From assembly GCA_010093815.1 (NCBI GenBank), contig ML996571.1: 64,000 nucleotides of DNA; one strand, 5' to 3'. The DNA comes from Pseudovirgaria hyperparasitica. Lineage: Eukaryota. Shown one piece after another: positions 1 through 64,000 of this stretch. Each line of letters starts with the position of its first letter. The first letter of the stretch is position 1. The notes under the pieces are model-generated. The model was not told the DNA's origin. It searched no databases and saw nothing but the letters and a program-made list of their open reading frames with translations. A program made the position numbers and the translations under genes.

Positions 1-280
1 ATAGACTGTAACAGTGGCATCGCATCCATTTCCAGGGGTAACGAGAAGTCTACACTGGGTGTCACCAGGCGTGCCATGGTGAACCTTGGAGTACGAGTTG
101 GAGTGCTTGTTGGAGCATGAGTTGCTTTCGGTTTGGTCGCTAACTTTGTAGAGTCGGAGCAGAGTTGAGGTTGGGAGTCTGCGATCAGATCAAACTTGCA
201 GCGGTATACTTATACTGAGGTCGAGACGATGAGGACCACAAGGGCGACGGCGGTGAATGATAATTGAAATAAGGGGACGT
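1..280 (-). pseudogene. Possible decayed or partial small secreted Cys-containing protein gene running off the window edge
   Basis: Minus strand has TATAAATA at ~372-380 and a hydrophobic signal-like stretch (PLFQLSFTAVALVVLIVSTSV). A different frame reads LPTST...SCSNKH...TQCRLLVTPGNGCDATVTVY. No ATG is present (ACG in a CAAG context) and the frames do not join cleanly. Confidence 0.25.
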
Positions 281-1640
281 CTTGACTTCTGAGATAGACG
301 GAGAACTTGTGAAGATAATCAACTGCTTTGATGTCAGATGCCGGGGAACTTTATACTTTTCCCTGCCGCTGTTATTTATATATCTGGATCTGTGCTTGGT
401 TTAATGTTGAGTTGTATAATAACCAGCACGACATCGCTCTTTGCTCTCGTCTACGATCTGAGGTGGGTACGAACAACGTGAATATTGCGGGATCCATTTT
501 CAGAATCTTTCTCGTTTACCCTGGTCAGGTACGGAGACTTGCAAGAGTCTAAACATGTTGTTACACCATTAGCTTTACCTTAAACTGTAGGTCTTATTAG
601 CATAAACGAACAAGCTCCTAAAACTCTCTTGGAACGCACCGCCAACATAAACGTGGAGATACGACTTGACTGAATTTGAAAGGCATGATCATTTAGATAC
701 CGGGAAGCTTTGGAGGCAAGGGTTACTATGGGTGCTAGCGACAATCCGGATTTTGATAGACCAGGCTACAGATACATGTCGCTTTGGATTTTGCGAAACG
801 AGTCCGCTCTTCATTTAGATTTCCAAACGAAAGAACGGTTTCTAAAGGTGTCTTGTCATTCTAGACTCCATAACAAAGTTTGTCGTATACCCGAACGGTT
901 TGTAGATAGACTGCTTTATGGAGTCGAGTGATGATTGCACCCTGAGATGACAAGGTAATATATGTATATGGCTAAAGAGAAATGGGCAAGCTCAATGGGA
1001 TGTCCAGGTTCGATTCTACTGGCAAATGTACAGACAAGCTTATAATGCTACTTTGAAGAAAGTGAGCAGGTAGATGCGAACCTTCATTGCACGTGGCTGC
1101 GTGATGTCGGGTACTATGTCCCGCAATCATGTCTACCAAAATCAAGCGCAAGCATTGACACGTTAATTTGATTCTAGATCATGTTATATAAGGTTCTGCG
1201 GTAGTTCGTTAAAGATTCCGGGTCGGTGGAGGTGTTGCTTCGATGGATGTGCGTAATATCAACAGAGAACGATGACGAACAGTGATAATTAGTACCTCAG
1301 GTGATACCTCAGGCACGTCACGAGATAGTGGAGATTGTTCGGAGATAGAAGTTTTCAAGGATCCCCAGAATCAACTTTCCGATGCGGATCGTCATTCTGC
1401 ATGCGTCCCCGCAAACACCTATCAGAACGCAGAAGTAATCTACAACCTGGGCAGAACAGAACCACACAATCTCAACCCCTAGGGACCTATGTCAGTCTCT
1501 CGAGTGCCACCTCAACGCTCGTCTGTACCTGTTATCGCCGAGATATGTCATATCTTTAATTGGGGGGCTGATGCGCCTCCGTACCTATCGTTCACACCGG
1601 CTATCCTTCGCCCGCACTGGATAGCTCCATCGGCATTGCA

Positions 1641-4600
1641 ATGAAATTCGCAAAGTTGGTTTTCTCTAACGTGTAGCCACTTATCACTGACCACCTTACA
1701 GAGAGCTCGATCGAGATGCCGTGCCCGAATGGCGCTCGACGTACCTCAATTACAAAGTCAGCAGCCCCAGTGAAGCTCTGCAGGCCTTATGCTGATAGCT
1801 CACAGAAAGGAAAGAAGCTCTTGAAGGCCATAACAAGAGCCCAGCATGCTGCTGGAACAACCAGAAGTGGATCTATCCGTCAGCGTGGAACCTATCGCTC
1901 ATCTTCCACTGGTGCTGCCACTGCGGAGGGCTTTGTAACAGATAATGCTCATGTAAGATATCTGGCGAACATCATTCAGTGTACCTAATCGTGCTAACTG
2001 GACAAGCTTTCTCAGACATCTGGTACATCTCTGCCAGAAGATGCGAATGGCTCCACGCCATCACGACGAAGAGTAGCGCACTCCGAACCTATCAACGTCA
2101 CAGCATCGACCGATCGTACTGATCATCCACCCCGCTCACACACAGACGAGACGTATGACCGCTCGCGAAACATACCATTTACCAATGCAACGTCCGAGAG
2201 GCGTGATCATACTATCAGACGGCCATCAAGGGATAGACTCGGCGAGCCTTTGCATCCAGAAAGAGTTCCGCTGAATCCAGATCGTAATATGCAACGGGGT
2301 TTGCGAAGGTATGGCAGCATCATCGGAAGTCCATCAGACGGTGATCCATTCACCCCTGAACGATACCTCTCGCAGTACGACTGTGGAAAGCCTGAAAGCA
2401 TAGCTTTGCCTGATCCAGCCTTGGACCCTAACCAGGTCTCGCCTCACCTAGACCCTCTGAAACCTACCATTTCACGCAGTGATCGACGCGCATCTTTCTC
2501 CCTGGCTTCATACTCTTCCGGGAGAAACGCATACGAAGTTGGCAAAACTAAGGCTCTTCATCCACAGCATGGTCATCTTCCCAGCAGGTATCGTACGCTC
2601 TTGACGCCAACGCGAACTATCTCGTCTCCTCATACTACTGACAACGACCGGCCTCTTTTTAAGCGTGTATTGTCAATTGGGACCCGTGCAACTTCGCAGA
2701 TGAATGATGGGACCGACGTATCTCTCAGAAACTACCGTGAAATGGAGCTCCGTGAGAGCGAGTTCTTCAGGTTTCTCGACCTTGAAGTTGAGAAAGTCGA
2801 GAAGTTCTACAATGATCGTGAGAGAGACGCTACAGCCCGACTTGATCTCCTCCGAGAACAACTGCATATGATGAGAGAATTGCGAATTCGATGGATCGTG
2901 AACCACCGAAATGCAGAGCGGTCAGAAAACCTGAATGACATGTCCAGCAGCAATCCAGAGCAGTCTGGAACACCCTCGTCCCAAACTACTGGAGTCGCGG
3001 TACGGGTCTCACATGTGTTGCATGTCATGCGACACGGAAGACTAGGAAAGAACAGCAAAGCCTTTCGAGATCTAGCAACACCCCCTGCATTGCAAAGTCA
3101 TCCAGGTGAGCAGAGTGGTGTAGCTAGCGACTATACGCGGACGTCGTCGTACAGAGCAGCCAAGAGACAACTGAAGATTGCTTTCCAAGAGTACTACCGC
3201 TCGCTTGACTTGCTCAGATCATATGCATTACTCAACCAAAAAGCGTTCAAGAAAATATGCAAGAAGTTTGACAAGAATGTCGGCGCTAAAATACAACATC
3301 AGTATATGTCAGACAAGGTGAACGTTCGGTGGTTTGTGCGAAGCGATATACTCGAGCGCCACATACAAGACGTTGAGGATCTTTACTCGAGATATTTCGA
3401 GGCGGGGAATCGGAAAGTCGCAATTTCAAAGCTGCGAATTAAAGCCAATAAGCGACACGACTATTCGCTGAGCGCTGGTTTAAGTGGTGCATATCTCGGT
3501 ATTGGCCTGACAACAGGTATACTGGGCCTTACTGAAGCTCATACATTCTCACTATCGACTGAAGTTGGGGTCGCAGAAAATACCAGCTATTTGCTACAGG
3601 TATGTCCGTTCACAGTTTGTTTTAGACACCGTTTAACAGTAGAGCAGATTTATGGTGGGTACCTGCTCCTAGTACTGTTGTCCATGATGTTTGGCATCGC
3701 CTCCCGATTCTGGACGCGACATAACATCAACTACTCCTTCATTTTCGAATTTGACCTCCGTCACCACTTGGATTACAGGGAGTTCTTTGAGTTACCTTGC
3801 CTGTTCTTCTCGTTCCTAGGGCTCACACTCTATCTCAACTTCAACGCAGCCCTCCCTGAGGACATGTTTATATATTGGCCGGTGGTGTTAGTCGGACTAA
3901 CAGTTGTGCTCTTGGCCCTTCCTATACCACAACTGATGCACCGGTCTCGCATCTGGTTGCTTTATTCCAGCTTCCGCCTCCTGCTCCCATTCTGGTATTC
4001 GGTCGAATTTCGCGATTTCTTTCTCGGTGATATGCTTTGTTCCCTTACGTACGTTATGGGCAACATCGAGTTGTTCTTCTGCCTATATGCCCGCGGATGG
4101 ACTAACAACGCACAATGCAACTCTCGTAATTCGGCACTACTTGGGTTTTTAACAACAGTGCCTGGTATTATACGAGCAATCCAATGTGGTCATCGAGTAT
4201 ATCTTACAAGGAAAGCCTGGCCTCAACTGTACAACCTGGCGAAGTACTTTGCCACGATTGCATTTTACATGTCATTAAGCCTGTATCGGATCAATCAGAA
4301 TACTGCGACGAAATCAATCTTCATTACCTTTGCGACAGTGAACTCTGTTTATTGCAGTAAGTCTTCTGGAGACTATGATTAACAATTATTGAATTGACGC
4401 TTTGTTTTTCAGTTTTCTGGGATATCTTCATAGACTGGAGTTTAGGAAACCCTGCGGCGCATCCTAAGTACCTAAGAAGAACCCGTGGCTTTAAGAGTGG
4501 CTGGCCATACTACTTGGCTAGCATCGTCGATCCAATTTTGCGTTTCAATTGGATATTCTACGCCATATTCGGCGATGAAGTGCAGCATTCAGCTTTGCTC

Positions 4601-5054
4601 TCTTTCTTCGTGGCCTTGTCGGAGGTATTCCGGAGAGGCATGTGGGCGATCTTCAGAGTCGAGAATGAACATACGATGAAGTAAGCCTTTCGATATAGCA
4701 ATGCTCTGTTCTCGCATACTGACATCAGATAGTGTGAAGTTACGACAAGCTCACAAAGATAAGCCCCTTCCTTATAAGGTTTCTGCGTCTGTTGCACCAC
4801 GTATCAGCGAAGAGACCGCCTCAGATGAGGCACGACCAACTTCGCCGGCCCAATTGGAGCAAGCGTCTACTCGCGATAGCCAGCGTTCTGGTCTCCATAC
4901 GGTCGGCACGTTGCTACAGACAGCCCACAGAGCAGACTTCCAACGCAGGAAGAAACCCGAGGACGACGTTGAGGCCGATTCTGACGATGACGATAGCGAA
5001 GATTCTGACGAGGACGTCAAGGATATGGAAAGCACCGAGCATAATCGACTTTGA
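1641..5054 (+). CDS. SYG1: SPX-EXS domain protein (SYG1/XPR1 phosphate exporter family), multi-exon
   Basis: Spliced N-terminus MKFAK|ELDRDAVPEWRSTYLNYK from ATG 1641. SPX motifs FLDLEVEKVEKFY and LNQKAFKKICKKFDK. EXS motifs VEFRDFFLGD, WDIFIDWSL and RRGMWAIFRVENEH. Introns at about 1655-1701, 1757-1806, 3600-3647, 4357-4412 and 4681-4731. Confidence 0.93.
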
Positions 5055-5689
5055 GAGAGCAGTGATACCCGGGATCTAGCTACCTCTAATCTTTCGCATA
5101 GTAATGAAGTAAACCATCCTGAGACCGCGTTCGGCGCTACGTTGATCGATTGCTCAGATATGGCAAGTGTCATAAACCAACTTAAGTTCAAGTATGTGCC
5201 TGATCCGGTAGGCAAAGCTTGTCAGTTCATTGTCGATAGTGAAGATACATACCAGTGGTAACGCCTCTATCCATTTATAGGCCCGTTCATAGTACCATTC
5301 TTGTCCCCGGCATTCACACGGTTTCTCCCTTCCACTCCAACACCCTCTCCTATTCATACAAATTTGTTGTTTTACCATAAAACTCCCTTTCCAGTGCCGC
5401 ATCTTGGTTCGTCGAGCTGCGATGATTCATACATGAGTTTTCTGTGCTCCAAATCAATGGTTACAATGCCCTTGTAAGTCAAGTCGGGGAAAATATGAGG
5501 TGATCAGTGTTGGTGCCTTTTAGAGACATAGTATGCTTCCTTCGACATGGGTTATGTCATCGAGGCAAGTAATCTCGAAATGAGATAGGAAAATATCCCA
5601 GAGCAAAGAGTGTTATGGAAGACTTGCTAGGCAGAATTCTCGAACCCGTACGAAAACCTCTACCTCAACCGCGAGCAAGACATGCTCTT

Positions 5690-7619
5690 TCACTGCGGCA
5701 TTGCAGATCCATCACCCCTTGGGTCACTGCCTGCACTCCAAACAAGCTGACCATCATCCTCGTGCCTCCTGATCAATTGCCCCCTCCCAAACAAACCCCG
5801 CGCATACCCCTTCACAACCTCAACCTTATGTCCCATCGCCCTCAGCTCCTGCACGACCTCATCCTTGATACCGTCTTCCAGATAGACCGTGCGATCCGCA
5901 ACATCTCCGGCCTCCGGCATCCCTGCCCCAATACAAAATCGCGGCGCGTCGAGCGCAGCCTGCGGATGCAGCCCAAATACGGTCATATTGAGCAATACCT
6001 GCACATGCCCCTGGGGCTGCATAAACCCGCCCATAACGCCATACACGCTATGCAGCGTATCGTCTTCCGCATTCGTGATCAACGCTGGGATAATCGTGTG
6101 ATACGGCCTCTTGTTCGGTGCGTACACATTTGGATGGTCGGCTGGCTGCAGCGCGAAATTTCCGGCGCGGTTCTGCAGGGTGAAGCCGCAGCCCGCGGGA
6201 ATGATGCCAGTACCGAATCCGGAGTAATTGCTGTTGATAAATGAGATGCCGTTACCGGCGGCGTCGGCTACGGAGAAGTAGACTGTGTCGGAGTGGTTGT
6301 GGGCAGGCGAGCCATGAGATATGAGTGCGGAGGCGGTGGTCGGGGAGAACAGTGATGCGCGCGAAGATAGGTATGATGGAGAGATGAGTTCGGCGGTGGG
6401 TACATTGACGACGTTGGGGTCGGTGACCCACCACCTAGCGTCGGCGAAGGCTATACGGAGGACTTCTATGAGGGTGTGGAGGTGTCTGCTTTGAATCAGT
6501 GGTGCTTTACGACGATTCAATGTAAGATCTGGGCCTACTTCGCGCTATTGTGGTCCTTTTCGGACCACTTCGTCACTTTGCCACATTTCTCGAGTTCTTG
6601 AAGCATACCGAGAGCCATCAGGGCGACGATGCCTTGGCCGTTAGGTGGGTGCTCCCAGACTCTGACAGGATCGATACCATGCCCTGAGTACACTAGTGAA
6701 ATGGCATCGACGTCTTCGCTTCCTGCTGTGGCATGGTCCTTCAAATCGTCCAAGGTCAAATGACCTCCGAGATCAGTAACGACTTTAACTAAGGCTTCAG
6801 CCACTTGGCCCTCATAGAACCCTTTTTTGCCATGCTTGGCAAGGAGGCGGTAAGTATTAGCCATGTTCGGGTTCTTCATGATCTCGCCTGCTTGTGGCGC
6901 ACGGCATCCATCTTTGGCGGATGGGTCTTTCTTCAACATTTCAGCGAAGTTGGGCGAGGCATTGCGAATTTTGTCCTCGCTGGCTAGCCACTGTAGAATC
7001 TTAGCAGGTTAGGGGCGACATTATGTTACACGCTCACGAAGGTTGATGACAGCTCCGAGACTGGGAAGCCTTTCTCGCCCATCTCAATCGCTGGCATGAG
7101 GATTTGTTCCAATGTAAGCTTCCCACTGCCGAATCGTTCCACGGTGTCAACCCAGCCAGCTGCTGCACCAGGAACAGTGACAGCATGAACGCTCTCGACA
7201 GGTATGCTGCCCGCCTTTCCGTCCGCAATACCAAGGTCATGCCGAACCTGTTCTAGTGATGTCTTGGAGCCTGAACGACCAGAACCATTCATAGCAGATA
7301 TCTTCTTCGTCTTGGCATTGTAGTAGAGACAGAAACAATCGCCACCAATGCCAGTAGAGCCGGGCTCGGTCATGTTCAAACCAGCAGCAACGGCCACAGC
7401 AGCGTCCTGTAATGTCGTCAATTATTGAAAGGAGGAGTGAGGAGTTGACATTACCGCAGCATTCCCGCCTTGTCTCAGAATCTCAAGCCCTGCCTGTGTA
7501 GCCAACGGCTGTGTGCTCGACACAATGCCTTTACTGCTATGTACGGTACTTCGTCGACTTGGAAACGTGATGAACTGCGGGTCCGATGCCGGATAGATAT
7601 GCTTAGCACTGAGAGGCAT
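5690..7619 (-). CDS. Gamma-glutamyltranspeptidase family protein (Ntn hydrolase), multi-exon
   Basis: Motifs GGNAA|DAAVA, EPGSTGIGGDCF, VTVPGAAAGW, PPNGQG, autocleavage SD-TVYF, LQNRAGNF, KRPYHTIIP, GVMGGFMQPQGH and SDPRGDG, spread over four ORF segments. Confidence 0.93.
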
Positions 7620-8085
7620 TGTAGCAGATTGTAAAAGTGCTTCTGGACGAATGGATTAATATCGAAAGTATTTTGTATAGATTCTACTCTGAAGTACAGC
7701 GAACATGACATTCATTAGATCATCGCGTCGTGGCTGAGCTTGCACTGCCGTTTGCCGACTGGTGGGGCACCTGTGGTATAGAGATGGCCCAATGGGCTGC
7801 AAGTTCAGATCGGAGTACTGTTGTACCGTTTCGCACCAGGAATGAATCCACGATATAGTGGAGCTATCACTCCTGGAGCTCATTCATATTGGAGGATAGA
7901 ACGGAAGAGTTCGGAGTATTAAACTATCATTAGGTCCATCGGTAGTTCATACTACTATAAGGTATGTCAGAAGAGAACAACCTGCGACAATAACTAAGCA
8001 TAAATTATTCGGAGCGCGCAAAACCTCGGAGCGGAGCAGAAGTCTGACTGCACGCGAAGATGCTACTGTTGACACTGCAACCTCA

Positions 8086-9441
8086 ATGTCCCACCGTACT
8101 ACATCCTGGATCTACACGAGATGTCTTTGCCGGGCCCTCAGATGGCATATACTGCGTTTCAATTTTCGTCAACAACATTATAGCATCGCCCGCACAGTAG
8201 ACCAGAAAGATGGCATCTCTCCCGTGCTCATATCGCGAGCACGCGAATTGGCGAAGGAACATTCGCGACTCGAAAGCGAGCTGTCTGACTCATTCGATTC
8301 GAGTACAGCTAAGAAGGCCGGTGAGTTGGGGCCAGTGGCCAGCGCATTGAACGAATGGGATAAAGCAAGAGATGTATGTACCACCCACAGTGATAAATGC
8401 ATCTTTGCTTACGAAACACAGTCAATAAATGAATTGCAAACCCTTATGAAAGACTCGACAACTGACGCTGAGCTCCGCGAGCTTGCAGCTGACGACATGG
8501 AGTCTGCAGTGCAGGACTTAAAACGAGCGTCGGCATCCCTCACACTCAGTCTCGTTCCAAAGCACCCCTTCGAACAATTACCATGCCTACTAGAAATACG
8601 ACCAGGGAATGGAGGTGATGAAGCGGCATTATTTGCGATGGATATGCTGCGCATGTACCAGGCATATTGCTCCGCTAATGGTCTGCGGACAACGCTCGTA
8701 AAGTTCGACACTGCAGAGGGCTCAGCTGATCCCAATGGATCAGCTTCGCCACTACAAGTGGCTATATTAGAAGTAACGGATGAAGGTGCCTATGGGCGGT
8801 TTCGCAGCGAAGCAGGCGTACACCGTGTACAGCGAGTTCCCGCGACCGAGACGAAAGGCCGGACACACACCAGCTCTGCAGCAGTTCTTGTTCTTCCATC
8901 ATTCCCTGATGCTACAAACGGTGGTAGTGCAAGCGATTTCGAAGATCCTACCAGCGATTACTACGTAGATCCAAGAGAGGTCCGTGTCGACATCATGCGG
9001 GCGCGAGGAGCTGGTGGACAGCACGTTAACACCACAGAGTCGGCTGTTCGTCTGGTGCACATACCGACCGGTATCACAGTTTCAATGCAAGACTATCGAT
9101 CCCAGCCGAAGAATAAGGAAGCTGCATGGAAGTTGATCAGGTCGAGAGTCGCACAAGGTAGGAGAGAGATTCGTGAGGCTGAGATCATGCAGACACGACG
9201 AGACATTGTCGGTGTGCGTAAGATGGGCCGCGAGAATAAGATTCGAACGTACAACTACGGACAACAGCGCGTGACAGATCATCGTAGCGGGCTTACCCTG
9301 CATGATCTTGACGATGTGATTGCGGGTGGGCAGGCACTCGAGAAGGTTATGGAGAGCGTCCGACAGTGGCTCGTAGATGGTGAAATACAGGCTCTAGCGG
9401 CGGAAAACCCCCCGAATGCGAAGGGCCAAAGCCATATATAG
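8086..9441 (+). CDS. MRF1: Mitochondrial peptide chain release factor 1
   Basis: GAGGQHVNTTESAVR (GGQ motif), GVHRVQRVPATE (PxT), IRTYNY..RVTDHR, and an Arg-rich N-terminal targeting peptide. Probable 48-nt intron at 8374-8421. Confidence 0.93.
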   Translation: MSHRTTSWIYTRCLCRALRWHILRFNFRQQHYSIARTVDQKDGISPVLISRARELAKEHSRLESELSDSFDSSTAKKAGELGPVASALNEWDKARDVCTTHSDKCIFAYETQSINELQTLMKDSTTDAELRELAADDMESAVQDLKRASASLTLSLVPKHPFEQLPCLLEIRPGNGGDEAALFAMDMLRMYQAYCSANGLRTTLVKFDTAEGSADPNGSASPLQVAILEVTDEGAYGRFRSEAGVHRVQRVPATETKGRTHTSSAAVLVLPSFPDATNGGSASDFEDPTSDYYVDPREVRVDIMRARGAGGQHVNTTESAVRLVHIPTGITVSMQDYRSQPKNKEAAWKLIRSRVAQGRREIREAEIMQTRRDIVGVRKMGRENKIRTYNYGQQRVTDHRSGLTLHDLDDVIAGGQALEKVMESVRQWLVDGEIQALAAENPPNAKGQSHI

Positions 9442-9985
9442 ACATGTATGTATAAATATGTATATCACGCTGAAGGTTCTGAAGAGCTGAAGGGCCAATG
9501 AAGCGGACGTGCACTTATGACATGGATGGATCTATAGGCGAACATTTCGGCACGGCCCGAATCCACGTCCTCACATCTACCTCACTGAACAAACATTTAC
9601 TTGACGACACCTTAACAACCTTAGATTTAGTCGGAGATTTTCATTTTTGAATAATTCGAATCTCACTCTACCACCGCTAGATCTTCGCCGGCCGAGGCTA
9701 AGCCCGGAACGGCCGAGGCTCCTATTGGTTCTTGGCTCCCGCATGCGCATTCTCCGACTTCCATCTTCGGTGCACCTTTTCTCTAGTAATACTAGGCCCA
9801 CATTGCGACCTCTTGTTTTTTGATTCACGCACAACATTTCAGGATTGTTATACGTCCTCTCTTCCTTCCTGTTCAGTCCCTAGTCGCACTACAAAAGTAT
9901 GCTTTCGCGAGAGCGCGCGCGCCCACCATCACTGCGCAATCCCTCGGTACAGCAGATTCATTAGTGCACGACGCTCGCCTGCGTC

Positions 9986-11596
9986 ATGATTGCCTTCTCT
10001 TTTCGCCGCTGGTTCATTGCTATGATCGCACTCACTGTAGTCTCTACTTTTTATTTTTTCGGATTCCAGAAAGTCTCTCTCGAAGATGTCCAGCGCCAAA
10101 TGCGCCACCCCAAGTATTCCACCGACCGCGAGACCGAATCCGCGCGTATGGACTACGCGTGGTATGATTATATGAAGAACCCACCATTGGGTCAGGTCAA
10201 TGCTGAACTGCCTGAGGGTGCCACACGAGGCACTCCTATGCCAACGCCGAACGCAGAACTGGAGTATAAAACGATTCTAGAGCAGGAGGAAGAGGAGGAG
10301 AAACAAGAGGAGCAGAATAAACTAAAGGTCTACCCAGCATGCCCGTGCCTGAGACTTGTCAACTGACAAATACCATAGATTCCGCCCGCGCAACCATTTC
10401 CCATCCCAGCTTTCAGCCCCGGTAATCCCACGCTACCATCCTCAGAATACTCTCGCATGCTTGTCCTGATGGCAAATAAGGACGAGATCAGCAATCTTGA
10501 ATGGATCCGAGAAGCTCTCACCGGCGAATCTCTTCTTGGCAGCATAACCTACATTCTCGATGACGACAAGTCCGCACACCCAGCCTCATACGGTAAATCG
10601 TCCGTCTACCTCGACTACATCATCAACCACTATAATTCTCTTCGCGAGATTACCCTCTTCATGCATGCCGAACAAGGGGCATGGCAACTCGACCGCCTCC
10701 TGAACAACTCTGCTCAATCCGTTATCTCCCTCCTGGACCACCACAAGGTCATTGAAGACGGCTTTGTACCTCTACGCTGTACGCTCTCCCCTGGCTGCCC
10801 CACAGAAGGAGACATCTTTCCCAACAAATCTGATCAATACGAGGACCATCCGCAAGATATTGTCATGAACTCTGTGTGGAAAGACTTCTTCGGCGCACAA
10901 CAGCCCCCAAAGCGCCTCGCCGAACCCGCATACGGTCAATATGCCCTCTCGCGCGAACGTATCCAAGCCATTCCGAAGAGCCAATATGAGTATCTCCTCA
11001 AGCGACTCGCTGCCAGCGCTTTTAGTGAAGAAGAACTGGACAACTTTTGGAGTCACGCGTGGCATTATCTATGGAGTGGTGAGGAAACGCGCTGTGCTGC
11101 TGAAGATGTGTGCTTCTGTGAGACCTATAGCATATGCTTCAAAGACACGACTGAGTACGAAATGCATGCGCGCGAGCTAACAGACTTACTAAGCAAAGAA
11201 ACATCTGTCCCCGCACTTGCTGGCAAGGAAGATATGTTGAATGAAATCAATGAGCTGAAGCAGAAATTGGACGTGCGCTTCGCTGAGGCACAAGCGCGTG
11301 GTGAGAAGAAAAAAGAGAATAGCATGAGTAGTAAAATCAGTGCAGAGTTGGAGATATTAGATAGTAAGTTCGATAAGACTGTAGATACAACAACAGATGG
11401 TGTTAAGGGGTTATGGGACGCGGTTAAAGAGTTTGCAGGCACGGAAGACGGAAAGAAGCTATTGGAAACAGGTAGCGATGAGGGGCATGTTGTTCTGGAG
11501 GAGAAGAAGCCTAAGCCCAAACAAGGCTACAGTCCTGGTGCGGAGAGAAGGAGAAGATCAAGGGCTTTCAATGGGGCGGTTGGTGATCTGATATAA
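9986..11596 (+). CDS. DUF3431-like type II membrane protein (divergent), with a charged C-terminal extension
   Basis: N-terminal transmembrane anchor and an intron at ~10328-10378. YLDYIINHYNSL...FMHA, LRC...PGCP, ALSRERI and WHYL...C..EDVCFCETY match the DUF3431 pattern as recalled. Confidence 0.72.
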
Positions 11597-11859
11597 TGTG
11601 AACGATCGGCAATGAGTTGAGCTTCGGTCTCCTCGGGTTACAGCTTGGGAAATAGCTTGCAGTACGGCTTGGAGCACAGTTAGTGCACTTTAGAAGGTAG
11701 TTGTACGTGTCAAAGCGTGAGTGTGATATTCTTTTTTGTACAGTTTGATCGATGGAGTTGTTAGGAGTTCGTAGTTCGTGAATCGCATAGCCCTGTTTAC
11801 GTTCTGCGTAGATATCATGTAATGCGAAACTTAGGCTTTTAGATGTAATTGGTGTACTA

Positions 11860-12125
11860 TAAACTACGCTGGAGAGGGTTATATAAGTATGAAAATAGAA
11901 AGTCTACTACTTAGTAGCTGTCTGACAGGTAGTCTCGATATACTTCTTAGCTATCTACCACTAAGACTACATCCGGATTATAATAGACTAGTATACTACT
12001 AGTTCTTAGTATTATATAATATGTAGTGTATATATCTATAAGAGAAATACTGCATTTACTAGCTCTACTAATATTAGGCTCGAGTACTTACTATAGTTAA
12101 AGTACATTAGTATAGGGATTTCCTA
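11860..12125. other. AT-rich, TpA-enriched tract resembling RIP-mutated repeat DNA
   Basis: Dense TA/TAG/CTA (e.g. TATAATAGACTAGTATACTACTAGTTCTTAGTATTATATAAT), few CpA/TpG dinucleotides and no ORFs. It lies at the left edge of the PKS block. Confidence 0.6.
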
Positions 12126-12693
12126 GGTCGTTAATTGCCTTGAACTGAATTATGGTCATTCAGCTCCAGGTCTAATTATGATGGATCTAAGCCTTTGTTA
12201 TCATTTGATACTTCAAGTCTAATATCCAAGCTAGATTTTAATGACAAATACACCTTTAGAAAGATCTACGGACTCGTGCGCATGAATTTTGATGAGGATG
12301 CTGTTTACTACTTGTATTATGTGCGAAGCTCTACCTCTGAGCCTGCAAAGGTTAATTTATTAAGCGCGTGCGAGACTGTGATCAATACGAGCAAGCATTT
12401 CAATTAGAGACTGATCGAATGACGTATCAGCTGATCGACACCACCTGGCCACGAAGTACTATCGTAGGCTAACGGGTGGTCGAGGGTGCGTCCGTAATGT
12501 GGAGAATTAATGTGGAGTGATACGATCTAGCACAGCCCTATCAAAAGAGCATTTCAGACCACTAGCGGCGGTTAAGTATGTTGAACATATGGCCTGATAT
12601 CTCAGCTTGCTCTATATCCGTAGACATCTTTGAAAGATACCTTTGTAATTTGCATACATGATCCAGAATTTATAGTTACATTGCAAACACAAT

Positions 12694-13821
12694 ATGGAAA
12701 GGAGCGACACTGAAGAGATGAATGCACAGGATCGGAAACGAAAGCAGAACAGAAAAGCGCAGAAGAGATATCGTAAGATTGTTCATTGATGGATCCGATG
12801 CGTAGCAAACTCATCAATTATGCAGGGCAAAAGATGAAGCATCGACTTGAAGAGCTGGAAAAGTGGAGAGAAGTGGCCGTGGCCACGACAGGCCAATACG
12901 TCGATCCTGTCTTTCACGAGGATACAAGCTTCATCTTTCCCGCTTCGCCGAGATTTGTCTGTAACCTGGAGATGCAAGCAGGTGGTTTGCCTCCTGTTGA
13001 TTATTCCAGTGCTTCTCTCTCCCCGGACCACCACCACCTATTTTCTACGAAGTCATTTGCTAGTACAGAAAACCCGCCGTTGAATGATCCCCAGAGAAAG
13101 CTGGCATGTCCCAGAGAGGACAATGGCATTCTTATGGTGGCTGACGATGAAAGTCATGAACATGCCCCGATCGTAGAAGATCCACAATCTCCTATCGTAG
13201 GTGAGGTCTTGGCTTGGTTTCATATATGTTAATACTAACTAATCTATGAGACAGAACTACAAACACTCGTCACCTGTAGCTGCATTATATGAGAGCACAA
13301 TGCGGCGTAATTCTGAGCCCTGTAAGGTCAATACGAGCACCAAGTCATGCTCTTGCATGCCGTCATCAGACCATGAAGTAGTGGAGAGATCGACGTCCAC
13401 TACTACTTGTGCTTCAGCAGGTGCCACTGCGCTTCATCTTGCGGTAGACATGGCTAGTACGCCCATTGTCACCGCATTATTGCGGAGACAAGTTGATGCA
13501 AATGTAAAGGATGCTCATGGACGAACCGCTCTACACCTCGCCGCTGGGAAACATGATGAAAGACTGACTCGTCTTCTATGTATAGCCTCGAGTTCTTGCA
13601 TAAACAGTCAGAACTATCTTGGCGATACTCCTCTGCATGTAGCAGTCGCCACTGGTGATCTCCAGAGCGTCAGAGTCCTGCTTTCTACCCCTGGAATTGT
13701 TGTCGATATCAAGAACAAGTCCGGGCGGACAGCTTTACACAATGCTGTGGTAGTGTCTAATGAAGAAACCATCGAAGCATTACTCGAGGCAGGGGCTAAT
13801 ATCCAGATTCATGTAGGCTAA
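12694..13821 (+). CDS. bZIP-basic-region + 4 ankyrin repeat (bANK, TOXE-like) transcription factor, 338 aa
   Basis: Exons 12694-12772, 12826-13196 and 13255-13821 join in frame (1017 nt). Basic region DRKRKQNRKAQKRYRQKMKHRLEELE. Ankyrin cores GATALHLAV, GRTALHLAA, GDTPLHVAV and GRTALHNAV. Confidence 0.88.
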
Positions 13822-13858
13822 GTTAGAAGTTACTAAGTAACAAACGTTGTCTCACCAC

Positions 13859-14400
13859 TTAAGTCATGTCAACGGAGTTGGCGACGCCCGGACTTTGCTC
13901 GAGGAAGGTCGAATCGATTCTACATAGTCCTTTGAGGGTATCACGGGGTACGATCGGCGGTAGAATTCCCTGCCAGAGATCAGTATTGTTTGATGCTTGC
14001 GCTCTCAGATCAGCCTCCTCCTCGTCTGAACAGGGCAGGGTACTCCAGCTATTGGCACTGGCCATTTGGACTTTATCTGAAGCAATAAGGGGTATTAGGT
14101 TAGCCAATGCTTGATGCTCTTGCATGCAAAAGCTAATGTGCAAGAGGCGTACTAAAGCAAGGTAGATGTACTTCAGGAGATCAGGATGATAGCGACAGTA
14201 TTATAGGCAGATAATAGAACATTCATACAGTTCAAAGTGAAGGAGGCGCTCCTCCTCCCTAAGAAAGCTGGCAAGTTATTGGTTAGGGCATCGGCCTATA
14301 CATCCAAGACTTCCGCTGAAATTTCGTAGACCGAGTTAGGGTTAGCAGTACGCTCGCCAAACTAGTATACCTGTCTCTGTATCTGTCACTCACATGTTGA
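13859..14400 (-). pseudogene. Possible decayed spliced gene of unknown function
   Basis: After a CTAAC...CAG acceptor (14268) the frame reads FLREEERLLHFELYECSIICL*YCRYHPDLLKYIYLALVRLLHISF... to 13859, with one TAA at 14201-14203. A GTGAGT donor lies upstream near 14393. Confidence 0.3.
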
Positions 14401-15185
14401 ATTACTTGCCCCTCAGGTCATCAATTCTACTGTTACCTTACTCCCCTATGGTAGATGCCTCAAGGTAATGCTTTATGATAAGTCCTCCATAAAGAGGTTA
14501 AGATAAGTTACGCCGCGAGTCTGCTAGCATGGGTCCTACGGACCAAAGTTAATGCAGTCAAGCCACGTTATAACGATACGAATACGACCACGATGAATGC
14601 ATCGTTATAACAGGAATGTCGTTGGAGCGGAATAACTTAATAGTAGAATCTCGATCTTATCTATAAGTATCAGACCAATATACCGAGAATATCACTATAA
14701 TGTATGTCGTAATAATCAGGTGTAGCTTTAGTAGTACGTTGTTTCCGATCACGTCAGGGTGTTGTTATATCTAGGTTGCTGCACAGTGATCTCATCAACA
14801 CATATACTTACTACTGTCATAGGATCTCACCTAATCTAATAGATCAGCTCACTTCGGCCAACGTAATAATATATCACTCGCCAATAGACTTGTTTAATTC
14901 GTTTGATAACAATGCTTTCACAATGCAGGTATTCTGCATAGCGTGTGATTGATCTAACTGACGTTTAATGTTTTTACCCCACTAGTCCGAACGCTCATGA
15001 AATCAAGGTATCGTTATCACAGCTTGCTGCATCGTCCTAGTGCAAACTAATGAGAACTCTAGTATATATGATCATGATATCACGTAAATATCTTGACTCA
15101 GTTCAAGGCTACTAACAGCTTGTGTAGAGGGACTCCTCGTTGGCAAACAATTAGTGCTAAGATAGAAACTTAGATATACGCCATA

Positions 15186-16156
15186 CTACTCCTTGAACTT
15201 TTCATGGAAAACATCCATAATAAACCGTATCTGTTCCTCTATGATTTCCGCAGACCGAGTATTAGTCAGAACATCGAAATGACCACTGTCTGGGGCCAAG
15301 ATCAAACGCTTAGGACATTTCAATTGTTCAAAATGCCGCTTTTGGCTTTCAACTGGGCATACTCGATCAAACTCTGGAACAATGAACATGGTAGGTGTCT
15401 GATCAAGATGCTTCCATGTGGGCCAAGGTGTCCACATCATCAGCTGATGGTAACTTTGAATGGTAGTCTTGTTGGGCCATCCCAGGGCTAGATCAAGGTG
15501 TGCCTGTGCAAACCGCGCAGCTTTGCCTACTTCCATCTCATTTCCAAAGGAGCAACCCGCCGGGTTGATACCATCGGTGTTTACTAGAGGGATCATGAAC
15601 GGTTCGTTGCCATTTATTTGGGACTCGCGATCCTGGAAGCATTTTTCGAGTACTTTGAGGAGCCTCTCCTCTGAGAACTGATAACCAGCTGCTGGACAAA
15701 TCGCTATGACGAATTTCGCACGTCTATCGAACGAAGCCGCACATAGAGTAGTTGCGCCTCCGAGCGACATGCCCCAGACACCAATGAAATTAGGGTCCAC
15801 TATGGGCAGGGACGCTAGATACGTTATGGCATCTGATATATCTTCGACTTGCTTGTATGGTTGGATGTGATTCCTCGGTTGTCCGTCACTTTCGCCAGTA
15901 GTTCGAGGGTCGTAAAGCAATGCCGTGATTCCTGCATCTTGAAATGCTCGAGCCAATTGTGTCTGGCCTAGCATCTCCTTAACACAGTTGAACTAGAGAT
16001 CTATTAGATCCACCCCAAACGAAAGTGGTGGGAAAATGATGCACTTACGCCTGTAGAGAGGACAACTCCTCCGCCCTTTTGTTGCGCCTCAAATAGGATC
16101 CCACGAAGCATGAGACCATCGATCGTTAGAAACTCTACCTTCTTTTCAGTTGCCAT
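15186..16156 (-). CDS. Trans-acting alpha/beta-hydrolase (polyketide thioesterase/transferase, Fma-AT/Bref-TH/DcsB-like), 304 aa
   Basis: Exons 16156-16049 and 15992-15186. Sequence MATEKKVEFLTIDGLMLRG...G|FNCVKEM, YDPRTTGESDGQPRN, nucleophile elbow GMSLGG, PEFD and a C-terminal GHF. Divergent from the PKS. Confidence 0.88.
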
Positions 16157-16291
16157 TGTGTTAAGTTCGAATAGACTAAGCAAGTTGTTGAGGGTCGAAT
16201 GTTAGCAGGATATCAACTTTCGAGTACTTTTAGAATGATCACGACACCTTAGACAAGATCTTTAGTTTCTCCGGGTTAGGTTTGTGAGAGT

Positions 16292-16375
16292 AGCTCACGT
16301 GAATATACGCTATCAAGTGAGCTCGTACCTGCATTAATGCCGTCATACAGCACTCTCACGTCAGCTGCGTGAGTT
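16292..16375. promoter_or_regulatory. Cluster of CTCACG motifs in the hydrolase/PKS bidirectional promoter
   Basis: CTCACG at 16294-16299 and 16355-16360, and inverted (CGTGAG) at 16368-16373. The last two form the imperfect palindrome CTCACG-TCAGCTG-CGTGAG. Confidence 0.45.
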
Positions 16376-16635
16376 GATTTTAGCTGTACGATCACAGATC
16401 TGGTTCACACAGACACAGATGGTACACTATATGATACAAAACGTGTATGAGAACTATACACAGACTAGATTTCATTGACTGCTCTCTGTCTGTGCCAGCT
16501 TCTGCCAACTCCTACTCCTCCTTTTCATGTATACGTCAATTGCACTCTCAACAACATTCTTGAAAGCCTAGCAGGAATCTGTCAACTCTGGTGCAGATCT
16601 CAGCGCATCGACGAGTTCGAAATCGATTTGAAAAG

Positions 16636-19600
16636 ATGTCATGGTTGATGTCAAACGGTGATGCTGGGCTTAGCTCGACTGTCACTCTTACATCTGAGAA
16701 TCCCATTAAAGTAGACGAACAGTGTGGGACAGCACTACCAATAGCTATTGTTGGATATGCTTGCCGTCTTCCCGGAAGCTGCCATACCCCTCGGGACTTC
16801 TGGCGCTTTCTTGAGAGAGGAGAAATTGCGAGCCTGGAGCCACCCAAATCAAGATTTCGACTTGACACTCACAATGACGGTACGAGGAGACACGGAACCA
16901 TGGCTACTCCTGGCGGTATGTTTCTGGATATTGATGGCGCCGATCTTGATGCCCAGTTCTTCAAGCTTCTGCAAAGCGATGCTATTAGTATGGATCCACA
17001 GCAGCGACAACTTCTAGAGGTGACCTACGAAGCGATGGAGAATTCCGGCGTGACCCTGGAAGCTATACGCCAACAGCCAATTGGCTGTTTCATGGCCTCA
17101 TATACAGGTGATTATGGGGACATACAGGCTCGGGACCCCGAAGATCGAGCACCTCACGCGCTACTCGGTATTGGTCGTGCTATGCTCAGCAACCGTATAA
17201 GTCATTTTCTGGACATCTCAGGCCCCAGTATGACGATAGATACCGCTTGTTCCGGCAGTCTTACCTGTGTGGACGTTGCTTGTCAGTATTTGAGATCTGG
17301 CCAGATAGAAGGCGCCATTGTCGGGGGGTGTAATCTATATCTTAACCCAGATCATGTCATTGGAACCCCACCATTGAGTGGGTTTTCATCTGGGACTGGG
17401 AGATGTCATACATTTGATATCAAAGCAGACGGCTACGTGAAAGCAGAAGGTGCTACTGTCATAATTTTGAAGCGTTTGGATGTCGCCATTAAAGACAGAG
17501 ACCCGATACGCGGTATTATCCGCGGAACGGCCTCGGGAAGTGATGGCTGGACAGTTGGTATCTCCAGCCCGAACTCATTAGCTCAGGCAGCAACAATTCG
17601 GAAGGCAGATGAAAATGCTCAGATCACGAACTTCAACGCGACAAGTTATCTGGAATGCCACGGAACAGGAACAAAGGCAGGTGACGTCATTGAGCTCACT
17701 GGAATTGGTTCAGTCTTCTCTCAACGTGATACACCTCTACACATTGGATCAAGCAAGGCAAATGTAGGCCACTCTGAGGCCTCTGCAGGCTTGACTGGAA
17801 TGATCAAGACCTTAATGGCAATTGAGCATGGAGTCATCCCTGGCAACCCTACCTTCATTGACCCCAATCCCGCAATTGATTTTCAAGCCCTTGGCGTGAA
17901 ACCATCTAGGTTCTCCATCAGATGGCCCGATGTTCCGTTCCGACGAGCCGGCATCAATTCGTTCGGGTATGGAGGCTCAAACGCGCATGTAATACTGGAT
18001 GAGGCATCTCCAGGACTTATCACATCCCACGTTCGCTCCTTTCTTATTGATGAGGATAATCAATTCGAGGATGTGAGACCGGCCTCTCGGCCATACATTA
18101 TTTTTGTTTCCGCCAACGACCAAGATTCTGCGCATAGTATCTGCTCCGCGCTGAGAAAGCATCTCTCAAACCCTGCTGTACGTGTTGAGTTACGAGATAT
18201 CGCTTACACACTCTCGGCTCGACGCAGTAAACATTACTATAGAGGGTATGCAATCGCCAAAAACCACATGTTTAAGGTTCAGGACTTCAGATTCGCCACG
18301 GCTTTACCGTCGCCCCCTCGCATTGGACTCGTCTTTACAGGGCAAGGTGCACAATGGAGCGAGATGGGCAAATCTCTCATCGAAACCTTTCCCGTGGCCA
18401 AGAAGTGTATACATGAGCTTGATGGTGTCCTCAGGACGCTGCCACACGGCCCGAGCTGGACTCTTTTGGGTAAGTATTTTTGGAACATTAAACGGTATTT
18501 CCTAGTTACTGACGAATGGGCGCTAGAGGAGTTGACAGAACCTCGTACGGCAGAGCATATGAGTCTTCCAGAATACTCGCAACCTTTGGTCACAGCGTTA
18601 CAACTTGCGCTCCTAGTCGTGCTAGAATCTTCTGGTGTCACTTATCAAGTGGTCGTAGGCCACTCGAGTGGTGAAATAGCGGCAGCTGTAGCAAGTGGTA
18701 ATCTGACAAGATCACAAGCAATCAAGATTGCCTTCTACCGAGGGCTAGTGGCCTCGAATAGTGAGTCGAATCAAGAAATCGGGATGCTTGCTGTGGGTAT
18801 GAGCTCCAAGCAAGCTCTCCAATATCTTCTGTCAACCAAACACGTCGAGATTGCTTGCTTTAACAGCCCATCGAGTGTCACACTCTCTGGAGACAAAAGA
18901 GAACTGGAAGATCTAGAGCGTCAGATAAAAACGGATGGATATTTTGCACGAATGCTAGTTGTCAAAGCTGCCTACCACTCGAGCTACATGGCACAACCAG
19001 CGACCAAGTATCAAATATTGATGGAGAAACACTGCGACTGGACTGGCTCCTCCTACAATACAGCAACGATGTTCTCTACTGTTACCGGTATGCCCATCTC
19101 GGACGAGCTCCGAAGGCCAAGCTACTGGGCCGACAACATGAGATCACCAGTTCTTTTCGACCAGGCAGCTCATATGGCCCTGCAGGAGACACCAGATATC
19201 CTGGTGGAGATAGGCCCAAGTGATGCTCTTGCTGGTCCATGTAAGCAGATCATGAAGTCCCTCAATCAGTCTATCCTATACTTCTCCTCATGGAAGAGGG
19301 GCGCTTTGGCCCTTACGACACTATGTGATCTTCTTGGGAACCTGGCCATACGTGGATGTAGCGTGAATCTTACCAAATTTAATGCCGACTCTGAAAGGAC
19401 TAAACCGCGTGTTGTGGTTGACCTTCCTAATTATGCTTGGAATCACACTACGAAATATTGGCACGAGAATGATTCTAGCAAGGACTGGAGATTCCGAAAA
19501 TTCCTCCATCATGATATCTTGGGCAGCAAAGTACTTGGAACGCCTTGGATGCAGCCAGTGTGGAGAAAGGTTATCAGATTGAAAGAATTACCTTGGCTGG

Positions 19601-22600
19601 AAGACCACAAGGTTAGTTTTGACATCTCTCGATATATATACCATCTACTGACTCTCAACTTAGATTGCCAATAACGTTGTGTTTCCAGCGGCTGGCTATA
19701 TCGCGATGGCTACTGAAGCCATGTTTCAATTGGGGAAGGCTACGGGCGTACTAGCAGACTCAACACAGATACGACAAGCGACATATCTATTGCGGAACAT
19801 CACAATTGAAAGAGCACTCATTCTTGATGTCCAAGGAGCACCGGCAAAAGTTACATTATCCTTGTCCCCTCTCCAAAGCAATAAAGAGCATTGGTACAAG
19901 CTTCGAATCTCAACTGTTGTTGATGATTTCCTCTTTGACCACTGCAAAGGCTTGATACGTATAATCGGGGATGTCACTAAGAGAGGCAGTGACGAGGAAA
20001 CAAGTCCTCTGGAGCATGCTGAGCCGGCTACAGTGTGGTATAAAGCTTTACAAAACAAAGGCTTTCAATATGGACCATTGTTTCAGACACAGCGTCACGT
20101 GGAGTCCAGAGAGGGCATACCACGAAGTCGGTCCACGATATCATTGGTACCTCCTGAATCTGATTTTGGTCAATCTGAGTATATCCTCCATCCAGCTTCT
20201 ATCGATGGATGTCTGCAGTTAGTGGCTCCGGCTCTATGGCATGGAGTGAAGAGTTTCACTAGCCCAGCCATTATACCCTCCAAAGTAGACGAAATCCTCA
20301 TACCTGCACAGGCTACCAGATCGAACACAGGTATAGCTGTGGCCGACACCAAATACATGGGGGTTGGTAGCCAAAGCGATCCAAGAGCACACAGGTCTAA
20401 TGTATCATTATATGATTCTGAGGGAGGTAGTCTCCTCTTTCGCATTACTGGATTAGAGGTACAAGCTCACTCTTCAACGGACACAACATCCTCCCAGCCT
20501 ATACAGCAATACTGTCGGTCTACGTGGCAACCAGATGTAACAACATTCTCTCGGGAGCAGCTTCGCAGTGTTTTGATCCGAAACAAATCGGACAATTCAC
20601 AAATATGTAAACCAACGTGGAGAACTATATACACATTGCTCGACCTTTTCGTGTTCCGGAATCCTGATCTTCAAGTCTTAGAGGTAGATACAAAAGGTGA
20701 ACACAACAGCCTTTGGATTGAACGTCAAGAAACTCAGCTCAACGTTCACTCGCAAAGCTGTTCTGTCACCTTGTCGGTGCCAGGGGATGCGTGGACCCGA
20801 ACGAGCAGTATCTACGAAAAATATCCTTCGGTTTCAGTGATTACAAGCGCAAACCCGGTCTCACCACTGATGTTACAGAAACAGTTTGATGTTATCATTC
20901 TTCGTTCGCCGCTCTCCACCGTAGATGCAACTTTTTTCTCAGATGAATGGGGTAAAATGCTGCGTGAGAACGGCATTTTCCTCCAAGTTGGGCAAATAGA
21001 CGACTCGAATCGCCCTCCTCATCACATTACAAATGGACATTCCTCTTTCGCGTCTTACAAAAACATGGAACTCAACTTTGAATCGATACATACTGATAGC
21101 AAAGTACAGAAGGAGTGCGCTCTTAAAATCGCTTTCAGAAATTCTCGAGCGCCACTGACAGACCGCAATATACACATCCTACAGCTTGCCCAATCGCAAG
21201 CAATAGTCGAGCCCGTAGCTGAAGCTCTGAAAAATCTGGGATGGAATATTAGTAGTTCACCGGCATCTGTCGAGTCATTGGAACCCAACAGCACAGTTCT
21301 CATACTCGATGAAATATTGAACAACCTCTTATTTGAGGTCAATGACGTACAATGGACTATTTTACAGCAACTGGTGTCCATGAATTGCAAAATACTCTGG
21401 GTAACGAGAAAAGCACAAATGAATGTCAAAAACCCATCAGCAGCATTAATTTGGGGCCTTTCTCGATCAATTAGACAAGAGAACCCTGAAAATGTGCTGA
21501 TGACCTTGGACGTTGAGTCAGTTTCTGATGAAACTACAGCCAGGGCAATCAGTGAGGTACTCCACAGGGTAAAGGTCTCAACGGGATCTATGGGTGCCGA
21601 CTGTGAGTTCGTGGAGAAAGACGGTATGCTGCATATTGAGAGGATAGTACAAGATGATGTCTTGGCGTCGTTCCAGAAGTGCCGTGAGGCTGGGATGGAA
21701 CTGACTGACCAGTCATTGTTTGACATTGACGCTTACGTCCGTCTCATCAGTAGTCGTGTTGGTACACTTGACAGTCTTTCTTGGGAGGAAGTGACACAAT
21801 GGCAAACACCACTCGCTGACAATGATGTGGAAGTTGACGTTCATGCTGTTGGACTAAACTTCAAAGTAAGTCATCATGTTCATCAAATCATTATCTAACC
21901 ACTTGTAGGATATCGCAATTGCCATGGGCATTGTCGCAGGAGATCAACGAATGCTTGGTCTTGAGGGCGCTGGTGTCATAAAAAAGATCGGCAAAGTAGT
22001 GTCAAATCTGCACGTCGGGCAAAGAGTTCTCCTTAACAAGAAAGGTACCCTGGCGAACAAATTGCGATGTGGTTCTTTCGGGGAAGCCTATCCCATACCG
22101 GACTGGCTGTCATTTGAGGCTGCAGCTTGCTGCAATGTTGTTTACAGCACGGTCATATACAGTCTTGTCGACCTTGCAGGGCTTCAGAGGGGACAGTCCG
22201 TCTTGATTCACTCAGCCGCAGGTGGCATCGGCCTAGCAGCTATCTCGTTTTGTAAGTATATTGGTGCGAACATGTACTGCACTGTTGGTAACAACGAGAA
22301 ACGGGCGTACCTGACAAAGCATCACGGGATCCCTGAGGACCATATATTTTCTTCTCGTTCGACTGACTTCACGAAAAGTCTCATGAAGATCACCAATTAC
22401 CGCGGGGTAGATTGTATACTAAACTCACTTTCCGGTGAGCTACTACATGAATCTTGGCGCTGCATTGCCACCTCAGGAACCTTCGTTGAGATTGGAAAAC
22501 GAGACATTTTGGACAAGAACCATTTGAGCATGGAGCCTTTTGGGCGGAATGCCTCATATCGCGCAGTGGATATGTCGAATGATTGCTTTAGACCAGAGAC

Positions 22601-24098
22601 GAGGCTCAGGTAGGGGAAATACAGCTATTTCGGACATGGCTGATGGGTTGCTACAGATTGATGACACAATGGCTCTCGCTTTTAGAGCAAGGTCTCATCG
22701 AAATACCGCCCATAACAAAGAGATTTGGATTCAACGACGTCCATGCCGCCTTCCGGCACATGAGAAGCGGAAATAACATTGGAAAGACTGTCTTAACACG
22801 CAATGAATCATTTGGAGATGTTCATGTACCGGTAAACTTTCCTGAACTCTTATGTTGTTTAGCTTGTTATCTAACAATTTCCAGATCCGGCCCGCTGTTC
22901 CAAGACTACCTCTCAACCCTGATGCCGCCTATCTCATAGTCGGAGGCCTGAAGGGCGTATGTGGTAGTCTATCGCTCTACCTTGCACGGGAGGGAGCCAA
23001 AAATCTTATAATTCTCTCCCGCACCAACTGCACAGACCAAGTCTCGCAGCGTGTAGTTGCAAATCTGAGATCTCTTAGAACGAACATTATACTAGTGAGA
23101 GGTGACGTTACGGTAAAGAAGGACGTAGTACGGGCCATCCGTTCGTCGCCTCTCCCTGTGGCAGGGGTAGTTCAAGGTGCCATGGTGCTTCAGGTAAGCG
23201 ATGCCATGTTTACGCATAATGGCTATGAAGGCTTACCCTCTCATAGGACAAGGTATATAGTACCATGACTAGTCGGGACTTTCATACCGCGGTGAGGCCC
23301 AAAGTTCAAGGATCGTGGAACATCCACGAAGCGCTACTTGAAACTGCATGTGTCGTCGATTTTTTCACCATGCTTTCGAGCATGACCGGCGTTTTTGGGG
23401 CGCCAGGGCAAGCCAACTATAGTGCCGCAAACGTATTCCTAGATGCGTTTGCCGCATATAGGACTGGTCTCGGTCTTGCAGCACACTCAATTGATCTGGG
23501 AATAATTGAAGGCGTCGGCACTTTCAACACAGAAGAGCGGGAAACCCAGTACCGCCGGTTTCTCTACCAAGGCTGGAGGTGCCTTGACCAGCGTGCGCTG
23601 TGCGACGTCCTCGCGCTTTCAATTTTCCAGCAAAGCAAGACTCCCATAAATGTGAATAGTGGGTCTCAGCTTATTACAGGGATTCCTATTCCCATCCCGG
23701 ATACTTTGCCAGCGCGGAACCATACACGCTTTAATGCCCTCACAGTAAAATTATCACAATCATTTCACAGTGCGGCAGTCAAGTCGGAAGACTCGCCTCT
23801 AGCGACACTTCGAGCTACGATAAATTCCCCCACTGCCTCGAACAATCGTACACTTCTTCTGGAATTGATTGTAACGCTTGCAAACGGAAAATTCAAGGAA
23901 TGTTTGGGACTTGAGGAGGCCCTCGATCCTGTGCGACCTCTTGCTTCGTATGGTATAGACTCCCTTGTCGCTGTAGAATTCTCCAACTGGAGTAAGATGG
24001 AATTGGGGATTGAGGTCACAACGGTGGAGATAATCGCGGCTCAAACTCTGACGTCGCTTTCGGAGACGATGTTAAAGAAGGCATTAGGGAAAGTATAG
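16636..24098 (+). CDS. Highly reducing iterative type I polyketide synthase, KS-AT-DH-pseudoMT-ER-KR-ACP
   Basis: KS: DTACS, HGTGT, GHSE. AT: GQGAQW, GHSSG, AYHS. DH: WLEDHK..VVFP, HPASIDGCLQ. ER: LIHSAAGGIG. KR: YLIVGG, VLQD, QANYSAAN. ACP: GIDSL. Six introns near 18470-18526, 19612-19663, 21865-21908, 22610-22657, 22832-22884 and 23194-23246. Confidence 0.95.
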
Positions 24099-24221
24099 TA
24101 TATTTTCTCTTATAGGGAGAGAACGTTGTATGGCTACAGAGTATACCACTCTACAGCATATTCCATCGATATTTTACAATCCTGCCCAAACATCGTCTGC
24201 ATATAGATGGGACTATTACTT

Positions 24222-25525
24222 TTACTGACGCCAATTAGCCATCCTAGAAATATCAAAGTCTTCGGCACTATTACGGGGTCTCATCCCTTGCTTCCTTTCC
24301 TTCTCCGTCTTATCTATCCCGAATTGCTCACGTAAGACCTTACGATCGCATCCTTTTATTGCAATCGCTACCTTCACGCGTCCACCCCAACTCATCATCA
24401 TGCCGTTCAGCGCCGAAGCAGCACGCTGTGCCTCCGAGGCAGAACCTAGATCCACCCAAGTATAGTAATGATTTTCCGGTGTACGGCGCGCGGTAGCCGA
24501 CGGCGAGATGATTTTGCTGATTGCTTGAACCGTAAATCCTCTAAACAGATCGCGTATTTCCAGATTCACGGCATCCTGGCGTGGCATTCGTGGGAGGCCA
24601 CCGACATAGACTCTGCGACCTTCGTCGACGGGCGCTATCCAGTGGACGGCTGCATCGGTACGTGCCCAGCGATCGAATGCGTAAGGACTCCCACTAGCAC
24701 TATCGACGTCTGCAGGAAGTGCGGTGAGATTCGAGTTTGATCTGGAATAGTCGTAACATGGGGTATCTGTGGGACCGTAGCGGGGGCGCTTGTTCTGCGC
24801 AGTGTTGCGGACGGACTCATTGGTCGAGGGAGACTTTTGATCATGTCCTGCTGGGATTCGCGTCGGAATCTCTTGCGGACGCCATTGATTGTATATGCGC
24901 GTCGGTGGTCTACGATCATTGGGATTACTGCGCTTTGGCTTGACAGTGTTGACCTTTATGTACCGGTTGAGGATACTCTCTGAGGAGAGTATGGTGAGGG
25001 CATGGGTAAGACTTCATTCGAGTCTGGTAAGTAAGAGGTTCTTAAGAAGTTGACTGGTATATCATCTAGCATAACAAGCTAGAGCAGGATTGATGAGCGA
25101 GACGAGACTTTCATGCCAACAACAGAAGGCATACTGATGTAATGTCATAGATCATGCTGTATAATGAAACGAATCGCGAGATTACTCAATACTCACTCTT
25201 CCGAAGTCTCCATATCAACGAAGCAGTAGCCTGGATTCCGACCTGTAAATGGATCCGTTGAGATGTCAATGTTTCTACTGCAAATTTAGTGAGCATCTAA
25301 ACATCCAGATAGGTGCCTCGGAAGACCTTACTAAGGCAGCTCGTGCCTTCCCAACAGTTCTTGGACATGCGTAACTTGGGCTCTATAAGGCATATTGCCA
25401 ATATACAATCGTCTTGAAAGATCAGGGCCATCATCTTCAAACCCAGCTGATTCATTCGAAGATGCCATGATGTGCTCAATTGAAGGTGGCCCCAGCAGGT
25501 GCGAATGCACATCAGCGTCGGTCAT
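24222..25525 (-). CDS. RNA-binding protein with two RRM domains
   Basis: RRM1: RRLYIGNMPY...DPFTGRNPGYCFVD. Linker PYAFDRWARTDA. RRM2: RRVYVGGLP...YTWVDL...AQRAASALNG. Two introns; the second is ~185 nt and its acceptor is uncertain. Confidence 0.85.
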
Positions 25526-28299
25526 AGTGTTGATCAAACAGAGCGCCGTGATGTCGGGAAGGAGAATGGGAAAGGAGGAGAACAGAGGCACAGAAGTTGC
25601 GACCTGTGAGTTCTTTTCTACCTGCAGATTCTGGTCATGCACAACAAACAAACACCGCCTCCCTTGCTAGAAAGCCGGAATCCCAGCGACGTTTGATGAT
25701 TGCCCTTGCTAGGCACACCGCAAACGGTGGAAGGGCTCGAAAGGCGGCAAGCAGTATAAGCATTTGGACAGAGGTGCGAAAGAAGGATAACTTTCGTTGC
25801 TACTAAGCCTAGGTAAGCTCTCTATATATACTATACCGAGATCAGTTATATAGACTAGTAATATTTTTCAGTTGTATGAGACAGGTCACTAAATATGAGT
25901 AGTATGACAAGCAGATTAGTGCATCATTCTATGCCGTTAAGGCTGCATTCAGGTGCAACGTAGAAATACGCTGTGTTGGATCTGTGTTGTCGGCAAGACG
26001 AGAGCGATGATAAGAGAACGTCCGATACACACGGAGGTGTTGATGCTATATACCAGAGATGGATGGCAGGAAGACGACGTGCCGTTATTGGAAGGCGAAG
26101 TGCAATTCCTATCATGTCATGTCATCCGACGCCATCTCGTCTTTGGTGTATCACGTGGATGCCCCGATTATAGGATCTTCATGGAGGAGCGCAGTACAGC
26201 ATCTGGATATGAGGTTTGAGAAGTATAGCTTCAATTGAGTGAATTCTCCAGCTAGCAAGAGTTGTCAAGCAGGCTGAGAGGCGAGAACCCCGAAGTATTA
26301 GATGAAACATACACGTGACCCGGGATAAACTGTACATCCCGTGACTTGAAAGAAAAATACATTACAACCACACCCGGTCGCAGCTATGAGTTCTTGAAAC
26401 GGCACAAGGTGTTACAACTCGGATTCTGGCTGGGTATGAGATCTAGACTGCGCCTCACCGCTTCCAATAATTTGGCTTGGCAACCGTAGCGGATGTACTA
26501 CGTAACCGCCTACACCTACTCTACCTTTACAGCGCAACTGGGTACTAGTACAATGTGGCTCCACGTGTAATAGCAGTCTCGTTTCCTCCATGTCTCTGGC
26601 TTCATATCACTGAGATGTTGTTATAACTGCGTCCAATCCAGCCGCGTTGTTTCGGATCGTCTCATAATTGAATATGCGGCCATCTAAAGTATCTGCCGCA
26701 CGCATTTTTTTTCAGTTTATGCCTCCTCGAGAGCGCATTCAGTCAGTGGTCGACGATATTTGTATCGCTTACTATACTTGATGACGGCAAACGGCATCCC
26801 CGAACCTGGGATCGCATCCCAGCTCGACACGAGGTAACATGGCAGACTCAATTACTTTATATCTCGAATTCTCAGCAGCGTACGGCGGTAAAGGATAGGA
26901 TCATGACCGCGCTTATGTTCTGCTGCGGACTCGCAGTATCCTCAAAAAGTCAGAAGGTTGAGGAGGGTTTCCATTGTCAGGGTCTGATATAGGACGCCCG
27001 TCACCATGCACATGATCCGTCGTACCCTGCACGGTGGATGCGCCGCTGCTTACGGTACACGATGCGAAACATGGGCTCTTCCCAAAGTACATCCTTACGA
27101 TGTCACGATACCGGCCAGAGCAAGAACTCACAAAAATAGTGTTCGTGAGATTCGAGTTAGCTCCTGCTAGCATGTCATCCTGCTTATGGTTGTCCACACA
27201 ACACAGCTTCCTTTATGGCTTACAATTTTTGGCAATTACGAACCTAGGATCCTCAGACGCAAGGTTGTATTGGCACGAAATTCATCTGCATATTCCCAAA
27301 GCAGTCGTATTACCTCGTGATCAACGCTATACATCTCGCACTGCATTAGTGTATGGGTGGTTTTCATTGGTCTAGAAGGAAGAAACATGGCGACAACCTG
27401 TATTCGTGCTGTGAAAGCTGAACGCAAACGGGAATGGGAGTCTGAAACGCGACTATCAATACTCCGATGTTGAGGACATGGTAAGAGGCTGTGGGCGCGA
27501 AGTATTTTTATCAGAACGAGTAAGCAGCTTCTCCTTGCTTCACCCTTACGAAAGTCATCATAGCCGATTGCTGTACACCATACCGCTGATCTACACAGCA
27601 CGCACCCCTGACCGTATAGACGCCTCGAGCGAGGGTGATCATTCGCCTCCGTTTATTCCAGATACCACGAGCAAGAGATGCAAATAATCTAGAGCACACA
27701 CTTCAGGGTCATGGCTGACAGTGCCAAGGCCGTCAGATATCGAATTTGCATAACGACAGACAACATCATAATCACTTCACTTCAGCTATAATCCTGTAAT
27801 CGGAATGGTACTTAAGTTGTAGTACAACTGGTCTTCGCTGCATCCTTTACCAGGCTCTTGAGAGGTTGAGCAGACTGACTACGCTACGCTCCGTTATGCG
27901 CAGCTACCTGTAGCCAATAACGAACAAAACCATGTCGCGCGAGCAACACCGCATCAGAATGACACCTCAGCCCTATGTGTGAATGATCCTGGCTACGCTG
28001 TTGTAATGCCCTCGGCGGATAACGCCCTGAAAATAGCCTGGAACACAATTACTCTCTATTCTAGCATTTTCTTTCGGTTGCGGCTTACTGTGATCACTGT
28101 CCGCGTGCAGCATGGGTCCAACGATGGCCTGAATCCAAGGATAAAGATAGACGACTCCTTCGGAAGTAGGCATTAAATGCGAGCAACAAAGTTGCATTTT
28201 CCTTTCTGTGGGCTACAATCGATCTTGTGACGGCGAAGAGCTTTAACTTATCATTACCAGTTGTATATATTCATATTTCGTGCCTTATCGTTCTCCAGC

Positions 28300-30483
28300 A
28301 TGTCTTTCCAACCTCTCTGCATACTTCTTCTCCTAAGGATAGTTCTTGTCAGTGCAGCTGGAGCTGCGATCGCCCGCAATGGTTGGACAATCACTGCAGA
28401 CAACTCACACGCGGGAAATGGCCCAGAACTGGCGATCTACGGCAGGACAGACACATTCTATCACTCGGAATACGTACCTAACTCGCCACTTCCACACGTC
28501 GTGGTTGTAGACATGAAGCAACAACATCCCGTGAATGGCATTAGCTATCAGCCTCGCCAAGACAACTTCAACAATGGTATGTTGATACTCAAAACATGGT
28601 CATGAACTGTTCTAAATCATGACCCAGGCAATGTTGGGCAGCACATCATCGAATTGAGTATTGATGGAAAATCATGGACAGCTCCAGTCGCGTTGGGGAC
28701 ATATTTCAACGATAAGACCACAAAGGTAACAAGTTTTGTCACAAGATCGGCTCGCTACGTGAAGTTCACCGCTGTCACGGAAGCACAGAATCCCAACAAT
28801 CCCTGGACCAGCATCGCGGAGCTTAATATTCTCTCCCCTGGGGAACAAGCAGTCCAGGCACCTGACCCGAGGCTCGGTCTATGGATGCATACTATCGACT
28901 TCCCTCTTGTTCCTGTTGCTGCTGCCCAGATGTATGACACAGGGGAGATCCTTGTCTGGTCCTCCAGTGGCCGCGAGAATTTCCCCTTCCCGTCCCCTGT
29001 CACTGGCCAGACTTGGGTAACGCTATGGTCACCAACGACAAATGCAATGACGCAGCGTATAGTTGTTGAGACAGAGCACGACATGTTCTGCCCCGGAATC
29101 TCGATGGACGCTGCTGGGCGGTATATCGTCACTGGAGGCGACAGCGCTACGACTACTAGTATTTTCGATCCCACCTCCAATCAGTGGAAACGAGGCGCTC
29201 CTATGAACGTTCCTCGCGGCTACCAATCCACTACGCTTCTTTCTGACGGTCGCCTATTTACTTTGGGTGGCTCCTTCAGTGGACATGACGAAATTGTTCG
29301 AGAAAGAAAATTTGGAGAAGTTTATGACGTTGTCGGAGATAAATGGACAGAGCTACCAGGGTGTATACCGGAGCCAATCTATACAAAGGACAAACTTGGC
29401 CAGTACCGTCAAGATAATCACCCCTGGATGTTCCGCTGGAAGCAGACCTCAATTTTTATTGCCGGGCCTGCCTCGGCAATGAACTGGTACGGGGTTGGCA
29501 ATGGTGGTACCCAAAAAGCCGCAGGAATTCGTGGTGAGGATCCTGATGCGATGTGCGGTATTGCTGTCATGTATGACGCTCCCGCGGGTAAAATATTTGT
29601 CTCTGGGGGTGCAGTAAACTACGACGAAGAAATCGCCTCATCCAACGCCCACGTGATTACTCTCGATCAACCAAATGTAAATCCTCGCGTGGACGCCATC
29701 GGACGCATGAACTTCCCGCGAATATTTCACAACGGTGTTGCTCTGCCAGATGGAACTACTTTGATACTTGGTGGCAACACAATTGGCCACTTGTTCAGCG
29801 ATCGCGACGCTGTCCTTGTCCCTGAGCTCTGGGACCCTCGAACTGGACAGTACACACGACTGAATCCCCATGCTACCGCTCGTAACTACCATTCAATTGC
29901 CGTCCTCCTCTTCGATGGGACAGTGTTACATGCCGGTGGTGGCCTTTGCGGCGACGGGTGTGACCAAAACCATAACGACGGCGAGGTTTTTGTGCCGCCG
30001 TACCTACTCAACTCCAACGGCTCCCTCCGCCAACGACCCGTAATCACATCTATCAGTGCGGAAAGTGTTAACGTGGGCGGCACCCTAACCATCAAAACGG
30101 ACGTTCCGACATCGAACCTTGCGCTCATGCGTTTGACATCCGTCACGCATACCGTCAACACCGATCAGCGGAGGATTCCTTTTGATGGCTTGGTAGTTGG
30201 CACTTCACACACTATAAAAGTACCCACTGACTCAGGGATCGCGTTACCTGGATACTATATGCTTTTTGCAATGAAGGCGGATCGCACGCCTAGTATTGCG
30301 AAGATCATTCGTGTGACATTACCCGCGACAAGGACTTTCAACTTGCTTACAGTTCCAGATCAGCAAGTTCTTGCGACAGTGCCGGAACCTGACCAGAGGA
30401 GCAATGTACAAAACCTGCGGGGTGGTAAGACTGGGTTAGAGTTCGCGCCACTATCGTTCAACTATACGCAGGCGCAAGTATAA
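28300..30483 (+). CDS. Secreted AA5_2 copper radical oxidase (galactose oxidase family): signal peptide, CBM32, kelch propeller, C-terminal Ig-like domain
   Basis: Signal peptide MSFQPLCILLLL and an intron at 28577-28627. Catalytic motifs HDMFCPG (crosslink Cys), RGYQS (Tyr), RNYHS (Tyr-His) and THTVNTDQRRI (His), plus ALPGYYMLF. Confidence 0.93.
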
Positions 30484-32196
30484 TTTTAAGATCGCGCAAA
30501 AAGTTGAAGTAATCAGCGACGTTCACATTAGAGCCTGGTGTTGGGCGTTGTACGGTGGGATATACAGAGTGTTACGTCTCCTTTTTTGATCGTCTATTTT
30601 TCAACAGATCGCTAGGCACTCGATGCATGTGAGCCCAGAGCAATCGTAACTACAAGCATTCATTTAGACTAGTAGAGTCAGATCTCCGGTCCAAATTACG
30701 ATTAAGACTGACATTTCCCCAATACATTAATGATAGTGATAGCGAGTTGCAGCATACCGCTCTCCAGTGCAATTGACAATTATGCGCCAAGCCTAGTTCC
30801 TCTGATGTCAAAGTTAGGTAGCACAACATCAAGCTTTGAGTTCCTGATAAGCCCGGAATATGTAAAATACTTTGAGTACGATACTGGTTGCGATATCAAC
30901 AACTATTAAAGATCTGGATATGTTGACGTGAATGATAACCTGTAGACAGTAGACCTACGAACTTATAGCTCATTCATGATGTGGTGGACGGCTGCGGTCA
31001 CGATGCTGAATGCACGCAGATGGTGTTCATTCAATGACCACATACAAAACAACGGTCTTGACCAATTTTTCGTGGCTACATTGACTGAATTCCTTGCTAT
31101 CAAGTAAGGGAGCTCTCTGCCGAAGCGCCACGATGGCGTACACTATCCTGGTTAATTTATGTGTTAGCTTTCGCTACGAGAATGCAACGTGATGCCTTGG
31201 AGAGGCCCTGCATTGTGGCGATGGGAAAATAAATGGTTTGGGGCCATTTGATCGAAATCATCACGCAAGGTTGGGTAATAGGAGTTCTAAATTCCAATGG
31301 TGTGAAAGTAGAAAATAAGGGTTCTCCAACGTCGGCGAATTAAGCTCATACCATAGCTCATGGAAGAGGGAACTATAAGCCAGGCAGACTCCAGGCGTTC
31401 CCGTTCTCTCCACCTGTGACAGCGCTTCTTCCGTGCAAATAACTCTCGCCTTGTTCGAGCTACGTCGCTGGAACGAGGAAGAAGGCAGCCGTTTCCAAGT
31501 GGAGGCTGTGCTGTGCTCTGCCTTACACCATTCTGAGTCCCGAAAGAAAGGTCTTTGGCGATCATGAATCATGGTTCTGAAGAACAGTGGAGATTTGCCG
31601 TTTCCAGCCATCGAACATTCCATGCTTGTTCTTTGAACTGGGATTCTGTCGAAGGGAGACACAGCCACAACCCAATCAAGCCGTTGTGGCGGTAGTGGCT
31701 TAAGGTATGACAACAACGATCTTTGCGTTCCTTCGTCACGCCTCGCTTGGAAGCTCTTGTTGAAGGATAACTATCGGCTTGGACGGCATGAAACGTGGTG
31801 CTATGATTCGTGCAATGGCGAAAAATTCATGAAAGTCAGCAAGTCCACTACTTCTGATTGGCGACTAGATGACTAAGGACTCACACGCTAGGCACTCAGC
31901 CTTGCTTGGCGGGCATCATAGCATTCCATTCCCAGTCGCCCCGCCTCCGGATCTAATCCTGCCTAGGCAGTTTCAATCCTAGTTAGCGACCGGAACAACC
32001 TAGGTAGAACAGCAGAGGTATATAGACGTGGGCAACGCTCGTTGCTACACGTCGTTTACAGTTGCATCATCTTTGAATGCAAACGCCTTCTGTTAATTAT
32101 TTGCGAAACCATATTACTCACTCTCGGCGTCACCAGGTCTGAATTGCACGACGCTTTCTACCGCATATCGATATACCTTGTTCACATATCAATAAT

Positions 32197-33064
32197 ATGA
32201 AGTTCTCCAACGCTCTCACCTTCGCCCTCGCGGCCACTTCCTCGGTCAACGCGCTTTCGATACCAGACACCGAAGATTCTGCATCTCTGGTGTTACGCGA
32301 TGTTCAGCGCGTTGCGCAGTCTTTTGAAGAATACCACCCAGCTCCAGAACTCTCTAAGCGCAAGGGCGGCGGTGGCGGAGGGGGCGGAGGTCGTGGCGGA
32401 GGCGGCGGTGGCGGTAAGTTGAATACACACCGATATCCCAACGGCACTTCTCTGACATATCTACTCAGGTGGAGGAAAAGGCGGATCTGGAGGCGGTGGA
32501 CGGACCTCATCTTCATCCAATGTCGGCGGGCAAACACGCTCTGGCACCGGCACCCCACGCGCATATGGCAACGGAGGCTATTACGGCGGTGGTGCTGCGA
32601 TCCCATACCAGTCCTCCGCGCGTAGTCCTAAGGGTATTCTCGGGGTGTTCATCGGCGGCGCGGCACTGAGCGCGCTGTTCGTTGGCACGTTCGCGTATGG
32701 CGCATACATGTATCCATATGGCAGCAGGTACACGTTCCGCAACGTCAGCGCAGGACAGAACGGCACGACCACATTGCCGGTAAAGTGCATATGTGCCGCG
32801 TTCCTCAGCTGCGGGTGTGATGAGAATACGGACCAGACATACATCAACAGTTTGGTTGGAGACGGGGATTATAACAAGCTGAACAAGACCCTGGTGCAAG
32901 TCACAGAGCCAAATGGAACGAGGACGCTGGCTATCAATGGCACGCTGGCTAATGGCACAACTGCGCCGGGTGGTGTGGATGATGCTGGCGGTCGCAACGC
33001 GCCGCTTGAACAAGCCGGGCTGTTGATTCTTGGTGCTGCTATGAGCTATGCGCTCCTTGCTTAA
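32197..33064 (+). CDS. Glycine-rich secreted/membrane protein, possibly GPI-anchored
   Basis: Signal peptide, KRK processing site, poly-Gly tract, intron at ~32414-32468, YYGGGA motif, internal hydrophobic segment, CxC....CGCD, NGTLANGTTAPG and a hydrophobic C-terminus. Confidence 0.8.
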
Positions 33065-34949
33065 GGAATTGCTATCGTATTTTCAAAGGGCCGTTCTGCA
33101 GATGTTGGCGAGGAGAACTTTCATTTAACGGACTTGTTTTCGTGATACCCAATTAATGTATTAGAGGATCAGATGGATACCTATAAGACTTCAATAATAT
33201 TGCCACCACGACCGTATATTTTATGTGTTAAGAGTGCGGTAGTGATATGGAACCCTTGATCGCAACGAGTTTTCCATTTCGTTTATACATTCTAAGCACT
33301 GGCCAAGCCTATACTAGGTCTCATTGTACCGTCCAGCAATCAATTCTGCACATCGAGGTAGAGAGTAGAACGCCTAGAGAAGGCAGCACTCTTTTTGAAG
33401 CTGAAGAAAGATCAGACCGTGTGCCACTTACATCACCGACGTGATTTCGAAGAACGATGCACAACCTCTCCCACGTGTGGCGTGGTGAAGTGTGATCACA
33501 GGACAGCCACAGCCCTAGCGGGCATAAGGCTGCCTGGCAGTCTCACACCGGCAATTGTTTCTCAACACCAATGAGGCTTTGGAACGTGCGCGGAGGCAGC
33601 GTCTAGCGGCTCTGGCGAGCATGAAACATGATGCGCCGAGTCGTCATGCTGCAAGTCAAGGGTCGATCTGAGCATCTCAGCCTGTCGAATCCCGGTGCTC
33701 TCATGCAGCCCTACCAGGTACGCTGATGAAGGGGTTGTGATTCTTGCGTCAGCCGTCTTAATCTATGAAGACAGGATCGATGCGCGCAGGAGCTGCCTGG
33801 AGGTGAGGAGATTGAAGGTATAGGGGCGGCGTGATGGGACGAAATTTCGGTGTAGGAGGGAGGAGTTGCTGCGTTGTGTTGGTGGTAGGGATCAATCTAG
33901 TAATACGTACCCGAGTTAGGTTCGCGACGGAAAAGCCACTCTCCTTTGGGGCTAGCGCCGTTCTCTCGAATGAATCCTGAGCAATGACCACGAGTTCTAT
34001 CTACCACTAAGGTGCCGAATTTACAAGAGTACTGCCTCTGATATGAGAGGGCTTCTCATTAACGCCCATCATTGTTCTTGTTCCTGCAAGAACGGCAACT
34101 TTCACCACAGCAATCTTCATGTTAGTTTCAAGTCATCGAGTAAAATACTGCGCCTCCAACGTGCCCTTGCGCTGTATTCTTCACGGCTATTTCTGAGCCT
34201 CTCCAGACTCTCTACACAAGCTAACAAGTACCGCCACACTGTATCTCTAGTCCCCATGATGCCTTTAGTTGAAATGTACGGACGCCTACAACTTGCATAG
34301 AATGTACTTCGAGTAATTTGCATGATCTCCTGCCCCATACTTCTCGAGACGTTGTCCTAGAATCCGTCGCCTTCGTGGGGGTTATCACATTCTTTAGGCT
34401 ACGAACTACATCCCAGCTTATGGATATGAGTCTACTTTCACGAAATAACGGTCTGACTGCCGCACAACGGCACCCTACCCGGGTATTGTTGTGCCGTCTA
34501 CAGGTCCAGCTTTACACCTCGCCGTACTGCGTCCTTCACTTGTTCTAGGCACTCCAACAACACACATGGCACGGAATATGCTATTCTCGACTCACCTGGC
34601 TGTTGTTGCCCTGGCTGATGCGGCAAAGTTTTGCACACTTCTATATCTATGGTACCATCACTCGCTGATGTTGAATTTCTAGATTCTGTATCTCACAAAC
34701 ACAGCCAAACATCCTCACCGCTGCTCGCCAATTTGGATTTATAAGTACATCCAGTCTCACTGATTCAAGAAGACATTTTTTCACCTTGACTATCAGTTCC
34801 TCCTCCGTTCAATATACTCATTCCATATCTATCAATCGTCGACTCGTCAATATCAGATTCAAATCGGACTACCATTGCTCAATACATTTCCACTCGATAC
34901 ATCTTCGACAACATCACTTCTTCCTTACTCGACTCCCGCCGCCAAAGAA

Positions 34950-35114
34950 ATGTGTTATCTAGTCGTTGAGCGCTTCTCGGTCTGCCGGTGTGTGCACGTT
35001 AAACACGCGGTAGACCCATGCCCATTGGTTGGGCGCCCTGGCCACTATGCGGAGGAGAGGACTGTACTTGTCGGCTACCTCTGTCACAGTCACTCGGCCT
35101 CATATGCCTACTAG
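34950..35114 (+). CDS. 54-aa Cys/His-rich microprotein (MCYLVVERFSVCRC...TVLVGYLCHSH)
   Basis: Good ATG context (GCCGCCAAAGAAATG), an upstream TATAAGTA (~34740) and a pyrimidine-rich leader. Resembles a small uncharacterised ascomycete family as recalled. Confidence 0.65.
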   Translation: MCYLVVERFSVCRCVHVKHAVDPCPLVGRPGHYAEERTVLVGYLCHSHSASYAY

Positions 35115-36714
35115 GCGTCAAGCTCAGGCCAAAGAGCCTCACCAGACTCCTGATACTCAGCCGGACATCGGTAGATACACCGCGGTAGCTTGTACAATCA
35201 GCCATTTCAATGTGGTAGTGAGTCCCTTGGCTATATCTGATCTGGTCTCTGGGGATTTTCGGGCCGGACTATCCGTTGAGGAGACGCAGCACGATGTTTG
35301 AAATGGGTGGCGTCGCAAATGCATCCAACTACGACTTTACGTTTCCAGAGTCGAATACGAGTACCCTTCGAGTCTCATTCTTGTATATATCTTTGTTCTC
35401 ACTTGACTACTCTCGTTACGTATCAGCTAGTACTTAAATTCGTGGTTCACAGGCTCAACACCTCTTCAATGTATCAGAAATAGACGGAAATCTAGAATTT
35501 GTTCATTTCAGTACGCTCGAGTATTTTCTCCTCAGGTATTGTTTTTCTAACGTTATCTTGACATCTTGTTCTCCCATCTTCCGCTACGACATCTCGTGGT
35601 CTAGTGTTCGTCTTCAATCACACATTCATTTCTATACCATAAACTGGTATATAGCAATTTGATTACCTGTGGTCGATGTTACATGTAGACTTTAGAATTC
35701 GTTGGCTAATAGCACAGATGTTTCAAGAATCGTCTTACAAACAGAATAATGTCGTAGAATCGCTTGACTTTGTACTGTAGACTGTGTCATTAGAAACCAG
35801 ACAGCCTAATGCAGACAGTCGTCGCCTAAATACAATTACATAGTCCCTTTCCATGTGATATCTAACCCTTTCCGTCACGTTGGCTATACGCTTACTTATC
35901 TATGATATTTCTCCCACCCACCATTCCAACTACGACCATGCGCCGCAAACTCGCGATTTCACACGACAGGTTGCACTCTGGGACCATGCCGTCGAAGTGA
36001 GTTTGAGTTGTATACATATCAGTGACTTCGACGAGATAGATAATTTCCTGATATCCTGGATACGTGCAGAGAAGTAGAGAGCAGAAAGACAGGACGCTGT
36101 ATCTGGTGTTTCCTCATTGCAAAAGTCCTGCGCAAAGGGAACTCAGAGTCTATTTCTCCCTTGTAGCTGTCTGTGCCCAGATCGCAATCTGCCAATACTG
36201 GTCTGCTGATATACTCTAAGGTCCACGTACAACCAGCTGACCAGCCATGTTCCAATGGACTGCAACGCATGTGTGTCTGCTCTCATTTTCTTGAATATTG
36301 CCATCTGAATCCGGTGGTATCTGGGCAACCTCTCGTATAACTACTAAACTACCACGGTGACAACGTGTCAGCTCCCCAGCTATTTCTAATATACTTTTGT
36401 TAGCCCGACTACATAAATACACACATACATACGCCACACATCACACTATGATCCCCTCGATCACGTCTCTGAATCACATGCTAGCTAGCTTTAGGCAGGA
36501 GGGAAGCAGGGGGCTAGCTATTCGACTTTGGCACACATTTTCCTTCACCGCTCTGGGCGATACAGTCAGCACATAATCCCTCCCCTGTCCCTGGATATAA
36601 CGCTGTTGTTATATAAGCCGGATGGCATGGATGATGGATCTGCAGTCAAAGGCGCGTGATCACTTGTTGCGGCGGAGCATATTGGAAAAAGAAAAGATCT
36701 CATAATGCGAAGTG

Positions 36715-37400
36715 TATTGATAGTTTATAAAGTAGTAGAGCGACCAGCAGAACAAATACGATTGTTTTATATTCATCCATACTAGATAAGCAATAGAAAC
36801 AAAAATTCTAAAACCTTTACATATTTAGATTATAGAAAGTGGTAAATAAGTGCTTAGCGAATGTATGTGGACCACTGTTAGGGAATGCTTTCACTGACAT
36901 ACTACATCATACATATAATGTCGACAGAGAGAGAGAAATAAGATACAAAATAGAGGAAAAAACTATAACTTAGATTTTCCAAAGCGTATGAACTGCCCAT
37001 GCTAGGTTTTGCATTCTGTTCCTAGAAAAGCATATACGAAAGGCCATGTATAAGTAATGGAAAGAATAAAACATGAGTCAGATTTTATATGTGCATACTG
37101 AACATAGAAGTCACGAGGAAAGTAGATATATATATGAATCATTTCGACATAATTAGATCATCATATATATGATAAACTCATGTTCTAATAAGACTGTCTA
37201 TATCTAGAATATATCTCCTTAAAACAATACTAGAATATATACGTAGAGTATACAAGCGGCGTGTAGAAAAGGAAACGATTTGTGAATAGAGCCGGTGGAA
37301 GGACGCAGTAAAAAGATAGGAGGGTAGTGCATATATACGGAATGATACATACACATATAGAATACATATGATGGCGAAGTACTGGCGTAGTGAAGTAGTT
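36715..37400. other. AT-rich, TpA-rich noncoding tract downstream of the esdC-like gene (long 3' UTR and/or RIP)
   Basis: A/G-rich plus strand (U/C-rich on the esdC sense strand), abundant TA dinucleotides and only spurious ORFs. Confidence 0.4.
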
Positions 37401-38009
37401 AAGATAAGGCCAGAGTGAAGTGTGAATACGAGGGGAGTCACGAGGGCACAAGTCACAAATGGGCCGAGCGCAGAGACATAATTCATAATCGTCATCAAGA
37501 CCTGGCGAAGTCTGCAGCCGCAATCACAGGTCGCTCGCTAGACTTCGTGGTCGTCAATTGCCATACCATACCATGCCATGCTATGCTATAATATGCTACA
37601 TGTACATATCCAGTTGCAGGACTCGCTCCTCCTGTGTCATTTGCGAGTGCAACGTGTTTGCGGGTGGGATTAATCAACAACAACACCGGACAGCACCACA
37701 AGCCCACGACCAGCGTGACGTGCGTAGTGTGCTGTATGAACGGTGAGACTTCGTAATATATACATGGAGAAAAGAAAAGATCACGATCCTGCTGCGGATC
37801 CTGACGATGCGTCAAGGACCACGTTGGGACGCATTCGGGCCTAATGAGTGTGCAATGGCGCGGGGTGCGCGTGTTGTTGCCATACTGTCTCCGAGTGGAG
37901 ACCGTTGTCTAGCGACAGGACTCAGGTCGAACGAGTGTGTGCGGGAATGCAAGATATACGAGAAAGGCTCGCGGAGCAGGAATGTAGTGTACGTGGGCGT
38001 GAAGCGGGA

Positions 38010-38789
38010 TCAGCGTCGCACAACAATACCTTGCCTGCGCGTGGTCTTGGCCTTGTAGTATTCCTCGTCCTCGCTTGAGCACTCGCTGCCATCAGAGAAT
38101 CCACAACGAGCACCGCCACAGTCGAGCTTGACGCGGTCACCAGCGCGGGTGATGCCGTAGCGCTCACATGTGCAGCACGAGCTGGTGCTACTGACGGACG
38201 ATGGTGACGAGCTGTTTGAGCTGCGCGATGTGAGGGATGGCACGTCAGAGTCTGCATCGGAGTCGGAGTCCTCCTCGCTGCTCTCTTCGATTGTGGCCCG
38301 CGAAAAGCGCGATGTCAGGGCCTCTAGCGTCGCAGGGGAGTAGTTCTGCTGGACGACCTCACGGGTCTCGTACGGCTTCATAGGTCGCGGAGATTGAATT
38401 TTGCTGGGCGACAAGGCGCGACCCTTGGGAATGTCGAGCGAGACGCGACGGGAGTGACGCTTGGAAGAGCGGGAAGCAGACTGTGACGAGGTCTTGCCAG
38501 CAGGAATGTCGAGGATATTCAGCTGACGGCCGGTGGTGGGCTCGGTGGTATATTCCTGTGCGGGATCGTGTGAGACATGGTAGCCGTCGATGATGTAGTA
38601 GTACCAGTAGCGCTGGCCCTGTTGGAGCATGGAGCCTTGAAAGCGGAACGTGCCTTTCCAGGCGCCTGCTTTGGCAGAGTCCTTGCTGAGTGGGAGCTGG
38701 CCATTGTAGTTGTCCCAGGAGCCAAGTAGATGGACAGTCTTGCAGTTTGCAGACGTACGGAGAGTGAAGTTGAGCTGGATCGCGGCCAT
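38010..38789 (-). CDS. esdC: EsdC-like early sexual development protein with an N-terminal AMPK-beta/CBM48-type glycogen-binding domain
   Basis: TVHLLGSWDNY...RYWYYYIIDGYHVSHDP...EPTTGRQLNILD, a Ser/Asp-rich tail and CTCERYGITRAGDRVKLDCGGARCG. 259 aa with strong codon bias. Confidence 0.82.
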   Translation of the reverse strand: MAAIQLNFTLRTSANCKTVHLLGSWDNYNGQLPLSKDSAKAGAWKGTFRFQGSMLQQGQRYWYYYIIDGYHVSHDPAQEYTTEPTTGRQLNILDIPAGKTSSQSASRSSKRHSRRVSLDIPKGRALSPSKIQSPRPMKPYETREVVQQNYSPATLEALTSRFSRATIEESSEEDSDSDADSDVPSLTSRSSNSSSPSSVSSTSSCCTCERYGITRAGDRVKLDCGGARCGFSDGSECSSEDEEYYKAKTTRRQGIVVRR

Positions 38790-41279
38790 TGTGGATGATG
38801 TGAAGGCTTAAATTTGATTTTCAATGTGTATATTACGAGGAGTCTGAGAATTGAAAGGTTGGTCCGAAGAGGCCGTGTGTTGTTGACTGTACGAATGAAT
38901 TGAGGTTCGAGAGACTGAGCAAGAGAGAGCTGATATTAAGTTGGGTATACGGTCGCCAGCCAGTGACGATCGAATGGTGAATGATATTGAAGATTGATAT
39001 TGAAGTGATATGGAGGGCAGTTGGATTATGGCACCAGGCCTTTGAGTGGTAGTATTACGGGGGAATGGAGGAACTGAGAACAAAAACAAAGACGTAAAAA
39101 AGAGGAAACAAAAAACCCAATACCAGGCTCTCAAGATTGTGCAAGCTGCTGAAGAGGAAAGGAAAGGTCCCACGATGCGGCGGCGGAAGGCATACTTATG
39201 AGTGGTTCGGCGGTGCCAGGAAACGAGTTTTGCAGCTAGATGCGAAGTAGATGCTAGATGCCGGCAAGTAACCTGACATGGCCATGGCGTTGCTGCATAG
39301 GGCATGGCTAGCTGCAAAGCCGGGTCGAAGAGGATACAGCGGCATGGGTGTCTACACACAAAGGCTGGACAGCGACGGTGGACAGTGGATGGTGGATGTT
39401 GGATGGTGGGAGTCTGGAGGAGGAGGTCGGGCAGTGAATGGTGGATGGATTTGTGGTGGAGGTGTTTTGTTTTCTGCCAGCGCTTCATTCGTGCTTGTGA
39501 TTGGTCAGGACTGCATTGACGTGCAGTAGTCAGTAGCCGCTAAATCCAGTAGTCTACCCCCAGCGGACCAATGAAAAGCCGGCGTCAGACCGTCACGGCA
39601 GAAAAGGCGGGGCAGCCATATGCAACTCCATGCCCTCCATCACACGATTCCACACCCTCATGCCACTCGCTCAGACTGTCAAACACTGAAGAGAAAGTCA
39701 ATCAGTATGCAGCATCATCGGTAGTCTGCTATACTAGCCTATGTCAAGAGCAAGGCAATCAGATCATGCCCACAGGCCAACATCGATCGTGCAGGAGAAA
39801 GACGATCTATGACATGTAGAAGAAGCAAGTTTTCGACTAAGAGCCTCAACATCAACGTCCGGATCTCACTGGCATAGCAGAGATACGAGCCTGTGCCTCA
39901 TGTTGTGCCTCTGTCGAATCACCTGCGTACGAACCATCATAGTTTTGGTTCACTCATTCTCTGACCTTATTACTTTGTTTACGTTGTGCCGTTGTGGGCC
40001 CAAAGGGCTAGAGCGCAGCCATTTACATAGTAGACTAATGTCATGTATGTATTCTGCCTTCCTTGAGGCTTTTACGCCTCGTCCAGGAGTCCATCCAATC
40101 ATGGCATTGCTCAACGGTCATCTGGGATTGGCTGGGCGGCTACGTATTCTAAACCCCGCACACTGCGTGCTGCGGTGTAGAGTTGGAAGTTTGGAAGATA
40201 CCACCAGTAAAAAAGACACCGGTCACACCATCATGACCACCACCCTCGTCTATACAAGCCCAGCAGTAACACTAGATGCCATGATCTACAGAACTAGCTT
40301 GCTGTAACCTGTTTTATAGCGTATTATCCCAATGGCAGCGGCCACTATTCCTGAACCGCCACCTCTCCGCTGTGAGCGCCCGCACTATAAGATATAGTTC
40401 GATCAAAGATAGAAACACTGACTAACGTTTTTCAACCTTTCGGGTTTCTTCAAGGCACGTACAGTCCTCCAGCTGAAGTGCAGCCTATATTCGGTCCCCA
40501 CTAGTGCTCTTGCTCGTCGTCTACTCGGCGCTTCCTATTGGCTGTGCATTCCATCGCCGCCGGAGTCTGTCATCTCCCAGACCTGTCAAGAGCACAACAA
40601 CCATCGGCCTTCACCATCACCGCCTTTTCTCCGTCAGAATGCACCCTTGTCTCTCATCTTCGCTGCACCCTTCCCCTCGCTTATCGATAGAGGCCACCAA
40701 CAAATCTGCTAGCGTCCGCTAGCAGTCCGTCTGGTTTGACAGCGGGTTCGGTGTCGAAGCTAGAATATGACCTCCACGCCGGCGCTCCTTCAAGCTCCAT
40801 CGGCTGCATACCGTCATGAGCAATGGCCCAGGCGTATTGTACCAGTACTACATATGCCGCCTGTGCCGTCCAAGCGCTGACCGGTCTGCTCAGCTGCATG
40901 TGGAAACCCCAGATAGGTGGGTGCCTACGTTGTTATGGATATGGTGTCGTAATACTTTTGAGTTTATTGAATAGAATTGGCCTGGAGAAAGAAAAGTTAC
41001 GCGGCAGCTCTTCAGGATCGAGGATTGCAGCGAAGTGATCATATGCCTTCCCGATGAGGCTGTCATGAATCATCATCTGATGGTGATCTCGTGTTGTAAA
41101 AGATTGGTCCCAGTCTTGTTGACGTTGTGTATAATACCTTGAGTTCGAGTGTCGAAGTCTCAGACAACGCCTGAATGTTAAACTATCTCGCGCGCAGCTT
41201 TCGACACTTCTGTTTGCGCTGTCTTCACAACTACATGCTCAATTGATTCTAGCTGCTAAATTACTTGAGCATGACTACT

Positions 41280-42119
41280 TTAGTCTCTGTGGCATGCCCA
41301 CTCCTGGACGCGGCTTAACCACTCTTTGACCAGGGCTTCGAAGAGTATTCGTTCTGGTTCGTCCACAGGCAGAGCATGCGATCCTCGATCCAACACAACA
41401 TGTGTTGCTCTCGGATATGATCCGAGGAGCCGCAGACTATCTCTGTAACCGACATGCGTGTCTTGCCGGCCTGTCAGAATGAGGGCTGGTGCAGGGAACG
41501 GGGTGATCTCGAGAGGCGCAGTCAGAAGATACGCTTTGGGATCATTCCGAATCGTATGGAGGACTTTGATATCCGCCTGCTCTACTGCTGGATTTACTAT
41601 CGCCGCAATCTTGTTCAGCAGCGCTTGTATGTAGCCTGCCGTCTGGACGACGAGGAAATCGCCCATTGTAGTCTTGTCCTTCTCTGGGACCTTGCTCATT
41701 ACGTCTGCGTTGCTCAAGAGTGGTCGGAAGACATCAAGATCCCGCTTTTCGTTCTCGGGATCAGTAACAGGAACACGTAAGAGAAGACCATTGATTTGTG
41801 TCGTGTATCTCTGTGCAATAGCGCGCGCCAGATAGGAACCACACGATGCACCAACAACGAGGAATCTGGATGATCCGATTTGCGCGTCGACAAGGTCTGT
41901 GAGTCGAGCCCAGATGTCGTCTAAGTTCCTGATACCGTCGGCTGGCGTCGAGCCCATACCAGGAAGATCGACATAAATCCGTTTGTAGCCGTCGAGGGTA
42001 CTGAATATTGGCTCGTAGTCAAAGGCCTCTGAGGCGCCGTTCATTTCCCATCCGTGAATGAATAAGACTGGGATTCCATCACCGACTACAGTCGTTGACA
42101 GAGTGCTAGTGGCTTCCAT
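41280..42119 (-). CDS. Alpha/beta-fold hydrolase, intronless, bacterial-type
   Basis: Oxyanion FIHGW, RIYVDLPGMG, nucleophile GASCG, TGRQD (Asp) and LDRGSHAL (His). Confidence 0.88.
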   Translation of the reverse strand: MEATSTLSTTVVGDGIPVLFIHGWEMNGASEAFDYEPIFSTLDGYKRIYVDLPGMGSTPADGIRNLDDIWARLTDLVDAQIGSSRFLVVGASCGSYLARAIAQRYTTQINGLLLRVPVTDPENEKRDLDVFRPLLSNADVMSKVPEKDKTTMGDFLVVQTAGYIQALLNKIAAIVNPAVEQADIKVLHTIRNDPKAYLLTAPLEITPFPAPALILTGRQDTHVGYRDSLRLLGSYPRATHVVLDRGSHALPVDEPERILFEALVKEWLSRVQEWACHRD

Positions 42120-43678
42120 TGTCGTGACGATAAATGTAGGGCTCTGCCAGGTGCGACGACGCTGAGATTACTCCGCAAAGCAGTCAGGTGAATTGGTAAT
42201 CCATATACCACGAATATTACGCGCTAGCGGCTAGAACATTATTCTATCCCTCCTTGTATTGATTGTGAAGTGTCAGTGAAGCTTGCACTAGCTCTTACAG
42301 TACTGAGGATGGTTGCAAAGTATAGATCTTTGGGTACATTCCTGACTTGGGATCATTAGGATCATGGCACATGTGCGTTAGATTGAGACTGATCACAGGT
42401 GGATGAGACGGCGAAGAATAACATCAAATCTCTCAAGTCGCTGCGGGTGTGCTGCGTCCATTCTAGGTTTAGCGCATCCATACATTTGCCGCTAACTTGA
42501 CTCTACCTAGGTTAGGTACATCAAATTCACAAACTACACTGCAATAAGCTCCTCCAACACGAGCCAACACAGAGATAATAACGACTGGTCAATCCAATGG
42601 CGTTTTTGGATAGGAGACTTCCTCTTCTTAGAGTGTAATGAGTGCTACTTCTTAGCCTTGCGAAACCTAGTCGAAGGTAGAATTTCGATCATTGCGTAAG
42701 GCTTCGTTGAGTTTGGCATGAAACGGTCAAATCATGGAGGGAATCTGAAGGCTTGCTGAGGTCATTCTTAACACCAGAGAGAGGACGACATCGATCGACA
42801 AGTCATGCATGGAACTGTAAAGAACCAATTACGAGTCAATCATGCGAGCTGTGTCGCCCATCTGTCAATTGTTCTCATGGAATATCTCTTTCAGGTGACT
42901 ATCATTGCAGTGAACTGCCTCCTCTGTCATGATACATGATCGTGTCTTACATCGTTCTGTCATCAGTCAATGCTTCAGATGAGGAGGGACTCTTGGGTCC
43001 ACCACACTCCACAGGGCCCTTGTGCCTCAAACGATTTCCTCCTTATGCTAACCATGTGGTATACTCGCCAATAAGTACAGAGTTACGAACAAATTACTTG
43101 TAGAATACCTCAAGTGATAGGTTTCTGCATTCTGGACTCGTATGCATAGATGCATCTGTCATCCTGTCTAGCCCTACTAGCTATAGTGTCGGAGCTGTCT
43201 CAGGACGCCATCAATAAAAGTAATACTTCACAGATACCCGGGGCCCCCACTGACCCTAAGACCTCGCTCAAGTCCATATCAAACATTCTAAGAAGCACCC
43301 CGAACGGCGGAATGACCAGTAAGTTGGCTCAACTCATGTCAAATTATATTGCAACTACTAACGCTGATCGAGACTTTCAAATATTGATCATTCATCGTAT
43401 TTGGCTCCAACCTCGTCTCCTATGAATCTCTGTTCCTCACCGTACCTAAAGGTCTTTAGCGGGATTTCATATACCACCTGTGTGATGTGATCGTCTAAAT
43501 CTCTAGTCTATGTTGTTGTATATGGAAGTCTATATTATATGGGACCAGATGATCAGCCGCGCTAGCTTGGTTGCACGCGATATACACTGCAACTAACATG
43601 AAAGAAGTGTCCCACAAAATCTTGATATGGCTATCCGTGGTGATACAGCCGGGAGGAGTCAATCTATGTGACACATTT

Positions 43679-45092
43679 TTAAGCGCCAAGGACATCCCTG
43701 AATGTTTGAAGATTGCTTGTACTTCTGTCTGTTCTTTTGTTCATCTTCTGTAGTTCCTCCTGTCCTTGATGAAAGATGCCATTCTCGACGTAGCGACATC
43801 CGTCTTGCTCCAAGACCCTGATACCCGTGCTGCCCAGACCAAGCAAGGTGAGGACTTCCTCACCAACGTCTATAACATTACTAATCTTTCCCGGAAAGAC
43901 GTGAACAACTCCATCATATTGGAAAGCGAAACCACTTCGAAACTCGGTAGGGCATTTCGGTTTTGCCAAGACACCGCCATACCAGCCCTCGTACGTGAAA
44001 CGATCAGAGAATGCCGGCCAGAAGCGACGCATCTCAGCCTCTGCTGGAACGCGGGCCATAGCATCTACAAGAGCATCGTCGAGGTATTCATCGAGCAGCA
44101 ATCGCGCCTTCTGTGGGCACTCGAAGGAACCGAGAATCGTATATGCGCCGTGAGTAAGGATGTAGTCCTGTTGGGGCGCACCAGAATTTATATTAGAAAT
44201 GGCTGGCATGAGGCATGGGAACCAGCCGTCCATAAATATGAGTGACATTGGTTTCGTTGAGGTTGGAGCATTGTCTCGAAAGCGAAGGGCAAGACAGGCC
44301 TGGTAGATGAACTCAAAATCGAAAGACGAGTGTAACCAGCTATCTCTTGGCACGAGATCCTCAAATCCAGTACAGTTGACGACAACATCAGATACAAAGC
44401 TTTTGTTGAGTGATTGACCAAGATGGACTGTACGTATGTGTTTCGTGGCACTTGGTGTACCCTCTTGTTGAAGCTCATAATTTTCGACGGCGAGTACCTT
44501 AGTCTCTAGCACTACTTTTACGCCGAGTCGTTCGAATCGCTGCGCGAAGTAGCTTCGTACTTGTGAACCGATAGCTATGCTGGGCTCATCAAGATTGTAC
44601 GTACAGTGCGTATCAAGAAGTCCATAGTCCAATGGATCAACCGCTTGACAGTCAGGGTTCTCCTGACACACTTTCTCAAACTCTCTAGACGATGTTTTCG
44701 ACGCGAAACCATCAGATTCAATGGTGCCTAGAGCATAAAGGGAGTATTCATGATCCACAACGAGGTCTTTGTACTTTTGTCGAAACTTTTTAAAGCTGGT
44801 AACTGTTAGCTACTGCAACTCCAAGTTCGACCATTGAGGACACCGGCCTTTTCCTACAGTTTGCTCTCGTGTTTGAGGATCGTGGGTAATGCGGACCTAA
44901 ATTCGTCAGTCATTGACCCATACTCATCCCTTGTACACTAATACCTTTATGTAGTCGGATGCCAAACGACCCTGATGTACCTGCGAGGAGTTGACTACCT
45001 TGCTCCAGAAGCACGACTTCACAGCCTACAGCCGCTATCTCGCACGCCAGATGACAACCATTCCAACCAGCCCCAATAATAGTGACGAGCAT
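43679..45092 (-). CDS. FAD-dependent oxidoreductase (DAO-like Rossmann fold)
   Basis: N-terminal IIGAGWNG...VVLLE, RLHK|GPHYPRS across intron 44897-44944, a second intron near 44796-44850, DVVVNCTG and C-terminal FPGKI. Confidence 0.83.
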
Positions 45093-45481
45093 ATCCAGTG
45101 ATAATTGCACCTATGTGTAGCACTTTCCCTCGCTGCTTGTGCAATTTACGAGGAGTGATATTTCTGGCCATTGGAGTTGCGATATAAACGACATTAAGAG
45201 TGCACAACGAAACCATCAATGGCTTTATCAAGGGGCTGTGATGGATCGATACGCGTTTGTACTAGTCCAAGGCATTGGCTTTTGTCGATGCCGCTAAAGT
45301 CCACGTTTGATGAAGGCGGTATTTAGCGAGGGCGCTAGGGTCTCAACCAACATATAGGGCTTACGAAGCCTTTGTCACCAGGGAGATGTGTCGTGTACCA
45401 GGGGCTGATATCTGTATGAAGACTAATTAGTATTAAAGCGGGTCACCTTCATTAGAACTTCAACGCGCAGAGTGCAAACAG

Positions 45482-45482
<1 letters not shown>

Positions 45483-45520
<38 letters not shown>
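45483..45520 (+). repeat. (GAAA)9 microsatellite
   Basis: Nine perfect GAAA units ~45 bp upstream of the ATG at 45564. Confidence 0.95.
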
Positions 45521-45521
<1 letters not shown>

Positions 45522-45563
45522 TACTCTTGTAACTTGAATGTACAGTATTTTGATCAGTGAACC

Positions 45564-47237
45564 ATGCAGTCGAGTTTTGCAATATTATGGCTCCTAGGAA
45601 ACCTCTTTAGTGGATTCGCAAGCTCTTCCTCAGTAGACCCTTATCGTATCCACGAAGAACTGGGCCCACTGTTGTCAGCTAATGCTGCTATTTACACCCC
45701 TTCGTCCCCAGAGTGGCTGAATGTGACTGATCATATCGATCCGGGTATCATTCATCCTCAATATGTCGCCTCCGTCGTCGCAGGAGTCGAACAGGATGTG
45801 GAACTAGTGGTAGGACTAAGGAAAAGCTCGTCATCAATGGTTAACCATTTTCCAGATCAAGTTCGCCAATCACCATAACATACCATTTCTGGCACACAAT
45901 GGCGGGCATGGGTCTTGGAGTGACCTAAGCAATGTTCGTCACGGGATCCAGATTTACATACGAGCATTGAACACTATCGCGATCCATGAGGACAACACTG
46001 CTACCATCGGGGGTGGCGCATCAGTCCATGAGGTACTGAACGGTCTTGCCGCAGAGGGCAAACGAAGTGGTTGGTCGAGAAATTGCAATGCAATATGTAA
46101 CATGCTCACTTTCCTAGTACATGGCATATGTCCATGTGTCTCACTCCTCGGGCCAGCACTTGGTGGCGGTCACGGCATTCTGCAAGGTCGATATGGATTA
46201 GCGTGCGACCAGATCGTATCTGCAAATATCGTGCTCGCGAACGGTACAGCTGTTGTTGCAAGCAAAGATTCTCACCGAGAACTATACTGGGCAATGAGGG
46301 GTGCAGGACACAACTTTGGGATCGTCACATCTGTGCGATACCGGGTATATGACATCCCGCGCGATGCTCAATGGCAGCATACCCTGATTTACTTCAACAA
46401 AGACAAGCTTGAGGAGGCCTTGACAGTATCTAACAAACTCACTGATGCGCCTGGAAATCATCCCCCAGAGCTGATGGTGGAATGGGGTAACATCGCACAC
46501 GTGCCTTCACTCGACGCTGTAAACGTGCGAGGCTATCCTTCTTGCTGTCTGTACTTGACTGCTAATAAGATTCGTAGCCTGTTTTTCGACTGGACATCAT
46601 CTATGAAGGTACGTCTGAGGCTGCCGCTCCATTTTCTGAGAGATATGAGTCAATCGGTCCTTTGAGTATTCAGAAGGTCACGGAAACGGATTACACGAAA
46701 GTTCCAGGCCTCGTCGGATTCACACTCGAAGGATATTCTTGTATGCGGCGCTCGGACTCTATCATGGCGAGCGTCAGCCTACATAACTATAACGTTACGA
46801 CGATGAAGAAAGCATACGATATCTTCGCCAATCTCACCAGCATGCCAGAATTCAGTGGAGCTTATGGATTGCTTGAGTCCTACGCGACTGAAGGTGTCAA
46901 AGCAGTTGCAGCAGATAGCACGGCTGTATCTGGAGAAGAGCGACGTGCGAATATTCTATTGGGTTTTGAACTCATCCATAATACTTCTCGGTCCAACTTT
47001 GAGAGAGCCAATGCTACAGCAGCTGAGCTCACGGCGGTCTTCAAATCCGGACAAGATACGGAAAAGTATGGCCCGGTGGGAACATATCCGAACTATGCGC
47101 GAGGAGCGGAGAGTCCACAAGAATTGTATGGATTCGAGCCATGGCGATTGAGAAGATTGAGAGCTTTGAAGGCAGCCTATGATCCTTTCAATCGTTTTGG
47201 ATTTTATGCGTCTGTGCTGGAACCCGTAAGAGGATGA
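45564..47237 (+). CDS. Secreted BBE-like/AA7 FAD-linked oxidoreductase
   Basis: Signal peptide, NGGHG (His-FAD), GICPCVSLLGPALGGGHG (Cys-FAD), LYWAMRGAGHNFGIVTS and YPNYA...LYG...LKAAYDP. Three introns at about 45810-45856, 46070-46117 and 46525-46578. Confidence 0.9.
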
Positions 47238-48455
47238 GCGATTAGAGAGAGCATAGAGTGCCTTCAGCAGACGTCGATACTATAATATGCAGCTGTGAAA
47301 CGACAGCAACTTGTGCGGACAGGGTACATTCAGTGCAGCTCTTATTCATTAGTCCAACTTCCCTTGGGTTAGGGAAATCCCGTCATGAGGATACACCAGT
47401 CAACTTGTTTGTAGGCATACCTTTTCATAGCAACTAGTAATTCACAAAGCCTCTGAGTACCACAGCTGCAGCTTATCGAGAAATTCGAGGATTGCGCATG
47501 TAGGCTCCCTAAGCAGTCGAAGGCCACGTCAACACGATTTTGACTTTGCTTATATGGCTAGAGCACTAGTATTAGTATCGAGTCGGACATTGTCCTCTAC
47601 TGCCTTACGCCACAACCCTTGTCGTGCCATTTGATTGCGGTGTGGTAGGTAGCTCGAAAGTTTGTAGGCTCGCGCGAGCGGACATTCATCGCAGACGTAT
47701 ACGAAGCTGGCTAGAATTGCGATCGATACATTGCGCATCTGTAGCTAGACAGTGTGAGGGTATGTATAATTATAGGCGAGTAAGGAGCGCCAGAATGAAT
47801 ACAAGTGGTGGCACGATCCAGCGACAGGAGTTCAATAAAAGGCCACTCGGGTGTATCCGGACTACTCACCTGGGCAGTCCGCTCAACGCTCCGGGCAGGG
47901 CTGAGCCAGGGGAAGGTCTTGCCAAGCGGTCCGCGCAAACACCCTTCCCTTCCATTCATCCATCATGATGGATCTTCATTCCTGATCGTCCACATCCTCA
48001 TTTCACCACTACCACTGCAACCACCGGTGACAGGACTGATCGGCTAGACCTGTATCATAGACACAATCGTCAACATGACGTGCAATGTGATGTCATTAGA
48101 CGCGCGCGTCTCGAACCATGCCAATGATGTGACGCGCCTCATCGCAGTGGACACCGCTGATCTTTATGCTCAGAGATCGACGGTGGCCATCATTGTCACT
48201 GGGTTTTGCAATTTAACCTACATATGAGATTGAGCCCTCTGGTTGTTGAAGTATCATGTGTAGTTTTCACAACCATTTTCTTACAATAAGCTGGAGGTGG
48301 ATACATCATACATGTGAACAATATCCGCTTCTTTGCAACGCCGTTCGATGCATCCAGATCCTACCTCTTGGGGTATATACGTAAGCAAGCCTTTCTCAAC
48401 TCAACTCTCACAATCATTGCCATTCTTCATGCAGAACCTCAAGCACCGATACCAT

Positions 48456-50375
48456 CTACAAAGCGTGTCTGCCCCTGGTCTCTATTGGCAAGCACAGCAT
48501 CGCTACGAAAGCCGCAAGCATCAGACCCCCGCTAGCATAAATCGGCGCCTTCGGATTAGCCTCGCCCGCGTAAATAGCTACCAGCGGCGCACACAGTCCT
48601 GCAACACGGTTTAGGAAACTCGATATCCCGGTCCCAGTCCCGCGATTGGGAGCAGGAAAGACCTCAGGGGTGTAGGCATACAAGACGCCGTACATGATAT
48701 TCTGCCAGAAGGCCTCGAGTGAGGTAAATGCAAGTTGGAACTTGTTGTTGGACGAGACGGTAAAGAGGAAGATGAATATACCGGCGATGACGGTCGATAT
48801 GGCCATAGTACCTTTGCGGCCGATGTATCTCCAATTAACCGTATACAAGGCACATAAGCTTCCAGGAATTCCAACGGCCGAGGTAATGGCGTAGTCGCGA
48901 TAGATATTATTGACTGAGTTCTCTTGTTCGCCGCCGGCATTGGCGAGGTACTGCGGGAGGAATGCGTTGAATAAGGGATATCCCATGCCAATAGTTGCCC
49001 AGATGAACCAGAGAAGACATGTCGTCGTGGTAAGGCGCCAGCCATGGAACAGAGGACCGATGCGCTTGGTAGAAAATTTGCTAAGGTTGCGCTTGACAAT
49101 TTCTGAAGTGTTGAGAGCCTGAGCACCAACGACTTCGGGATCACCGCCAATGGCATTGAGAATCTCTTCCGTGAGCCACGTCTGGGTCTCATTGTGATGA
49201 GCGATGCCACGGATGACGGCGACGGCTTCGGTCTGACGCCCACGAGACAGCAAGAACTTCGGCGACTCAAAGAGATGGAAGAAGAAGAACCGGCAGACGA
49301 ACATTGCGAAAGTTATGGCTCCCAATGACAGGACTGTGTATCTCCAGCCCCATTTAACAGGGTAATTTGGGATAAATGCCCAAGCCACTGACGGCTATTA
49401 GCACAATATACGTACCGGGAATTGTAACTCACATATGCTGGATATGAATTGGCCAACCGGCCACCATGCTGACAGCGCTGTGAGGAGGCCACTCGAATCG
49501 TGTGGAAGAAATTCGAGAAACAACGCGCCATCAACAGGAAAGTTGCCGCCAATTCCAAGACCAACGCAAGCAAATAGACCACAAACACCAATCCAGTTTG
49601 GAGCACCCCCAGCGGCGAGTCCAAAAATACCGGCAATAGCGAGTGTGAAATTGAACGCCGGACGGCGTCCAATAACATCAGCTGCGATACCCCAAAAAGA
49701 TGCACCCAGACACAGGCCGACAAATAGTGCAAGAGTGGTAAAGCGTACATTGGTCTCGGAAACACCAAATTCTGCACTAAGCTGTGGGAGTGTAATGGCA
49801 ACGCCCTACTTCGTGCATTAATTTGGTGCTGATTAGTTCTCTTGATATCTCTCACCTGTAACCACAAGCTATCGAATGATTAGCTATGACTGGAATAATG
49901 ACTTTGTTGGCACGTACTTGTCCGCCATCCAACCCATCCCACACAACGTAAACAACTGCCACTGATACTTCCCCATTCCCATATCATTGAGAGCGCGATT
50001 GATCACCTTAGACTTGCCTATAAAGCGTCAGCTAAGCCACACGAGGGGAGTGGCAAGAAGCAGCTGGCTATCATGCAAGGAATCATGCGACCCACGATCG
50101 TAAGCGCTGTTGACGCCAAAGGCAGAAAGGTCGGCTTCGATTTCTGCTTTTAATATCTCAAGTGTCACTATGGTGCCATCACTCGATCCACTATCGCTAG
50201 ATCTTGTTGACTTCTCATCATACTTTCCAGTGATTTTGAGTTTCCTGGTGATACAGTCCAAGAAATTACTTTTCACGAACGGACGACGTGGTGTTTGCCC
50301 CAAATTCACCAAAGTTTCTGGGTACTCAGGCATGTCTTGCTTGCCAGAAAGATTGAAAGTGAAGATAGACGGCAT
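48456..50375 (-). CDS. MFS transporter (SV2/SVOP-like sugar-porter relative), multi-exon
   Basis: IGMGKYQWQLF, ADVIGRRPAFN, GGNFPVDGALFLEF, GWRY, ESPKFL, IGRKG, YTPEVFPAPNRGTG and PIETRG. Includes a 13-nt exon at 49856-49868. Confidence 0.92.
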
Positions 50376-52469
50376 CGTAGTAGTATTAGCTGAAGATAGA
50401 AGGGGCTTGATGCTTTGGCTACTCGATTGTTGACGCTTTGGTTGCATATTCGACTATCAGGACGAGTGTCAGGGCAAAGCAGGCCTGTAGAGCTCCAGTG
50501 TCGACGATTAGGACGTTTTCGTGCTTTGGGCTCACTTGCGATCACGGTATTGCTACCACTGTGTGAGAGATATTGCTGCGAACAAGTGTTACTAGATTTT
50601 GAACGGGTATCAAGAACGTGTGATTTGAGGAGGGCAGGAACAGTGATAAAAAAACTTGGACAGGGTAACTATCTGCTTAATATATGGCGACTATGCCAAA
50701 ATCAAAAACTCTGAAAGCCTGGGAGAAAGTGAGAAACGTGTTCTACCATCCTTTAGCGGCCCATGAGACATGATTGCTGGTAGTAAGCTCCACACTGACG
50801 GGTCTTCTCGCCAATCAGGGATTCAGGTCCTGAGGGATCGGATGAGATGGGAAGAGGTAGCGGTAGATTCGACGATTGCGATTGGCATATTTTGCAGCCT
50901 GGCGGTAATAATTGCAGCATGCCAACCAAGAATCGCAGAGAATCATGTTTCTACGGGTCGTTGAACTCATAGCGTTACATGTTTTGTGGTGTGGCATCTG
51001 GCTGGACAGACGTAGTAATTGAGATCTTTCAGTTGTATAGGGCTTGGAGGTGTATAGAGTCTTCGGCGAAATGATATTGCATCGTGCAAGATGCAATTCG
51101 CATGTATGAAAGTGAAAGGTACCTACAAACTATTGTAACAACGAAGTCCGGTTCAGGTTAGCGGGGGAGGGCTGTGCGGCGGGTCCGTGCGTACTTCTCA
51201 CACCTGCATTCTCCTTCTCATCCTCCATTTATTTTCTTCCGCGGTTACAACTCCGTTGCCCACACGCAGAGAACACATGCACACACACACACTCTCTCCC
51301 TATCTTTCTTTCTCTTCCTATTTCTCTATGTCTTTTTTTCAATTTCACGATATCTGACTGAGCGAAACGGCCAGTCTACTTTGTCCTGTCGAAGGCTTCT
51401 ATATGGACAATCGACAGCAGTAGAGTCACGGAACACGATGAAATATGCGACCTGTATCCCTGTTTGACCTAAGTGGTAGCTGTCATTCGTCTCATGGAAA
51501 CTCGCGAGCGTTCTAGCTGCATTTTGCCCTGGCAAAAGCAAAGAGCTTTCGAATTTGCTGATCAGAGATATATCAGCATCCACTTAGTCAAGGCATCTGG
51601 TATTGGCTGACATCTGCCTCTCTCAAAGTGGTCGTCGTATTGAGGAGCTATTCTAGAAGCAGTAAGTCGTCTCGTCACGTCCAATCATACCTCAAGCCCA
51701 TACTGTCGTCATGATGAACCACAGGTGGCCAGAAGAGGCCATGCGCGATTGCTGTTGGTGTTTCGACACTTTGACGGCGAGAGAACTTGGCCGATGCTTA
51801 AATCACCTCGAACAATCTTCTCACTTATGTTACTGATAATTTCGACGTCTGCACAAGCCTTCGCAAGACTCTTCTAGCAACTAATTAGTGGCTGACATCT
51901 TTACTGCTAGTGACCAGTCGGCACGCTTGGATCTGTCCTTGGCACCCGTTGGGATCTCCACTGCCAGCCTCCGCCAGCGTAGCTAATGCCTCCTCGCCTG
52001 CGAGCATAATGATTTCATAATCATTTAAAAAGGAATTCCACGTGAGAGTATTGCTGACTGGTATGCGAGGTCGAGCTCAAGACTCCGTTCTCCGTTATAT
52101 ACCTCGACCAATTGAGGATGGACATAAATCTTTGGAGTACAAATGATGCACCTCTGCAATTGTATGTCTACCGCATACTGAAATTTTATAATCCCTGCGC
52201 CCCTGCGCGGGCATCTCCGACCTGAGAATACCTATAGCCTCACGTCATTGCTACAGCTCAGTTCTAGCCTGTTGGTGCTAAAATCACCAGATATGTCAAT
52301 GTTACAGATTGATATGCTCAGACCTAGGTAGGTATACGCGGAGGATCTGACTACCTTTTGTGAAAACCAACACCGGCGAGAATTGCTACAATATGTGTGG
52401 CAACAAAAGAACGATCGCAGAGTATTCGTATGTCGAAGTAATGAGATAATACAGCACTATAAGCATATT

Positions 52470-52935
52470 CCGACGATATGGGCGCAGAAACAGCTTTCGG
52501 TCTGGATTTGACGGACTCGGGCTGCAAAATTATTGCGTCTATCTTCAAACATTGTTCGGCGCCGTCTCAGGTAACATGCGATCGAAGATAGCAGATCAAG
52601 TGCAGGTTAAGTAGAACTCCCTTAGTGGCTATTCTTATGAGAGTGTGACGGTCAAATTTCCGCGGTTTAAAGAATGGATATCGCTCTCTAGAAGGGCGCG
52701 CTCTTCTTGCAAGTCACGCGTGCTAACGCGGTCGACATCTCTTGAGACGGATTGTTTTATGTCATCCAGCTACATCTGGAGAAACGTGCCAAGTCCCTCA
52801 CTTATCAGTATCTCTGTATCCGCGTCCACGGGTTACCGGCGACTATGTGGCTAGTCTGCCCAGGGGACAAGCATTTGAGGGGTATTCTTGGGCACCGGAC
52901 CCGGGTCCAGAGTCGAAGCCGTCGGCTGGGAAATA
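52470..52935 (-). pseudogene. Possible decayed coding relic
   Basis: A single frame reads ...PWAD*PHSRR*PVDADTEILISEGLGTFLQM*LDDIKQSVSRDVDRVSTRDLQEERALLESDIHSLNRG... with scattered stops and protein-like composition. No family recognised. Confidence 0.25.
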
Positions 52936-53917
52936 ACAGTACAGACATGGAGAAGCCGACGATGCCGATGCCGCCGAATGCCGAAGGCTCTCCTTCGAAG
53001 GATCGTGGTGTGAGATAAAGACGCATTACGCCTATGCATACGATGGTGTGTGACCAAGATTGCAGAGGCAGGCTACTTGCTGCAGGCAAGCTGTAAAGGT
53101 GTCATTGTAAATCACTAATTACAGACAGAGGTCTACTTCAGATCGAAGAGTAAGAAAAATTCTTTAGAAATGAAGGTATGTAGCGTGTCGTTGAAGGCGA
53201 ATAATGAGATTTGACCAGCACTTGAATATATATTCATTTGACGACGCGGCCTATTGCGGATGCTGTGCTAACGATACGCTATACCGCAAGCATACGCAAC
53301 TTACCGCAAACGAAACTATGTGAAGCTTGACTTTACCTTCCTAGTGCTTCCTAATCATATACTCCATAAGTGCATCTAGTTACAGAGCATGTATTCACCC
53401 AGGAAATCATCCGGATGTCTGAGGAACTTACCCAATTGGCCGATTCGCAGGAACAAGTGTTTAGTTGGCTTTGATGGCAGGACCACATGGCACTATCAAT
53501 GCTCTTGACGAGTTGATATGTTTACACTGCCATGTCTATAAGAAGGCACGCGAGCGCGCATCTTTTCCTCCTTATCTTCATCTCACATCATACAACATAC
53601 ACAATAGAATGACTCATTTACAACTACTTTACTTCCAACTCCTAACGTTCAAAGTAACATCATCGTAAGTTGGAGATCCAATTCCTGAGCTTACAACATA
53701 TGGTCGTACACATCTCTTTGCCACGAGGGAGACGACTATACAATGTCACTTCAACATCGCGCACTTTTACCTGATCCAAACATCTATATTGCTTGCCTCC
53801 AGCAGATGTTTACTGTGTTTCATCTCCTTGAAGCAGCACATTTCTACGTATTTATTGCAGCTCTAGGCAGTTTCACTGACTTCCAGCTTACAGAATACTA
53901 TTACCTCCATCTCCACA

Positions 53918-54514
53918 ATGAGATTCTTTCCCACAATCATGGCATTAGTCTTGGCAGTCAGTGCACTGCCAAACAAGGGGACCTCGACCGGGGACCTCAT
54001 GATCAGTGCCGATATAGCGGCAGAAAGTACGGCGCTCGCCAAGAATATCGAGTGCAATCCCAAGATGCTGCGCGGAGCCAATCGCGACGGCATCAAGCAA
54101 TGCATCAAGTATCTGCGTAACCAAAGGGAGGCAACTTGCCTTGCACAAAGGAGCATGAACACATACTGCGACTTTCCTGAGATGCGGCTCGAGGTGTGGG
54201 CGGCGGGCCTAGAGGAACGCTTGGCCGAGCAGAATGAAGCACCTCCCTATAACCATATACCGTACCAGCAGGGAGCATCATGGTAAGTGATGCTTTCATC
54301 TCTTTCAAGCTCCGACTAATGAGTACTTCTAGTGCCGATGTTGCGAATGGTCTCGCGGCCATATTGAAAACTTGTAGCGCAGGCAATGATTTGGATGTCA
54401 GCGGTATGTCAACAAGGACTGATAGCAATTGGCAAATGGATCACTGACACCCAGACAGGCACTGGCCCGGCTATGCCGAATGAGAACTTCATGTTGAGGG
54501 TATTCGCGCCCTAG
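53918..54514 (+). CDS. Small secreted cysteine-rich protein (effector candidate), 3 exons
   Basis: Signal peptide MRFFPTIMALVLAVSA. Introns at ~54283-54332 and ~54404-54458 give ...GASCADVANGLAAILKTCSAGNDLDVSGTGPAMPNENFMLRVFAP*. Six Cys in total. Confidence 0.8.
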
Positions 54515-55695
54515 ACTAAGTTTTGTCAGAACCTGGCAGAAGTATGTCAATTTCAGCGATATCGAGTGTATTAAGGGTCGCGTTTGCGATATTATAGAAA
54601 TCTGTAGTTGTATTAATATAGTTTGGACGATAGACTGTAGAGAGAGAGGAAGGTTGCATGTGTTAGTTATATACGCAAGTAGAGCTTGATCACGTCTGAC
54701 CAGTAGTAGAACCATTCGTTTCTATCTTCAGTCATGTAGCCTATAAAGATGATAGTAGAATATATCGTCGCAGGTCTATGGTCTATCAATGACACCAGCT
54801 TGGCGAAAGCTCTCGCACGATTGCATTGATTACATTCGATCTGCTAGATGTCGGAGACCGCCTAGATGTGGCACGGGTATATCTTGCTTGTGTCAAGTCT
54901 CATGCTGCAAACGACCCTGGAAGAACAGAACAAAATCCTACTTGCCAACGAGTCGCGTCAAGAGTCTATCACAGCAGACCTGGATGAGGTGCATGTTTGA
55001 TGAGTTGAAGCAAATATCTATAGCAAGAATTTCCACACAAGTTTTATGGGAAAGGCCAGACCAACCCCGGAGGTTTCACCAGCCCAGTTGGCCCCACTGC
55101 AGCAAAGATCACGCCACTCTCACCTGTTCTTCCCTTGTGTCCCCCTACCATTTTCCGTATCGTTCCGTCATGAAAGGCGGGCAAGAGGGTGCTTAAGAAA
55201 CGAAGATGACAATGGGCCAATCGTTCATCTCAGCGCATCATAAGTGCCGCTCGTTACGTGCTGGATACACTGCCACTGCCTGCAAAACAACCGGCAGGTT
55301 GGTACGGGTGATGTCTGGCAGCTTCTGCAAGACTGTATGACAGCCAAGATTGGCATTGAGTGCGCGTATTTCTTCAAACATCTGCCTGTCTGCTAACGGA
55401 AGAAAGAAGTCTAAGTAGGATCTTCACCTCCGAGTTGCAATACTTCGTTCCAGCACTCTAACATCAGCAGAGTAGACTCTACCGCATCTAATAAGGTGAA
55501 TACTGAGTTTGAGTCCTGTAAGTATGCGCAATGAAGCGATACCAGCCACTGTGCGCTCACCGGGTTGGTGTTGTGGCTGAATCCACTTAGGATACACTCA
55601 GCTAGTCAGTGGCCAGTATCGGACCAGACTCGCCTGATATACAGCTATCTTTAGCTCGATCGCAACCGTTTCCCAAGTCTCTTTCGGGTTTAAGC

Positions 55696-56820
55696 ATGTC
55701 GTTGAACTGGGATGAGTTTCTTGTTGGTGATGCCTTCGACTTCCCGCAATGGCCTGAGTCGGCAGAGTACAAATCGATGCCACCGCTATCAACCAACACC
55801 GACTTGCACACAGCGAATGACCCCCAATCATATGGCTATACGCCTTACGAAGACAGCACATACGAGCAGTGCGAGTACACAACACTCCCAGACAGTTCAC
55901 GTCGCACGTCGCGACCTCTGCAAAGCGATATCAATTTCGGCCCGGCCAAACCAGACCCAACAAAGATGGCCGTAATCCATGAAGATAATAACCCTTCCAT
56001 TCCATCGAAACTTGAGACTCAAGAAAGCCCCTTGACGAAGCGAACCAAAAACAGCACCGATAACATCTCAGCATGCTGGACATCCCCCCTTTGCCCAAAC
56101 AACCACGGTCAGGGAGAGTCGCCTCCTGACCCAGCAAGCTGCGGAGGCGGATGTGCTCCATTCCTATTCGGAGACCCGCAAGACTCCCCAGCATCAGCAC
56201 TCAACGACACCATCCCCGCAAACGAAATAAGCATCGACCCAGACACCCTCGAACCGCCAGCCAACCTGCCTCCATCACACCAGCATCTAAAGCGCAGCGA
56301 CAGCAACCGCAGCGCCCAACCCCAAGGCAGCCGCACCACCACAACCCAAACCCCACCCAAACCAGAGCACTCCAACATCACCTCCAGCAACAGCCCCCCG
56401 GCCGACGACCCATCCCCAGAAGCACCGCACGACCACTCATCCTCTTCCTCCTCCCACGCCAAACCACCCAAACGCCAACCGCACAACCAGGTCGAGCGCA
56501 AATACCGCGAATCGCTCAACACCCAGCTCGAGTCCCTCAAGAAGGTCGTGCCCAGCCTGAAGCCCAAGACGCCGTGCGCCGCCGCCGTCGTCCAACCGGA
56601 TGATATCGAGGATCTGCCGGCGCCGAGTAAGCCGTCCAAGGCCGTCATCCTGGCGAGCGCGACGGCGTATATACGGCAGATGGAGCGGGATAAGCGCGAC
56701 ATGGCGGATGAGATTGAGGGGTTGCGGAGGAAGGTTGCGGCGCTGAGTGCGTTGGTCAAGTGTGAGGACTGTACGGTGATGCAGTATGTCATGAATCTGA
56801 ATTTGGGGATGGCCAAGTGA
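55696..56820 (+). CDS. bHLH-zipper transcription factor, SREBP-type (Tyr in the basic region)
   Basis: HNQVERKYRESLN...LKKVVP...KPSKAVILASATAYIRQM followed by a zipper. First ATG at 55696. No transmembrane segment. Confidence 0.9.
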   Translation: MSLNWDEFLVGDAFDFPQWPESAEYKSMPPLSTNTDLHTANDPQSYGYTPYEDSTYEQCEYTTLPDSSRRTSRPLQSDINFGPAKPDPTKMAVIHEDNNPSIPSKLETQESPLTKRTKNSTDNISACWTSPLCPNNHGQGESPPDPASCGGGCAPFLFGDPQDSPASALNDTIPANEISIDPDTLEPPANLPPSHQHLKRSDSNRSAQPQGSRTTTTQTPPKPEHSNITSSNSPPADDPSPEAPHDHSSSSSSHAKPPKRQPHNQVERKYRESLNTQLESLKKVVPSLKPKTPCAAAVVQPDDIEDLPAPSKPSKAVILASATAYIRQMERDKRDMADEIEGLRRKVAALSALVKCEDCTVMQYVMNLNLGMAK

Positions 56821-57003
56821 GATGGCTTGGAAGGTGATGCTCCCATTTGAGGCGGGACGTGGCGTTGGTGTCTCTTCCATTAAGAACGTCGGCATTTGGT
56901 GGTCATAGGAGGCTATAAAGATTGTAATCGTGCTGGTTGACAAGACCACAAAAAGCGTAAGTCCGCCGGATATGAAATATCAGCTTAGTATCTTATCTCC
57001 ATC

Positions 57004-59685
57004 TCAATCCCTTAGATTCTCGACCAAAATCCATATCTCATCGGCAACATCCACGTTACTTCTCTCGTTGCTCCTTTCACTCGGCATGTTGGCCATCTCC
57101 GCCTCTGATATCATCGCCCGCGCCGCTGCCTTCTCATCAACCTCCAACCCACCCGCCACGCTCGCACTCGCACTCATGCCCACAGGCACCCCCTTCTCCA
57201 TACTCCTGTCCAGCTCCCTCTCCATATCCTTCCTCCACCCTTTCAACTCCTTGACACTCGCCTTGTACACATCCCTAATCCTCTTCCTCTCCTCCTTCCA
57301 CCTCCTCCTCTCCGCCTTGATATCCCTCCTGCCCTTGCCCCTCGCCCGCACACCTCCACCAGTCGCGAGCTCGACATCCGCAGCGGCGGTGCCAGACACG
57401 AGCGCCCTATGTGCTGTATGCAGGCGCACGCGGTACTGCTTGTGCAAGTCACGCTCCATAGCGCGCACCTGGCGGTGAATATCCCGCTTGGCGACGCTCT
57501 TCGCATGTTTCGTAGTTGCTTTCTGTAGGTCTTTCTGAGCCTTGGCGAGGGCGTGGGCGCGGTCGGCTTCGATTTGGATGGTGGGTATGTGTTTGGACTG
57601 TGACGTGGCGGCGCGTGCATTGATGCTGGCTATGCGTTTGAGGTGCTCTTTCTGGGCGGTCTCGAGAGATGAGGATGAGGATGCGGATGAGGATGATGAT
57701 GAGGAGGACGAGGAGGATATGGAGAGGGCGTCGTCGTTGTCGTTATCATTGTCGTCGACTATGCCGGTTTGTTGGGCATTTGTAGAGTGTCGCGTATGTG
57801 GTCCGCCGGGTCCGGCCAAAGAGACGTGGTGTGCACCGCGTGCAAGCCATGGGTTTCCATATGGGCGGCATCCGCCTCCCCAGGCGCCTCCTCGTCCGGC
57901 ATATGGACCAGCAGAGCCACCGAACGGAGCAGTACCGAATGGACCACCGAATGGCGATCTTCCAAAGGGACCGCCAGGTCTACATACAGCACCAAATGGA
58001 CCGCCGAACGGTGCACGGCCAAACGGTCCTCCCATCGAGGGTCCCCAACGGTTACCATAGCCTCGTCGCGCTCCCTGTGCACTGCTCTCTGCGGACGAGG
58101 CTAGATGTCGGGAGAGTTCCTCAGCATGCTGCGCAGCGGCCTGACCGAATGCTTCACCCTTTTTAGCCATGTCCTGGCCAAACTGCTCGCCCCATTTGCC
58201 GATGCGTGCGCCAAAATCTTCGCCCCAGGCAGCCAATGTCTGGTTGTTTTTGCCGCTGGCTGACTCAGGGGTATCTCGTACCGGGTTGGCTTCGAGAGGG
58301 CGAGGAGCGTGTGGGTGGTTTGAGGGAGAATTCGGTACTGGTCCAGCGTCAAGTTCGAGGGGTTCACGCTCGGCAGGAAGTTCGGAGTGGACGTGGTGTG
58401 GGACATCGTTCTGAACAGGAGAGTGAATTGCTGGGTTGGGCAGCTCTTGAACTGAACGGGTTGCTGGGAGCTCGGATTGTGCGGAATGGTACACAGTTGA
58501 CTCGGGGACACTCTCCTGAACACTTCGGGCAGAGACCGTGTTGGAACGTCGAGGAGCCAAGTGCGCAGCTTGAGCATGCAAAGCAATGGTCTGGGATCCT
58601 GGTTCGGGCACATCGAAGCTGAGAGGTTCGGCAGATGGGTTGAGAACATCTGCTTTCTGCTTTGGATCAGACTCGAATGACCTAATACTCAGAAGAACTT
58701 GACTGATCCGCTCTTCATTGAGCATTCCAAGGGCTGCTAGAAGAGAGCGCAGATCGCTGAGCCTGACTTTCAGACCCCGAGGGGCGAAGAAGCCTTCATT
58801 TGCACCAGCAAGATAGGAAGCCAGGAGACACTCCGAGTTGTCAAATTCAGCCGCATTCTCCGAAGAGAAGCCTTCAAGGCGACAGATGACATTGAGTCCA
58901 TCTATGAAAGCAGCGAATTGCTCAGGATTGATGGCGTGAAAATTGAGTGCTTTGCTGTATGCCCTCAAGAATTGTGTGGATCCGTTTACTAGCGAAGATG
59001 GTGGGATTGCAATTTTCCGCGAGAGTTCTGGCGCTCTTTGGACATCCGGGTCTGGTTCTGTCAAAGTGAATGATAATGCTTGCTCCAGAATATTCTCCCT
59101 CGGGTCTCGGTGCTGTTGGGCGGGCTGTGCATTCCGGACGCCAGATGTGACCGAGCCATAGCTAGGTAGCTGATTTACAGCAATATTCGATTGCTGTCCA
59201 GCTGCAGTGTCATCCACAGGAATATTGTCCCTGCTCACATTGCCACGTCCTGAGACATGGGTGTTTTGATTGCTGCTCAGAGGAATGGGTAAGGAATCAT
59301 CGTATACCATTCGATTCAAAGAGAAGCTTCGCTGTAGGTCGCCCACGTCCCCATCTGGCTGGACACGTGTTTCAGCTGGAGGCGCGCGATAGAGACTAGA
59401 ACCATTCCCTGAGGGGACCGAGGCTTGCGCTTGCTCGTAGGTTGGAGGGAGGTCATCATAGTGAGGGCCGTCTTCTGAAGCTTCGGGAGTATGGATGTGT
59501 TGTGCACTGTCGCCAAACTCGGAATCGGACTCGTAATGCGTCGTTGAGCGAGGAGTGAATGGAGGATTCGAGTTTGATAGTGTCCTGTTGTTTGCTGTGT
59601 TTGGGGTGAGAGGAGAGACTAGACCGGCCATGTCGGTTGGGTTGTTGTGGTCCATGACTGAGGGGCTGAGGGGGGAGCTTGCCAT
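57004..59685 (-). CDS. Uncharacterised 893-aa low-complexity protein with a PY motif, central globular domain, GGPFG repeats and a basic coiled coil
   Basis: Long intact ORF with LPPTYE, IAIP...FLRAY...FIDGLN...NEGFFAPRGL, Gly/Pro/Phe repeats, poly-Ser and a K/R/E-rich C-terminus. Confidence 0.82.
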   Translation of the reverse strand: MASSPLSPSVMDHNNPTDMAGLVSPLTPNTANNRTLSNSNPPFTPRSTTHYESDSEFGDSAQHIHTPEASEDGPHYDDLPPTYEQAQASVPSGNGSSLYRAPPAETRVQPDGDVGDLQRSFSLNRMVYDDSLPIPLSSNQNTHVSGRGNVSRDNIPVDDTAAGQQSNIAVNQLPSYGSVTSGVRNAQPAQQHRDPRENILEQALSFTLTEPDPDVQRAPELSRKIAIPPSSLVNGSTQFLRAYSKALNFHAINPEQFAAFIDGLNVICRLEGFSSENAAEFDNSECLLASYLAGANEGFFAPRGLKVRLSDLRSLLAALGMLNEERISQVLLSIRSFESDPKQKADVLNPSAEPLSFDVPEPGSQTIALHAQAAHLAPRRSNTVSARSVQESVPESTVYHSAQSELPATRSVQELPNPAIHSPVQNDVPHHVHSELPAEREPLELDAGPVPNSPSNHPHAPRPLEANPVRDTPESASGKNNQTLAAWGEDFGARIGKWGEQFGQDMAKKGEAFGQAAAQHAEELSRHLASSAESSAQGARRGYGNRWGPSMGGPFGRAPFGGPFGAVCRPGGPFGRSPFGGPFGTAPFGGSAGPYAGRGGAWGGGCRPYGNPWLARGAHHVSLAGPGGPHTRHSTNAQQTGIVDDNDNDNDDALSISSSSSSSSSSSASSSSSLETAQKEHLKRIASINARAATSQSKHIPTIQIEADRAHALAKAQKDLQKATTKHAKSVAKRDIHRQVRAMERDLHKQYRVRLHTAHRALVSGTAAADVELATGGGVRARGKGRRDIKAERRRWKEERKRIRDVYKASVKELKGWRKDMERELDRSMEKGVPVGMSASASVAGGLEVDEKAAARAMISEAEMANMPSERSNERSNVDVADEIWILVENLRD

Positions 59686-60337
59686 GGATGGTGGGGCAAA
59701 GCGGAATATAATGAATACGTATGTTCAACTCGCCGGGCCAAGATAGACTGAGTGGTAGTAAGATGCGAAAGTAAAGAGTGTAAGAGAAGTGATAATTAGT
59801 AGTTATTATGTATCCTTGTATAGCAGAAGGAAGCCTGACTTAGGCTCATTAGCTGGGGACCGCGTCACCAGCTAACATTACGTAGATCTTCACAAGGCGG
59901 TGCAATTGTCTCCCCGCTGCCTGACTTCGTGGCTTGCCTCGGCCGTAAACAATTGCGCGTCCTCTGTTTGTTTGGTGTTCCAGCTGGGGCCAATCTATAT
60001 CTTGATGCAACTGTTGGAACTGCTAACAGAATAAGGATCAATATCATGCTGCGAGTGACGCATTCGCTAAGCTTTGTGGGTCGCAAGGAGTTGGCAAAGC
60101 TTATTCACATCTACGACCATAAGCTGTCCATTCGATCCCATGACTGACCTGGTATGCAGCAAGTTTCGATTCAATTATTGTCATATTAGGGCTTCAGATG
60201 TTAGTAGTCGTATGGGTGCCAAATCGCAGCCAAGGTGTCAAAGTGCTCGCTCCTACACGTAACGCCATGCTCATGATGCTCCAAACACAGACAACCTTGG
60301 GTATCCACCACACCGTTCGAACGGTAAAAGAAGCCAA

Positions 60338-61542
60338 TCAACAGCATCCACCTCTTCTTGGCCTCCTAAAGACATCTCCCCAGTCGCCCAAGGAAACCGT
60401 CCCCTGCTTCCCTTTCCTCCTTCTTCTCCGCGTGCCTCCATCGTCGAAGCTCATGCTTGTTCCACTCTTTATGCTCCCTCCATCTTCTCCCCAGAATCCC
60501 CCACTGTCGCCGTATTGTATTCCACTCGCTGGATCATCTGGATCAATCTCTCCTAGCTCAATCTTTGTCAATATCATCCGAGCCAGTCTATTGAATAGCT
60601 CATCCACCCCATCTGCAGTGTAGGCACTGACTTCCACACATACTGGTATAGACACCGCGGGTGATCCTGCCCATCGCGAAGCAGTCTCGACGGGGACCTC
60701 GCGACCGTATGGCGCAGTACTCATTGTAGATTGTGTTCCCAGACCAGAGTAACTTCTCGATACCTTCGGTGTTCTTGGTGTGGGTGACGATGCTGAGTAA
60801 TTGTCGTTCAAATACATTGATGACGATTTCGAGGACAAGCTCGAAGGCGTGTGGGGAGGCAGCGGATCTACACTTTCATTTTCTATATCTGCCTTGTTAC
60901 CAGCCAAGATAACAGTAAGATCTGGAGATGCCAGAGCGCGTGCATCGTTAAGAAAGGTTGGGAGGGCTTGGAAGGAGGCGATCGAAGAGACGTCGTAGAC
61001 GAGGATGGCACCAGCGGCGCCGCGATAGTAAGACCGTGAGACGGACCGGAAGCGTTCAGTACCTGCCGTATCCCAGAGCTTCATTGTATGAGTTCTTGAT
61101 CTGTCCTGTCTTGTTTCGTGTAAATACCTGCAGTTTTATCCGTTTTCTACGTGTGCCTGTGCCGATCTTGACAATCTTTGAGGCGAACTCAACGCCGATA
61201 GTCTGAGAGGATAGTATTCGCCCTGAAACAGGATCAGCAGTGCCCCTCCCACAGCTTGGACGACTCCATACACTCATTCTTTACGAAGCGGTGCAGTAAA
61301 CAAGACCTGCAATGATCAGATCTCCAAATCCCGAATGCCAGTCCCTTTAAAAAGGCTCACGTACTTTCCACATCCACTAGGACCCAGCAGTATCACCTTT
61401 GCGAGGTAGTCGTACATGCCCCCGAGCTCCTGCTTGCTTATCAGTCTATAGTTCCGCATCGCTTCAAGAGATAGGGTTGTACCTGGTCTCGGGCTGGCTC
61501 CGAGGTCATGGACACGTTTGACGGAGCACGTTTCCGTGCCAT
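60338..61542 (-). CDS. Rab4-like small GTPase, multi-exon
   Basis: YDYLAKVILLGPSGCGK|S, TIGVEFASK, LWDTAGTERFRSVSRSYYRGAAGA, GNKAD, EVSA and a C-terminal GGCC prenylation signal. Confidence 0.9.
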
Positions 61543-61928
61543 TATGAAAGGGGGGTGTGAAGTTAGATATCGGACGTTGTCGTCGAAGATGGACACAGGC
61601 TGAACAACTACCCTGATCCTGATATGAATATGGATCAAGGGTCCGGGTGCACCTTGAAAGTTGGCGTCGTGGCTGCAGATAGGTGGGTCCAAGCGGTGGG
61701 TCGGGCGGCCGCGGTTGACGTCGCAATTCTGGAGCTTGTGATTCCTCCGAATTCTGATGATTAACTCAAGTTCACTACATACTATACAACCTCACGCTTC
61801 AAGCTTCAGTCTGTTCCAGTTGTTTCACCCGGATATCTGGGTTCCACGATCTCGAAAAGATGCTAGCTCATCAGTCTCAGCTCTTCGCTACTTAAGGCGC
61901 TCCTCAGCCCATCCAGTCACTAATTACA

Positions 61929-62897
61929 ATGTCCACACCACTCCCCAAACGCCGACGTCTCAACGGACCAAGTGCACTACACAAGCCATTCAAGTCACCT
62001 TTCCGTACAGCACTCGCGACGTGTTCAAATCCACCAGACACGCCTCCTTCCAGCGACAACATCGAACCCAAAAGCGACCAGCCCGACGAACCCTCCACAA
62101 CAACCTCAGAACCACGCGCTCAGCCAACAGTCTCCACACCATTCCGCAACCCATACCAACCCTCCACACCATCCACCACAAAGTCACGCCCGCATCCTCC
62201 CCCATTCCGAACTCCCCAGTCAATCGCCCGTCCGAACGCGCCACAGCAAAGTCTTCGCCCTCAACCACAAACATCCCACGTCTCAACACCCACGTCAACC
62301 TCTCTCTCCCTACGCACCTCCCATCTCCGCACCCAGATCCACACTCTCAACCAAGCAATCCAACTGCTCTCCAACCCCGACTCGGACACCCACCTCCTCG
62401 ACCTGACCTCGAAATGGCGCAGCGCATCCCGCCTCGCGGCCGAAGAGCTCTTCGCCTCCTCCCGCGAGCGCGTGCAGCGCATGGGTGGCGTAAGCGCCTG
62501 GAAGGACAAAGAGCGCGAGGGACGCACACGCATGCTCACCTGGGAGGAAGAACGACTCGACGAAGAGAACGGGCTGGAATCTTCGGATTCCGAGGCATCT
62601 GATGACGAGGACGGAGCGAACGACGACGACGGCGACGACGAGGGTGAGAATAAGAGATTGAGTCCAGAGGAGAGAGATATGCGCCGGGAGGCTAGACGTG
62701 AAGCTCGCACCATCGCACGCGAGCGACTGAGTGCGATGAAAGCTCAGATCCGCGAGCGACGACGGGCGGAGGACTACGCAGCGAGTATGGAGGTGAACAG
62801 CGATGAGAGCTTCACCCTGGACATGATGCTGAGGGCATTGAATGTGGATCTGGATGTGATCGGATACTCGAAGGCAGTGCAGGGGTGGGTAGGGTAG
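61929..62897 (+). CDS. Sfr1/Mei5-like (Swi5-dependent) recombination repair protein
   Basis: N-terminal LHKPFKSPFR, Pro/Ser/Thr linker, LTSKWRSASRLAAEELF and C-terminal FTLDMMLRALNVDLDVIGY. Confidence 0.82.
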   Translation: MSTPLPKRRRLNGPSALHKPFKSPFRTALATCSNPPDTPPSSDNIEPKSDQPDEPSTTTSEPRAQPTVSTPFRNPYQPSTPSTTKSRPHPPPFRTPQSIARPNAPQQSLRPQPQTSHVSTPTSTSLSLRTSHLRTQIHTLNQAIQLLSNPDSDTHLLDLTSKWRSASRLAAEELFASSRERVQRMGGVSAWKDKEREGRTRMLTWEEERLDEENGLESSDSEASDDEDGANDDDGDDEGENKRLSPEERDMRREARREARTIARERLSAMKAQIRERRRAEDYAASMEVNSDESFTLDMMLRALNVDLDVIGYSKAVQGWVG

Positions 62898-63502
62898 GGT
62901 AGGAGTGAAGACTCCACACGAACATTCAACGGAATCACCCTACAGGAAAACGTGCCATGTAGTACACATGGTTTATTGACGATATGACTTATGCGATATA
63001 TGATATGTCTGATGGGTATGGGATGTACGGCGTTATGGAAAGGACGGCGTAGTATTTGCTATAGATGACGGAGAAGGCAGTATTTGTGAGGTAGGATGAA
63101 TTGCGAGGTAGTTGATTGGAGAGTCAGAATTACACATGTATGATACCCTACATCTTAGTCCTTCTAAGCATGATATTCCCCAGAACAAGTCCTTCGCAAT
63201 GGACAGAATTTTGCCCGCATGGCGCTACAAACAGCGAAAAAATCAAACCCCTGATTTCAAAGTTACGCGCCATACATCTCATTCACGACTTCCCATGGAT
63301 GGGATTCTAGTTGTTTCCCTTTCTAGCTATGTGTTGGTGTTGATATCTTCTCATCTCCTGGAAACGTGCATCACATCACGTTACGCGAACTGCCATTGCA
63401 AACTCCTGATAGTAATGCAACTCGTAGCCCTAAATAAAAGTTCTCTATTTTCCCAGGATATCTCAAAAGTAGATTCTACCGCTCTAACAAGCACCTTTGT
63501 AG

Positions 63503-63522
63503 GTGTGTGTGTGTGTGTGTGT
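63503..63522 (+). repeat. (GT)10 microsatellite
   Basis: Ten GT units, probably in the 3' UTR of the last gene. Confidence 0.9.
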
Positions 63523-63717
63523 CTCATATATCCCCATCTCATCTGTACTGCTGCTATACACGCACGTACCAAAAATGCCGCTAGAACTCAAATCCTAAAC
63601 ACATATACCCTTTTCCGCGCGTGGAAAAAACAGATGCTGAAACTCCAAAAAGAAAAGGAAAATCGCTGTCCAGATATGCTGCAAGGTAAAATCGTGATTG
63701 AGAGGTTTGGGGAACGT

Positions 63718-64000
63718 TCACCCTCTCGCTTCCACCTCCTGAGGCTGGTGTGCTTGCTGTTGTGAGCCGCCATGGTCCTTTATGACTTCGCTCAGCAACG
63801 CCCCTTTACCGACGCCGTCTGAGTCGGAGCTGACTTCCTTGAGCACCTCCTCGCTGTCGTCTGTTGTCCTCAGCGCCACCCAGCCCTTTACGCCCCCCTT
63901 CGTGTCCAAGATCTTCCAATCGCCCCTTTGATCATCGTTGACTACGACTTGTGCGTCGTTATTGTGCTCTTCTTCTTCGCGATCAATCACGCTCGTCGGC
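63718..64000 (-). CDS. Probable 3' end of a gene that starts beyond the window
   Basis: Open acidic frame from the window edge to TGA at 63718 with coding-like composition. No recognisable domain. Confidence 0.45.
   Translation of the reverse strand, partial: PTSVIDREEEEHNNDAQVVVNDDQRGDWKILDTKGGVKGWVALRTTDDSEEVLKEVSSDSDGVGKGALLSEVIKDHGGSQQQAHQPQEVEARG

Follow-up and report, generated by a model that had tools for sequence, protein, structure and literature searches.

Pseudovirgaria hyperparasitica is a mycoparasitic dothideomycete, a hyperparasite of rusts that has been little studied, and the locus at positions 12694-24098 of the window (the whole 64,000-nucleotide stretch of contig ML996571.1 that was analysed) raises the question of what its biosynthetic genes produce and what switches them on. 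ORF and Pfam analyses identified three intact genes in this block, coding for a bANK-type regulator, an alpha/beta-hydrolase and a polyketide synthase of the highly reducing type (HR-PKS). RNA-type contigs from a single public sample showed that all three are transcribed and spliced; both transcript runs come from this sample and contig depth is unable to rank expression. The three adjacent genes outlined in the preliminary description were thus confirmed, with introns now supported by transcripts.

The PKS gene (16636..24098, + strand; exons 16636-18469, 18527-19611, 19664-21865, 21909-22609, 22657-22831, 22885-23193 and 23247-24098) is predicted to encode a protein of approximately 2385 aa. 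The five introns predicted were all confirmed by RNA-type contigs, which added a sixth one of 57 nt (18470-18526), and all six were seen as GT..AG joints in the transcript contigs. Protein P0121 (2377 aa) departs from our model in two places only, the start codon and the size of intron 1. Pfam analysis of P0121 and of the window exons gave the domain order KS-AT-DH-psiKR-ER-KR-ACP, with all domains on the + strand. Specifically, the KS domain (16738..17847; ketoacyl-synt, E 1.7e-65, and Ketoacyl-synt_C) shows its Cys in DTACSGS and its His in HGTGT and NVGHSE, the AT domain (18331..19260; Acyl_transf_1, E 2.8e-41) carries GHSSG, and the DH domain (19510..20473; PKS_DH_N and PS-DH) has its His in DHKIANNVVFP and its Asp in IDGCLQ. 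These are followed by a structural psi-KR region (21296..21646; NAD-bd_HRPKS_sdrA, E 1.5e-9), an ER domain (21818..22795; ADH_N, ADH_zinc_N and ADH_zinc_N_2) with the nucleotide-binding motif HSAAGGIG kept, a KR domain (22924..23510; KR, E 4.8e-52) with the catalytic Tyr in NYSAAN, and lastly an ACP (23895..24065; PP-binding and ACP_SdgA_C, residues 2311-2372 of 2377) with GIDSL. The catalytic motifs of the KS, AT, DH, ER, KR and ACP domains are all kept and align with those of 15 relatives. No Methyltransf family was matched by Pfam in the PKS even at E<=1, and no C-methyltransferase lies between the DH and psi-KR regions. A release domain (TE, R or cAT) is also absent, since only about 10 residues separate the ACP from the stop codon; the enzyme is, as had been described, an HR-PKS with neither methylation nor release domain.

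The hydrolase gene (15186..16156, - strand; exons 16156-16049, which was read by eye, and 15992-15186) encodes a stand-alone alpha/beta-hydrolase of 304 aa, of the trans-acting thioesterase/thiohydrolase type. Its intron (16048-15993) was confirmed by transcript contigs (joint 15992>16049, CT..AC), and the exon 2 query aligned along 100% of its length with P0001 (304 aa), at 100% identity. PDB 7d78 was matched at E 4.2e-60, with residues 1-259 of a 268-residue query aligned to its residues 60-317; a hand count gave 104 identical positions in 259 columns, or around 40%. GrgF (6lzh) was also matched (E 3.5e-47). The catalytic triad of Ser112 (in G-M-S-L-G), Asp245 and His274 was invariant across an alignment of 39 sequences. 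Like 7d78/7d79 and GrgF, the protein shows full-length alpha/beta-hydrolase homology and a Ser-Asp-His triad, and its gene lies beside an HR-PKS lacking a release domain. The 7d78/7d79 structures, named 'DltD domain-containing protein', are presumably those of DcsB from the decarestrictine pathway, and we take 7d78 to be a lactone-forming enzyme. By sequence, the hydrolase is thus placed in a family of solved stand-alone PKS-release enzymes, and the earlier assignment as a trans-thioesterase is borne out by both structural matches and the retained triad. The chemistry of this family varies between hydrolysis, lactonisation, acyl transfer and chain fusion, among which sequence alone fails to choose. 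The enzyme is only some 40% identical to 7d78, and neither GrgF-type chain fusion nor medium-ring lactonisation can be deduced from its sequence.

The hydrolase and PKS genes are arranged head-to-head with their start codons 479 bp apart, in agreement with the distance of about 480 bp given previously. This arrangement is common among the relatives sampled. An HR-PKS gene adjoins the hydrolase relative in 18 of 28 metagenome loci, most of the other 10 being too short to show one, and 16 of these 18 pairs (16 of the 28 loci) are head-to-head. In 15 named fungi the pair shares a contig, as judged from a hydrolase relative and a PKS relative whose contigs agree in length and species, and five of these pairs have adjacent locus tags. 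Passages of PMC11519919 describe fungal macrolides as being made by an HR-PKS and a stand-alone thioesterase, and report hundreds of putative clusters of this kind found via homology. Given the structural matches, the triad and the recurring head-to-head pairing, we assign the pair to this published class, and the locus is an uncharacterised member of a well-known fungal cluster type. The two-gene core resembles that of the ApmlA/ApmlB-type macrolide clusters obtained through genome mining by Morishita and Asai, as outlined in the same passages of PMC11519919, which say nothing on the type of regulator, but here the pair has no adjoining GPI-ethanolamine-phosphate-transferase homologue, SDR, BBE oxidase, P450 or acetyltransferase. 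The 2020 paper by Morishita and Asai has a GPI-ethanolamine-phosphate-transferase homologue in its title, and this homologue is present in two of the relative loci (L012 and L022). The pair is also comparable to BrefPKS/BrefTH (brefeldin) and SchPKS/SchR1 (Sch-642305), which, according to passages of PMC9055631, combine an HR-PKS lacking a release domain with a thiohydrolase needed for off-loading and for control of chain length. The brefeldin and Sch-642305 clusters, compared by description, contain several P450s and other tailoring genes, whereas this block contains none.

A database homology search returned best relatives 57% identical for the hydrolase and 56% for the KS-AT region, none of them characterised, and no near-identical characterised cluster was found. 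These values agree with the suggestion that the pathway is possibly undescribed, and because of them the product cannot be named. In a quick tree the terminal branch leading to the hydrolase is long, at 0.82 where the median is 0.21. As no other sequence comes close to this copy (<=57% identity), the product is probably new chemistry.

Overall, we propose, with a probability of roughly 70%, that the block is a small, transcribed locus for a secondary metabolite in which the HR-PKS makes a chain, the hydrolase releases it and the bANK protein activates both genes via their shared promoter. The iterative HR-PKS would assemble malonyl units into an unmethylated chain, partly to fully reduced, and would have no means of its own of releasing it. 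The Ser-Asp-His hydrolase would then receive the ACP-bound chain on its Ser112, and we infer that the chain would be released as an acid if water is used, or as a macrolactone if an internal hydroxyl is used. The hydrolase probably also helps to set chain length, as BrefTH, according to passages of PMC9055631, both off-loads the chain and controls its length. The bANK protein would act on the 479-bp promoter through CTCACGT(G/C)A boxes.

Within the locus, it is the bANK regulator that is unusual. Its transcript (12614..14217, + strand; contig X1 record 1) shows GT..AG joints at 12772>12826 and 13196>13255, so that the transcript contigs skip both introns of a 338-aa coding sequence (12694-13821, + strand; exons 12694-12772, 12826-13196 and 13255-13821). 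The database protein P0241 is also 338 aa long and matches exon 3 at 100%. A basic DNA-binding region of bZIP/Yap type (12730..12830, + strand; residues 13-27) is predicted from a weak bZIP_1 match together with reading of the sequence: residues 13-39 aligned with profile positions 7-33 (E 0.021; 15.3 bits, below the cut-off of 27.6), and the Yap-type N-x7-R motif spans residues 19-27. No leucine zipper follows, as only Leu37 falls in heptad register, with Ala at +7 and Tyr at +14. Four ankyrin repeats (13417..13818, + strand; Pfam Ank, E 2e-22, in four stretches; Ank_2, E 1e-21) reach the C-terminus. Matches in a homology search with the regulator were dominated by long ankyrin proteins. The TOXE-like bANK architecture put forward earlier, a predicted basic region without zipper plus four ankyrin repeats, was borne out. 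In this architecture, and in the position of its gene in or beside a secondary-metabolite cluster, the protein resembles TOXE (HC-toxin) and Aps2/Apf2 (apicidins), although at 338 aa it is shorter than these. The known examples control NRPS clusters for cyclic peptides, and the literature we found links bANK factors by experiment to clusters for non-ribosomal peptides only, whereas the neighbouring genes here encode a PKS and a hydrolase.

The divergent promoter (16157..16635, between the hydrolase and PKS ATGs) carries two CTCACGT(G/C)A boxes, at 16292-16302 and 16353-16363, each with an inverted partner (16313-16323 and 16368-16373). The second box includes an exact Api-box (TGACGTGA, 16356-16363), whose distance to the ATG is 200 bp for the hydrolase and 273 bp for the PKS; a near-copy lies 60 bp away. 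Apf2-dependent expression requires the Api-box (PMC4109984), and in the APF cluster it likewise occurs in a bidirectional promoter (PMC4109984, PMC3729494); the Api-box and Tox-box consensus sequences used here were taken from these two papers. About 0.02 exact Api-boxes would be expected in 479 bp. Another exact copy lies between the 3' ends of the regulator and hydrolase genes (14749..14756, - strand). Across the window neither motif is enriched, with four Api-boxes found against 2.46 expected (22 of 100 shuffles reach four) and 57 Tox-boxes against 58. We regard the promoter Api-box as a lead, not as proof, for the candidate link between regulator and promoter.

Bap1-type bANK proteins were reportedly first proposed to have a general Yap-related role. 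A possible though doubtful alternative is that the bANK gene is a mere neighbour, either a general Yap-related factor or some other regulator, with the PKS pair under global regulators. The chance-level motif counts across the window would fit such an arrangement, as would the 1.36-kb gap between the regulator and hydrolase genes and the fact that the regulator is divergent with neither biosynthetic gene. A bANK gene is missing from eight of nine non-redundant long relative loci; it recurs in the ninth, L005, an HR-PKS/hydrolase/P450/MFS locus with a bANK gene of its own. With only one such gene in nine loci, and the hydrolase of L005 in a different clade, the adjacency seen here could be due to chance; no exact Api-box was found in the L005 divergent promoter. 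Against the alternative stand the central position of the exact Api-box in the promoter and its near-copy, both in inverted-repeat settings, the recurrence of a bANK gene in L005, the transcription of all three genes in the same sample, and the cluster-specific nature of the bANK factors studied so far (PMC4109984, PMC3729494). The regulator is most likely the pathway activator, and it is in this sense that we infer its control of the PKS/hydrolase pair.

The two biosynthetic enzymes may be sufficient for the pathway. The block was found to contain no P450, tailoring enzyme or transporter among ORFs of at least 100 aa analysed by Pfam. Alternative frames over the three genes excluded, the sole other ORF of this size (13859-14200, - strand) has no Pfam match and sits within the regulator transcript, so the earlier observation on this point holds. 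The closest flanking genes are a DUF3431 gene upstream and a galactose-oxidase-like gene downstream. The upstream border is an AT-rich tract (11500..12250), previously called RIP-like, a term supported by its GC content (0.34-0.43, against 0.49 for the whole window) and by dinucleotide bias: TpA/ApT is 1.44-1.50 (window 0.75), (CpA+TpG)/(ApC+GpT) is 0.66-0.79 (window 1.22) and the composite RIP index is 0.71-0.78 (window -0.47). The 3' border is a convergent gene (24222..25666, - strand; ORFs 24222-25013 and 25331-25666, with a CT..AC joint near 25275-25332). Its tail-to-tail orientation was as described, but its naming as an RRM gene was not supported by Pfam, which matched neither RRM nor any other family at E<=0.01. 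RNP-like motifs are visible in it by eye only.

It is unlikely that the cluster is larger than it appears, with unlinked or distant genes, for example those at 41-49 kb, tailoring the product into an oxidised or decorated macrolide. Relatives usually do have tailoring genes: P450s are present in five of the nine long loci, which also carry BBE oxidases, SDRs, MFS transporters and GPI-ethanolamine-phosphate-transferase homologues. The window itself codes for a further alpha/beta-hydrolase (41283-42167), an FAD/BBE-like oxidase (45820-47234) and an MFS transporter (48459-49394), but these genes are 17-25 kb away, behind unrelated galactose-oxidase-like, DUF7732 and AMPK-CBM protein genes. Moreover, bare PKS-hydrolase pairs do exist, as no tailoring family was seen in the flanking sequence covered for three of the nine long loci (L008, L018 and L026). 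Lastly, it is very improbable that the locus is half a pathway in which the hydrolase is an Fma-AT-like acyltransferase passing the ACP-bound chain to an alcohol made by genes elsewhere: acyltransferase and release chemistries share fold and triad, and source names such as 'Polyketide transferase' (P0081, hydrolase family) and 'Fumagillin dodecapentaenoate synthase' (P0184, a PKS relative) point that way, but these names were transferred by similarity to more distant proteins (43% and 51% identity), the ORFs of at least 110 aa scanned in the 64-kb window include neither a terpene cyclase nor any other gene that would make an acceptor, and the closest solved relative, 7d78, is presumably lactone-forming.

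Enzyme pairs of this type have been proven to yield fungal macrolides and lactones related to them. With two biosynthetic genes, confirmed introns and an adjacent candidate activator, the locus lends itself easily to heterologous expression. As a tentative extension of the proposed pathway, the bANK protein might switch on a polyketide pathway via the Api-box-like CTCACGT(G/C)A element, and the bare pair might make an undescribed macrolactone or acid used in mycoparasitism. While the understanding of such clusters is unchanged, the regulator is the one point of wider interest: if it is the switch, the bANK class would extend from peptide toxins to polyketides, and the Api-box could be put to the test a second time at this locus.

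Intron-confirmed gene models, database matches and domain content bore out the three genes of the block at 12694..24098 and their assignment in the preliminary description to a bANK (basic region plus ankyrin repeats) regulator, a trans-thioesterase and a polyketide synthase of the highly reducing type (HR-PKS). The window is fungal, and the three proteins matched records of Pseudovirgaria hyperparasitica exactly or nearly, on the same contig (1,665,737 bp). This species was placed among the dothideomycetes by taxonomy look-up and is described as a mycoparasite in an excerpt of PMC7082219; a swainsonine cluster is also mentioned in excerpts of the Pseudovirgaria literature. The hydrolase was 100% identical to database record P0001 over exon 2, the PKS 98% identical to record P0121 across exon 1, and the regulator 100% identical to record P0241 (‘ankyrin’) across exon 3.

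Splice sites were first read from the sequence and afterwards checked against public sequencing data, consisting of two runs of unrecorded kind from one sample, which contained 0.80 and 0.61 of the words sampled from 12600-22500. Contigs of both runs were aligned to 11500-25800. As every predicted intron was skipped in them with GT..AG ends (CT..AC for minus-strand genes), these contigs were taken as transcript assemblies. All three genes were covered in both runs, the contig depth of which cannot rank them. The regulator (+) is encoded by exons 12694-12772, 12826-13196 and 13255-13821 (338 aa; transcript contig 12614-14217), and the hydrolase (-) by exons 16156-16049, assigned by eye, and 15992-15186, the exon matching P0001 (304 aa). 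The PKS gene (16636-24098, +) contains five predicted introns and a sixth at 18470-18526 (57 nt), giving an RNA-supported protein of 2385 residues counted from the first ATG. The P0121 model starts at the second Met, four codons later (16636-16647), and removes 69 nt at 18470-18537 versus 57 nt in the transcript contigs, so that 4 internal residues are probably missing from the deposited protein.

Pfam analysis of P0121 delimited KS (residues 31-400), AT (562-848), DH (932-1235), an sdrA-like structural NAD-binding region (1510-1626), ER (1684-1979), KR (2005-2182) and ACP (2311-2372 of 2377) domains, and returned neither a methyltransferase family, even at E<=1, nor any domain C-terminal to the ACP. 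The KS has its Cys/His/His, the AT its Ser, the DH its His and Asp, the KR its Tyr and the ACP its Ser; the ER and KR nucleotide motifs were present too, and all these motifs aligned with those of 15 relatives. With all domains and catalytic motifs kept, the protein is, as judged from its sequence, a complete HR-PKS; with no methyltransferase and nothing beyond the ACP, its product should be an unmethylated reduced chain requiring a release partner.

The adjacent hydrolase aligned over its full length with two solved structures, chain 7d78 (‘DltD domain-containing protein’; E 4.2e-60, with ~104 identical residues per 259 columns by hand count) and 6lzh (GrgF; E 3.5e-47). We take 7d78 to be DcsB; a literature search on DcsB and decarestrictine yielded nothing useful. 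Ser112 (in G-M-S-L-G), Asp245 and His274 were invariant in a 39-sequence alignment. In an exhaustive HMMER search of 1.84 billion representatives, thresholds of E<=1e-30, E<=1e-10 and E<=0.001 gave 52, 1025 and 4866 matches, respectively. In a quick tree the hydrolase fell inside a well-supported 25-row clade, which also takes in Xylariales, Lentithecium and lichen-fungus sequences; its terminal branch was four times the median (0.82 versus 0.21), its triad being intact nonetheless.

Pairing of the two enzymes was found to be conserved. Among named database matches, 15 hydrolase relatives share a contig (same size and species) with a PKS relative, and locus tags are adjacent in 5 of these (Xylaria curta, X. 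longipes, X. grammica, Cudoniella acicularis and Pyrenula ochraceoflavens); in one species, Diaporthe ilicicola, the best hydrolase and PKS matches lie on separate contigs. Scanning of metagenomes turned up 28 loci carrying a hydrolase relative, 18 of them with an HR-PKS beside it, and in 16 of the 18 the HR-PKS was on the opposite strand with its N-terminus toward the hydrolase. Near-duplicates among the paired loci (L002/L003/L013, L014/L015 and probably L019/L020) reduce these to roughly a dozen independent cases. Eight of the ten loci lacking a PKS have less than ~1.3 kb upstream of the hydrolase; one, L012, has 2.3 kb there with no PKS, and another, L027, carries a weak partial hydrolase relative only. 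In L021 the hydrolase relative sits between two HR-PKS genes (1-8226 and 12188-19938), one with a terminal carnitine-acyltransferase domain and the other with a C-methyltransferase, a different cluster design with the same hydrolase family.

Such pairs are explained by published work on BrefTH and SchR1: according to PMC9055631, off-loading requires BrefTH, which also determines the length of the chain, and SchR1 is likewise essential. The family to which the enzymes belong, their intact catalytic residues and the conservation of the pair point to the core mechanism, in which the PKS builds the unmethylated reduced chain and the Ser-Asp-His hydrolase detaches it from the ACP, probably as an acid or a lactone.

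The closest hydrolase relative was an unnamed ENA protein (57% identity), followed by relatives in named fungi (47-51%), and the closest KS-AT relatives reached 54-56%. Full-length metagenome matches to the hydrolase showed 37-53% identity, short fragments at two loci (L024 and L025) 63-65% over about 70-77 residues, and metagenome KS relatives 41-60%. None of the database and metagenome matches to the hydrolase or KS-AT carried an experimental name, and thus no high-identity match to a characterised cluster, the finding named in the preliminary description as refuting its reading, emerged from the databases searched (MIBiG not among them).

To place the small size of the block in context, ORFs of at least 140 aa outside the pair were scanned in nine non-redundant long relative loci (96 ORFs, 11 loci). 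P450s were present in five (L003, L005, L009, L011 and L014), together with SDR, BBE-type oxidase, MFS or FSH1 genes. The available flanks of L008, L018 and L026 contained none of the usual tailoring families; bare pairs therefore occur elsewhere, and the lack of tailoring genes does not set the block apart. At two loci a GPI-ethanolamine-phosphate-transferase homologue (PIGO_PIGG, Sulfatase) adjoins the hydrolase relative (L012, 4721-6301; L022, 636-2092), a cluster type that a 2020 genome-mining paper on macrolides, cited in PMC11519919, names in its title. The upstream flank of the block consists of ordinary genes (SPX-EXS, gamma-glutamyltranspeptidase, mitochondrial release factor and DUF3431). 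Downstream lie a convergent gene, in which no Pfam family was found, and then a galactose-oxidase-like gene. Genes for an alpha/beta-hydrolase (41283-42167, -), an FAD/BBE-type oxidase (45820-47234, +) and an MFS transporter (48459-49394, -) sit near one another at a distance of 17-25 kb from the PKS, possibly as a small metabolic island of their own. The DUF3431 gene (10379-11593, +), just upstream of the RIP-like tract, adjoins what is by far the deepest contig bin of 11500-25800 (11500-11976, covering its 3' end and downstream sequence), with depths of 109 and 43 versus 1-25 elsewhere in that stretch, as a rough guide only.

The regulator carries a putative bZIP/Yap-type basic region (N-x7-R) at residues 13-27, which Pfam bZIP_1 aligned to its basic part over residues 13-39 at a below-cut-off E of 0.021; no heptad leucines follow it, and four ankyrin repeats (Pfam) form the C-terminal end. 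By these sequence features the protein has the bANK architecture, as defined for TOXE, Aps2 and Apf2 in excerpts of PMC4109984 and PMC3729494. An atlas search with the whole regulator gave 310-406-aa Ascomycota ankyrin proteins as the closest clusters (score 0.97-0.98), as a lead only, while residues 1-60 gave no feature match and only generic single-helix structural matches. The homologue search with exon 3, besides the self-match P0241, returned only long unrelated ankyrin-array proteins and was uninformative on bANK relatives.

Of the nine long relative loci, only L005, on a 124-kb metagenome contig, also contained a bANK gene (16793-18257, -), with the same type of basic region, ankyrin repeats (Pfam Ank E 1.6e-24) and an intron one codon off the position in the window regulator, in the same phase. 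It stands in an HR-PKS, hydrolase, MFS and two-P450 locus, the hydrolase of which belongs to the other main clade of the quick tree. An ankyrin ORF in L018 was dismissed owing to its scattered repeats and lack of a basic region, and calbistrin CalC, considered as a bANK protein in a PKS cluster, is a Zn2Cys6 protein according to a section of PMC6299560. Our literature search for bANK regulators with polyketide clusters yielded peptide-cluster cases only, which is weak evidence of absence with most subscription journals outside its coverage.

Two binding motifs, the Tox-box ATCTCNCGNA and the Api-box TGACGTGA, are given in parts of PMC4109984 and PMC3729494. The Tox-box was not enriched in the window (57 observed, 58 expected), with a single 1-mismatch copy within the 479-bp divergent promoter between hydrolase and PKS. 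The Api-box occurred 4 times in 64 kb (2.46 expected), once at 14749-14756 and once at 16356-16363, in the middle of this promoter, where ~0.02 copies are expected; the promoter observation is post hoc, after testing of two motifs. A one-mismatch copy, TCACGTGA, lies sixty bases away (16295-16302), and both promoter copies have inverted-repeat settings: AGCTCACGTGA/TCAAGTGAGCT, and CTCACG-N7-CGTGAG around CAGCTG. CTCACGT itself was found 6 times window-wide (7.6 expected). Judged on the motifs, this arrangement fits the published single box serving a bidirectional promoter. Api-box copies numbered 6 in 292 kb of relative loci, none in a hydrolase-PKS promoter, and the L005 promoter likewise lacks an exact copy.

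Two further joints were seen in one run (X1) only. The first, at 15005-15061 (+; GT..AG, skips 55, depth 3.3), falls in the ORF-free gap between the 3' ends of regulator and hydrolase, ~250 bp downstream of the 14749-14756 Api-box, and may reflect a non-coding or antisense transcript heading toward the hydrolase gene. The second, at 16968-17029 (-; CT..AC, skips 60, depth 4.8, side 30), is a minus-strand intron within the first PKS exon and suggests antisense RNA or a far-upstream hydrolase transcript start.

Overall, the regulator may plausibly control the PKS and hydrolase, with a likelihood that we put at roughly one half or a little above. The block belongs to a known, heavily mined kind of cluster, among the members of which it is rather divergent, and its bANK neighbour is the sole feature that a specialist would find mildly unexpected.
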